From the NCBI GenBank assembly GCA_002269645.1, contig NIVC01000521.1, positions 310,001 to 374,000 of the forward strand: DNA of 64,000 nt, written 5' to 3'. Each line of letters opens with the position of its first letter. The stretch's first letter is position 1. Made by a program: the position numbers and the translations under genes. A model generated the notes under the pieces. The model made no database searches. It was not told where the DNA came from and worked only from the letters and a program-made list of their open reading frames with translations. Of the stretch, positions 1-64,000 are shown piece after piece. This DNA comes from Macrostomum lignano. Lineage: Eukaryota.

Positions 1-1794
1 AAATAAGAAATTTTGCGCACCGATTTTTCTGCATTTTCAATATTGTTTAGTCGAATAGCTAAAGTTTCACCGGTCATACGCCAATATGGCTGGAAAATTC
101 GTATTTTTGAGCAAACTGCATCTGATTTTTAAAAATGCAATTTTTCGGCCAATTTTTTGTACATGTTTTTCAACCTTGCCCGTACTGCAGCGAAAAGGAT
201 GCGCAATAGCGCGGCTTTTGAGCTGCTGCCTAATGTCAACAACACCTGGGGCTTTTAGATGCGCTATAATTTTTTGGGCTAAAATGTACTTTTGACATGG
301 CTGCCTATCTGCACTTTAAAAGTACAAACCGTTTGTGCACTTTAAAGAGGCTTATCCTATACAGATGCAAATCTTGATTTTTTCAATTTTTCAACCCAAA
401 TCACTCAAATGGATGTCTTTTATTCGGAAATGCTGAGATCTGCTTGATTGGGCCATTCATTGCTGCTCTATATGGCTACAAGGGTCAAAAAGAGTGTTTT
501 TGAAAATTTAGGTCACGTTTTCAAAAAGTAGTCTCCAAAAATAAGAAAGTGTTTTAAGCTACGGTGTTGAGATTTTAACAAAACGTGTCAAACATATGGA
601 AATTTGTTTTCCTAAATTTTCTAAGCATTTGGACCTACCGGTGCGGAGCAGTGACCCGGAAACCGGGGAAAAAAGAGGCCAGGGGACTCGACCAAAAAAG
701 CATATGTTGTTAAAGAAAAATTTTTATTACTGGGCGAATTTTTTCGAGTGTGGTGTCAAATTGTAGCCCATCGGATGCCCGTTCGAATGGCGCAAGACAC
801 TCTGGAAAAAATACCTGTTAACAGGTACTTTTTACCTGTTAAGTGAAAAACGGCCCATTTGGGGTACAAACTTTGAAGTCGAAAAATAAGAAATTTTGCG
901 CACCGATTTTTCTGCATTTTCAATATTGTTTAGTCGAATAGCTGAAGTTTCACCGGTCATACGCCAATATGGCTGGAAAATTCGTATTTTTGAGAAAATT
1001 GGCTCCGAATTTTGAGTAGGCCATTTTTGGGCAAATTTTGAGCACACTTTTGCTAATAACTCTGCATTGGCGAGACCTAGAGACTCAAGTTTGGTGTCTA
1101 AAAACAGCATTATGGATGCACTATGCAACTAAATAAGTTTTGAAAACTGATTCTTAGGTTAACAGGTCTTAATACCTGTTTGAATACCTGTCAGAACAGG
1201 TGAAAATTCATATTGTGGCGCCTAGCAGCCGAAAAAATTTGTTGACATAGTTTGAAAATGCATTGGATGAATGCGCCTTGATGTTATCTCTGTAACGACA
1301 TGCGACTCGTATTTTTAGGTTAAGGCGTTGCGATGCAGCGAGCAGAAATGTATGAAAAAGCAGCAAAAATCGTATAAGTGGCTACCATACATACGGAATA
1401 TTCGATATAAAGGGCGTGCACTGTAGAGCTTCGCTTAAGCGAGAGATGGATCGGGGGCGAAGGCAGTTGCTTTGTAAACTTCATGTACCCGGGTTCGAAT
1501 CTCAAGTGGGTCAGGTTTTTTTTATATTTAATTTTTATAGCAGAAACGGATTTATTAATATTTTTAATTCTCTTTCACTTGAATATAATTTAATATTAAT
1601 TGTTTAATTTTCCTTTCCTTGTATACCTTATTAAAGAGTAAGAGTGAAGCTGAAAGTGCGGCACAGATGATTTGTTAGTGCAGAAAGAATATTACGATAC
1701 ATATCGGCAAGTATGTGTTGCGTGGTCGCCAGAAGGCTTACAAGCAGTTTTAGCGTGCTAAAAAGATGTGTTAGAGGTGGGAAAAGTTGCGGAG

Positions 1795-2510
1795 GGGTTA
1801 GGTGGGGGAGCGGGGGTGTGGGGGCGGCAGCCCCCACGTTTCGCAAACCCCCCAACAACAACCACCCTCCCCAACAACAACGCGCGGGAGGGGTGGGGGA
1901 GCGGGGGTGTGGGGGCGGCAGCCCCCACGTTACGCAAACCCCACAACAACAACCACCCTCCCCAACAACAACGCGCGGGAGGGGTGGGGGAGCGGGGGTG
2001 TGGGGGCGGCAGCCCCCACGTTACGCAAACCCCACAACAACAACCACCCTCCCCAACAACAACGCGCGGGAGGGGTGGGGGAGCGGGGTGTGGGGCGGCA
2101 GCCCCCACGTTACGCAAACCCCACAACAACAACCACCCTCCCCAACAACAACGCGCGGGAGGGGTGGGGGAGCGGGGGTGTGGGGGCGGCAGCCCCCACG
2201 TTACGCAAACCCCACAACAACAACCACCCTCCCCAACAACAACGCGCGGGAGGGGTGGGGGAGCGGGGGTGTGTGGGCGGCAGCCCCCACGTTACGCAAA
2301 CCCCACAACAACAACCACCCTCCCCAACAACAACGCGCGGGAGGGGTGGGGGAGCGGGGGTGTGGGGGCGGCAGCCCCCACGTTACGCAAACCCCACAAC
2401 AACAACCACCCTCCCCAACAACAACGCGCGGGAGGGGTGGGGAGCGGGGGTGTGGGGCGCCAGCCCCCACGTTACGCAAACCCCACAACAACAACCACCC
2501 CCCCAACAAC
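1795..2510 (+). repeat. ~90-bp GC-rich tandem repeat (8 copies); also ~21290-21410 (1 copy) and ~26940-27248 (3 copies)
   Basis: Unit GGGAGGGGTGGGGGAGCGGGGGTGTGGGGGCGGCAGCCCCCACGTTACGCAAACCCCACAACAACAACCACCCTCCCCAACAACAACGCGC, period 89-91. Confidence 0.95.
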
Positions 2511-2804
2511 AACAACAACCCCAACAACAACAAAAACCCCAACAACAACAACCCCTTTTACAACCAACAAACAACAACAACCGCCTTAACAACCCTTTCC
2601 ACACAACAGCAGAGTGGATATTCTGCAGGACATGGATACTCTTGGATAAGTTGCTAGCTAATTGGCCCTCTACAATTTACACCAATTTGGCTTTTGACCC
2701 TTTTGACCCTCTACCAATTTGACCCTCTACAATTTGGCTTTTACGTCCTGTACATACTCTAGTGGTCAATTATAAACTTTGTTAAAATTAAAATAAAAAA
2801 TGTA

Positions 2805-3610
2805 GGACACTTTTGGGCAAATTTTGAGCATAGTTTTGCTAATAACTCTGCATTGGCGAGACCTAGAGACTGAAGTTTGGTGTCTAAAGATAGCACTATG
2901 GATGCACTATGCAAATAAATCAGTTTTGAATATTGATTCGTGGGTTAAAAGGTGGTAATACCTGTTTGATTACCTGTCTGAACAGGTGAAAATGCATAAT
3001 TTGGTGCCTAGGACACGTAAAATTTGTTTACATAGTTTGAAAATGCATTAGATAGATGCGCCTTGATGTTATCTCTGTAACGACATGCGATTCACCTTTT
3101 TAGGTGAAGGCGCTGCGATACAGTGAGCAGAAATGTATGAAAAAGCAGCAAAAATCGTATAAGTGGCTACTATAAGGGAATAATCGATATAAAATGTGTA
3201 CCCTGTCGACCATCGAATTAAGCGAGAGCTGGCGCGGTGGCAAAGTCAGTTGCTACCGAAAAGCATGAACACAGGTTCGAATCATACCAGAGCCAAGTTT
3301 TTTTATTTCAATTTTTTTAGCGGCAACGGATTTTTAATATTTTTAATTATCATTCACGTTATAATAGAATTTAATATTATTTTTTATCTTCTTTTTCTTT
3401 TATAACTTACTTTAGAATAAGAGTAAAGCTGAAGGTGCGGCATAGGCCGCATAGATGATTTGTTAGTGCAGACAATATATTACGATACATATCGGACAGT
3501 ATGTTTGCAGAAGGCTTGCAAGCAATGTTGGCATGCTACAAAGATGGGCTTAGGGGTTGGGAAATGTTTCAGATGGGTGGGGTGAGAGAAGCGGGGGTGT
3601 GGGGGCGCCG
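2805..3610 (+). repeat. Diverged second copy of the element 5'-arm block (~1020-1830)
   Basis: Colinear similarity, e.g. TTTTGGGCAAATTTTGAGCA..GCTAATAACTCTGCATTGGCGAGACCTAGAGACT, and the same tRNA-like B-box cassette. Confidence 0.85.
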
Positions 3611-5350
3611 AGTCTTTGATTTGGAATTTTGATTTGATGAAATGGTATTGAGTATACATGTGGAAATTAGCACCCCTTTGACAACCCCTACTACCCAACA
3701 AAGTGGACACTTTTCAACAATTGGCTAATTGACCCTAAATAACTTTACACCATGTTTTACTTTACGTTCTGATAATACTATACTGTACAGTAGTTTACCT
3801 GGAGGGGTAGATACAATTGCCCAGGAATGTTAATCTTTTTATAAATAGGAAATTTTGCGGAACGTATTTAATATGTAAAAATATTTGTCAATAACATAGA
3901 TATATATAAATATTTAAACATCAAATACGAATCTAAATTTTATGTTAGAAAATAAAAATGTTCAACAGTTTGTGTAGACTTTGTTTAACTGATAGAAAAA
4001 TGGCTGCCAAATTCAAGAGTTAAGCACCACGCAATCCCGAATTAAACGACGAATGAAAAGAAACTAACCTTTCTTCTTCAAGCATTGAAATACCCAAAAT
4101 ATCTATAATTTGCTATTACATTTCACATTTGCATTGCAAAATCAACATTTTCATTGTATTGTTTGTATTATTGATACCTGCTTCGTTCCCTCTGCATATA
4201 TTACTTACTTTTAGAATTTAGTTGTCTGTTACTTGCAGTTCTATTTGTAGTTGTAGTAAACGCAGGCTTTTAATTTAATAAATAGTTAGTGTCATTTCTT
4301 AAGTACTGCCTATTTTATTGGTAGTCTGTAGCTACAGCCTATTTATCATATTTTAGTAATTTTATTGCTACTGATATAGTCTAAATCTTAATTAACTTTT
4401 GCCTATTGTACCCCACATTTTTACTATAAAATTGCTTAGCTTAGGGCTTATTATATAGCTTTTTCTTGCAGTTATAGTATTCATTATTTAAATACTCCCA
4501 CTTTCTATTGTATTCCTTTGTACTAATATTTTGCTTTTTTAAAGCTTCTTTTATAGGATTTTTTTTGTCAACTACTAAAGTAAGTTTCATATTAAATGTA
4601 ATTATATATTATTGTTTTGTACTTTTTAGTATGTTGCTTCGTAGTGAAACTAACAAAAAATATATTAATGAATGTGTTTTTCATATTAAATATTAAATGG
4701 AGTATTTCTAAACATGGTGGCTGTGCCTATAATATTTGAGCTTGTTGGCATAACAATATTTATCAATACAGAAGGTGTGTTATGTAGGACTCTCTCAAAA
4801 GCAAATGGTGGCTTAGTGGATATGTCAATTACTGTATGATTGCCTATAGCATGGGTTTGATTGCCTAGTGGTCATGGTTATTTTTAAGTTGAAAAAATTT
4901 TTAGCAAATGGAAACTTTTTATCTTGAATTTTTTCAGTTTTTATTATTTTAAATTAAAATAAAATAATGAATCAAATTTTTAACTTGAATTAATTTTTTT
5001 AATAAAAGTAACACTTAATTGTAAAGTATGGCTAATGTATATCAAAAAATATTTTTTCCAATAGATACTACATATATAATTGTGTCTGCAGTTTAAGATT
5101 TTGTAAACACTTAAAAATTTAATTTAAATTGTAAAAAATCATCTCAAAAACCCAGACTTTTCAATCAATCATTTTTTTCATTTGATTGATGATTATATAT
5201 ATGGCGGCCATGTCAAAGCTTCAATATTAGAGATGTGGCCACCCACTGCGCCTCTATGCGTGAACCAATTCACTATTAGAGACATGGTTGATTAGTATAT
5301 GCCATATGCTATCTACAGTATATGTATTTTTATAATATAATATGGCTTAC

Positions 5351-5624
5351 TATATATATACTCAGCAACATTGAAAAGTTGCTACTCTATGTGCCAGTGA
5401 GCAATTTCTCTTGAACTATTCTGAAATGAAAGATACAAGAAAACTGATCAGGGTAGCTTTAATCTGTCTAACCCTCGCACATGGCTCCCCTCCACTTCAT
5501 TCCTCAACTCAAGGCTGCCATGGTATTGCTGAGTTGAAAGACTTTACTTGCACTCTCAAAAGTGGTGACCACAGATGGAATCTTCTGTGATGGCAACTTT
5601 TCAATGTTGCTGAGTATATATATA
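5351..5624. mobile_element. Small MITE-like inverted-repeat element embedded in (TA)n
   Basis: Perfect 22-bp IR CTCAGCAACATTGAAAAGTTGC (5361-5382) / GCAACTTTTCAATGTTGCTGAG (5593-5614), each flanked by (TA)5. Confidence 0.7.
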
Positions 5625-6516
5625 GGATATATAGCTTTTATGCACACAATTCTGAGCTTATATGAATGGCTGCTATGCATGCAAGCTTTCCATAAATATT
5701 AAAGATCTTTTATAGCTATAACTACTTTATGAAGTTTCAAAATCATATATTTATTTCTGATAAAAAAATGATAAAAAAATAATTAATTGGTATCTCTAAG
5801 ACTACATATGCCTATATACAGTTTTTTTGAATATTTAATCACTTTAGCAATAAGCTAGAGCTCATTAAAATAGCCTAAAGCCATCCTTGGAAAATTTGCA
5901 CTTCTCCCATATAAGTCTAGGCATACTATATAAATTGTTTCTTGATAGCCTGTCTATAAAATTAATTATGAAAATAGATTATAGAATATTTACTAACAAA
6001 ACAAATGTCAAAATGGGTATATACCTTGTAAATACATACAGAAACAAATGCTGGCCAAACTAGCTAATTTAGCCATTGTAAATTGTAGTATACCAAGGAT
6101 AAATTTCAAAATGAATTTTAGCAAAAAACAAAAAAGTCAAAAAGTAAGAAAGGTACTGGTAAAAGCAAAATAAAAGATAAAAATGGCATTAAAAATTCTA
6201 GAAATTTATAAGCTATTTACTACTAAAGTCTTGTTTAGTGTGGCATCATTTTATCAAATGAAACATATTAGTAAGCATATATAGGCCCAAGCATAAACCT
6301 TATATGTGCTTGATAAACAAAGGATTATTGCACCTAATATGCAAAGAATTTATAGACTCCACGCAGCTTGGAGTTTATCAAACATGGGTAAACTGCTACT
6401 ATTGCTGATGTTAGCATTCCCTTCTCAGTCGGTGAGGTTAGAATTGATGGAGAAGTGTTTCCCAAGTCTCCTCAGCCTGCTGGCTGCAACTGCTTAGTCT
6501 ATCCAGGCAGTCAGTC

Positions 6517-6684
6517 AGTTGGCCAAATTTGGCTAAATCCACATAGTCGTCAGATAGTTTTGCCAAATTTGCCATTAGTTTGGCCAAATTTGGCTAAATC
6601 CACATAGTTGTCAGATAGTTTTGCCAAATTTGCCATTAGTTTGGCCAAATTTGGCTAAATCCACATAGTTGTCAAATAGTTTTG
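6517..6684 (+). repeat. 61-bp tandem repeat, ~2.7 copies
   Basis: ACATAGT recurs at 6541, 6602, 6663; unit contains palindrome GCCAAATTTGGC. Confidence 0.9.
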
Positions 6685-7878
6685 TTGTGTGCAGATCTCT
6701 GTTAGTGCACAACAATGTGTGCCTGCCTACCCAACCCATTGGGTCAACAATAGCAAATTTGCCAGCAACATCATTGACTTTTGCACCTTATAGTTAACAA
6801 AAAGAACTTTAAAAAGTCCAATTAGGGAATCAGTGCCCTAAGTCACCGAGCTGGTCTCTGACCTCAGTGCCAAATCAAGGAATCAGTGACCCAAGTCACT
6901 GAGCCGGTCTCTGAGCTCGGTTTCAATGATAACCTTAGAGAACAACTTACAGAAGCAGTGACAATTTAGGTCATTCATTCAAACTACTGGGCTAAAAAAC
7001 TCGGCTATATTTTGCAATCATATGGAATTTTGCATTTGATCTGAAAATTTTAAACTGAGTTTGAATACTCATAAATAAAGCATTTACAGAAATGCAATTA
7101 GCTTGTATTTAGTTTTTTAAAAACAAAGAACCAAACAGATTGTTCGGGTTCTTCTCGATAGCCACAGTCACGTGCATTCTCATTGAGCCTTGGTGAAGTA
7201 GCACCTCGGCAGCCTCTCTATGATCTCGACAGCCAAGTTGTACAAGTCCATGTCAAAGCTGGAGCTCTGCTAGTCAGAGAATGGCTATATTTAGTACATT
7301 ACTAAAACTTTTAGAGCTACAATTTAGCTGATATTCGGTCTTCTCTTTGCTTTAGCTTTATTTAAAATTTTAGCTTTCCCTTACTAATATAGTGTAGTTT
7401 TCAGAAAATTTTATATTCTTTAAAACAAAAAGCTGCACAAGTTTGCAAGCATAGGGCCTATGAATATTTTATTTTTTTATACACAAAATGCTTTTTATAC
7501 AAAAAATTGTCTTTGAGTATTATAACCTAATATTAGCTTAATTTTTATACCAAAGAGCTTGCTTGCACAATAGCCATGCACATATACCTATTATTGAATT
7601 GCATGCATGGCACAGCAGCTAACAATTGATTTAATCAATATTAATCAATTGAGAATTGGGGTCCTTAAATCAATGCATTGGTATTGGCAAACCTAATTAA
7701 AAATTATTGTTATTAGATTGTTTTATAATGTTATATCGCACATAAAGAATAAAACTAAAATTATAACTATTATTATAAATATAAACCTACAATAGGTGTA
7801 ATCTGGGCTAATTCCATTAATGGGACATTGGCGTAGAATAACTAGTAGAAAGAAGTAGAAAGATAGGCATAGATAAAC

Positions 7879-7911
<33 letters not shown>

Positions 7912-8100
7912 GGCGTACTTAAAAGTCAAAGCCCTTAGCTAAAAGTTGGTCATAAAGCCTACCAGGCTACCAGTTGTAAGACCTACCAGGTCCAGGCCTA
8001 ATATTGGAGATAGACTAGAGATTAGAGCCAATGAATAAAGAATTAAAGCATTAACAAAAATGCAATAGTTAAGTTTCAAAACACAAGTAAATGAGTTCTT

Positions 8101-8131
<31 letters not shown>

Positions 8132-8484
8132 GTTTTAAATATTTAAGAAATATGATTTGTAAATAGACAAACAATTAAACTCTTTGTGTCTAACTTTGTG
8201 CACTACTTGAGCATCAGGAAGCTAATAGTATAATAACCATCCTTTCCTTATATGCCAAGTTGTTTTGTTTAGTGTAACAATTTTGCAAAGACTGCATTTC
8301 TACCAATTCCATATATCACCAGAACCCTTATGTTTGAGATCTTGATAGAAGCTAACATAAGTCAGGTGCAAATCTCATTTATACTTAAGTTTCAGAACAG
8401 AAAAGCAAATGAGTAGTACAGATTAAAATCTCATTTAATCTTGATGTATTAACACTTTAACACTTTCAACAATTATTAAGGAGT

Positions 8485-9102
8485 ATGCCGCCGAAAGGAC
8501 CTGGAAGGAAGCCTAAACGCGCTACCTACGGGCGTCCATTCGAGTCTAAAACGAAGCCGCCAGCCGCCGCTATTGATTGCAAGACAGGCGAACCTGCTGC
8601 TGCTGCTGCTGCTGCTACTGCTATTGAGCCTGAATCAAGCACACCTGGTGTCGCTACTGTTGTATCGGAAGTTACGAATTTCGCAGTTGCTGCTGCTGCT
8701 TCTGGTGGTTCTGACAATGTTGTTGCTGCTGAAGATGCGACTGTAGACTATGAATTGCGCAATGCTGCTGCTGCTTTGAAGGAGAGTGGATTGTGTGACG
8801 AAACTCGTGGTAAGCTTGTGTTACTCCTTGCCATTGCCAACTTTCACATACGAATAGATTGTAACGGAACTGGAATAGTTGGATTCAGATGTCATGAAAG
8901 TTGGATGATAAAGTTTAGAATGCTGTTTTAATGTATATGCTTGAATTATAAGCCTATAACTTAGTATTATACTCACCCTAATGTGCTTCAGACTGCCCAA
9001 TTGCTGTTGTCGTGTCTACTACTGATGAATTAGCAGGACAACAAGCTGAATTGGACGAAGCTGCTGCTGCACTCAGAGAAGCAGGTTTTGGCCACACTGA
9101 CG
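8485..9102 (+). CDS. Predicted 5' exons of the RepHel gene (8485-8809, 8992-9102), Ala-rich/basic N-terminus
   Basis: ATG 8485 (MPPKGPGRKPKRATYGRP). GTAAGC donors at 8810 and 9103; AG acceptors at 8990-8991 and 9597-9598. All junctions are phase 1 and splice in frame into the long ORF at 9599. Repeated motif ELRNAAAALKESGL / ELDEAAAALREAGF. Possible 12-nt microexon 9535-9546 (third GTAAGC donor at 9547). Confidence 0.65.
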
Positions 9103-9598
9103 GTAAGCCCTGCCTTAGTTTAGTGTCTATTTTGGGTGGCATAGTTTTTTAAATCAAGATTTTGAAATTTAATATAATTAATGCTAATATAGAATCTACA
9201 AGTATTAAGATTGGAATGTTTGGCCATATCTCAGATTTCTCAATGGAGACATTCCACAACTGTTAATTTGTATTTCGTCAATGTAGCATTTTAGAGAAAA
9301 GCGATTTTGAAAAGTCATGGTTCGAGCAAGGAATATTCTTTCATCAATATTTAAAGCGCCATTATCGAACGAGTCTCGTTAGAGTATTTTTTGCTGGTTG
9401 GGTGGGTTTTTATGGAAAATTAAAATTAATAGTTTCAGTTTTGGAAGTGGGGTTTTCGGTAGTCACTTAAGTCACTGCAGCTATAAGTTGTTTGAGGGTT
9501 GTAAAGCACTAGCACTATAGTTCTGTAAAAGCAGACAGACCAAGTGGTAAGCTGATCCAATTTTTGTTACAAAAAGTGCATGTCTTTTAACTTCAAAG

Positions 9599-12500
9599 GT
9601 GTCGCGACTCTGGAAGACGACACAGAGGACCGAGTGAGTCTGGCGAGGCTACAAGTTGGCCGTGCCCCACAATGGGTGCCCTTGTCTGCCTGCTGGTTGA
9701 AGCGCATCGCAGGTGATGGAAACTGCTTCTTTTCGGCTCTGTCGGATCAATTGCAAGGCACAGCTTTGGAAATGAACGCAGATAATCTTCGACAAGCGCT
9801 GGCAATTCAGCTAGAGAATTGGATCGACAGTGCGGAGAACGACACTGGCATTTCCGAAGCAGAGTGGCGCGATTTGTTGGAAAAGACCAAACGAAAAGGC
9901 GAATATGTTTCTGACCACGTGGCTTCAGCAGCAGCTAGACTGCTTGGCATTGAGATCTATGTGTACCAGAACATGGACGCTGGTTCTAATCTCGACGGCA
10001 TTTATCTAGGCCCAGTCGGTGTGGAACCGCGAGCGACAGTTCGATTGCATTTTAATCGGCAAGCTGAGCATTACCAGTCGGTACATGTGCGCCAATCGTC
10101 TCGTCTAGCCGCTGAGGATGATGGTGCAGCCATGATGATGCCGCCGCCGCCGCCGCCGCCGCCTCCTGCGATTCCGATGCAGAGTGTTGCTCAGAAAGTG
10201 CAAGAATGGAAAGAAGTGAAATGTAACCGACGAGCATGCAGGAGGGTTCTAGGTGCGGCTGCGACTGATGTGGACAACAAGTTTAGCATTAGAGTCGACG
10301 AGAATCGGTTCAATGTACTATGGAATGTCGACCTAGATGCGGACGAGGAGGAGCCAACTCTTTCTGTGTGTAGCGGCGATGATTCAACCAGCAAGGTTTC
10401 GTCGAATGTTTCGCGGCGGAGTCGTCGAAATCGAAGTGTTCCCAGCTGTCCTTCGCGACGTAGCAGTCGTTTAAGCGCGAAAGCGTGCAACAGCAGCAAT
10501 GCGTCTGTATTGTCGTCAGCAGAAGCATCTGACAGTTGCGCTTCAAGTGTAGTTCGACGCCGAAAGCGAATTGTCAAGCCTGGCAGTCCAACGCGTCGAA
10601 GCGAGCGATTACTAGCCAAGAAAAGGCGCATAGAAGAAGGTGACGCTTCCTCAGTTAGTACATCAAATTTAAGCAGCATTGGAGAGGCTGCAGAGTCCGA
10701 TAAAATGAGCAATGTTTCGTCGAGTGTTTCGCGGCGGAGTCGTCGAAATGGAAGTGTTCCCAGTTGTCCCACGCGGCGTAGCAGTCGTCTAATCGCGAAA
10801 GCGTGCGGCAGCAGCAATGCGTCTGTATTGCCGTCAGAAGCATCTGAAAGTTGCGTTTCAAGTGCAGATCGACAGCAAAAGCGAGTTGTCAAGCCTGGCA
10901 GTCCAACGCGTCGAAGCGAGCGATTACTAGCCAACAAAAGGCGCATAGAAGAAGGTGACGCTTCTTCAGTTGGTAAATCGAATTTAAGCAGCATTGGAGC
11001 GGCTGCAGAGTCTGACAAAATGAGCTGCATTGCACGGGAGGAAGAAGTCGAGTTGGCAAGTGTAGTTTCAGAAGAGAGCAATAATAATCAGCGACCGACA
11101 AAGACCAAGACTCGACACAGAGAAGGACAAAATGTTCAAAGCGAGAGTCGAAGTTCACCAAGAAAAGAGGCCAGTAATGAGCAGTCCATACCTACAGATA
11201 CTGTTTTAGAAGCATCGCCAACAAAGCGCAGGCGCACTAAAGTGTACACCGTTGAAGAGAGTCGTTCTTCGCCTAGGAAAAAGGCGCACACTGAGCAACA
11301 GCAGCAGCAACGAGTTGAAATTGAGGCCGAAGAGCCGGAAATCGAGCACGTTGACCCTGAAGAAAATAATCCTGATGCTGAAGAGCAAGGCGCTAGCGAT
11401 ACCAGTTTGCCGCAATGTCTTCGCAATCCATTTACTAAACAGTACAAGAAGATGCGGAATGATTTTTTTCAAGAGTGTACTTCGAGGCTGAGTAATTTAA
11501 AGCGATGCTTGGTGTGCAAAGAAAGATTTCCGTCCGTTTATTTTCAACGGCAAAGTGATGCATCATGCCATCGATGTCTTCGAGATTCTGGAAAGCCGAA
11601 GCTGTTTAGTGACGAAAATAATGCCAATCCAATGTGTGAGCAGCCGGAAGAACTACGCGATTTGTCAGTTGCGGAGCAAATGTTGATTTCGCCGATATTG
11701 TCTGTTATTGTAGTCTATCGGTTGTTTCCGCAAGGCCAGCATGCTTCGAGAGGGCATGGAATCATGTTTCCGCAGGATCAGGCAAGCGTTGTGAGAGAAT
11801 TGCCGAGACGAACTCTACCTGTGGTGCTGATGTATGACAAAAAGCTGCAAAACAATCCTGGCAGTACAGTTACGGGAGCGATGAACAATCTGCGAGTGAG
11901 ACGCGACAAGGTGTTGAATGCAATCAGGTATCTGATTAATAATAATCAATATTTTCAACGATTTTCTGTCGGTATTGATCGCGAAGCGTTGAATTCGTTG
12001 CCAGAGAATGGATATGCGCAGCAAATCAATGAAATGGTTAATCAAATGGACACTCAAGATGTCAATGTTGATCTGGATGCGGCTGAAGAGGAAGCCAGGC
12101 AGCCAGATGAAGATGAGCAAAGGCAACAAATGGATGAAGCTCAGTTGGAAGAGACGACAAGCGCTTTGCTGAATACGCCATTGCGTCGTTTGGAAGTAAA
12201 GATTCGCGATCGTTTGCTAGAAGAGAAATTGCAATGGCCAAGATCGAGCCGAGTGCCGGTGAATGAATTCGAACAGGAGGGCTTGTTTAGTCTGGCCTAT
12301 CCTCACCTATTTCCTGACGGCAAAGGCGACTACAAGACTCCGCGAGTGCGTTCGATAGGCCTGGGCGACTATGCGAAGCACTTGATGCAGTTTCACTGCC
12401 CGAGATTTCGTTGCGATCCTCGCTTTCGCTTTTTCATTGAGAACATGGTGATGCGATGGAGAGCATTGGAAGTTGGACGAGTATTTGTGCACGACAAGAA

Positions 12501-13023
12501 TTTGGCTGGCTTAAGTGCGCCAGAGATGCTGGAGAAGCTGAAAGACCCAGCGGTGATGTCCAGCGTGTCAGCCAGAGCATCAGAGTTGCGTGGAACAGCC
12601 AGCTATTGGCAAAGCAAGCGTAGACAATTGGAAGCAATGATTAAAACAATTGGTTTGCCGCACTATTTTGTGACGTTATCCGCGGCGGATATTCAGTGGC
12701 CAGAGTTGTTGCAAGCTTGGCAAATCGAAGAAGACGTCGACAATGATAATTGGCAAGAAATCCGAGACGAGTTGCGTTCCAGACTGCAAAAGGATCCTGG
12801 CATGGCGGATACTGTGTTTTGGATTCGTTTTGAATTGTTTTTGCAAAGATTTTTTGTTGAGCACTGGAAAGTAAAGGACTTTTGGTTTCGTATCGAGTAT
12901 CAGAGTCGAGGAAGCCCGCATGTTCATGGCTGCGTTTGGATGCCGGACGGAGTGGATGTGACTTCGGAATCCTTGCAAGCAGAAGATTTGGTTGCCTTTG
13001 TGGACAAGTACATTTGCAGTTGA
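9599..13023 (+). CDS. RepHel protein part 1: OTU cysteine protease, basic/Ser-rich repeats, C2C2 zinc finger, Helitron N-terminal region and Rep motifs 1-2
   Basis: OTU: RIAGDGNCFFSALSDQL (Cys 9724-9726) and EHYQSV (His 10069-10071). CLVC..CHRC from 11506. WPRSSRVPVNEF..AYPHLFPDGKGD. Rep motif 1 FVTLSAADIQWPEL (~12667-12708); HUH motif EYQSRGSPHVH (12895-12927). Ends at TGA 13021-13023. Confidence 0.92.
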
Positions 13024-13048
13024 ACACGTGCATGGACGAATCAGATAG

Positions 13049-13552
13049 CGGTCGCGAAATTTCTCTGGCGGAGTAGGAGCGGAGCCGGCTCGATTGAAGC
13101 CGTCCGAAATTAAGGACGATAAAGCTGATTTGCAAGCACTTCTTCACAACAACATGAGGCACTCAAGGTGCAGTAATCGGTGCCTACGAAAGGAAAAAAA
13201 CGGCTCTATGAAATGTCGATACAAATATCCGCGAGATTTGCAGACAAAGACTGTCGCCAAAAAGCTGTCGAGTTTAAACTGGAAGGTTGAGACGCAGCGC
13301 AACGACCAATATATTGGCATGTACAATCCTCAAGTACTGTGCATGTGGAGAGCTAACCTAGACATTCAGATGATTTCTTCGGCCAAAGATTTGATTCGCT
13401 ATTTGATCAAGTATGCAAGCAAAGGAGAGAAGGAATCGGAGCAGTTGCAAGAGTTGAATCGTCGCTATCTTTCTATGGAGCAGCAACGCCGGAGTCAGTG
13501 GACATTGATAATGCAGCAGAAAATGATAATAACAGCAGCAACAGCAGCATGA
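13049..13552 (+). CDS. RepHel protein part 2 (frameshifted): Rep motif 3 with catalytic tyrosines
   Basis: Open frame 13049-13552: RHSRCSNRCLRK..CRYKYP..RNDQYIGMYNP..WRANLDIQ..YLIKYASK (Y..KY at 13400-13414). Confidence 0.85.
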   Translation, partial: RSRNFSGGVGAEPARLKPSEIKDDKADLQALLHNNMRHSRCSNRCLRKEKNGSMKCRYKYPRDLQTKTVAKKLSSLNWKVETQRNDQYIGMYNPQVLCMWRANLDIQMISSAKDLIRYLIKYASKGEKESEQLQELNRRYLSMEQQRRSQWTLIMQQKMIITAATAA

Positions 13553-13561
13553 CGAGTATAG

Positions 13562-16033
13562 CGAACAAATACTGCACGTCGCATTGTTCAGCAGCACTTG
13601 ATGATGCAAGTTGGAGCGCGCGACTATTCAGCACAAGAGGCTATGCATCTGGTATTACAGACACCGATGTACAAGGCGTCGCGAGAGTTTGTCTACGTTC
13701 AAACTGGCGAGACTAGAGCGATTGAGAGTCGAGGCGTTTGCAAGAATAGTATTGAAAAGTACGCAAATCGGCCGGCACAATTGGAGAATGAGACAATGTA
13801 TCGATTCTTTTCGGACTATATTCCCCCGATGCGTCAACAAAGACGCGGTGGTGAACAAGTTGCCGTCTACAAGAAGCGACTAGCGGGCAAGGAAGCAGTT
13901 TTGATTGTGAGTCCGTTTTTGCGCTCAACAGAAAGCGACGATAAACGGCGCGAACAATACTATCGGCAGCAGGTACTACTGTGGAGCTGTTGGCGAACCG
14001 AAGAGCAAGCAAAGGGATCGCATGCAAGCTGGCGCGAGGCCTACGAGGCGATGATGCAAACGGAAGCGTGTCAGCTGGTTGTGCGCGATTTGGACGACCT
14101 GCGCAACGATGAAGCCGACGAGGAGGAACGCGAAGCAGTCGCCGATTTGCCAGACATGACTGCCGCGAATGCCGAATCAGTTGCTGGTCCAGCTTATCCG
14201 GAGCGTCAGCAAGAGGATTGGATGGCAGCACTGGGTGCAAAGCATGCGGACATTCAGCTGAATGTCAACAAGAATCCGGAAGACACTCTGCCAGTTGCGC
14301 CAGAAGGTTTCGATTGGAGTGCTGCTTCAGATTGGCAATTTCCGAGTCTGGCAGAGGCAAAGCAGTTTTTAATGACCGAACTGACTAAGCCTGTTAGACG
14401 TGTAGCTGGAATTACCACCGAAGATGGTGCAGGCGCTAATCGTCAAACGATTGACGTTTCACTGCTGAATGAGAGACAGCGGAAGCTCTACGACATGATT
14501 GACAATCAATTGAAGCTTGAACGGCTGGCCGAAAGTGACACTACTAACAATAGTACTGAGTCGGGAAAGATGCCTCCACCACTGCGAGTAATTTTGTATG
14601 GCAGCGCTGGAACAGGCAAGAGTTTTCTGATTGCTGCACTACGAAAATTGATTGGCGAGGACAAGTGCAAAGTAATGGCACCGACTGGTGTGGCTGCGTT
14701 CAACATTGCTGGCGAGACACTGCATTCAGCGTTGAAGTTGAACGTAAAGTTTTCGACTACGGCGTGTACTACTAATGCTGACGGTTCAACGACTTCGGGC
14801 AGCAGCAAGGCATTGTCAGACATGCAATCGGTATGGTCAAACGTGCGCTACATAATCATTGACGAGTTTAGCATGGTTGGCCAAAGGACACTGGCAAAGG
14901 TGCACAACCGTCTGTGCGAACTGTTTCCTGAGGAGAAGCGAGACACGCTTGAAGAAGGATATTTCGGCGGACGGTCAATCATTTTGGTTGGCGATGTGTT
15001 TCAGCTGCCTCCCGTGCAAGACAAACAGCTGTACGTGTTTAACAAGAATGCCAAAGATAATTTGACACCGATTGGCTATCAAGTGTATCAGAGTTTCAAA
15101 ACGGTTGTTTATCTAAACAAGCAGGTGCGTCAAGCAAATGACACAGAGTTTGCCAGCATTCTAGAGTCTCTTCGCGAAGGCAAAGTAACCGAAGCCATTT
15201 GGAAGACTGTAATGGACAAGTGTCAAGTAGCAGCTGCAGACATGCTACCGCTAGATGTTGATGGCAAATGCACGCTATTGTACCACACAAATGAAGATGT
15301 GTCTAATGCAAACTGTGAAGAGCTGCGAAAAATTGTCGATGATAACAATCCGGTGCGGATAATCAATGCAACTTGTACTGGAAGGCAACCGCTGACTGGC
15401 AACAATGCTACTGATAGTAGCAAGCAGAAATCGGAGACAGGCCTAGCCAGGCGACTATTTCTGGCGATTGGAGCCCGCGTGATGTTGACTCGGAACCTAT
15501 CTGTGCAAAATGGCCTGGTGAATGGCTCGGTTGGTACGGTTCGTGGCATCTGCTATGCAAATGGAAAAAAGCCGCCAAATGATTTGCCCGATTGCGTTTG
15601 GGTTGAATTCGAGCGCTACAATGGCCCGGCAATGCAAGCCATGCGGCTGACCAGAGGAGATGGTAGTAGCAGCAGCAGCAGCAGCGAGTGTGCGTCATCA
15701 GTTTCTGTTGTGCCAATTCTGCCAGTGTCGAGCCAGTGGCTTCAGCGAGGCGCCAGCTTGTCGAGACATCAGTTTCCGCTGAGGCTAGCCTGGGCAATCA
15801 CTATTCACAAGTCGCAAGGCCTAACGATTGACAAGGCGTTTGTACAGCTGGGTAAGGGCCGCAAGTCGCCGCCAGCAGGTCTGTACTACACTGCCGTGAG
15901 TAGAGTTCGTGCCTTGTCTGATCTGTTTGTTACCTGTTGCGATTTCGTTAGATTTCAGCGCCTATTTTCTACAGGTGGTATTCTGGCACAGGTAAATGAG
16001 CAGAAGCGTTTATTAGCTTTGTGCGAGAAATGA
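13562..16033 (+). CDS. RepHel protein part 3: PIF1-family SF1B helicase
   Basis: RDYSAQEA motif; Walker A GSAGTGKS 14600-14623; Walker B IIIDEFSM; motif III GDVFQLPPV; VRQ; AWAITIHKSQGLT; YTAVSRV; stop TGA 16031-16033. No AP-endonuclease ORF follows. Confidence 0.95.
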   Translation, partial: RTNTARRIVQQHLMMQVGARDYSAQEAMHLVLQTPMYKASREFVYVQTGETRAIESRGVCKNSIEKYANRPAQLENETMYRFFSDYIPPMRQQRRGGEQVAVYKKRLAGKEAVLIVSPFLRSTESDDKRREQYYRQQVLLWSCWRTEEQAKGSHASWREAYEAMMQTEACQLVVRDLDDLRNDEADEEEREAVADLPDMTAANAESVAGPAYPERQQEDWMAALGAKHADIQLNVNKNPEDTLPVAPEGFDWSAASDWQFPSLAEAKQFLMTELTKPVRRVAGITTEDGAGANRQTIDVSLLNERQRKLYDMIDNQLKLERLAESDTTNNSTESGKMPPPLRVILYGSAGTGKSFLIAALRKLIGEDKCKVMAPTGVAAFNIAGETLHSALKLNVKFSTTACTTNADGSTTSGSSKALSDMQSVWSNVRYIIIDEFSMVGQRTLAKVHNRLCELFPEEKRDTLEEGYFGGRSIILVGDVFQLPPVQDKQLYVFNKNAKDNLTPIGYQVYQSFKTVVYLNKQVRQANDTEFASILESLREGKVTEAIWKTVMDKCQVAAADMLPLDVDGKCTLLYHTNEDVSNANCEELRKIVDDNNPVRIINATCTGRQPLTGNNATDSSKQKSETGLARRLFLAIGARVMLTRNLSVQNGLVNGSVGTVRGICYANGKKPPNDLPDCVWVEFERYNGPAMQAMRLTRGDGSSSSSSSECASSVSVVPILPVSSQWLQRGASLSRHQFPLRLAWAITIHKSQGLTIDKAFVQLGKGRKSPPAGLYYTAVSRVRALSDLFVTCCDFVRFQRLFSTGGILAQVNEQKRLLALCEK

Positions 16034-16329
16034 GCCAGCAGCAATTGGCGTTGTCGATATTATAGTAATGTAGTTATTAGTCACTCGGTTTTGAGTGGGT
16101 GTTACGCGCAGCGAAAATCTAGCGTTGACGTTCTACACAGCAGACATGGCAATATTGCGTTTATTTACATCACTACTAGAAAGTAGTCGCCTACCATGCA
16201 AGGTTAGATTTTTCTGCGCATAATCTTATGCCTATTGTCAACGCTAGTGCATGGTGGGCCAGGATTTTAGAAATTTATATAAGTCGTTGATAATGGAATT
16301 CTATTCCATTGCCTGGCCTCATTAATTAT

Positions 16330-17150
16330 GAGTGTCAAGGCGGTCTACTGTGCATGTGGTTGCTCTTGTTTAGCACAAATTCTCTTGCATTCTGCAGGCT
16401 GTGATAATTTCAGCAGACAGAATAGTGTGTTAAGCATTCGCGCCTTAGAAGGTGGGCAATCGTGAGGTGAAAAGCTTTCCTAGCTGTGATATAGTATACT
16501 GTTCGGATAGATAGGTTTATGCACAGTAGGCAATGCAGTACTGCGGTATATAGCTTAGGAAAGTTGAAATGTGTGCCAAATGATTAAATAATTGCCTCTG
16601 CTCATTAAGTATGGGCAGTATGGCGGTCTACTGTGCACTTTGTTCGCCCTTGTGTGACACACCACTATTGCGTTTTGCCTACTGATAATGTGACACTATT
16701 TAAACGTTATCCAGTTAACAAGATGCGTGTCACTCATGCGCCTTAGAAGGTGGGCGTTCGAATTTCATAAAGTTTATACTAGAATTGCCGACGATAGTGC
16801 ACAGTAGACAATGCAGTACTGCGGAGATACGACTCTCGATTATTTGCCTAGACTCATTAGGTATGAGTACTATGGCGGCTTGCTATGCACGTGGTTGCCT
16901 TCAGGTGGGCAATCGATTTTATGGTTTAAATACCAGAACTTTAATGTCGGCCTTAGTTTGTGCATAGCAGGCACTGCAATATTGCGACGGCCTATGGCCT
17001 AGGTAGGAAACAAATTGCCGTGGCTCATTAGAATGAGTTCATTGGCGGTCTGCTGTGTAGGTGGTTGCAGTTGGGCAGCAGCACAGTATACTGTTGTATT
17101 CAGCATGCAGAAAAGTGTGCTGCCCATTCGCCTTAGGCGTGCAATCGTTA
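16330..17150 (+). repeat. Degenerate ~170-280 bp tandem repeats downstream of the helicase
   Basis: GGCGG(T/C)..CT.TG..G.GGTTGC-like blocks near 16339, 16622, 16875, 17044; CGCCTTAGAAGGTGGGC near 16441 and 16739; GCACAGTAG.CAATGCAGTACTGCGG near 16521 and 16799. Confidence 0.7.
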
Positions 17151-18179
17151 TTAATCTATTGGTGAATTGGCTGCGCGTAACATCGCCCGCAAAATGTGCA
17201 GTAAAGGTCCGTCAAAGTGTGAGCGGCATCGTTTGGCATTGCTTTGATATTGCTTAAAGAAATAATAGTTTGCCTGCCAAACAAAAAGGCTATTTTACTT
17301 TTGAAATATTTATGATTGATAAAATATCCTCTTCTACCGACTAGCTATTCGATGCACGACGCTTTGAGTTTTAGACACAGTCTTTTACGAGCTATTTGAA
17401 AAAATGTTTTAAACAGCTGCTTTATGAACTATTATGAATACAACTGTGTCTAATTATGGACTTATCACGCAAAGTTGCCCTGCCTTATCCAGGCATGCAA
17501 CGTGATCATCTGTTTACTGCAAAGTCGTATCCAATGGCTTCACGAGCCTGCGGGTGTTAAGCCGTTCTTTAGAAGTCAAGAGTCTATAATAGTTTTTATG
17601 TTCTGTGAAACATGTTAAAACTCTTGTCTCTAAATTTTGGCAACAGAATTGGAACGACGCAAGTGTATTTAATGACTTTTGATTAGTTTTAATCCACTAT
17701 TAGACTGATTTCTGATCGAATAGTGCAAGTTTGAAGAAAATCGGTTCACACAATGTCAAGTTAAGCCAAAATTTGTATAGATAGATACATAGGTTGGTAG
17801 ATAGTTCTATTTTTAGTATAACTGATGAATGATGATGATTAGTCATTTGGTTTGTATTTTCTGCTTTCAGATGTCAAATTTTTATTTTTACTTTGGCCGC
17901 GAAGTATAAATTTAAATTTTTACACTACAGTGCCCAACACTGCCAATATGCACGGGACAATAGGGTAATTTTGTCATTTTGACATTTTGTAATTTTGCAA
18001 TTTCCTAACTATATTGAATGGTGCTTCGGCATGCTTGCCATATCGCTCATTAGTCTGCAATCTTCCCAGTTATTCCCGTAAAAATAAATTGAGGATTTTG
18101 CCAGTTTTTGTATTGCTAAAATTATTAATTGTTATAGCTGTTAATAGTATGAAATTTTCCATACTAGAGATGCATGCAA

Positions 18180-18520
18180 AATAGAGATGAGAGCGCAGAG
18201 AGGAGAGATGAGAGATGGGAGATGATTGATAAGAAAATAAAAGTAGAGATGAGAGAGGAGATGAGAGCAGAGAGAAGAGATTAGATAAAGTAGCAAAGAG
18301 GAGAGAGGAGACAGTAGAGAGTCTCAGTCTGGACTATGGCAGTCAATTTTTGCAACCAGGGAAAACATGCTATAAGAGCGCAGAAAGGAGCGATAAGAGA
18401 GTAGAGATGAGAGATTAGAGATGAGATGAGAAATGATAGATAAACGAGCAGATGAGAGCAGAGAGGAGATAGGAGAGATTAGAGATGAGAGAGCAAAGAG
18501 GAGAGAGGGACAGACGAGAG
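18180..18520 (+). repeat. GA-rich low-complexity tract
   Basis: (GAGAT/GAGAG)n-like purine run, with a duplicated GAGTCTCAGTCTGGAC..TGGCAG..GTCAATTTTTGCAA block near 18318 and 18517. Confidence 0.8.
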
Positions 18521-20934
18521 TCTCAGTCTGGACAATGGCAGGCAGTCAATTTTTGCAAACAGGTTAAACAACATGGTTTTTGGGAGGTTAATAGAGGATT
18601 TGGAGAGGATTTGGACGATGGGATATTTACTGGTGACTTTCTGCGTCTAATTATTATTAATCTAAGTATAATGTAAATTTAATTTGAGCTGTTTTTAAAT
18701 GCATATATATATTAGTTACTGTGCTGAGCAGTCAGCTTCGGGAAGAACCTGAAAAAAATTGAATATTGTCTTCTTCTTTCAAATCTTTTATGGACCAACT
18801 GAATTTAGAGATACAGATCGATAGAGTAATTAGCGCTGAATACGGGTTTTGCCATAGACTAATTTGGTCGGAAAAATCAGATCTCGCCGAGACTGAATTG
18901 TGCACTATTTATTTTGGATATTTGGCGTAAGGTATTTAGGATTTGGAAATATTGGTCACTAAGATGTATTTTAGCAGTAAATATATAACTGCAATTTATG
19001 TTTGCTGTATAAATATTTTTTATTATTATATTCAAACAGTCTATGTATAAACTTTGTTTAAATTAAATTAAAAATGTAACCCATTAAGCTTCTTAGTTCT
19101 TAATTTAGGTCAAAGCTGTAAAAGTTACAAACATAATAAACCATCGTCCCACCTTTGAAGACGACAGCGTCTTCATTCACTAGTTGTGGGACGATGAGCC
19201 AGTAAGTAGTATAGAAAAAAAGGCGAGCGAAGCGAGAATTTTTTTCTATACTGCTTACTTTTGCGAAATCGTCCCTGATAAGATGTAACGTGGTTGCACA
19301 CACTAAAAATGACGTTTTTCAACTTTTAAACGCTGCCAATAAAAAACGGTACGACCAATTTACAAACGGTTTTTGCCAAAATGTGTCAAAGACCTAGCGC
19401 TATCGGATGCACAATAGTTGGTTGCCATGGCAATGCGTTTTGGTTGCCATTGCAACCAAAAACTGCGTTTTTTCGACTTTGTCAAAAACTTTGATCTCAA
19501 AAAATAAGGATTGAGAATATGGCAGCGCTTAGCGGGCTGGCTCAGTAAACGCGGGCATTCGAACGCTACAATGATCAGAAATGGATTTTTTTATTGTACT
19601 TTAACGTCTAGGCTAAAAGTACAAAAAACGTGTTTTTTTGAGGTTGAAAAATTGGCATTTTTTTCAACTTTGCCTCACCGCAGCGAAAAGGACGCGCGAT
19701 AGCGCGGCCTTTGAGCTGCCTCATAGCGTCAATAACACCTGGGGCTGTTTGATGCGCTATAGTTTTTAGGGCTAAAATGTACTTTTCACATGGCTGCCTA
19801 TCTGCTGTTTAAAAGTACAAATTTTTAGTGCACTTTTGTGAGGCCTATGGCGTCGAGATGGAAAACTTTATTTTTGCTGTTTTGTATACCAAATAACTCA
19901 AATGGATGTCTTTTAATCGGAAACATCGAGATTTGGCCGATTGGGCCATCAATAACCTGCCCAGGTGCCAAAGAGTGCCTAAAAACGACATTTTCGAAAA
20001 ATTGGGTCACGTTTTAAAAAAGTAGTCCTCAAACTTGAAAAAGTGTTTTATGCTACAGTGTTGAGACTTTAATACGACGTGTCAAACATATGGAAATTTG
20101 TTTTCCTAAATTTTCTAAGCATTTGGACCTACCTGTGCTGAGCAGTGACCCGGAAACCAGGGAAAAAAGAGGCCGGGGGGCACTGCAGAAAATCAGACGT
20201 TGTTAAGGAAATTTTTTTAAAATGGGGCAAAGTTTTTCGAGTATGGCGTCAAATTGTAGCCTATCGGATGCCCTTTTGAATGACATAAAACACTCCTGAA
20301 AAAACCTCTGTTAACAGGTACTTTTTACCTGTTAAGTGAAAAACGGCCCATTCGGGGGTACAAACTTTGAAGTCGAAAAATAAGAATTTTTGCGCACCGA
20401 TTTTTCTGCATTTTCAATATTGTTTAGTCGAATAGCTAAAGTTACACCGGTCATACGCCAATATGGCTGGAAAATTCGTATTTTTGAGAAAATTGGCTCC
20501 GAATTTTTAGAAGGCTATTTTTGGGCAAATTTTGAGCATACTTTTGCTAATAACTCTGCATTGGCAAGGCCTAGAGACTCAATTTTGGTGTCTAAAAACA
20601 GCACTATGGATGCACTGTGCAACTAAATTAGTTTTGAAAACTGATTCTTAAGTTAATAGGTCTTAATACCTGTTTGAATACCTGTCAGAACAGGTGAAAA
20701 TGCACAATTTGGCGCCTAGGAGGCGTAAAATTTGTTGACATACTTTAAAAATGCATTAGATGAATGCGCCTTGATGTTATCTCTGTAACGACATGCAACT
20801 CGCATTTTTAGATGAAGGCGCTGCGATGCAGCGAGCAGAAATGTATGAAAAAGCAGCAAAAATCGTAAAAGTGGCTACCATAGGGAATATTCGATATAAA
20901 GGGCGTGCACTGTAGAGCTTCGCTTAAGCAAGAG

Positions 20935-21012
20935 ATGGATCGGGGCCGAAGGCAGTTGCTTTGTAAATGGCCTAAACACGGGTTCGAATCCCAAGTGGGC
21001 CAAGTTTTTTTT
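20935..21012 (+). promoter_or_regulatory. tRNA-like Pol III cassette (B box + oligo-T) in the element arm; also at ~1445-1520, ~3225-3305, ~26595-26670
   Basis: GGTTCGAATC(C) at 1492, 3274, 20981, 26640, each followed ~12-15 nt later by a T run; A-box-like TGGCGCGGTGG in the 3.2-kb copy; TATAAA upstream. Does not fold into a full cloverleaf by eye. Confidence 0.5.
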
Positions 21013-21410
21013 TTAAATTTAATTTTTTTAGCAGGAACGGATTTATTAGTATTTTCAATTCTCTTTCACTTGAATATAATTTAATATTGATTGTTTAATT
21101 TTCATTTCCTTCTATACCTTATTAAAGAGTAAGAGTGAAGCTGAAAGTGCGGCACAGATGATTTGTTAGTGCAGAAAAAATATTACGATACATATCGGCA
21201 AGTATCATGTGTTGCGCGGTCGCCAAAGGCTTACAAGCAGTTTTAGCATGCTAAAAAGATGTGTTAGAGGTGAGAAGAGTTGCGGAGGGGTGGGGTGGGG
21301 GAGCGGGGGTGTGGGGGCGGCAGCCCCCACGTTACGCAAACCCCACAACAACAACCACCCTCCCCAACAACAACGCGCGGGAGGGGTGGGGGAGCGGGGG
21401 TGTGGGGGCG

Positions 21411-24400
21411 GCCAGCCCCCCACTATACCACTAGAAAAACTAATGCCAGGGGCGTGGGGGCGGCCAGCCCCCACTATACCACTAGACTAACTAATGCCAG
21501 GGGCGTGGGGGGCGGCTAGCCCCCACTATACCACTATACCACTAGACTAACTAATGCCAGGGGCGTGGGGGGCGGCCAGCCCCCCACTATACCACTAGAA
21601 AAACTAATGCCAGGGGCGTGGGGGGCGGCTAGCCCCCTACTATACCACAAGACTAACTAATGCCAGGGGCGTGGGGGCGGCCAGCCCCCACTATACCACT
21701 AGACTAACTAATGCCAGGGGCGTGGGGGGCGGCCAGCCCCCCACTATACCACTAGACTAACTAATGCCAGGGGCGTGGGGGGCGGCCAGCCCCCCACTAT
21801 ACCACTAGACTAACTAATGCCAGGGGCGTGGGGGGCGGCAAGCCCCCCCCCACTATACGAGCGTACCACTAGAAGAACTAATGCCAGGGGCGTGGGGGCG
21901 GCTAGCCCCCACTATACCACTAGACTAACTAATGCCAGGGGTGTGGGGGCGGCCAGCCCCCACTATACCACTAGACTAACTAATGCCAGGGGCGTGGGGG
22001 GCGGCCAGCCCCCCACTATACCACTAGACTAACTAATGCCAGGGGCGTGGGGGGCGGCAAGCCCCCACTATACGAGCGTACCACTAGACTAACTAATGCC
22101 AGGGGCGTGGGGGCGGCCAGCCCCCACTATACCACTAGACTAACTAATGCCAGGGGCGTGGGGGGCGGCCAGCCCCCCACTATACCACTAGACTAACTAA
22201 TGCCAGGGGCGTGGGGGCGGCCAGCCCCCACTACACCACTAGACTAACTAATGCCAGGGGCGTGGGGGCGGCCAGCCCCCCACTATACCACTAGACTAAC
22301 TAATGCCAGGGGCGTGGGGGGCGGCAAGCCCCCCCCACTATACGAGCGTACCACTAGAAGAACTAATGCCAGGGGCGTGGGGGGCGGCTAGCCCCCACTA
22401 TACCACTAGACTAACTAATGCCAGGGGCGTGGGGGGCGGCCAGCCCCCACTATACCACTAGACTAACTAATGCCAGGGGCGTGGGGGGCGGCCAGCCCCC
22501 CACTATACCACTAGACTAACTAATGCCAGGGGCGTGGGGGCGGCCAGCCCCCCACTACACCACTAGACTAACTAATGCCAGGGGCGTGGGGGCGGCCAGC
22601 CCCCCACTATACCACTAGACTAACTAATGCCAGGGGCGTGGGGGCGGCCAGCCCCCACTATACCACTAGACTAACTAATGCCAGGGGCGTGGGGGCGGCA
22701 AGCCCCCCACTATACGAGCGTACCACTAGAAGAACTAATGCCAGGGGCGTGGGGGGCGGCTAGCCCCCACTATACCACTAGACTAACTAATGCCAGGGGT
22801 GTGGGGGCGGCCAGCCCCCCACTATACCACTAGACTAACTAATGCCAGGGGCGTGGGGGCGGCCAGCCCCCCACTATACCACTAGACTAACTAATGCCAG
22901 GGGCGTGGGGGGCGGCAGCCCCCACTATACGACGTACCACTAGAAGAACTAATGCCAGGGGCGTGGGGGCGGCTAGCCCCCACTATACCACTAGACTAAC
23001 TAATGCCAGGGGTGTGGGGGCGGCCAGCCCCCACTATACCACTAGACTAACTAATGCCAGGGGCGTGGGGGGCGGCAGCCCCCCACTATACCACTAGACT
23101 AACTAATGCCAGGGGCGTGGGGGGCGGCAAGCCCCCACTATACGAGCGTACCACTAGACTAACTAATGCCAGGGGCGTGGGGGCGGCCAGCCCCCACTAT
23201 ACCACTAGACTAACTAATGCCAGGGGCGTGGGGGCGGCCAGCCCCCCACTATACCACTAGACTAACTAATGCCAGGGGCGTGGGGGCGGCCAGCCCCCCA
23301 CTACACCACTAGACTAACTAATGCCAGGGGCGTGGGGGCGGCCAGCCCCCCACTATACCACTAGACTAACTAATGCCAGGGGCGTGGGGGCGGCAAGCCC
23401 CCCCCACTATACGAGCGTACCACTAGAAGAACTAATGCCAGGGGCGTGGGGGCGGCTAGCCCCCCACTATACCACTAGACTAACTAATGCCAGGGGCGTG
23501 GGGGCGGCCAGCCCCCACTATACCACTAGACTAACTAATGCCAGGGGCGTGGGGGCGGCCAGCCCCCCACTATACCACTAGACTAACTAATGCCAGGGGC
23601 GTGGGGGCGGCCAGCCCCCACTATACCACTAGACTAACTAATGCCAGGGCGTGGGGGCGGCCAGCCCCCACTATACCACTAGACTAACTAATGCCAGGGG
23701 CGTGGGGGGCGGCCAGCCCCCCACTATACCACTAGACTAACTAATGCCAGGGGCGTGGGGGCGGCCAGCCCCCCACTATACCACTAGACTAACTAATGCC
23801 AGGGGCGTGGGGGGCGGCCAGCCCCCACTATACCACTAGACTAACTAATGCCAGGGGCGTGGGGGCGGCCAGCCCCCCACTATACCACTAGACTAACTAA
23901 TGCCAGGGGCATGGGGGGCGGCCAGCCCCCCACTATACCACTAGACTAACTAATGCCAGGGGCGTGGGGGGCGGCCAGCCCCCCACTACACCACTAGACT
24001 AACTAATGCCAGGGGCGTGGGGGCGGCCAGCCCCCCACTATACCACTAGACTAACTAATGCCAGGGGCGTGGGGGCGGCAAGCCCCCCCCCCACTATACG
24101 AGCGTACCACTAGAAGAACTAATGCCAGGGGCGTGGGGGGCGGCTAGCCCCCCACTATACCACTAGACTAACTAATGCCAGGGGCGTGGGGGGCGGCCAG
24201 CCCCCCACTATACCACTAGACTAACTAATGCCAGGGGCGTGGGGGGCGGCCAGCCCCCCACTATACCACTAGACTAACTAATGCCAGGGGCGTGGGGGCG
24301 GCCAGCCCCCCACTATACCACTAGACTAACTAATGCCAGGGCGTGGGGGGCGGCCAGCCCCCACTATACCACTAGACTAACTAATGCCAGGGGCGTGGGG

Positions 24401-24760
24401 GGCGGCCAGCCCCCCACTATACCACTAGACTAACTAATGCCAGGGGCGTGGGGGCGGCCAGCCCCCCACTATACCACTAGACTAACTAATGCCAGGGGCG
24501 TGGGGGCGGCCAGCCCCCACTATACCACTAGACTAACTAATGCCAGGGGCGTGGGGGGCGGCCAGCCCCCCACTATACCACTAGACTAACTAATGCCAGG
24601 GGCGTGGGGGCGGCGAGCCCCCCACTATACCACTAGACTAACTAATGCCAGGGGCGTGGGGGGCGGCCAGCCCCCCACTATACCACTAGACTAACTAATG
24701 CCAGGGGCGTGGGGCGGCCAGCCCCCCCACTAGACCACTAGACTAACTAATGCCAGGGGC
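21411..24760 (+). repeat. 51-53 bp satellite array A (~64 copies)
   Basis: Unit CTATACCACTAGACTAACTAATGCCAGGGGCGTGGGGGCGGCCAGCCCCCA with variable G/C run lengths; copy number estimated from length/period. Confidence 0.97.
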
Positions 24761-24844
24761 ATATGTCATAGCCATAAAAGGATAAAAACACAATATATAA
24801 ACCATCGTCCCACCTTTGAAGACGACAGCGTCTTCATTCACTAG

Positions 24845-27800
24845 TTGTGGGACGATGAGCCAGTAAGTAGTATAGAAAAAAAGGCGAGCGAAGCGAGAAT
24901 TTTTTTCTATACTGCTTACTTTTGCGAAATCGTCCCTGATAAGATGTAACGTGGTTGCACACACTAAAAATGACGTTTTTCAACTTTTAAACGCTGCCAA
25001 TAAAAAACGGTACGACCAATTTACAAACGGTTTTTGCCAAAATGTGTCAAAGACCTAGCGCTATCGGATGCACAATAGTTGGTTGCCATGGCAATGCGTT
25101 TTGGTTGCCATGGCAACCAAAAACTGCGTTTTTTCGACTTTGTCAAAAACTTTGATCTCAAAAAATAAGGATTGAGAATATGGCAGCGCTTAGCGGGCTG
25201 GCTCAGTAAACGCGGGCATTCGAACGCTACAATGATCAGAAATGGATTTTTTTATTGTACTTTAACGTCTAGGCTAAAAGTACAAAAAACGTGTTTTTTG
25301 AGGTCGAAAAATTGGCATTTTTTCCAACTTTGCCTCACCGCAGCGAAAAGGACGCGCGATAGCGCGGCCTTTGAGCTGCCTCATAGCGTCAATAACACCT
25401 GGGGCTGTTTGATGCGCTATAGTTTTTAGGGCTAAAATGTACTTTTCACATGGCTGCCTATCTGCACTTTAAAAGTACAAATTTTTAGTGCACTTTTGTG
25501 AGGCCTATCTCGTCGAGATTAAAAACTTTATTTTTTAATATTTCTACACCAAATTACTCAAATAGATGTCTTCTATTCGGAAACATCGAGATTTGGCTTA
25601 TTGGGCCATCAATAACCTGCCCAGGTGCCAAAGAGTGCCTAAAAACGACATTTTCAAAAAATTGGGTCACGTTTTAAAAAAGTAGTCCTCAAACTTGAAA
25701 AAGTGTTTTATGCTACAGTGGTGAGACTTTAACACGATGTGTCAAACATATGGAAATTTGTTTTCCTAAATTTTCTAAGCATTTGGACCTACCTGTGCTG
25801 AGCAGTGACCCGAAAACCAGGGAAAAAAGAGGCCGGGGGGCACTGCAGAAAATCAGACGTTGTTAAGGAAATTTTTTTAAAATGGGGCAAAGTTTTTCGA
25901 GTATGGCGTCAAATTGTAGCCATCGGATGCCCTTTTGAATGACATAAGACACTCCTGAAAAAACCCCTGTTAACAGGTACTTTTTACCTGTTAAGTGAAA
26001 AACGGCCCATTTTGGGGTACAAACTTTGAAGTGGAAAAATAAGAAATTTTGCGCACCGATTTTTCTGCATTTTCAATATTGTTTAGTCGAATAGATGAAG
26101 TTACACCGGTCATACGCCAATATGGCTGGAAAATTCGTATTTTTGAGAAAATTGGCTCCGAATTTTGAGAAGGCTATTTTTGGGCAAATTTTGAGCATAC
26201 TTTTGCTAATAACTCTGCATTGGCAAGGCCTAGAGACTCAATTTTGGTGTCTAAAAACAGCACTATGGATGCACTGTGCAACTAAATTAGTTTTGAAAAC
26301 TGATTCTTAAGTTAATAGGTCTTAATACCTGTTTGAATACCTGTCAGAACAGGTGAAAATGCACAATTTGGCGCCTAGGAGGCGTAAAATTTGTTGACAT
26401 ACTTTAAAAATGCATTAGATGAATGCGCCTTGATGTTATCTCTGTAACGACATGCGACTCGCATTTTTAGATGAAGGCGCTGCGATGCAGCGAGCAGAAA
26501 TGTATGAAAAAGCAGCAAAAATCGTAAAAGTGGCTACCATAGGGAATATTCGATATAAACGGCGTGCACTGTAGAGCTTCGCTTAAGTAAGAGATGGATC
26601 GGGGCCGAAGGCAGTTGCTTTGTAAATGGCCTAAACACGGGTTCGAATCCCAAGTGGGCCAAGTTTTTTTTATATTTAATTTTTTAGCAGGAACGGATTT
26701 ATTAGTATTTTCAATTCTCTTTCACTTGAATATAATTTAATATTGATTGTTTAATTTTCCTTTCCTTCTATACCTTATTAAAGAGTAAGAGTGAAGCTGA
26801 AAGTGCGGCACAGATGATTTGTTAGTGCAGAAAGAATATTACGATACATATCGGCAAGTATCATGTGTTGCGCGGTCGCCAAAGGCTTACAAGCAGTTTT
26901 AGCATGCTAAAAAGATGTGTTAGAGGTGGGAAAAGTTGCGGAGGGGTGGGGTGGGGGAGCGGGGGTGTGGGGGCGGCAGCCCCCACGTTACGCAAACCCC
27001 ACAACAACAACCACCCTCCCCAACAACAATGTGCGGGAGGGGTGGGGGAGCGGGGGTGTGGGGGCGGCAGCCCCCACGTTACGCAAACCCCACAACAACA
27101 ACCACCCTCCCAACAACAACGCGCGGGAGGGGTGGGGGAGCGGGGGTGTGGGGGCGGCAGCCCCCACGTTACGCAAACCCCACAACAACAACCACCCTCC
27201 CCAACAACAACGCGCGGGAGGGGTGGGGGAGCGGGGGTGTGGGGGCGGCCAGCCCTCCACTATACCACTAGACAAACTAATGCCAGGGGCGTGGGGGCGG
27301 CCAACTCCCCACTATACCACTAGAGAAACTAATGCCAGGGGTGTGGGGGGCGGCCAGCCCCCCACTATACCACTAGACTAACTAATGCCAGTGGCGTGGG
27401 GGCGGCCAGCCCCCCACTATACCACTAGACTAACTAATGCCAGGGGCGTGGGGGCGGCCAGCCCCCCACTATACCACTAGAGAAACTAATGCCAGGGGCG
27501 TGGGGGGCGGCCAGCCCCCCACTATACCACTAGACTAATAAATGCCAGGGGCGTGGGGGGCGGCCAGCCCCCTACTATACCACTAGACTAACTAATGCCA
27601 GGGGCGTGGGGGGCGGCCAGCCCCCACTATACCACTAGACTAACTAATGCCAGGGGCGTGGGGGCGGCCAGCCCCCACTATACCACTAGACTAACTAATG
27701 CCAGGGGCGTGGGGGTGGCCAGCCCCCACTATACCACTAGACTAACTAATGCCAGGGGCGTGGGGGGCGGCAAGCCCCCACTATACCACTTAGACTAACT

Positions 27801-30800
27801 AATGCCAGGGGCGTGGGGGCGGCCAGCCCCCACTATACCACTAGACTAACTAATGCCAGGGGCGTGGGGGCGGCCAGCCCCCACTATACCACTAGACTAA
27901 CTAATGCCAGGGGCGTGGGGGCGGCCAGCCCCCTACTATACCACTAGACTAACTAATGCCAGGTGTGGGGGGCGGCCAGCCCCCACTATACCACTATACC
28001 ACTAGACTAACTAATGCCAGGGGCGTGGGGGGCGGCCAGCCCCCACTATACCACTTAGACTAACTAATGCCAGGGGCGTGGGGGCGGCGAGCCCCCCACT
28101 ATACCACTAGACTAATAAATGCCAGGGGCGTGGGGGCGGCCAGCCCCCACTATACCACTAGACTAACTAATGCCAGGGGCGTGGGGGTGGCCAGCCCCCA
28201 CTATACCACTAGACTAACTAATGCCAGGGGCGTGGGGGGCGGCCAGCCCCCCACTATACCACTTAGACTAACTAATGCCAGGGGCGTGGGGGCGGCCAGC
28301 CCCCACTATACCACTAGACTAACTAATGCCAGGGGCGTGGGGGGCGGCCAGCCCCCACTATACCACTAGAAACTAATGCCAGGGGCGTGGGGGCGGCCAG
28401 CCCCCACTATACCACTTAGACTAACTAATGCCAGGGGCGTGGGGGCGGCCAGCCCCCCACTATACCACTAGACTAACTAATGCCAGGGCGTGGGGGCGGC
28501 CAGCCCCCCACTATACCACTAGACTAACTAATGCCAGGGGCGTGGGGGGCGGCCAGCCCCCCACTATACCACTAGACTAACTAATGCCAGGGGCGTGGGG
28601 GCCAGCCCCCCACTATACCACTAGACTAACTAATGCCAGGGGCGTGGGGGGCGGCCAGCCCCCACTATACCACTAGACTAACTAATGCCAGGGGCGTGGG
28701 GGCGGCCAGCCCCCCACTATACCACTAGACTAACTAATGCCAGGGGCGTGGGGGCGGCTAGCCCCCCACTATACCACTAGACTAATAAATGCCAGGGGCG
28801 TGGGGGCGGCCAGCCCCCTACTATACCACTAGACTAACTAATGCCAGGGGCGTGGGGGCGGCCAGCCCCCACTATACCACTAGACTAACTAATGCCAGGG
28901 GCGTGGGGGCGGCTAGCCCCCCACTATACCACTATACCACTAGACTAACTAATGCCAGGGGCGTGGGGGCGGCCAGCCCCCACTATACCACTAGACTAAC
29001 TAATGCCAGGGGCGTGGGGGCGGCAGCCCCCCTATACCACTTAGACTAACTAATGCCAGGGGCGTGGGGGCGGCCAGCCCCCCACTATACCACTAGACTA
29101 ACTAATGCCAGGGGCGTGGGGGGCGGCCAGCCCCCCACTATACCACTAGACTAACTAATGCCAGGGGCGTGGGGGCGGCCAGCCCCCACTATACCACTAG
29201 ACTAACTAATGCCAGGGGCGTGGGGGGCGGCCAGCCCCCCACTATACCACTAGACTAACTAATGCCAGGGGCGTGGGGGCGGCAAGCCCCCACTATACCA
29301 CTTAGACTAACTAATGCCAGGGGCGTGGGGGCGGCCAGCCCCCCACTATACCACTAGACTAACTAATGCCAGGGGCGTGGGGGCGGCCAGCCCCCCACTA
29401 TACCACTAGACTAACTAATGCCAGGGGCGTGGGGGCGGCCAGCCCCCTACTATACCACTAGACTAACTAATGCCAGGTGTGTGGGGGGCGGCCAGCCCCC
29501 ACTATACCACTATACCACTAGACTAACTAATGCCAGGGCGTGGGGGCGGCCAGCCCCCCACTATACCACTTAGACTAACTAATGCCAGGGGCGTGGGGGC
29601 GGCGAGCCCCCCACTATACCACTAGACTAATAAATGCCAGGGGCGTGGGGGGCGGCCAGCCCCCCACTATACCACTAGACTAACTAATGCCAGGGGCGTG
29701 GGGGTGGCCAGCCCCCCACTATACCACTAGACTAACTAATGCCAGGGGCGTGGGGGCGGCCAGCCCCCCACTATACCACTTAGACTAACTAATGCCAGGG
29801 GCGTGGGGGCGGCCAGCCCCCACTATACCACTAGACTAACTAATGCCAGGGGCGTGGGGGGCGGCCAGCCCCCCACTATACCACTAGACTAACTAATGCC
29901 AGGGGCGTGGGGGGGCCAGCCCCCCACTATACCACTTAGACTAACTAATGCCAGGGGCGTGGGGGCGGCCAGCCCCCCACTATACCACTAGACTAACTAA
30001 TGCCAGGGGCGTGGGGGGCGGCCAGCCCCCACTATACCACTAGACTAACTAATGCCAGGGGAGTGGGGGGCGGCCAGCCCCCACTATACCACTAGACTAA
30101 CTAATGCCAGGGGCGTGGGGGTGGCCAGCCCCCTACTATACCACTAGACTAACTAATGCCAGGGGCGTGGGGATGGCCAGCCCCCACTATACCACTAGAC
30201 TAACTAATGCCAGGGGCGTGGGGGCGGCCAGCCCCCCACTATACCACTAGACTAACTAATGCCAGGGGCGTGGGGGCGGCCAGCCCCCCACTATACCACT
30301 AGACTAACTAATGCCAGGGGCGTGGGGGCGGCTAGCCCCCCACTATACCACTATACCACTAGACTAACTAATGCCAGGGGCGTGGGGGGCGGCCAGCCCC
30401 CCACTATACCACTAGACTAACTAATGCCAGGGGCGTGGGGGGCGGCCAGCCCCCACTATACCACTAGACTAACTAATGCCAGGGGCGTGGGGGCGGCCAG
30501 CCCCCCACTATACCACTAGACTAACTAATGCCAGGGGCGTGGGGGCGGCCAGCCACCCACTATACCACTAGACTAACTAATGCCAGGGGCGTGGGGGTGG
30601 CCAGCCCCCCACTATACCACTTAGACTAACTAATGCCAGGGGCGTGGGGGGCGGCGAGCCCCCCACTATACCACTAGACTAATAAATGCCAGGGGCGTGG
30701 GGGCGGCCAGCCCCCCACTATACCACTAGACTAACAAATGCCAGGGGCGTGGGGGGCGGCCAGCCCCCACTTTACCACTAGACTAACTAATGCCAGGGGC

Positions 30801-31026
30801 GTGGGGGGCGGCCAGCCCCCACTATACCACTAGACTAACTAATGCCAGGGGCGTGGGGGGCGGCCAGTCCCCCACTATACCACTAGACTAACTAATGCCA
30901 GGAGCGTGGGGGGCTTTTTAGCTCTCAATTTAGGTTAAATAAATAGATGTCATAGCCATAAACAATAATGGACACAATATAAACCATCGTCCCACCTTTG
31001 AAGACGACAGCGTCTTCATTCACTAG
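24845..31026 (+). mobile_element. Non-autonomous rolling-circle element unit B (6182 bp)
   Basis: Starts TT+GTGGGACGATG (24845-24857); 5' arm nearly identical to unit A. Ends with CATCGTCCCAC 30985-30995, hairpin 30999-31018, CTAG 31023-31026, followed by host T at 31027 and unrelated AT-rich sequence. Confidence 0.9.
27249..30913 (+). repeat. 51-53 bp satellite array B (~70 copies)
   Basis: Same unit as array A with a different set of variants; copy number estimated from length/period. Confidence 0.97.
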
Positions 31027-31900
31027 TGTATAGTCTAAACTATTTTAGCTAGCTGACTAAGATGCAAAATTATACTTTTAGTTGCCTTCAAACTTGCCTT
31101 GCTCTATCTTTTTTTTCTTTACTATGCTTTTCCCTATCATACTATGCTGTTTTACTGCTAAATTGCACTATACCATTCCATACTACTAGATATACTATAC
31201 TATATTGTATTGTTACTAGGCTGCTATATGCTAGATATATCAAAACTGCCTATGTATATACACTGCAATTGTGCTTAAATCTTATTTGTGCTTTTAAATT
31301 AATGTTAAAATATCTTGTTCAATGACTAGGAACTAAGACTTTTATCTCCCTTAGCAAAAATGATCTATAGTGCCTAATCATATTAATATTATTGATTTTG
31401 GATATTGAAGTTCTGGCTTATGATCCCATAAAAAATACATCAACTATTCTAACTATGTTAAGCTATTCATGGCCACACTAGTTTGAAACTAAAATAGTGT
31501 CAAAGCTTATTGCCCAAAATAGTTATATAGATTGATGATATTAGCCCCCTTAGTATGTTATCTATGGCATAAGTTTTTTATATTCTATTTATAAAGGCTC
31601 AATAATTTAGTTTTATTGTCAACTCAAAAGTAAAAAAAGGCTAATGAACTAGCATAATTCTAACTAATATATCACTTTTAAATAAATTAATTCAGTATAA
31701 TAATTTTCAATAACTTATACAATTGTCCCTCATACATGCCCAACCTCAAAATTTCACCCATCCAGTGCGACTTAGTTTTGTCCAGATTTGCAACTTACCT
31801 ATGCACTACCACACTGAAGGACCAGGGGGGGGGACACGCCTCATGCCTGCTTGTGCTTATTGAAAAATGGAAGTACCTCATTTTTCCCCTTCTGACTATA

Positions 31901-33191
31901 TGAAGGCTGAGCAATAAGTTTCCGGATGTGCCCAGACAGAAATAGTTAGAGAGAAAAAAACAGCTACATCTTTTCAAAGTACTCTCCAGCAGATTCGATG
32001 CAAATTTTCATGCGCTCAAACCACTTGCTGAAGCAGCTGGACCAATCTGAAGCAGGCACCTCCTCCACATGCCGGATGAAGGCCTCCACTGCAGCTTCTG
32101 GTGATCCATAGCGGATTCCACGCATCTTGCGCTTGATTTGTGGAAACACAAAAAAGTCGCAGGGGGCCAGGTCGGGGCTGTAGGGTGGATGACCGAGCTC
32201 TTGAATGCGCTGTCCGGCCAGGAACTCCGCCACCTGTCGAGCCTTGTGGACCGGGGCGTTGTTATGATGAAGAAGGATGCCCCAAGCTCGAGTCCTTGGG
32301 CGACGCCTGGAGATAGCGCTCAGCACTCCAGTCACCAGTGACTGTGCCCTGCTGCACAGTGGAACTGTGGCCAGATGACCAGTTTTCGCCACAAAAACAG
32401 CCACCATCTGCTTCGCCACGCTGCACTCTCGCCGAAGCTTGGATGGTGGGGTGCTGCCAACTGGAGTCCACTGGGCCGACTGCTGCTTAGTCTCCGGGTC
32501 GAAACTATACTATAGATCCAGGACTCGTCACCACTGACGATATCCCAGACCGAGTTTGAGCTGCCTCCATTGAATTTGTCAAGCATGGTGCGGCACCAGG
32601 TCACCCGAGCCTCCTTCTGCTCCGGAGCCAGCTGATGAGGCACCCAGCGTGCAGAAATCTTGCTCAGGTTGAGCTGTGAATGCAGGATCGTCCTGATGGA
32701 TCCTGGTGAGATACCCATCTCTGCCTCTATTTGGGCCACAGTCACTTGGGCATCATCCTCAACCATGGCCCAGACAGCAGCAACATTATCCTCAGTTGCT
32801 GCGGAGACAGACCGGCCGCTGCGCTCTTCATCATCCAGACTCTGCCTGCCGCGTCGAAATTCGGCAAACCAGTCAAAATCGGTGGATCTAGAAGGTTCTT
32901 CATCCACAAAAGCTCCTTGCAATCGCTCAAGACTTTTTTTGCTGCCGCAAACCACTTTTAAAATCGTAATAAATCATTGCTCTAAAATGACTCCTATTGA
33001 GCTCCATTGTGAATTTGATAGATAGGGTGGGTATGCTAGCTTGGTTTGGGTGCTGCACTGGCTATATATCACCAGTGTGTCTGAAACTATACAAACATTG
33101 TACTTATATAATGTACTTGACACCTATGGTGTCAGATTTTGTCAGCCGCCTCTCAACTATGCACACCCAGAAACTTATTGCTCAGCCCTCG
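31901..33191 (-). mobile_element. Mariner (Tc1/mariner) transposon, 1291 bp, inactive
   Basis: 31-bp TIRs (27/31 identical) 31901-31931 / 33161-33191, TA duplications at 31899-31900 and 33192-33193. Confidence 0.95.
31964..33007 (-). pseudogene. Mariner transposase pseudogene
   Basis: ATG at 33007 (MELNRSHFRAMIYYDF); WVPHQL, GDESWIY and HPPYSPDLAPCDF motifs; frameshifts near 32940 and 32510; second catalytic Asp changed (HHNNAP instead of HHDNAP). Confidence 0.92.
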
Positions 33192-35175
33192 TATACTGAA
33201 TCCTGCACGTGAATGATAAAAAAGGCCATGAAGACTATTCTATCAATCGGTGTCCCCTTTCTGCAGCTGAAGAGCAAAATCCATTGCTTTTACACATGGA
33301 AACTTGGTCGTATAACTCCTGGAGAAGTTAATGATTGTTCTGGTATGCATTGGATATTAGAATAAAATTTACCAGCAATCTTAAGTGCAGCCCGGGAATC
33401 AGGTGATTGTGCAGCTGCAGCACATTCAAGAGAACTAGAAGCACCACCATCCCAATGTTCAGCAAGCTCACACAGAGAGGGACTGTTTATGGCGGTGCAA
33501 AATCCAGAGGTTGTTGCTTCTAATAGAGATCTATCTGTGCAGAATGCAAAAATTGAGATTCATGGTGCAGATGCAACAAGCCACGCATATTGCTTTTCTC
33601 AAATAATTTCAAGTGAAAGAGGAGCTGTTTTTGAAATGAATGAAGAAACTAGACATCTTGAGACAAAATTTTTACGATGGCGCAATGCTCATGCTGAATC
33701 TACTGCTATAGAATCTTGCCCATCAACTGATGCTGATACTGAAGCGCAGATCCAATGACCACATACAGCCATTCATTTGGACTCAGATTCGGAGGCTGAG
33801 ACTGATGGCCAAAGAAGTGAGAGTCCTCTAAGAAAAAGATATATAGTTATACAAACAGTTACAAATAGTTACCTAATGATATATTTCCCGATGCTTGAGA
33901 AGAGCAATCCAATAATTTACTTCTATAGATTTAAGCAACTGTCACAGAAACAAGACAAAGCATGATATGCTGAAAGATTTATTTTTTTCTTCTCTTTCTC
34001 TTTCTCTCTCCTCTTTCCCCCCTCTCTCTCTTCTTCCTCCTTTCTTTTCCTTTCTCTTCCTCTCCTTCCTTTTTCCCCCAATTTTTCGTTTTTCCCATTT
34101 TCAATTTTGCGACTTACCTCGGCCGGCGGACATTTCACCCGTCCAGTTCGGACAGGTCAGACGGGTGTTGGGCATGTATGTTGTCCCTTATAATTATGAA
34201 CATTTTTTTACTTATTTTATTAGCCTTTTAAATTTTTTAAAACTGTATGAGCTACAAGTATCAAGTGCATTTATAATTCACTTCATGTCCCCCTTCAAAT
34301 GGGAGCATTTGTTATTTAGCAAATGTAAATGTAGCTATGCAAATGTAGCTAGTACATTTTTGCTACTATGTATATGCTATGTGTTTGAAATAATTGGGGC
34401 TGAAGACTAAAGTTAAGATGAATATTTTCACTTCCAATGCAAGGAACTCTCAAGTCCCTAGGGTCAGAGACTCCAGAAGTAGAAATTTTCTATGCCATAT
34501 GCACATGGTATGGTTAGGGTGGTAGGGTAAAGTTAGGAATCCTTAGAAAACTTAGGATAAATGCAGTCCATCCGCAATGTCTTCTTGTACAACAGGTCTA
34601 GCTGAGTGTTGGTTCAGTCACTTCCAAGTACTGAGCATCTAAAAAGGGGATGAGTAGCTTGTATTGAGTAACAAGTACTTTTCAAGTCTTTTATACACCA
34701 TATATTGCACAAATACAATACAATAAACAAAATCAAAAAGTTTACTAAGCTGTATAGCTATTTTTTTAATCTTCAACTTCACAGGAAAAATCTCTTCTTT
34801 TGAAAGTAGATTTCCTGCCTTTTCTAAGGAAGAAAAACTGTGAAATTTACTTTTGGAAGTTTCAATTCTTTTGACATCAAAACTTGTTGCAAATTGATTA
34901 TAATTAATTACTCATCTAATACTCGTCAAAACTCGATTATAAACAAGCACCAAGTATCCCAAGTACCTAGTACTGAGTACAGGTGAAGGTCTTCTTGTGG
35001 AATTTAAACACATTTAGAAGCTCAATACATGTGCGTATATACAACAACAACAACAAATATAAAAGTTCATTGAGAACATTTTTACAACTAAAACCCCGCG
35101 CACTTTACAGCAGTTCAATAGCGCTATTCAGAGCCTGCTCAACTAAATAATAATAACAGTAATAATAATATCCAA

Positions 35176-38100
35176 ATGGCCAAAGCGCACCAGCTTGACG
35201 CAAAGCTGCGCACTCAAGACGTTGCCCAGGGCGACGCGGCCAACTTTGCCGATTTGCTACTGTCCGAGCCTGTGCTGGCCGGCCTGTCCGAGGCTGGCTA
35301 CCGGACACCGTCGCCAATCCAGCTGAAGGCGATCCCGCTGGGCCGGTGCGGCCTGGACCTGGTAGTGCAGTCCAAGGCGGGCACCGGCAAGACCTGCGTG
35401 TTCGCCGTGTTGGCTCTGGAATCGCTGGCGCCAGATTTTGCTAATAACCACCGCCAAGGCGAAGTTGTCGCTGGCGTGCGAGTTCTGGCTCTGTCGCCCA
35501 CTCGCGAAGTGGCTCTGCAGAGCCGGCGGGCTATCGAGACCATCGGGCAGCGTCTGGCTGGACTGCGCTGCGGCCTGTTCATCGGCGGCCTCGGCGCCGG
35601 GGTCAAGGAGGCTGAGGCTGAGGCGGCGGCCTGTCAGGTTGCTGTGGGCACCCCCGGCCGCGTACGGCAGCTCATTGAAGCCGGCTGTCTGAAGACTGAC
35701 AGAGTCCGCATGCTGGTGCTCGACGAGGCGGATGCACTGCTTAATGAGTCTTTTCAGCAGGATATTAAGTGAGAGTTGCTTATTTGCTACTTGTTAGTAG
35801 GCTAGCATTTCTTGATAGGGTAGCTTGATTCATGGGTTTTGATGTAGCATACTTATGAGAATCCGCCTCCCCTCCTTTTTGGGGAGGTAGAATGCCTCCA
35901 AAACGATTCAAAGATGGAGAATTCCCTTTCAGATAAGATGAAGATCGAAGAATCCCCCATATTCCCAGACGAAGAAATCCCCCAGATTCCCAGATGAGGA
36001 ATCCCCCAGATTCCCAGGTAAAAAAATCCCTCAGATTTCCAGATGAAGAATCTCCCCAGATTCCTAGATGAAGAAATCCCCTACATTCTTAGATGAAGAA
36101 TCATCCCAGCTTCCCAGATGAAGAAATCCCCCAGATTCTACAGATGAATCGTTTCAGATTCCCAGGTCAAGAAAACCCCAGATGCCCAGATGAAGACCCC
36201 CCAGATTCCCTGATGAAGAATCTCCCAGATTTCCAAATGAAGAAATCCTCCACATTCCCAGAAGAAATCCCCAGATTCCCAGATGGAAAATGGCGCCAGA
36301 TTTCCAAAACAAGAAGACTCCCAGATTCCCAGATTCTCAAATGAAGGATCTCCCAGATTCCCAGATTCTCAAATGAAGAATCTCCCAGATTCCCAGATTC
36401 TCAAATGAAGGATCTCCCAGATTCCCAGATTCTCAAATGAAGGATCTCCCAGATTCCCAGATTCTCAAATGAAGAATCTCCCAGATTCCCAGATTCTCAA
36501 ATGAAGAATCTCCCAGATTCCCAGATTCTCAAATGAAGAATCTCCCAGATTCCCAGATTCTCAAATGAAGAATCTCCCAGATTCCCAGATTCTCAAATGA
36601 AGGATCTCCCAGATTCCCAGATTCTCAAATGAAGAATCTCCCAGATTCCCAGATTCTCAAATGAAGAATCTCCCAGATTCCCAGATTCTCAAATGAAGGA
36701 TCTCCCAGATTCCCAGATTCTCAAATGAAGGATCTCCCAGATTCCCAGATTCTCAAATGAAGAATCTCCCAGATTCCCAAATGGAGAATCCATCCCACTT
36801 TTCGAAGACTGCATTCCCATCCTCTTCCCACTCCATTTTTTGCCAACCCCCACTCCCCCTGTCCTCAGCTGCATCTACTGGAAGCTGCCGCAGAACAAGC
36901 AGGTGCTGGCCCTGTCGGCCACCTACCCGGACTCCATGGCCCAGCAGCTGTCGATGTACATGCGCGATCCAACGCTGGTCCGTCTAAGCGGCGGCCAACT
37001 GCTTGGCGTTCGACTCTACTGGCGCTCCGTGCCGGACAGCCACCTGCCTAATCTTGTGCTCGAACGGAAAGCTCGAATACTTGGCGACTTATTAGCCCAG
37101 GTGCAGTTCGGCCAGTGCCTGGTGTTCTCCAACTATCAGGAGCGGGCTAGGGAGCTGTGCCAGCGGCTTGAGGCAGCCGGCTGGCCGGTGGCCTATCTGG
37201 CTGGCCGGCTGCAGCAGTCCGAGCGAATCGGGGCCTACGATCGGCTGCGCGACTTCCGCTGCCGAGTTCTGGTTGCCACCGACGTGGCCGCCAGAGGCGT
37301 CGATGCGGAGAATGTCGATCTGGTGGTTAATTTGGATCTGCCAAGGTAAAATACAAGTGCTTGTGTAATATCTGACTCACTTTTCTATTGTACAATAGTT
37401 TAAGGCAAAGATCCATATTCATACTACTTACGTCGTAATTAAGTCGCTTAAATTCAAACCCCAAAAATGATCTTTTCAAAACTGTTTTGAAACTGTAATA
37501 AAATCTGGAGAGTTCTCCATTTTAGAATCTATTTAAAGAGGATTCTCCATCTGTTAATCTAGGGGGAATTCTTCATCTGGAAATCTAGGCGATTCTCCAT
37601 CTGCGAATCTAGGGGGGATTCTCCATCTGGGAATCTTGGGGGATTCTCCATCTGGGAATCTAGGGGGATTCTCCCTCTGGGAATCTAGGGGTTTCTCCCT
37701 CTGGGAATCTAGGGGGTTTCTCCATCTGGGAATCTTAGGGGGTTTCTCCATCTGGGAATCTAGGGGGTTTCTCCATCTGGGAATCTAGGGGGTTTCTCCA
37801 TCTGGGAATCTAGGGGGGATTCTCCATCTGGGAATCTAGTGAGATTATTCATCAGAAAAACTAGGGAGATTATCTATCTGAAAATCTAGGAGGATTCTTC
37901 CTAGGAGGGATTCTCCATCTGGGAATCCAAGGGTGATTCTCCATCTGGGAAGCTTAGGGTGATTCTCCATCTGGGAATCTTAGGGTGATTCTCCATCTGG
38001 GAATCTAGGGTGATTCTCCATCTGGGAATCTTAGGGTGATTCTCCATCTGGGAATCTAGGGTGATTCTCCATCTGGGAATCTATTGGGATTCTGCAATAG

Positions 38101-39455
38101 GGAATCCGTAAAGCACCGACATAGTGAAAGTCTAAGGTGTACTTAACTGAAAGTGTTGAACACTCGCTCCAACAACTAAAGCTACATGTACTGAAGATAC
38201 TTCTGATACTAGCTTAACCCATTTGGCCGCCAGGGACCACCGCACTCTGTTGCACCGGATCGGCCGGGCTGGCCGCTTCGGCAGCTACGCGGCCGCCGTC
38301 AGCCTAGTCGGCGACGGTCCCGAGCTCCGGCAGCTGCACGAGTTCGAGCGCCTCGCCGGCCTCCGCATGTCGCCGCTGCCGGAGCCGCCGCCGTCGGATT
38401 TGGCCAACGCCCCGCCTGTTGGCGACTCGGCCGCGGCCGCTGCCAGCTTCATTGAGGTGGTCGCCGACTCTGACGACAACAGCGACGACGTTGTGTCAGT
38501 GAAATCCGCCGCTCCGACCGATCGGTCGATGTTCGAATCCGACTCGCCAATCAGACCGCCCAGGCCGCAGAAGCAGTCGGGCGGCAGAAGTGGCAAAGGA
38601 AAGCAGAAATTTAAGCGCGGTCGTCAGCACCGACAGGAGGCCGAAGAATTGCCGCAGGCTGACGATGCGGACGACTGGGCCGCCTTCGAGGCGTCGGCTG
38701 GGGCTGCAGCAGCTTCGTCGTCTGAGGATGCCGAAGTGCTTCGACTGCGAGCTTTGCTGCACGGCGGCGCTGGAAGCTCGAGCGAGACGGCTCCGCAGCC
38801 GCAGGTTGCACCGCCGGCGCCACAGCCGCAGGTGGCACCGCCAGCGCCGCAGCCAGCAGCACCTGCGCCCATAGCGAGCGCCGACTTTAGTTGGATTGCT
38901 GAAGAATCCAGCGCGCTAGCCGGCCTGCTGAGTGACTGGCTTGATGGTGCGTCGGGCCGTCGGGATTCTGCGGCTAAGATGCCGGCTGATATGCTAGAAG
39001 CCCGGCGCATCATCGACAAGACGGCAGCTGCTAATAATAGAACCCAGAAGTTGCCGCTGGAGCTGTTGCTATTGCCAGATTCAACTGCAGCTGACTGCCT
39101 GCCCGCTGATCGGCTGCTGGCACTCAATAAGCAAATTCAATGCCTTGCGTGCCGGTCTAGTGGTCATACTGCCGCCCCTACTGAGCCTACTTCCGCCCCT
39201 ACTGAACCTGCATCCGCCCCTGCTGTGCCTGCATCCGCCCCTGCTGGGCCTGCATCCGCCCCAGCAACAACAACAGCAGCAGCAGCAGTCTCTAGCGATC
39301 CGCTGTCCCCTAGCGATCGTCAGCTGCTGCACGAGTTGCTGGCCGCTGATGCCGAGCTGGAGCAGCTCAGGCAACTTGTTGACTGGCATCGGCAGAGCTG
39401 CGAACGGGAGTGGGCGCTTATGGAGCACCTGCGACAACAGCTTTACGAGTATTAA
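35176..39455 (+). CDS. DDX20: DEAD-box RNA helicase DDX20/Gemin3; exons 35176-35768, 36869-37345, 38234-39455
   Basis: LLSEPVLAGLSEAGYRTPSPIQLKAIPLGRCGLDLVVQSKAGTGKTCVF (DDX20-type N-terminus), DEAD, SAT, TDVAARGVD and HRIGRAGRFG motifs; GT-AG introns 35769-36868 and 37346-38233, both phase 2 and in frame; low-complexity Ala/Pro C-terminus. Confidence 0.93.
35940..36790 (+). repeat. Intron-1 minisatellite (CCCAGATTCCCAGAT core; regular ~32-bp unit at ~36320-36780)
   Basis: Unit CTCCCAGATTCCCAGATTCTCAAATGAAG(A/G)AT plus degenerate CCCCAGATTCCCAGATGAAGAATC copies. Confidence 0.9.
37530..38105 (-). repeat. Intron-2 minisatellite (~24-25 bp), reverse complement of the intron-1 repeat
   Basis: Unit GATTCTCCATCTGGGAATCTAGGGG; its reverse complement CCCCTAGATTCCCAGATGGAGAATC matches the intron-1 core. 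Confidence 0.9.
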
Positions 39456-41709
39456 GATTATCTAGTTTTATAAAATTTGCATTTATAATGGACAAGGCAT
39501 TTGCTAATTATTGGTTTTGATTACAAAAACAATAAATGAAACGGAAATGTAGTGGACTTTTGTAACTATATAATTCATATCGTCTCTTTGTTGCTACCTA
39601 GTGGTGAAACTTTTCATAGAATTTTTATTGTCGAAGTTCATATTGTAGAAAAAATTCTAGGATATCTGTTACCATAACGAAGGTTGGATTCGACTTTGAT
39701 TAGCTTTTCTAGGGTTGGAGAGAACCAAAAATGTCTGTTGACCTACCCTATTCGAGTGTTTCGTAGTGCAATCAAAGTTTTTGCTGTCAAATCTTGAAAT
39801 CCAATTAGCTAGTTATTACGAGCGTACAGAGTTAAAAACACAACACAATCGTAGTTTATCATTAATTATCAGATCCATAGCCCATTTCTCGACCGTGACT
39901 CTCAACTTCCTTCAGATTGCCTGTCCATTCACCTTGTGCCCTGTGTCTGCCCCTTCGTCCTTCAACACCACCTTCGACCACAGCCTCCAGCACTCCATCA
40001 CTTCTCGCAACATGCCAGAAGAAGCGGAGAATTTCCTTCTCCGCATATTCTTTTAATTTCCATTTTTAATCCTGTCGTTAGTCGTTAGTCGTTCCTTTCA
40101 GGAAATGTCCAGCATCCCACTGTAGGTCTTCATCTCGAAGACTCTCGAAAGCAAAAAATGCTGCTAATGAAATCGGTAGTCATGACAACTCTTCTCTATG
40201 GTAGTTACAGTTTACAAATAAGTGTTTTGAGTTCTTCAGATTCTATACTATATTGAAAACGTTATTTTAGTTTGTGTCTTATCTTAATTAATATATTTAT
40301 GCAACTTTGCTCCGAGCCTTCTAATCTGACATAGAAATACCAATTGAGCTACTACTATTAGTAGCACTAGCTGTCAGCCTGGTCCCTGTTATGCTACTGA
40401 ATCTATCTGCCTAATGCCTGGACTTCTGTAGTTGGCTATCGCAGTGGACTCGAGATGATGAGCATTATGGGCCCTCTGAGTTGCCCTGTGGAATGGACAG
40501 CTGATGTCCAAGTTGGTTATGACGCGTTCAGATCAGACTGGGTTAAGCCCAGTGCTAAGATGGCAATTGCTGCGTTTTACAAGATGTCTTTGCGACCTTG
40601 GCTAGGTGAGCTGTGCTGCGCTTGTCTAAATTATATCGGCTTATAACCACAGATACTAGAATAACTGGATGTCACTGGCAGAAAATGCCTTTTGCCTTTA
40701 TTACAAGTAAAACAAAGAGCGATGAAATTCAACTCGATATTTAAACTTTGTATATATAGCGAGCAAGAGAGAAAACCCCAGCCAGGCGATAAACAGTTGA
40801 GCTTTCTTCATCTTGCCCGCTTGTGTCTGACTTTGACCTCTGTCCTTACTGCTCTCTCATTGGCTGAGCTAGATTGGGCCTGCCTCCTAGACTTAGTTTC
40901 CCACTGAGATTCAGTATAGGGGATGGGAAACTACAAATTTAGGTTTTACCTACCTACCGACAGACCATTTTTAGTATATGGGACTTGTTATTGCTTTTGA
41001 TAGTAGGCAGACCAAATGTTCATCTTTTGATATACATGTATATTGCCTTTTTTGTAGCTCTATTGATTTTAATAGAGCCTTTTGTTTAGAAAATTGGGAT
41101 TATACGAGTGTATCTTTATTTTATATCCTGTGCCTAAAAATAATGGCACAGCTCGACTCATTGGTATTATGAATCTATGAATCTATGTACTCCATGTGTA
41201 AGTGTGTGTATTTACGACTATGTACACGGAGCAATAGTTGACGTAGCAGCTAAATTAAAATATCGGTTGATTACCATCCTTATAGGGGTACAAGAAGAAC
41301 CACCAACACAGCTGTCTTGATTTTTTTAAGGCAGCAGCCTCCTGCTTCTGAAGGGCGAAGCTGGGCACTCTCATCCCGGTGATCGGGCGCACCTTGAACT
41401 CGTAGATGATGCGTCTGCATGGCCACCAGCTGCAGACTGTCAGGCTCAGTCTAGCCGTGCCAAATCTGCAGCTTGCACTGAGGCTTCACCTTGTTTGCGA
41501 ATTTAATACAAGCCATTTGGCTTTGGTGCTGTTTAACTTTACTAATTGCTATTGTTAGATATTGTTTTTATTTATTACCAAATAAATAATAGATCACTTT
41601 TGGTCAATTATTTTAACGTGACTTTTAATTATACACTTTTAGGAACACTTGTTTTGGTCTTTTAATTCTTAAATCGCTCAAGCATTTTTTTTATTGTTAC
41701 TAGCAATAT

Positions 41710-42250
41710 ACGCCCTCCTTGGGAAGCAAACAAGGAATGTAATAAAGTTTTTTATTAAATAAACTACATTTAGTTTCCGATCTCCGCCTTTATATCTTAG
41801 CAATTCGCCCCAAGCATTGCCATCTCGAAAATTTCCCCCGTAAGCCTTGACATCTCAGCGATTCCCCTCCCTCCTCTGAGACTTGACGTCTCAGCAATCC
41901 CACCCCAAGCCTTGCTATATCATAAATTCCCCAAGCCTTGACATCTTAGCGATTTCCCCAGCAAGCCTTCTATGTCTTCTATGATGCTTCTTCTATGTCT
42001 ACATGACGCTTCTTTCGTGTATTGCATGACGCTTATTTTAGTCTGACGTGACGCTTCTTTTATGTCTGACGTTACGCTTCTTTTATGTTTTACATGACGC
42101 ATTTATGTATTACATCTACGCCCCCGTTGGGGAGCAAACAAAAAATGTAGTATAATATTTTAAATAAACTACATCTAGCTTCTGGCCTCAGCCTTATATC
42201 TTAGCGATTCCCCGTGAACCTTGACATCTTAGCAATGCCCCCCATTAGCC
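41710..42250 (+). repeat. Local ~410-bp-spaced direct duplication with short internal repeats
   Basis: CGCCC..TTGGG.AGCAAACAA..AAATAAACTACAT..TTATATCTTAGC.ATTC near 41710 and 42120; CCTTGACATCT(C/T)AGC and TGACGCTTCTT repeats. Confidence 0.65.
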
Positions 42251-42401
42251 CCTTTCAAGACCCCTTTTACTCCTAACACTGGATTAGAAGTTGTCAGAAA
42301 CTATAAGCTTTATAAGGTGCAATAAACTATTATATTGTCTTAATGTGTTCAATTTCTATTTTATGCATGTATTAACTAAACCGCCGTCCTGTGCATCATA
42401 T

Positions 42402-43361
42402 ATGTGGCCTTTTGACAGTCTATTAGAAGTTCACTATGCCGTCCATGCGCTATACTGTTGCATTATCTGCGTCTTGGCTCGCGAGGTTTACGTATTGCGC
42501 TTCCGAATCGATGCACTCCGGACAGAGTGCTCAGATATTGAGAAGAAAAACGAAAAATTGGAACAGCGAAATGAAGTATTGGAGAAACGGTCTGATTTAG
42601 TTGGGGAGAAAAATGACAAATTGACTGCTGAGAACAACGCGTTAACAAATGAGAAGTATAGGCTTCAAAGTGAGAATAGCTCGCTTGAGTTGGTAAAGCA
42701 AGCGTCGGATTCCAGCTACGAATTTTTGAACAAGAGGCTGTCAAAGCTCGAGCTTAAGAACTCTCAACTTAAAGCGAAAAATAACGCATTAGAAAAGACC
42801 AATTCAGCCGTAGAATTCTCCGTTACTCCACCAATCAACGGACAATGCAACGCCAGTGCCAACGATGTCTCACTGCGGGAAGAGTTCGAGACATTGGAAA
42901 AGAAGAATCAAGAATTCAGGACTCAAATCGCTTTGCACGAGAAAGACAGAAGTCTATTTGAAGAAAAGCTGGACAATATGAGCCTGACGGCCAGGGATTT
43001 CGAAACCAAAAACTCCGAATTGCGCATGGAAGTGGACCGATTAAAAGATAAAAACAAAGTACTGAAAGACAAACTGGCTGCTTTGCGTAGAGAGTGCTCT
43101 GAGCTTGAAAATAATCAAAACGCTCTGCAGAGAAAGTATGGCAATGGAAACGGGCGCCAAACCTGCTCCGTGAATGTGACCCATGTCGGTCAGATGGTGC
43201 TCAACACACAGGTGCCGATTCCTTTGAGTTCACCGAAGCATAATCCGGTAGCTTCAGCTGATGTCCAGGAAACTTCTGCTGATGAAGCAGCTGGTGGCAG
43301 CTGGACAGATGTGCCACGGAGGCGCAGGAACAAACGGCGTGGTTTGAATCGGCTGCAATAA
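42402..43361 (+). CDS. Single-exon orphan protein, ~319 aa: hydrophobic N-terminal segment, long coiled coil, basic C-terminus
   Basis: Open frame (42291-43361 in the track; likely ATG 42402); heptad-rich E/K/L/N stretch; ends GGSWTDVPRRRRNKRRGLNRLQ. No family recognised. Confidence 0.55.
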   Translation: MWPFDSLLEVHYAVHALYCCIICVLAREVYVLRFRIDALRTECSDIEKKNEKLEQRNEVLEKRSDLVGEKNDKLTAENNALTNEKYRLQSENSSLELVKQASDSSYEFLNKRLSKLELKNSQLKAKNNALEKTNSAVEFSVTPPINGQCNASANDVSLREEFETLEKKNQEFRTQIALHEKDRSLFEEKLDNMSLTARDFETKNSELRMEVDRLKDKNKVLKDKLAALRRECSELENNQNALQRKYGNGNGRQTCSVNVTHVGQMVLNTQVPIPLSSPKHNPVASADVQETSADEAAGGSWTDVPRRRRNKRRGLNRLQ

Positions 43362-45013
43362 ATCCAACTTTGATATTCGGTGTCTGCAGTGCTTATATGC
43401 TGTTGCATTTCTATCAAATCAATATTTTTACACAATTTACCATGCTCAAAATTACTACAACTAGAGCTAAATTAAAGCAGCTGCTCCGAAAGAACTCATT
43501 TACGGAGGCCAAAGTCACGAACTCGCATCTTATTTTTTTCGTTTTTGTGGTCCATTCTCGACGAAGAAAGTCTGAGCCGGTTCCAGACAATTTTGAGGAT
43601 TCTGCCGTCTCCATTATCTTCTATTTCTCCCTGACTCGGCTCTGAAATTATGTTTAGCTGACTTGACTGTCGCCGGCTGCCTGTGCACCTGATGCTGTGT
43701 TATGCTACATCATTTATTCAAGAATCTTATGCACTTTTTAAGCCTTTCTTTAGCACTCTTAAGTCCGTGCTCCTGATTTTACTGTAAAAAAATGACAAGC
43801 AGGCAGTGTGTTAAGTAAGGCGTTTGCGGTAGGATTCCAGGCGGATTGTCTCTGATTCTGAAAGACATCAATATGTGCTGAAAAATCTAGCCAATTCAAT
43901 ATTTTACTGTTTATCTGCTACAATCCATGTCACATTGAAATGTCGGAAGGTTGAAAGGATCTGGTTGAATTTACGAGTATATATACTTGTAGCGCGTATA
44001 ATAAAATGCTGCTCGTACTTAAACTTAAATTCAAAAGTGCACTTGACTGTACGGACAATTTACTTAAAAATTATTTGAATAACAGAAGAAACACTCATTC
44101 TCAGTGATGTTAGAACGAGTAGCAAGTCGTTCGAGCACCAATTAAGACTACGAGCAGTATTAAGAAACACTGGTTATTAACAGAGTCTTAAGACCGATTT
44201 AATGAACTACCAATAATAGATACAAGTCCATGTCTATCTAAAGTAACCGTTGTCTCAAAGTCTCATAAACGGCTAATGGATTTTCTTGCTTTTATTGACA
44301 CCTCTATTCTAGGCAATTGCAATTCTCTGGTCTGTAACCTGTTATTCCTGTTAAGGACATTAAGGACTAAGGACATTTTTTCCTTGTAAGGAATAATTTA
44401 AGAAAATCGGATTATGAATTCTAAAAACTACTTTGCAGTTGATTTTTATCTATGCGTCAAAGGTGAAAACACCGTTTCCAATGAAATGTTTTTGTGCGAT
44501 TCCTATCGGAGCTCGATCTATACGTTCTGGTCTTTGTATTGGCTTCGTTTGATTGCAAAAATTATCGTATTTTTTACGCGGGTTCATATCTACCATTATT
44601 TATTGTTATTTGTTTTGTTTTAGGCTGTACTAAAATACAATTTCATTGCTTGATATTTGCTTTTAAAAGGAAATATTCTGATAATTTACAGTTGATTTAT
44701 TCTCACTAATGACCAAGAAACCTTGTCACTTCGAATGCCAAAGTCTCAGCGTTTCAGCGCTAGCCCGCCTTTTTGTTTGCAAATACAAATATGAATCTTT
44801 GCCCATATTGTTCTGCTTTCTTGCTTAGCTGTAATAATTGTGCCTAAATTATCCGTATTTAATTATGTACAAATGATTTGCTTCAATAAATATTAAGCAT
44901 TAATTTTTGTCTTCAATCCTTGATTATTATGGCTTCAGTATTTTCTGGGTATTTTCTCTAATGACTAGTAGCTTAGTGGAATCATTACTCTTTGCAGTCT
45001 CTGTTGTAGCATA

Positions 45014-45232
45014 GGTTGTAGCATAGGCCTACTGGTCAGAGCATCGGACTCATGACTTGAAGGTCGAGGGTTCGATTCCCGATCCCACTGGAACAATTGT
45101 GTGGCGACCCCCCAGTCCTTGGACTTGAACAGCCGTACGCAGCCTTCAGATGCGCCGCGCAATGGCTGCGGCTGAGCTGTCGGTTGCACATCTGTCCATT
45201 AGGGCAGGTGTAATCAATTATTATTATTATTA
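45014..45232 (+). mobile_element. tRNA-derived SINE, internally deleted copy
   Basis: tRNA-like head with B box GGGTTCGATTCCC 45068-45080; ~95-bp body shared with the 48.4-kb copy; (TTA)n tail 45218-45232. Confidence 0.75.
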
Positions 45233-45287
45233 AGTCTTTGTAACTTAAAAGTGACTTATTTTATAATAAAACAAAAAATTAATTGAA

Positions 45288-45533
45288 TTGTTAGTTTATT
45301 TTCAAATCAGTATCAGTGACAAAACAGTTTCCTTTGTTGCCATGGAAATTTCTCGCGAATATCGCTTACAATCGACGCTGGCCCGTGCTAGCTGCTCGGA
45401 TGATTGGTTCTGGTGGCCAAGTGAGCGCAGCCAATCAGAATGCTCCGTTGGGCCGCTAGCAATTTTGTGGCGAATTTCATTACCAAAAATGCTACTATTT
45501 AGCCTGCGGGATGTACTTGTGCTTCCGGTGTAA
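45288..45533 (+). pseudogene. Truncated CLCC1/MCLC-like paralog
   Basis: EISREY..ARASCSDDW..SQSECSVGPLAILWRISLPKMLLFSLRDVLVLPV aligns by eye with the 46114 and 48812 ORFs but stops early (TAA 45531-45533). Confidence 0.6.
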
Positions 45534-45754
45534 TTTGGTGGCCTCATTGCTGGCAGGTGGGCATCCGATTCGCTCTTGTTCCTAAAGACCATTTTTATAT
45601 GGCTTGGATGGAAGTCTCCTTGTTCGCTTCCCTTACCAGAAAGTTACCAGAAATTATGGTCCAGATTTCTGTTGTGAAGACAGAAGGGAGTTATGAAGAA
45701 TCTAATCTGATTTATCTGTCAAACGACAATGATTGGTAATATCAGGTCATGACT

Positions 45755-45935
45755 CAGGGGTTGGCAAAATCTGGCCCGTGAAGCTCCTCTATCCGGCCCT
45801 CGGGTCCTTTGAAACTTTACTATAGCAGTCTGGTTGGGTCAGGGATTGTGTCTCTTTTCTCCCCTCTCCTCTCCCTGCCCTCTCTCTCTCTCTCGTCTCT
45901 CCTCTTCTTGAGCTAAAAACGTTTGCTGACCCCTG
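45755..45935. mobile_element. hAT (Charlie-like) MITE with CT-rich interior
   Basis: Ends CAGGGGTTGGCAAA / TTTGCTGACCCCTG; shares ATCCGGCCCTC.GGTCCT.TGAAACT with the 49992 copy; no clean 8-bp TSD. Confidence 0.65.
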
Positions 45936-46113
45936 GTGGCTACGTGCTCAAGAAACAAAGAGGCAACTTTTCTGGTTTAGCTCACAATACGATTATAATT
46001 TCAGACCCATTTACCAGTGGCTAAATGAGCCTGTCATCAAGACAGAATCTGCAACCGTCTTTTCCGGTGCAGATATCTTACGGTGCAGCTTATACGCATG
46101 CTTTACTGTTGGA

Positions 46114-46656
46114 TTGATTTTCTATATTCAGTTTTTTAAGCTGGATTATCGGCACCTGCACTATGAGGCCTTCCTACTTGCGATGGTTTTCGCCTTTGTA
46201 TTTCTAATTGTTCCTGTGGAATTCTACCGAGAATACCAATGGCAAAGGGAGCTTGCTCAAGCCCGCTGCTCTGATTGGTCAGTGACAAGCTTGTTGTCTA
46301 ATTGGTTGTTTAGTGCTAGCCAATCAGAGTGCTCTGTTGGCTTGCTCACCATTCTGTGGCGTGTGTCTCTTCTTCGCGTGCTGCTGCTCAGTGCTTGGGA
46401 TCTGCTGGTATTTCCTGTTGAGGTTTTTATCGATTCGGCTGGAAGTTTGCTGTCGGTGGTTGTTGCTTTTGCGATGGGGCAGCCGTTGGTATTTGTTAGT
46501 CTCTGGCTTCCTCTGGTTGCAAGTTTGCTCAAGGCAACAATAACTATTATTCGAGGTACTGACATTTTTTTTACTTCAAAAATTTATTTGGGTATTCGGC
46601 TCTTTTTATCTGTTAATTCACTTAGCTGTGATTTTTCAAATACATTCGAACAATAA
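46114..46656 (+). CDS. CLCC1/MCLC-like membrane protein paralog (partial or single exon)
   Basis: TM, EFYREY..ARCSDWS..SECSVGLLTILWRVSLLRVLLLSAWDLLVFPVEVF..GQPLVFV; candidate acceptor at 46139-46140. Confidence 0.6.
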   Translation: MIFYIQFFKLDYRHLHYEAFLLAMVFAFVFLIVPVEFYREYQWQRELAQARCSDWSVTSLLSNWLFSASQSECSVGLLTILWRVSLLRVLLLSAWDLLVFPVEVFIDSAGSLLSVVVAFAMGQPLVFVSLWLPLVASLLKATITIIRGTDIFFTSKIYLGIRLFLSVNSLSCDFSNTFEQ

Positions 46657-46959
46657 AGTTTTAACTTTACATTTTATTATCACTAATGCTTGTTATAATA
46701 AAGATACTATTTACTCCACTTTAAAACGAGTAACCTCTTTGTTATCTTTCGTTAACCAGTAAGCGATTCTGGTTTCAAAATGTTTAGATGAATTAATTCT
46801 CCACAACTCGCTTAAAAGTTGTTTGGATTTTTTCGCGCTGGTTCCCTCTACAGAACCTTGCAAATGACGGAAATATATGTGTAATCTCACTAGTTAGGTA
46901 TGTAGGAGCTATTTATACCGTCATCCAGCTTCAAAACTTTTATTATTAAAGGCTGCATC

Positions 46960-47430
46960 TCCTCTTCTCTCCTCTCCTCTGTCCTCACTTCTCTCCTCTC
47001 CTCACTTCTCTCCTCTCTTATCTCTCCCCTCCTCTCTCCTCTCTCCTCTCTTCTCTCCTCTCTCCTCTCCTCTCTCCTCACTTCTCTCCTCTCCTCTCTC
47101 CTCACTTCTCTCCTCTCCTCACTTCTCTCCTCTCTTATCTCCTCTCCTCTCTCCTCTCTTATCTCTTCTCTTCTCTCTCTTCTCTCTCCTTTCCTCTCCT
47201 CTCTCCTCTCTCCTCTTTTATCTCTTCTCTTCTCTTTCCTCTTCTCTCTCCTCTCTTATCTCTCTTTCATCTCCTCTTCTCTTCTCTCTCTCCTCTCCTC
47301 TCCTCTCTTATCTCTCCCTCCTCTCTCCTCTCTTATCTCTCTTCTCTTATCTCTCTTCCCTCCTCTCCTCTCGTCTCCTCTTCTCTCTTCTCTCCTCTCC
47401 TCTCGTCTCCTCTCCTCTCTTCTCTCTCTC
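46960..47430 (+). repeat. (CTCCT/CTCTT)n polypyrimidine tract
   Basis: ~470 bp almost entirely C/T. Confidence 0.95.
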
Positions 47431-48406
47431 TGTTTTTAAAGCAGATCAATCCGATTGAAAACCTATCTATGCTGCCTGAAGTTTTTTATTCTTTGACTTG
47501 AGTTCAAAAAGTTACTCAATTTCAAAAAGCTACTTTTTGTAACAGAACACTGACAATGAAATCTAATCGAGGTTCAGATTTAAAATACTGTCCTGATTAT
47601 CATGATTGATGACATGACACGTATTGGCAATTTGAGTTGTGATACCCGGATACGAGGGCGGGCCACGCGAGCAGTAAAATTGAAGCCCGAACTATTGTTG
47701 AGAGTTTTATTATACATGTAACTCAAAATGCGAATTTATACACATTCTTGTACGAACGATATTACACTTTTATTTACAATAAACTTTACTGTTTTTTATT
47801 TTCTGTTTTTACTATGCATTGTTTCCTGGCTATTCCTTTTTATTTATCTACTTTTGACACATTTAAAGCTTAAAGCAGCGAATATTTATTTTTAAAAAAA
47901 ACCTTTAGCTTCTTTTGAGCACCGTTTTCATTTTTGTTTCGCTCGATGATAAGCTAAAATACTCGCTTATCTTTCGCTAAAAATAAATATTTTAATTTTT
48001 ATACACCTTATACCGCTTAATATCGTTTGTGTTTTTATTAATTTGGGGTTCACTTAAGCAACTCGTAGGCTTTACTGGTTTGGTACTACTTGGTATGACA
48101 TTTTTACCTACTTCTTAATTATGATTTTAATAATTAGGCACGTTATGCACAGATGTTCAAAGTTATTTCTGATACTCTGTTTTGTCAGCTATAAACTGGA
48201 TAGCTGATATTCTATCATTCTCGATTTATAATGTTTCATACTTCACTCTGGCTAATTGATAGTAACAAATTGCCCCAGCTTATACATCGATGAATTTGCC
48301 CCATGTGCTCATGCAGCTCAGACAGGCTCAGGTCTTCTCTCTCCTTTCCTTTCCTTTCTTCTCTCTCTTTCCCTCTTCTCTCCTTCCCTCTCTTCTCTCC
48401 TTCCCT

Positions 48407-48675
48407 AAAGCATCAGACTCACGACTGAAAGGTCTGGGGTTCGATTCTCGACCCACACAGAACAATTTTTGTCCTTGAGCAAGACACTTAACTCTGCATT
48501 GCTTCAGTTCACGTTCAGTTGAAGGGAATATGTGCCAGCATTAGCTATGGTAATTGAGGGTGTGTGTGTGGCGACCCCCAGTCCTTGGATTGAACAGCCG
48601 TAAGCAGCTTTCAGATGCGCTACGCAATAGCTTCGGCTGAGCTGTCGGTTGCACATCTATTGTTATTATTATTAA
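48407..48675 (+). mobile_element. tRNA-derived SINE with CORE-like central domain, 5'-truncated
   Basis: GGGGTTCGATTCTCG B box; GTCCTTGAGCAAGACACTTAACTC (~48471-48494) resembles the CORE-SINE motif; same 3' body as 45098-45193; (TTA)n tail. Confidence 0.75.
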
Positions 48676-48811
48676 CTTCACTTGATTTCGAATCTTGCTT
48701 CCCTTTACCTTCCTCGTCCTCTAGATAATTTATGCTTAGCTTCCATGGGTTTTCGTATAATCTGTACCGCAAAATTTAACTGATTAGCCATGCCATAACA
48801 CTGTTTCCAGA

Positions 48812-49561
48812 GTGATGCTTCAGTGGCTATCCAGCCACCTCAGCGCCGGATCTGCTGCCTCTCCCGCCAGTAGCTCAGGCAGTCACGCCTCAGCCGTTAT
48901 CCTATTCGCCTGCGCTCTGGGCACCCTCATGTACTTACTGTGGGTCTCCAGCCTCGCCTGCCCCGGCTGCGCCTACTTAAAGTTACGTCGGCGTCTCAGA
49001 CTGTGGCTTCTGCTTTTATTCATCTTCGCCTTAATCGTTTCCATCTCCTTGGAACTGGTGAGAGAGTATTATAGACAGCTGGATCTTCTGAGGACCGGCT
49101 GTTCCAGCTGGTCTATAGCCGGTCTCTTGAATAGTTTGGTTAGCTGGCGTTCAGAATCCAGTCAGGTTGATTGCTCAGCGAGCTTGTTGAGTCCACTGTG
49201 GCGGATTTCCCTACTGCGGGTGCTGCTGCTAAGTCTGCAAGATCTGCTAGTGCTGCCTGTTGAGATTGTTTGCAGAGCGGCTGGAAGAGGCCTGACCGCA
49301 TTTATGTCCTCTGTGCCTGTGCTATGGCAGCCGGTTGTACTTGTAGCTCTCGTGCTTCTGTCTGTCTGCTGTCTGCTGTGCCTCTTTGGCTATCACTTTC
49401 GATCTCCGCTGATTCACGTTGGACCGGCAACTCCCACTGCTGCCTCTGCTAGAGCAGTCGACAATGATAGAGGCAGCGACAGTGTCTGCAGTATCTGTGT
49501 CCGTCGGCGAGAACGTCGACGAATGCAGCGCCCTCCGAGAGTGTTGGGTCGGCGAGTTTGA
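48812..49561 (+). CDS. CLCC1: Chloride channel CLIC-like 1 (CLCC1/MCLC family) protein core, ~249 aa
   Basis: Two TMs, then ELVREY..C..W....C..LLSPLWRISLLRVL..LLVLPVEIV..G..F...P.LWQPVVLV.LVLLSVCCLLCLFGYHFRSPLIHV, recalling the CLCC1 TM2-Cys pair-amphipathic-TM3 layout. Recognised from memory, not by search; possible upstream exon (AG 48809-48810). Confidence 0.6.
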   Translation: MMLQWLSSHLSAGSAASPASSSGSHASAVILFACALGTLMYLLWVSSLACPGCAYLKLRRRLRLWLLLLFIFALIVSISLELVREYYRQLDLLRTGCSSWSIAGLLNSLVSWRSESSQVDCSASLLSPLWRISLLRVLLLSLQDLLVLPVEIVCRAAGRGLTAFMSSVPVLWQPVVLVALVLLSVCCLLCLFGYHFRSPLIHVGPATPTAASARAVDNDRGSDSVCSICVRRRERRRMQRPPRVLGRRV

Positions 49562-49991
49562 AGTTTTTGAACTGCTGGGTTTTCGGTAACTTTGCACTTT
49601 GTATTTTTGATACTGAAATCTAACAATTAGGTGTGTTTTGGTTAGAGACAGGGGTGTACTTTAAGGGGAAATCGTCCCAATTAGAATTACTGCCCATTCC
49701 GCCGACTCCCCTGAGCAGGCACACAAGCGCGCGGATACGTAGCTATATTTTTACTGTTCATCCAAGGACTACTAGACTTGATAACGAAGTGTTCCTAGTG
49801 GTCCTTGTGTTTATCTTGTCTAACAAATTATTTCATTTTTAACTTCTTTAAATTTAATAATGCATAATACATATTTGTCTATTATTAATGACGCGTGATG
49901 GCAAATGAATTGGCATATTCCGTGACAATTTATTCAGCGAAATTTTTCACATGATCGCAGCTCAACTCAGCACCATATTATGCACGAGTAG

Positions 49992-50378
49992 CAGCGGTCG
50001 GCGAACTCCGGCCCGCGGAGCCTCTCTATCCGGCCCTCCGGTCCTCTGAAACTTCTGCACAATAGCAATACGGTCTGCTCATGGTTTATGCCTCTTCTCA
50101 GCTCTCTTCTCTCCTCTCATCCATCCCCTTTTCTTTCTTCTCCAGTTCTCTTTTCTCCCGTCTTCTCTCCTCTCCCCTTTCCCCTCTTTTCCTCTCCTCA
50201 TCTTTTCTTCTCCGCTCTCGTCTTTTCTCTTCTTTCATCTCTCATCCCATCTATCCTCAAATCTACTCTCTCGCCTCTCTTCTCATCTCTAATCTAATTT
50301 TTTCTCACCTCTGTCCTCTATTTTCTCTCCTTTCCTCTCTTTTCTGGCCATTTGGGGTTAAAAAGTTTGCGACCCCTG
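49992..50378. mobile_element. hAT (Charlie-like) MITE, second copy with expanded CT tract
   Basis: Ends CAGCGGTCGGCGAAC / GTTTGCGACCCCTG; homologous to 45755-45935; no clean TSD. Confidence 0.65.
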
Positions 50379-51387
50379 TTATATAGCGAAAATAAGCAAG
50401 TGTTGGTTTGTATTTTTGGTTGGTTTGCAATTCTCTTAGACCCATGGATACTACATGAAAACTTGATGGTTCACTCTGAATTGGTGTTGGATCTTTGTTA
50501 ATATTGAAATGGCAATGCTGACAAAAATTTTCTTTAAAAAAGAATAATTAAACATGCTCGTTCAAGCTACTAAATCAAGAGTAGCTTAAATGAGTATTAC
50601 TATCGGAATGTGAGTAAACTAGCTAGGGTTTTGGTATCTTTTAATTAGTAGGAAATTTACTTAGTGCATGTATTTATATCGATAAGCTGCTTTTATTCCC
50701 AATATAAATGAAATTATATTTTTATTATCCAGCTGCTTTGATCTCTATGCTTCTCTTTCAACGTCTTTCAGTCACTAATAGGATATTTTGTTGCTCCTAT
50801 AAATTTTACTAATGAATAATGAGGTGTCGGTAATGCAATAAAAGTTTTCATGCGTTGAGCGCTTTTAATAAGCACAGTAAGTTTTTAGGTTTTCTAATCC
50901 TTCAAGTGCGAGCGAGTACTTATTGAGAGACTGAGTCTCCATGCACCTATGCTGAATTGTGCTTATTATTGATTGACTATAACACGAAATTTAAACTTGA
51001 ACATTTCAATAAACAATAGTCCTCTGAATGTATCAATATAATGCGTTTTACTTGTGATTTTGGCATTGGAAATTTATTTTTTGTAAATATTATACTTATA
51101 TTTACTCGAATATTCCATTTTTTGTATATACATTTTTTATACATGAGCATGTACTTGGTAACTGGCTGGCATGGCCGAACTATAATGTCTAAAGTTCTCA
51201 TCGTTTGCTTGTTGCATAATTAATCGAACAGGAACTTTTCCTGGTGGAAATCGGATATGATCAATAGAATCTCTGACTTTGATTCATTTTGTAATAGTGC
51301 TGTTGCTACTCCATGCACACGTTTGCTCTTAAAACCTTTGCTAGTTAACTAAGTTTGTAGGCATAGGCGGGGGGGGGGCCGGGGGGC

Positions 51388-53111
51388 GAATTCGGTCGAT
51401 ACAATATGCCATGAAAACTACTGATTTCCCATGAATCTTTGACCCAGCAGAAGTCTAAAAAAGCAATCCTAGAAATCCTATCGCATTGTCTGCACAGTGT
51501 ACAGGTATGCAATTAGTACAGTGACTTTAGTTGATATCGGTATAGAATGAAACTAATCCATTCTGCCAGAGCCTCAGAAGTTGGCCTTCATGGCTGAGAA
51601 TGGCCTCAGGCCAATCGCACGGAATCGAACCAACTATACATGCATAAATTTTCGCAAGAGGCAGCTGCTCAGCCTCTCAATTGCACTCTTGGGCTTCATC
51701 AGTTGTTTATTATTAAAGTGCAGCCGAGCTCTGGCAGCCCATCTCAATTCTGTCCAGCTCTCGGCCGCAGCAACTCACTGCATTTCGCCTGCCACCTGCA
51801 GCCAGCAGCAACAGACAGGCTTGAGCCGCACTGAATGGCCTGAGAGCCATCAAATTCTGGGATGCGAGCATGGCCACAATGCCTTATTTATGACAAAAAG
51901 CAGTCTTGAGCTGTAGGGAGCGGGTGGTTAGAGAGGCCAGCTTAACCTCAAGCAGTAATTATCTCTGCTCGCTCGCTATTCTCAGGCCAGCTCACCGCTC
52001 TGCCAGCCTCCCTGCAGTTTGGCAGACTCCGGGGCAGCCAGCAGTGCAGAGCTCGGTCTGTTTTGAGTAGTGAGCTGGATGGAGCTGCATTCTAGCTAGA
52101 CTTGTTTATTATCTCAGGCAGGAGTTGCCGGGGGGTTGGGTGGTTCGAGAGGCCAGTATGGGGTGATTGCGAACTCGAGCAGTTTTCTCTTTGCCGCCTT
52201 TTATCACGCCAGACTGTCGCACTGCGAGTGCTGAGCTGGGTGGGGCCGTTCCAGATGAAGGTTGGAGATTCAATTAGCGATGAGGCTGCCGAGATGAGCA
52301 GCGCAAAGCTGAGCTGTCTGAGGCTGCAGTGGCGGCTGCTCCCGAAAGAGTTGCAGCCCCAGCCTTGCACAATGGAGACTCTGCATTGTGCTTGAGCACC
52401 CTGCCTGCCCCTCACTGCACCTTCGCTTCTGTGCTCAGAGATGACGGGCGGAGGCTGAGCTGCCAGCCAGCTGCACTTTTTTAATAGTTTAGCGCTTTCT
52501 CGAAGCATGAGAAAACAAGCGTTTATTGAGCGGATTCTGCATGATCTGAGCTGGGATCTTATAGAGAGTAGAGAAGCTGAGCTGTCGAGTTGACAAATCT
52601 CAGCAGTGAAATGCTAAAGTGCCGGTCACCAAATGCAAAATGCAACAAAAAAAGCCAGGCAGCCGCAGTGCACAGATAAACCGTGTGAAATCCAAAATCA
52701 GCCTACATGTGAGTCCCACACTGTCCTGGGCAGGCCGAGAGCTGGACAGAATTGAGATGGGCTGCCAGAGCTCGGCTGCACTTTAATAATAAACAACTGA
52801 TGAAGCCCAAGAGTGCAATTGAGAGGCTGAGCAGCTGCCTCTTGCGAAAATTTATGCATGTATAGTTGGTTCGATTCCGTGCGATTGGCCTGAGGCCATT
52901 CTCAGCCATGAAGGCCAACTTCTGAGGCTCTGGCAGAATGGATTAGTTTCATTCTATACCGATATCAACTAAAGTCACTGTACTAATTGCATACCTGTAC
53001 ACTGTGCAGACAATGCGATAGGATTTCTAGGATTGCTTTTTTAGACTTCTGCTGGGTCAAAGATTCATGGGAAATCAGTAGTTTTCATGGCATATTGTAT
53101 CGACCGAATTC
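51388..53111. mobile_element. Foldback element with 379-bp inverted repeats and a 966-bp non-coding spacer
   Basis: 51388-51766 is the reverse complement of 52733-53111 (no mismatch seen in the stretches compared; identical ORF translations on opposite strands); both outer ends are GAATTC. Confidence 0.85.
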
Positions 53112-53560
53112 TCTCTTCAGGGGAGGCGTGCCGGCCGGGGGGGCTTCAGGCACTGCCGCATCTCACGCAGTCATACGCAAGCAGCATGTACATTCTCTGT
53201 GCCTTGGGCATCGGCCTTGAAGTGAATAAATCGCATGGCAAACTCCAGGTGTAGGCCAATATTTTCGCGTACACGAGATTAGCCCAAAAATGAGGAATGA
53301 CACGGGAATAAAAGTTTAAAATAGAAAAATAGCTGTTAACTTCGAAGACGGCCACTCATATTTTCAAATATTGCGGAATATTCGAATAGTTCGGAAAAGG
53401 TCTCTATTGATTCTATTGGTAATAATTTTCGTTTCTAGCGATAAACTAGAATTCAATATTGACAGCCAGCAATGCTCAAAATGTTTCTCTGGATCAAAGC
53501 TCAGCGTATGGTGCTTGAGAAAATGTCGTATTACATAATAAATGGTTTTGTCCGCGTCCA

Positions 53561-56507
53561 TCAACCGCAGTAGGCAGCCATTGCCGCTTCGATCTCGGCC
53601 GGTGACAGGGCCGCAGCGGCTGCGCCGAAGCAGCCGATGACTCCGCCGAAGCCGCCGCCATTAGGCGGCGCAGCGCCAAGCCAGAGACGCGGCCGGTCGG
53701 TTGGCAGCGCGGCGGCCGGACTAGCGGAAGCGACGGTCGCGTCGGCGTCGAAGCCAGCAGTCAGCGGCCTGCCGTCGAGCACAAGCGCGCCAATCGGGCT
53801 GATCACAGCGACGCTATGCCAGGCTCCTGGCAGTATAGCCGAGGTCAGCGCCGTGTAGCTGGCAACGGATTTGAGGTCTCCAAACTTCGGTGCTGCCGAC
53901 GAGCGTTCCGATGCAAGCACCGAGGCCAGGCGGCCGGCCCCGACCGACAGCTGGACGAGTCGACGGCTGCCGGAGTTCCAGAAGGTCATCAGGGGCCGAG
54001 GCAGCGGGCTGGCGGTTTCCGTCAGCTTGAACTTGGCGAAAAAGGTCCAATCTGTGTCTTCCTCGTCCATTAGATCTATAAATGGTTAAGTAAAATGTGG
54101 TACAACTTTTAGCAAACAATTAACTCGTTTTCAGAACTTTAAAAAGCATTGGTATGCCGTTGGACGGGACACATGTTACAAGCCATGTGACCACACAGAA
54201 ATAATGGCGGTGTGAAAGAGTCTCAGGTCGCCAAATCTTACCGCTCATCTCTCCGCCAGTCTCATCCGTTACAACCAGACCGGCGTTTACCAGCTCAGAG
54301 AATCTGGCACCGTCCGATCCCAGCAGTCCGACAGCCGCAGATTTTGGCTCCGGCCGGGCCCGCAGGCGTCGACTATCCAGCAAGCTGTGCGTCCGGCCGC
54401 CCGCCAGGCTGTACACCGCTCGCAGAGCCAATCGGTGCCTCAGTGGCTCGGTCGCCGACAGTCCTCGCAGTTGCTCCAGCAACTTGGTCAAGTTTGCAAG
54501 CAGCGCGGACGTCGTCGAGGCCGATATTGGCAGGCGGTCACAGGCGGCGCGGGCCCGGCGCAGAGCGGCGATCAGAGCCGGCGAGTAGCGGCCCTTCTCC
54601 AGACGGGACACATCGCAAGCTAGTCCGGACAGGTTCGAAGCTACAGAGTTCAACTCCCGAGACAGCGTCCCCTGCGTCGGGGGCTGCCATCGTCGGCAGT
54701 CGCTGCCGGTCACGCCGCCGCCGATGTTGATCCCATTGTCCGGCGGCACCGGCAGGACGGAGCTCTCGGTGATGTTGGTAGCGTTAGCATCGCCAGCGAT
54801 TTCGTCGGGACCGGCGTCTATGCTGAGGCTGCTCAGGCAGATGCTGCAGGGCACGCTCATGTCCGGGTCGTCGATGAGACGCTTCTCAAACAGCGAGCGG
54901 GACTCGCTACCAGGTGGTGATTTGAACTCCACCTGACAAACCAAAGGGAGTGCCGTCAGCTTTATAGTACTTCAGAGGCTATGATAAAGAGCCCAGCTCC
55001 TCCCCCATTAAGTCGTCACCTTCAGCGGGAAGCGATCGAGCGTCGACGGTGCGCCAGTGATTTTAACGGAGCGCCTGTCGGTGTCGCGCAGGTCCATGAC
55101 GCAGGTCAGCTTAGACAGCAGCAGGTGCCGCACCTGGCTTGGAGCAATTGGCAGTCCGTATTTTAGCACGGCTCGTTTGGCTAGCAGTTCCGAGTCCTCC
55201 TTGGTCTTCAGCTGCATCATCATGTAGAAGCCGGTGTCAGTGAAGTGGAACACCTTCTTGCTGGTGTTGAACCCCGTGGCAGACAGAGCTTCGGACTTGA
55301 TTATGCGAGGATCGCCAACCGTTGCCCATAGCAACTGGGGCGCGATATCAGACCTGGGGGAGTATGTATTAGTCTAGAAGTAGAATCCTTGATCTTGTAA
55401 GACTTGAAGGACTATAACAAATTTAAACATAACTGCCGTCAATCATTAAAGATTTTACAATGGAGCCCAGTAAATCGATCCCAGTTAGAGGATTTTTCAA
55501 GAAAGCTTGAGAGGTACAAGCGTACCAGCGTGTTTGCAAATTGTCTATCTAGATATTTCTCTGTCCGTGCATGAAGTCTGGTAGTGCACCCGCTAGGCTT
55601 GAGGTTTGACATCATCGCTATCAAATGAATTGTATGAAAAGACGTTTTGCTTTAATCTTCTATCATCTGTCGCGAGTAATAGCAAAAGCATTGAATCAAG
55701 TAAAAACGAACAACAGGCCAGTGTACTTCGAAAGAAGCAGGATTGGAAAGGGTCAGAGTGTCTTCTCTGCATCTTTCATTCTATCTATTCAACTCAATGG
55801 ATGAGATCGTCTTTCTTTCAGTTCTCACTCTCTTCTGCGTACTGTTGTCAGGCAGCGGCTACGGGTCAGGGGGGCCTCAGTGGCGCGATTTTCTCGTCTC
55901 ATCCAAGGCACACAAGCAGTGGGCTCTTGCCGCAGCACTTCATTGTCAAATTTTTGCAGTTAGCGTATCATTCATATCATATCTACTGATTTTTATAGCT
56001 AAACAAGCGCAGTTATGAGTTGTAGAAAAGGCAGAGTAATTAGAATAGAGCGAAGTCTAGGGGGAGTGCATTGCAGTTGAGACCAGGACCTTAGATTTGC
56101 TCAATGCAATAATTGGCCGTATGAATAAAGTGAGCAATAACTGGCGAGTTTCACATCAAACTCTGAGATTGAGCAAGAGCTCGAGCTCGAGCAACTTCTC
56201 TGATGTTCTTATGAATAAAGAAATTTCTCAAATGTGGAGCATTTGCTCCTCATTCTGAGTAACTGCTTGGCACCTCTTGGCCATAGACGAAGAGAAAGCG
56301 GTCCCCGGCATCTACCATTTACCTGTTAGTAGCCAACAAAGCCTCATTGGTCGTGGCCCTGTAGCCTTTGATAGTGACCTCGCCGTCCTTTGTCCGTTTA
56401 GTCGCTATTAGGTCGGGCAGGCCCAGCTCAAAGTGCACAGCCAGGCTGGCTAGAGGGTCGCTAAGCAGGAGCAGCAGAGGTAAAACAGCTGTGGTTTCAA
56501 TGGCCAT
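53561..56507 (-). CDS. Predicted secreted protein, 574 aa, with C-terminal laminin-G/concanavalin-A-like domain; exons 56507-56323, 55353-55020, 54932-54242, 54075-53561
   Basis: Signal-peptide-like MAIETTAVLPLLLLLSDPLASLA; three GT-AG introns with matching phases (2, 0, 1); summed exon length 1725 = 575 codons; last exon WHSVAV..LVLDG..LWLGAA..GFGGVIGCF..LSPAEI is LamG-like. Confidence 0.75.
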
Positions 56508-59500
56508 TGCACACCTGCCGTTTTCCTCCTGCCTCTGTTGCTGGTCAACATTTTTACTTTATCACTTTTCGCACCGAGTTTCAATGGCGATTTTAACTGT
56601 ACTTGGCATCGTGACTGAGACCGGAAGTTAAAAGTTAGTATAAATGTGCATGAATTGCTAGCCTTAATCAGCTTTCTATCGACAAACAAGCATGCGTCTT
56701 CTATGTGCATATTTACAACTTTACAGTTCTTAGAATTTCATGGAGTTTATCACGTTTTGGCCCTCAACACTTGCGTCACGCGCTTCACTCATTTTAGCTT
56801 CGCTTTCAGGCGCACAATTTTGTCTAGCATTTGGTAAATATCGTTTGACGCAAATGAACAGCGAGGCTTTCAAGTTTTATGCATTGTATCCGAAAAAATA
56901 ACTTGAACGGGTGGCGCCACTTGAGCTGCAGTAGATGACAGTTTTGAGTACTTGATTATTCTTTCGAAAAAACCCGCGCAGCTCAGCAACATTTTCTGTC
57001 CGAGGGCTTAGAAATTCAATGAATAGAGAGACCCTAGATGGAATCTAGGCATTCTTGGCAGAGCTAGTGCGTCTGGTCCAAAAGTGCTGGAAAACAACAA
57101 GCCTTCTTTCCAGTCTCAGTGAGCCTGGTATAATGTTTGTATTGATGCTTCATACTACGGCTTGTATACTGCTAAAACTTTCCGTGGAATTTTCCGTTGT
57201 CAAAGATGGGTGGGTAGCCTCAGCGAGTATAAAGCCATCCACCGAGGCTGGAGAAATTTTTTAGATGGGTTCTTTTGAGACTGAGCAGTAAAAATCCGCA
57301 GAGCGACAAAATAACCGCCTCGCCTAAGCTAGAGCACGTTAAGCTAGAGCTACAGGAATCAATGTAAGTATAGTATATTGCACTTTTTATCAGTTACTTT
57401 TTTTACAATTTAGCATAGCGTACGCTGCAACCTCGAGTATTATTCAATTGCACTACTAATCTTTCACGTACTCAGCCCGAATCTTGCAAATAATTTTGTT
57501 TGCTTGATTTTACGCGTAATTTTATTTTCATGTAGCGAGTGAACTAGTCGTTTTTTATCCAAAATATTTAATCTATTATGTAAGCCTTTTTATCTCATGA
57601 AAGGAAGATTGATGCACTACGAGCTAATAATATAAAATTATTTAGTGTTTTAAACATTTAGAACTAAGCAAACAAATTGATAGGTACAGATGTTGGTGAT
57701 AAGTGAGGTGAGGACAGAGATCTCTGTAACTTTGGTCTGCTGTCTCCGAGCTGTTTCTGTTTTTATGAGCTTAAACTGCGCTTTGCTTCAAATACTTGAT
57801 GCTGAACACATCAGAACGCGTCTAAGAGACTGGTTTCTACTGCTTCGGTCTTCGGCAACTCTTTCTCCAGCAACAGCTTTGAGGCACTGTTTAATGCTAG
57901 TTTGCTTTCAGCAAGCAACATGAAGTGGGAACCCATGATGGCAACGGGTAGCTGGTAGATCAGTAGTTAGTCTTTTGGCTCTCGTCTTTAGTTTGAAATG
58001 TAGCCATTTCCACCATATGCGTTTTAGTACGAAACTCCACCCACGCACTTTTATCTGCTGATTCGCTAAACGCAGGCTTATCGATAGCAGCTTAACATCG
58101 CGCTGTATTATAATGCACGAAAGTACGCAGCAGTCCTTTGGACCCTTGTCCTTTTCCTCTACTACCGACCCGCTAGCAAAGCAACCAGAAATATCGATAG
58201 AAATCAATTGAATCCACAGTCCACACCCGACCGACGAGCAACTACAGGCATTAGCCTCGATCACCAGATGATCCGAAAGTATCGATAAGTATTGCTCTAC
58301 ATCTTATTCTAATTGCTTCGTACTTCGTATTAGAAAGTTTACATCTCTGTGTTTTTCGTAAATACCATCAGTGAATTGAATTGAAATATAACATCCGAAG
58401 ACAGGGTATAACACCGCAGGAAAACACTGAGTCGGACTTCCGCTGATTGCCTCAACTTAGAACATTCGGACGCAGATCCGATAGAGAGCTGAAACACATT
58501 TAAAGTTCTACTTCAATTTTAAATCTCCATTTATGTTCGGCACCCATGGCTGGCTGATCAGTTCTACCTGGAAGTCACTAGCTGGTGGGTGGTGAATGGT
58601 TCTGACTTCTGCTCTTTGTTTTTTATAATGCATAAGAGCCTATGACAGAAATACTTCATACCTATGAAAACTCTTTATAATATTAAAATTAATAAAATAT
58701 AATTTGAAGGATGCAGGATCCTGCGTATCATAGGATCCTAGGAGCTTTAGATAAATACTGAATACACCTTTATTTCCTACTTGCAGCCTACTCGTCAAGA
58801 GACGCGCGCTAGCGAAACCAGCGATTGACCGTCTTTGCAGATTAAAAGTTCATCCTCTAAAAGGTGCCAATCAACTAGTCGACGAAGTCTTGGGTTATAG
58901 CTGTAGCCGCTGTGGGCGGCGCAGCAACAACAATGTAAGTAGTATAGCCATAATATACTATTAGTAATATCTGTCGCAAGTGTTAGAGTAACGACATGTT
59001 AGTAGTGAAAATTTTACAAGTTCGTGCTTTCTATCATATAGCAGAATAATTTAATATGAATAACGAGCGTAGATCGTTAAAAGAAGAAGTATTTTCTAAC
59101 AAGCTAAAGCTCCTATTGTGTCCTCAGCCACTAAGGAGTTTGTCAAATTTTGGTCCGAAAATGGAACAGAAGTATTATAGCGCCAGTCTCGCTGTTGGAT
59201 CCACTATTTGAACGCTTCATCTCACTTCATCAAGTCCTCCTCTTTTCTTAGCCTTAGCTGGAACGTGAATTATTGTTGTGTCTGTTCGACTCTTGTATGG
59301 CGCTCCTTTAGACGTGTACTTCCATTTAGGAAAATGTTAAAGACAGACGATGGTTATCGAAAGGATATGCGTGATAAATATTTGGGAAGTGTGGGGTATT
59401 TTATAAAGGGTATTTTATACGTTATTATACGTTACTACGTTAGTTCGTTTGTTATTTTATCTGCTAATTTGTCATTTACAACAGTAAAAATTTCACATTC

Positions 59501-59533
59501 ATGCCCATCTTCATTTCCAGGGTCAATGTCCGA

Positions 59534-59835
59534 AGGGGAAATACCGGAAGGGAAATACTGGAGGGGAAATGCCGGGGGGAATACCGGATGGGAAATAACG
59601 GAAGGGAAATACCGGAAGGGAAATATCGGAAGGGAAATACTGGAATTGAAATACAGGAGGGGAAATACCGGAAGGGAAATACCGGAAGGGAAATACCGGA
59701 AGGGAAATACCGGAGGGAAATACCGGAGGGGAAATACCGGAAGGGAAATACCGGAAGGGAAATACCGGAAGAGAAATACCGGAAGGGAAATATCGGAGGG
59801 GATATGCCAGAAGGGAAATATCAGAGGGGAAATGT
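59534..59835 (+). repeat. 14-bp minisatellite (GGGAAATACCGGAA)n, ~20 copies
   Basis: Direct reading of the sequence. Confidence 0.93.
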
Positions 59836-60741
59836 CCGTAAGCCGGTTTACAGATAGAGCAGAATAATTAAAGCGTAAACCACAGAAAGGAGGGTCTGAA
59901 TTGCTACTTCTTTTAGAAAAAAATTCATTCTACAAGATTCTTCTTCGCAGTTTATTGTCAATTTGACAAAGTCTCTATTTGGTAAAACGAAATTTCACAA
60001 CGCCGAAAATTCTGCATAATCCTTGTTATAGCTCGCATTAAGTTTTCTACAGTATGAAATTTCGATCTTTTGAAAGCGACCCTTCTATTTTACGGTGAAA
60101 TATTAACATAGAGTTTGCGCTCTAGCACACTAGAGAGTGAGAAGGGGGAGAGAGAAAGAGACAGAAAATTGTGTCTAGTGTCCGTCCCAGTCTTTGCTCG
60201 GTCCAAGTTGCCTCTTCTGCTCTTCCAGTCTTTTGGGACCGCTTTAAGTTTAAAGTTTTCGGGCGCTCGGAGTGCTTGTACCGGTATTTATAGGCAATTT
60301 TTGCAAAAAGAACAGGTTCATTTTTATGGGGCGAAGAAGTCAATTCTTAGGAATTTGAACCCTTTGATAGTTAAATAGATTTTTAATTATGCATGGTAAT
60401 GTAATTCATTTTCTTGCTATAAATAGTAATATGATTCATAGTTTTAATTTTACTTTTTGGGTGTTTGAATTACTCTACTTAGATACTAGTGTTTATGAAT
60501 GGTCAGTACTTCAAATTAAGACCAGTAGCCCAAAAATATATGGTAAAACTGGACCCCCACGGTCTGGACATGCCTCATTGTCTGTCTCACTCAGGAGCCA
60601 CTTCAAAGTGCGAATACTCGTACTCAAACACTCCCAATCGGACTTTGTGTCAAGTTATCATAGGGACCTCGCTTTAGCTTCTGTAGGAGCATTAATGTAC
60701 AACTGATGTCTAAAATGATAATATGTTTTCTGTATTTTAGG

Positions 60742-63700
60742 GCGTCTTATACAGTGTTCGGCAAAAGAGAAATCGAAGAGACACTGGAAAACTTCAACCA
60801 GCAGCAACAAAGAGATGATAAAGAGAGACTGGAGCCAGTGGACCAATGGAGCAGTACTATAATAGACAAACTGAAGCTCACAGAAGACCAGGATCTTCTT
60901 AGCGTTGACGCTGAAGTTGCTACATCACAGATTCTCCCTACTACAGACAATGAGAAAACAAAGGAAGCCCTCAGGCAGTTCTTTTTTCAGTACCTCAACG
61001 AAGTCAAGTATTTTAGATGCATAGAACACATAAAAGCAATTCTATTTGAGTTTCTTTCCGACCGCAACACAAAGAGAAAAATCGAGCTGCTCAAACAACG
61101 CATAGAAATTCTAAAGACAATGAAGCCGACCCTCACCGGCGATGAACTTGAAAGGTCAATTCGAGATCTGCAAAATTTGCATCAATTTCACCAGTCTATG
61201 AAGGAATTACCGGACTGGTGCAGTTTAGACTTCGAATTCTTCGATATTTTTGCAGCTCTGTTAAAACTGAGTCCTGCCTTGCTACCGATTCGAGAAGATC
61301 TCGTACAAGTATTCAAAGAGGCAGGATTGCTGGAATATGTATTTGATAAAATTTGCATCAGCAAAATCACGGAGATCAGGTGCACTGATGGTCTACCTGC
61401 AGTATCTCCAGCTTTGAGAATGCTGAGCTCTTTGGCTGTTTTCGACTCAAGAGCTCGAAATACAATCGGCGGTTCGACAGAAGTGCATGATGCGATCCGA
61501 CCAAAAGAAAAAGAAAAAGTGTCCTGGATAACGTTGCAGAAAGCAAGTTCCTTTGCCCATGCCCAGAAAAGCAATGCTAAACAGTTGCATCCAGTCGATG
61601 TACTCTTTGCCAGTTTCTTGTGCTGTGATGCGGAAGTGAAGCAGTTTCTGTGCCAGCGGCTGTTTCAATGCAAGCTGGCTTTTCCATTTCTTTACGCGAA
61701 TGAGTTCAATGAGCTCGTTCAGAGTGACTGGATTCTGGGCGATATCACTTTGGAATTTGAAGGTTCTGATAGAGAGCCGAAACGAATTTGTCTTGGATCT
61801 GCTTTTGCAATGCAAATCGAGAAGCAATCAATCACAGACAGTTTAGCTCCTCAACAACAAGCACCTGTTGTTGATGACACAAGCACAAGCACAAGCAACA
61901 ACAAGCAACTTCCAGTAATATCCTTCCTAAGAACTGGAGACTTAAAAGTTTCGAAGTCTCAGATTTTAAGCAAACTGTTGAGCTCCGAAACACTCGATAC
62001 GCATGTGTTCTTCCACCGAGAGTGCACAAACGGAAAGGCATTGCGGATCTGTTCAAGTGGACTTGTCGAAGCGGCTGTTTGGTTTAAAAAACCTGTGGGT
62101 GACAAGCACCACAATGCAACACCATACTTGGTGTTAAACTTGCGAGGAGATGCCAAGAAACACGATGCGCAGACAGAAAAAATGGCAAAGCTGTCACAGT
62201 GCTGTGTCTTGTTTGGCGGTTTAGACGAATTTTCTAAACCCGAAACCGTCCAATTTGTGGAGACACTTCACCACAAAGCAAAAAAAGTTCTGCTTTTTGT
62301 CCTCGAGCCATTAAAAGAAGTGGAAAACAGAGACGCTTTTCAAAGGTACGAAGAACTACAATTGAAGACAGAGTTTTTATTCGATCCCTCTGTTGCAGAA
62401 ATCTGCTCAACTGTTCATTCCGCTCTGGACGAAATTCTTTCACCTGCAGGCGATTTTCAGCAAATGCCAAGAGTTCAGGAAGCCGTAAAGCTTAAAGATT
62501 TTCCTGACTTTGTGATGAATTCCGCAAGAGAAGTATTTAGCCACGTGATGAGTGGAAAATTTGGCCGTAAAAATATCCTTGCACTTCAATCTTCAGCTGA
62601 ATCGCATGTGCATACAGACGAAAAGAAAGTTTTTCGTTACTTCAAATTAATGGCAAAGCTGATTACCAGTGGAAAAGATCCTGAGTCAGTTTTAGCAGCT
62701 CAACAGACGCTGTACCAATCTCAAGTAACCGCCTATGAAACCAATGGTACTTTCTTAGCCAATTTTGTGACGCAACTGCACAAGCTCCGCAGAACAAAAG
62801 CAGTGTTTGTCAAAATAAGTTTGTTTTCACTAAAATTTGCGCTGGATGAGCACTCATTCAAGCAAAACGAAAAGCTTTTACAAGCGGAGGACAATCTAAA
62901 GAGGTGCCCTGATAGCGATTTTAATAAGAAAATATCCCTGGAAGAACGTGTAGAGAAAGCAAAGAAGGCTTATTTGGAAGCATCGATTGACTTGAATTGC
63001 CTACTTAGAGAAGTTGGCCTATTATTTGAATCCCATGCTCAGATCAATGAGACAAATATGCCGCATCAGATTCAACGCCTGCCAGGCATATTCGCGTCCC
63101 TATTGCTGTCAGGAATGCCAATTGAACTGTTGGATGGAACTCTCGGAAACATTCCCATGAAATGGATTTCAGCTGTCTTGCTCGAGTGCAAGCGGCAAGC
63201 TGGTGACAAAAAGATATTTGTCGTGTCAGTTCTCGGAATTCAAAGCTCAGGAAAGTCCACTCTGCTTAACACAATGTTTGGCATGAGACTCCCAGTGAGT
63301 GCAGGTCGCTGCACCCGAGGAGCTTTTCTGCAGCTTGTGCATGCAGACCAGAGCTCACAGCTCCCGTTTGACTACCTTGCTGTCATTGACACTGAAGGCA
63401 TTATGTCTGTTGAAGACAGTTCAGATAACTACTTCCGAGATAACGAATTCGCCACACTAGTGCTTGGATTGGCAGACGTCACTCTGATTACAATGAACGG
63501 AGAGGACTCCCCTGAGATGCGAAATGTTTTACCGATTGTGATCAAAGCATTTATTCAGATGATGCAAGTCAACAAAGAGTTAGGGCTAAAAAGACATTGC
63601 ATCTTCACGCATCAGCATGTGAGTGAACCAACAGCAGGTCATAGAATGCAGAGTGGTATTGCTGCAAGGCAGGATAAACTAGAAAAATTTACTAAGGCTG

Positions 63701-64000
63701 AATCAATCAAGGCAGGTCTCGGAGAAAAAAGCTTTTCTGATATTATTTCGTTTTCACCTGAGTCCGACGTATTCCTGTTGCCTGGTCTATGGCTTGGCAA
63801 CCCACCTGCTGATCCTGTGAACACAGTATATTCAGAAAAAGTTCAGGCTTTAAAGCAACATCTTATTCAGTTATCGAGAGATCCTCATGTACCGCTTCAC
63901 TCTTTTGAAGACTTTGCCTGTCGAATTGAAGACATTTGGAACGCCGTTCTAACCCAAAACTTTGTATTTAGCTATCGAAATAGCATTGAAATGAAAGCTT
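60742..64000 (+). CDS. Very large inducible GTPase (VLIG / GVIN1 / URGCP family), 3'-incomplete
   Basis: Stop-free frame from acceptor AG 60739-60740 to the window end (>1080 codons; absent from the track because it has no stop). HPVDVLFASFLCCD..QCKLAFP, FFHREC..SGLVE..NLRGDA, LREVG..FE, GMPIELLDG..PMKWISAVL, G1 GIQSSGKS 63235-63258, AGRCTRGAF, G3 DTEG 63388-63399, DNEFATLVLGLADVT. Confidence 0.92.

Follow-up and report, generated by a model that had tools for sequence, protein, structure and literature searches.

The locus lies on contig NIVC01000521.1 of Macrostomum lignano, and the window, meaning the whole stretch of 64,000 nucleotides analysed, overlaps the contig record L001 in such a way that window position 1 corresponds to L001:1517 and positions 1-23023 are 100% identical to L001:1517-24539. 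It contains a head-to-tail array of three units, one coding for a RepHel protein and followed by two non-autonomous derivatives, which bears out the arrangement proposed in the original prediction:

1..19183 in the window, + strand, unit 1, autonomous-type; its 5' end is cut off by the window and its full length is 20,377 bp
19184..24844, + strand, unit 2, non-autonomous, 5,661 bp
24845..31026, + strand, unit 3, non-autonomous, 6,182 bp

Unit 1 truly begins at L001:323 (TTGTGGGACGATG), outside the window by 1,194 bp on its 5' side, in line with the earlier prediction of a matching 5' terminus some 1.2 kb or more ahead of position 1. The features of unit 1 are the following:

1801..2513, + strand, 91-bp G-rich tandem repeat, 7.9 copies, in the 5' region
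8485..8595, + strand, probable first exon of the OTU-RepHel gene, corresponding to residues 1-37 of protein P0118 with 100% identity
9580..13023, + strand, open reading frame with an OTU protease, DUF6570 and a Helitron_like_N Rep domain with the HUH motif (HVH), ending at a 1-bp frameshift relative to P0118
13061..16033, + strand, the remaining Rep domain with the YLIKY tyrosines and a Pif1-type helicase

The window shows 96-98% identity to P0118 (1,920 aa), and the M. lignano protein P0001 is 98% identical to the unit 1 open reading frame. Pfam matches in the unit 1 protein comprise OTU, DUF6570 (E = 4.6e-20), Helitron_like_N and PIF1. A patch at 13486-13560 is frameshifted and carries two stops, at 13550 and 13559. 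Unit 1 encodes an OTU-DUF6570-Rep(HUH/YxxxY)-Pif1 transposase, whose reading frame is broken in this assembly. An endonuclease domain was not detected, as the Pfam search of the unit 1 protein gave no Exo_endo_phos match, the endonuclease-bearing homologue P0023 matches the window only in its helicase part while its endonuclease part matches nothing, and the open reading frames 3' of the helicase are all of 80 aa or less.

Units 2 and 3 have retained 2.2 kb from the 5' region of the element but no more than ~45 bp from its 3' end, and most of their remaining length is taken up by tandem repeats:

21397..24760, + strand, 52-bp satellite array, 63 copies, inside unit 2
26944..27260, + strand, 91-bp repeat, 3.5 copies, in unit 3
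27234..30912, + strand, 52-bp satellite array, 70 copies, inside unit 3

They are non-autonomous derivatives with expanded 52-bp satellites. Satellite-bearing derivatives are already known, and Helentrons have non-autonomous copies with at least half of their length made up of tandem repeats (PMC4067079, PMC7492417).

The units are delimited by the following terminal sequences:

19142..19183, + strand, right terminal sequence of unit 1, with the inverted repeat at 19142-19152, a hairpin at 19156-19175, TTCA, and CTAG at 19180-19183
19184..19275, + strand, left terminal sequence of unit 2, with TT, the inverted repeat at 19186-19196 and a compound hairpin
24803..24844, + strand, right terminal sequence of unit 2
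30985..31026, + strand, right terminal sequence of unit 3 and end of the array

The 5' inverted repeat is 11 bp long (TT-GTGGGACGATG) and lies 2 bp from the 5' end, with its reverse complement near the 3' end. In the window, CATCGTCCCAC is present on the + strand at 19142, 24803 and 30985, and its reverse complement at 19186 and 24847; these five matches compare with 0.44 expected, and none of 100 shuffles reached five. An identical 3' cassette, CATCGTCCCAC-CTT-TGAAGACG-ACAG-CGTCTTCA-TTCA-CTAG, occurs three times, with ends at 19183, 24844 and 31026; a spacer of 3 nt separates the repeat from a hairpin with an 8-bp stem, and the distance from the repeat to the 3' end is 31 nt. The first two copies are directly followed, without a gap, by TTGTGGGACGATGAGCC and a 21-bp stem with one G-T pair, confirming the fusions to a TT-subterminal repeat plus stem-loop that had been noticed earlier, and the third is followed by unrelated DNA, TGTATAGTC, with the flank TGTATAG. 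At the 5' end of unit 2, GGGACGAT at 19188-19195 pairs with 19268-19275 around the 21-bp stem (19201-19221/19239-19259). Folded as single-stranded DNA, the 5' end reaches -22.8 kcal/mol (z = -7.1 vs shuffles), and the 3' hairpin has z = -5.2 vs shuffles.

The suggestion of a Helitron-like rolling-circle family in an animal stands, with M. lignano as host and with subterminal inverted repeats and a 3' hairpin. By definition, Helitron2 elements (HLE2) carry an inverted repeat that is located 2 bp inside the 5' terminus and takes part in a 5' hairpin, as well as a 3' repeat just before a hairpin (PMC3627910, PMC11417382), and DUF6570 is reported as HLE2-specific (PMC11417382). The M. lignano elements share with them the asymmetric terminal inverted repeats, the 5' T, a RepHel protein with DUF6570 and without endonuclease, and the presence of non-autonomous derivatives; the 5' hairpin involves the 5' repeat, and the 3' repeat is subterminal, just before the hairpin, at about the distance from the end given for HLE2 (~20-30 bp). 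Judged by sequence and predicted fold, the terminal architecture is that of a canonical Helitron2 (HLE2), and not the special hybrid structure originally proposed. The differences from HLE2 lie in the target and the 3' terminus: HLE2 elements have been published with TTTT^T/C or T^T as target, insertion between T and T being the rule (PMC11417382), whereas the M. lignano 5' ends are preceded by CTAG, and CTAG also takes the place of a T-run at the 3' terminus.

Helentrons and HINE/DINE-1 elements (PMC4067079, PMC7492417) are similar in having subterminal inverted repeats, an internal inverted repeat beside the 5' one, a 3' stem-loop and an OTU protease, but the M. lignano element has neither a C-terminal AP endonuclease nor terminal T-runs, and does not insert at TT dinucleotides. 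With canonical Helitrons (Helitron1/HLE1, Helraiser) it shares the 3' CTRR (CTAG) after a hairpin and the rolling-circle Rep plus Pif1 helicase, and tandem arrays are known for these in bat, maize, rice and Arabidopsis; however, canonical Helitrons start with 5'-TC, lack terminal inverted repeats and a 5' hairpin, and use an A^T target, whereas the M. lignano element starts with 5'-TT, carries inverted repeats of 11 bp and uses CTAG^T as its target, and its protein is only distantly related (Helraiser, 7lcc, gives a weak match to the window, in the helicase only, E = 8e-9).

The proto-Helentron of Phytophthora infestans (proto-Helentron-Pi), described as 5'-TT...CTAG-3' inserted at A^T (PMC4067079), resembles the M. 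lignano family in these termini, in its HLE2-type RepHel protein, reported with DUF6570 and without endonuclease (PMC11417382), and in the short terminal inverted repeats found on re-analysis (PMC11417382). Nevertheless, we regard it as quite unlikely that the M. lignano family is a true metazoan member of the Phytophthora lineage. Its target is not A^T; its left repeat is followed by the 5' stem-loop and its right repeat by a hairpin, as in canonical HLE2, whereas the proto-Helentron arrangement is 'reverse' (PMC11417382); and the Pfam search of the element proteins revealed no SET or TIR accessory domains, genes for which are carried by proto-Helentron-Pi. Moreover, no Phytophthora protein is present among the homologues retrieved, and HELIANO saw no proto-Helentron-like sequence in 404 other species (PMC11417382). 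The main text of that study makes no mention of flatworms.

The insertion site was examined from the flanks. The 5' flank of the array reads ...ATCAACTAG|TTGTGGG, with CTAG at L001:319-322 directly before unit 1. This CTAG was considered as the remnant of a degenerate 3' end, which was rejected as L001:1-322 contains no inverted repeat or hairpin with up to two mismatches. A sister family in M. lignano (P0003/P0119/P0120) has the ends TT-AGGTCGAAGTGC ... GCACTTCGACCT-GCT-AAGGTG-GCA-CACCTT-CAAT-CTAG, with a geometry equal to that of the array family; its 5' hairpin is laid out alike (z = -8.4), and the LTS loop GCGAGCGAAGCGAG is common to both. All four of its 5' flanks (L004:11730, L005:6346, L006:4075 and L007:6872) end in CTAG and differ further upstream. 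The sample of ends covers three contigs for the array family and four for the sister family, and is biased to copies near annotated genes. In one case, a solo sister-family insertion of 13.2 kb (filled site L007:6872-20030), CTAGTT is present on both sides, and the two homeologous empty sites (L008 and L010) read ...gaaatgcaCTAGTTGGTCTAC..., with a single CTAGTT; the empty-site evidence thus concerns one insertion, from the sister family and not from the array family. For the array itself no empty site was found: none of 10 translated open reading frames from 31-43 kb had a match in the protein collection, and a search with the neighbouring DDX20-like open reading frame for the homeologous locus returned no M. 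lignano protein.

The A^T target that had been predicted fails against these data: the array flank and the four sister-family flanks show CTAG, whose G directly precedes each 5' end, and CTAGTT is what the empty site contains. The flanks point instead to insertion at CTAG^T, or equally possibly at CTAGT^N given a 1-nt ambiguity, in both the array family and the sister family. The shared CTAGT(T) leaves the exact point of cleavage ambiguous, and a genuine 5-bp target duplication would yield identical sequences; a T^T parse fits the sister family but becomes T^G for the array, and CTAG is needed under either parse. Counting CTAG as part of the element, at its very start, is sequence-equivalent, since CTAG(T) is still required in the target on the other side. 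A CTAG target appears to be undescribed in the literature searched. The relatives P0010 (L011) and P0013 (L012), from ENA metagenome assemblies and with a helicase identity of 36-37%, gave no convincing termini when single copies were scanned for an inverted repeat plus hairpin; a 15-nt inverted pair in L011 (6112/15321) with CTAG after it was set aside, as it has no hairpin and no CTAG on the left.

CTAG(T) flanks both sides of each insertion because the element ends in the same CTAG as its target. One could also take it as a real target-site duplication arising from staggered cleavage rather than from site-specific HUH insertion, which would agree with CTAGTT being present on both sides of the filled site and once in the empty site, and variable duplications are reported for some Helitron2 derivatives (PMC3627910). 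We consider this very improbable, as the element encodes a Rep/helicase and no DDE-type enzyme, a mechanism of the DDE type having been rejected for lack of such a gene, the 3'-terminal CTAG is the classical Helitron terminus (CTRR), and the repeated sequence is always identical, indicating sequence recognition and not a fixed stagger. Known HUH transposons insert beside a fixed short sequence without duplicating it, and in the bacterial HUH elements IS608 and IS91 insertion takes place 3' of a fixed tetranucleotide that equals the left cleavage site, although these are prokaryotic, with another Rep architecture and no fused helicase. The expected absence of a target-site duplication holds only formally, given that CTAG(T) is found on both sides of each insertion.

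Head-to-tail Helitron arrays have already been published (PMC5148889, PMC4067079, PMC12001565). FoHeli1 and FoHeli2 of Fusarium oxysporum have Helitron2-type ends with hairpins at both termini and joined-end products, and their target TNAT^T resembles their own 3' end ATTTT, while in Metarhizium acridum a three-copy tandem is known for which concatemer formation and own-end insertion were likewise both offered as explanations (PMC5148889). These fungal elements differ from the M. lignano family in their hosts and in their terminal and target sequences, and no mixed autonomous/satellite arrays were described for them (PMC5148889).

The same CTAG|TT junction is found at L002:8088 and L003:11212, where the left and right partners are different and an autonomous variant is joined to two different partners. 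Altogether, the base-precise junction was seen four times on three contigs, in at least four left/right combinations. M. lignano has duplicated subgenomes, so some of the other loci could be old duplicates, but the neighbours in L002 and L003 differ from those in the window. The junctions were read from one PacBio-based assembly. Contigs L002 and L003 start inside the element, and the 1-bp indels in the RepHel frame are typical of uncorrected long-read assemblies, both of which would suit an assembly artefact through collapse or chimeric joining of repeats. Such an origin is nevertheless barely credible for a junction that recurs with base precision beside different neighbours, as random misjoins would miss the exact termini.

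Another possibility is that the array arose as a rolling-circle concatemer, through more than one round on a circular intermediate or bypass of termination, with integration of the multimer. This is the usual account of tandem Helitron arrays (PMC4067079, PMC12001565, 10.1101/2024.11.21.624632); CTAG|TT is the exact junction expected of a joined-end circle, and units 2 and 3 are alike in structure and 97.6% identical. However, unit 1 (20.4 kb; ~91-92% identity over the first 1.35 kb and ~82% beyond) cannot share a template with units 2 and 3, and the first 1.88 kb of unit 3 agrees better with the partner in L003, a different contig, at 99.7% identity, as against 97.6% for unit 2 and ~92% for unit 1. 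The two different partners of the autonomous variant in L002 and L003 also speak against a concatemer, which in addition has no need of a CTAG before the first unit. We therefore judge it unlikely, since neighbouring units are not mutual closest relatives. Both routes, a concatemer and repeated insertion at the element's own end, had been put forward originally, and it is the latter that fits better: the heterogeneous partners and the identities of unit 3 favour repeated insertion at resident 3' ends over a one-template concatemer.

Recombination between arrays could also shuffle neighbours. A further rival account is that the junction had a single origin and was then spread and reshuffled by unequal crossing-over, segmental duplication or gene conversion, with no end targeting. 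Recombination would have long stretches of homology at its disposal in the 2.2-kb 5' regions and the internal satellites, part of the genome is duplicated, and the satellite copy number differs between units (63 vs 70). Yet this seems very unlikely in view of the at least four different left/right combinations with the same precise junction, and because the homology between autonomous and non-autonomous 3' ends is only ~45-50 bp, a poor substrate for swapping left neighbours; it also leaves unexplained the CTAG before solo sister-family 5' ends and the empty site.

Returning to insertion at resident 3' ends, four of the five array-family 5' ends that were observed directly adjoin a 3' end. With 30 CTAGT sites on the + strand of the window and 164 on the - strand, the motif is common, so site specificity alone cannot explain this proportion. 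Since each element ends in its own CTAG, the left cleavage site (flank CTAG | TT), the right cleavage site (CTAG | T flank) and the target are one sequence, and each insertion regenerates the target at both ends of the element. The HUH Rep would nick at CTAG^T, and the intermediate may be a single-stranded circle. The transposase probably prefers as its substrate a resident 3' end, where inverted repeat and hairpin are present; new copies would therefore land exactly there and build mixed head-to-tail arrays with the junction CTAG|TT. More tentatively, and at less than even odds, this may be a flatworm lineage of HLE2 in which the Rep uses CTAG^T as one and the same cleavage sequence in all three places, so that resident 3' ends become favoured docking sites and mixed arrays grow through successive end-targeted insertions.

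Taking together what can be read directly, namely the termini, the hairpins, the protein domains, five 5' ends preceded by CTAG, a single empty site and neighbouring units that differ from one another, we assign a probability of about 70% to the overall reading that the region is an array of three endonuclease-less Helitron2-type (HLE2) rolling-circle transposons of one M. lignano family, which insert at CTAG^T and form arrays via insertion at resident 3' ends. The array reveals no new kind of mobile element, and the CTAG target is a modest twist on a known element type.

In practical terms, annotation tools and manual curation rely on the T-T rule for HLE2 (PMC11417382), which would overlook families with CTAG as both target and terminus or set their boundaries wrongly. 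Families with defined ends also help to annotate the genome of M. lignano, a flatworm model organism whose DNA is rich in repeats and in part duplicated. When left flank, right terminus and target all carry one short sequence, a simple and testable model follows of how the HUH Rep of this group selects its sites, and the end-to-end pile-up of such elements is explained as well. If true, the combination links the classical CTRR terminus of Helitrons with the Helitron2 architecture, and might reflect an ancestral state shared with the proto-Helentron. How tandem arrays and satellites are seeded by transposons is already under active study in the Helentron derivatives of oysters and Drosophila, and the finding is relevant to that question; end-targeted insertion, if true, would be a defined route from a transposon to a higher-order tandem array.

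Self-comparison of the window, from which the unit structure was derived, revealed three collinear units, and together with the domain content it upholds the original prediction of a trimer of one RepHel-coding element (unit 1) and two derivatives (units 2 and 3). The Rep ORF matches the Macrostomum lignano protein P0001 at 98% identity, and the contig encoding P0001 is NIVC01000521.1 itself (assembly GCA_002269645.1), of which one stretch (L001) contains the window exactly, with L001:1517 as position 1. The 5′ end that unit 1 lacks in the window, expected further upstream, was indeed found in the preceding 1,516 bp, as TTGTGGGACGATG at L001:323, 1,194 bp before the window, giving unit 1 a length of 20,377 bp.

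Features of the array (window coordinates, unless a contig is named)
From before the window to 19183: unit 1, 20,377 bp full length
L001:323-1516 plus window 1-1050, also L002:8088-10627: duplication of ~880 bp in the 5′ region
8485-8595: probable first exon, unit 1 (alignment to P0118)
9580-13023: ORF with OTU, DUF6570 and Helitron_like_N, unit 1
13598-16033: ORF with PIF1-type helicase, unit 1
19184-24844: unit 2, 5,661 bp, without protein coding
21397-24760: 52-bp satellite array, unit 2
24845-31026: unit 3, 6,182 bp, without protein coding
27234-30912: 52-bp satellite array, unit 3

Units 2 and 3 have ~2.2 kb of 5′ region in common with unit 1 (~91–92% identity over the first 1.35 kb, ~82% beyond), and on the 3′ side homology is limited to the last 45–50 bp. 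Their remainder is the 52-bp satellite, in 63 and 70 copies, respectively, the G-rich palindromic core of which recurs in a 91-bp repeat at 1801-2513 and 26944-27260. Among relatives of Helentrons, non-autonomous derivatives filled with satellite in this way are typical (PMC4067079, PMC7492417). The internal duplication of ~880 bp, present in unit 1 and in the partner on another contig with family copies (L002) and absent from units 2 and 3, marks an 'autonomous-type' 5′ subfamily. A dispersed repeat of ~215 bp in the 3′ non-coding part of unit 1 (18411-18624) is 91.6% identical to L005:1421-1632, on an unrelated contig. Just 3′ of the array lie two overlapping ORFs (31964-32766, minus strand) that, by eye alone, resemble mariner/Tc1-type transposase remnants, followed by a DDX20-like DEAD-box helicase gene (35176-35772 and 36936-37349), 50–53% identical to annelid, mollusc and insect proteins, with no M. 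lignano protein among the database matches; 25-bp and 32-bp tandem repeats occupy 35.9–36.9 kb, between its parts.

Unit 1 aligns with the 1,920-aa M. lignano protein P0118 at 96–100% identity, except for the repeat-bearing segment 9592-10707 (90%), and the low-complexity linker of the OTU-RepHel ORF carries a 315-bp tandem duplication (10390-11025; two copies, 90% identical). The protein has the HUH motif RGSPHVHGCVW, the tyrosine pair YLIKY and DUF6570, a reported marker of the Helitron2/Helentron (HLE2) clade (PMC11417382). The match to Helraiser, the solved canonical Helitron transposase, is weak and confined to the helicase. The Pfam search gave no endonuclease domain, an endonuclease-bearing homologue matches the window in its helicase part alone, and no ORF above 80 aa lies downstream of the helicase in unit 1. 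In the assembly the reading frame is broken in two regions, by 1-bp indels near 13021 and 13060 and by a frameshifted patch with two stops at 13486-13560, which could stem from genuine decay or from indel errors in the long reads. P0004, a 1,739-aa protein that combines DUF6570, Rep and Pif1, is recorded under a Candidatus Thiodiazotropha metagenome-assembled genome; its 11.6-kb contig probably derives from the bivalve host and was binned together with the symbiont.

The motif search found the 11-mer CATCGTCCCAC on the plus strand at 19142, 24803 and 30985, and its reverse complement at 19186 and 24847 (five matches in both orientations, 0.44 expected; none of 100 shuffles attained five). Direct reading likewise bears out the three cassettes and two gap-free fusions first described: CATCGTCCCAC-CTT-TGAAGACG-ACAG-CGTCTTCA-TTCA-CTAG occurs in three identical copies, those ending at 19183 and 24844 being joined without a gap to TTGTGGGACGATGAGCC and then a long stem-loop, and the one ending at 31026 being continued by TGTATAGTC and unrelated sequence. 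Single-strand folding of the first 107 nt gave a compound hairpin (−22.8 kcal/mol, z = −7.1): part of the 5′ inverted repeat, GGGACGAT, pairs with ATCGTCCC ~75 nt downstream, around a 21-bp stem; the 3′ cassette forms an 8-bp hairpin (z = −5.2). The 11-bp inverted repeat thus included in the 5′ hairpin starts 2 bp from the end, and the 3′ repeat lies directly upstream of the 3′ hairpin, 31 nt from the end. Helitron2 is defined in the literature by these features (PMC3627910), with matching layouts described for HLE2 (PMC11417382) and, as subTIR, inverted repeat and stem-loop, for Helentrons and DINE-1 (PMC4067079). The ends are therefore canonical for the group, the last four bases (CTAG) excepted, and the special 'hybrid' status proposed for them falls away.

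A second M. lignano family (proteins P0003, P0119 and P0120), ~37% identical in the N-terminal part and studied on four contigs (L004–L007), has the same geometry: TT-AGGTCGAAGTGC at the 5′ end, then a long stem-loop with a loop, GCGAGCGAAGCGAG, common to both families, and GCACTTCGACCT-GCT-AAGGTG-GCA-CACCTT-CAAT-CTAG at the 3′ end. Its long 5′ hairpin looks like a rearrangement hotspot: on L006 an inverted internal segment adjoins it (L006:4112-5143 versus L007:9009-10040), and at L005:13891 a coding region is joined to its middle, restarting the element.

The 5′ flank of the array reads AAATATCAACTAG directly before TTGTGGG, so that the preceding base is the G of CTAG. CTAG also precedes the sister-family 5′ ends at L004:11730, L005:6346 and L007:6872 and a 14-nt 5′ remnant, TTAGGTCGAAGTGC (L006:4075), with different upstream sequence each time. 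The L007 copy is a solo insertion (6872-20030, 13,159 bp), and near-identical paralogues of a small gene 370 bp past its 3′ end lie on two further contigs, both empty at the insertion site (...gaaatgcaCTAGTTGGTCTACTG...). The filled site reads ...gaaatgcaCTAG/TTAGG...CAATCTAG/TTGGTCTACTG..., and the comparison sets the boundaries to within the shared CTAGTT: the target holds one CTAG(T), and the inserted element brings a second. From these flanks, the sole parse fitting every case in both families appears to be insertion at CTAG^T of an element TT...CTAG; the alternative, an element T...CTAGT inserted at CTAGT^N, differs only in giving T^G for this array. Neither parse agrees with the predicted A^T target or with the T^T rule applied to HLE2.

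On L006, a 32-bp satellite (2447-4076, 51 copies) has CTAGTT in every unit and ends in CTAG followed by TTAGGTCGAAGTGC; this could reflect insertion into a target-rich satellite and then deletion, or a satellite of a derivative element. The unit of a 99-bp satellite (L006:6-1870, 19 copies) holds TTGTGGGACGA, the first 11 nt of the window-family 5′ end, which may be chance. The 52-bp units each have CTAGT on the minus strand, ~134 potential inverse-orientation targets, none of which is occupied in the window.

The base-precise junction of CTAG with TTGTGGGACGATG recurs on two further contigs. On both, the left partner is an autonomous variant that has another 7-kb region 3′ of its helicase; the right partner is a unit-1-like 5′ region at L002:8088 and a unit-3-like element at L003:11212. 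Four of the five observed window-family 5′ ends thus adjoin a 3′ end. Since CTAGT is common in the window (30 sites on the plus strand, 164 on the minus strand), tetranucleotide specificity alone cannot account for this pattern. Units copied as a concatemer from a single circle would be identical to their neighbours, but over its first 1.88 kb unit 3 shows 99.7% identity to the L003 partner versus 97.6% to unit 2, and unit 1 is more distant from units 2 and 3 (~91–92% over the first 1.35 kb). By sequence, then, neighbouring units are not sisters, and a circular template is possible for the junction of units 2 and 3 alone; exchange between arrays by recombination could also have mixed the neighbours, but is less likely. 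Of the two origins first offered, repeated insertion exactly at resident ends is the best reading: a resident end would regenerate the CTAG^T site, and a resident 3′ end would additionally offer the repeat-plus-hairpin, a putative binding site of the transposase. Tandem Helitron/Helitron2 arrays are documented in bat, silkworm, maize, rice, Arabidopsis, Xenopus and Metarhizium, with the same two explanations proposed (PMC4067079, PMC5148889, PMC12001565, 10.1101/2024.11.21.624632), and the novelty claimed for the arrangement was overstated.

Proto-Helentrons are defined by 5′-TT, 3′-CTAG, A^T insertion and a Helitron-like structure (PMC4067079); compared by published description, only the TT/CTAG end bases and the absence of an endonuclease are common to them and the window family. 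The original prediction thus keeps its element class, trimer, derivatives and 5′-end position, and loses its target, 'hybrid' ends and tandem novelty. No HLE2 family inserting at CTAG was found in the literature searched, which did not cover Repbase. The remaining point of interest is a Helitron2 variant with CTAG as both terminal and target sequence, based on five flanks and one empty site, together with evidence that elements with such termini and target stack onto each other's ends.
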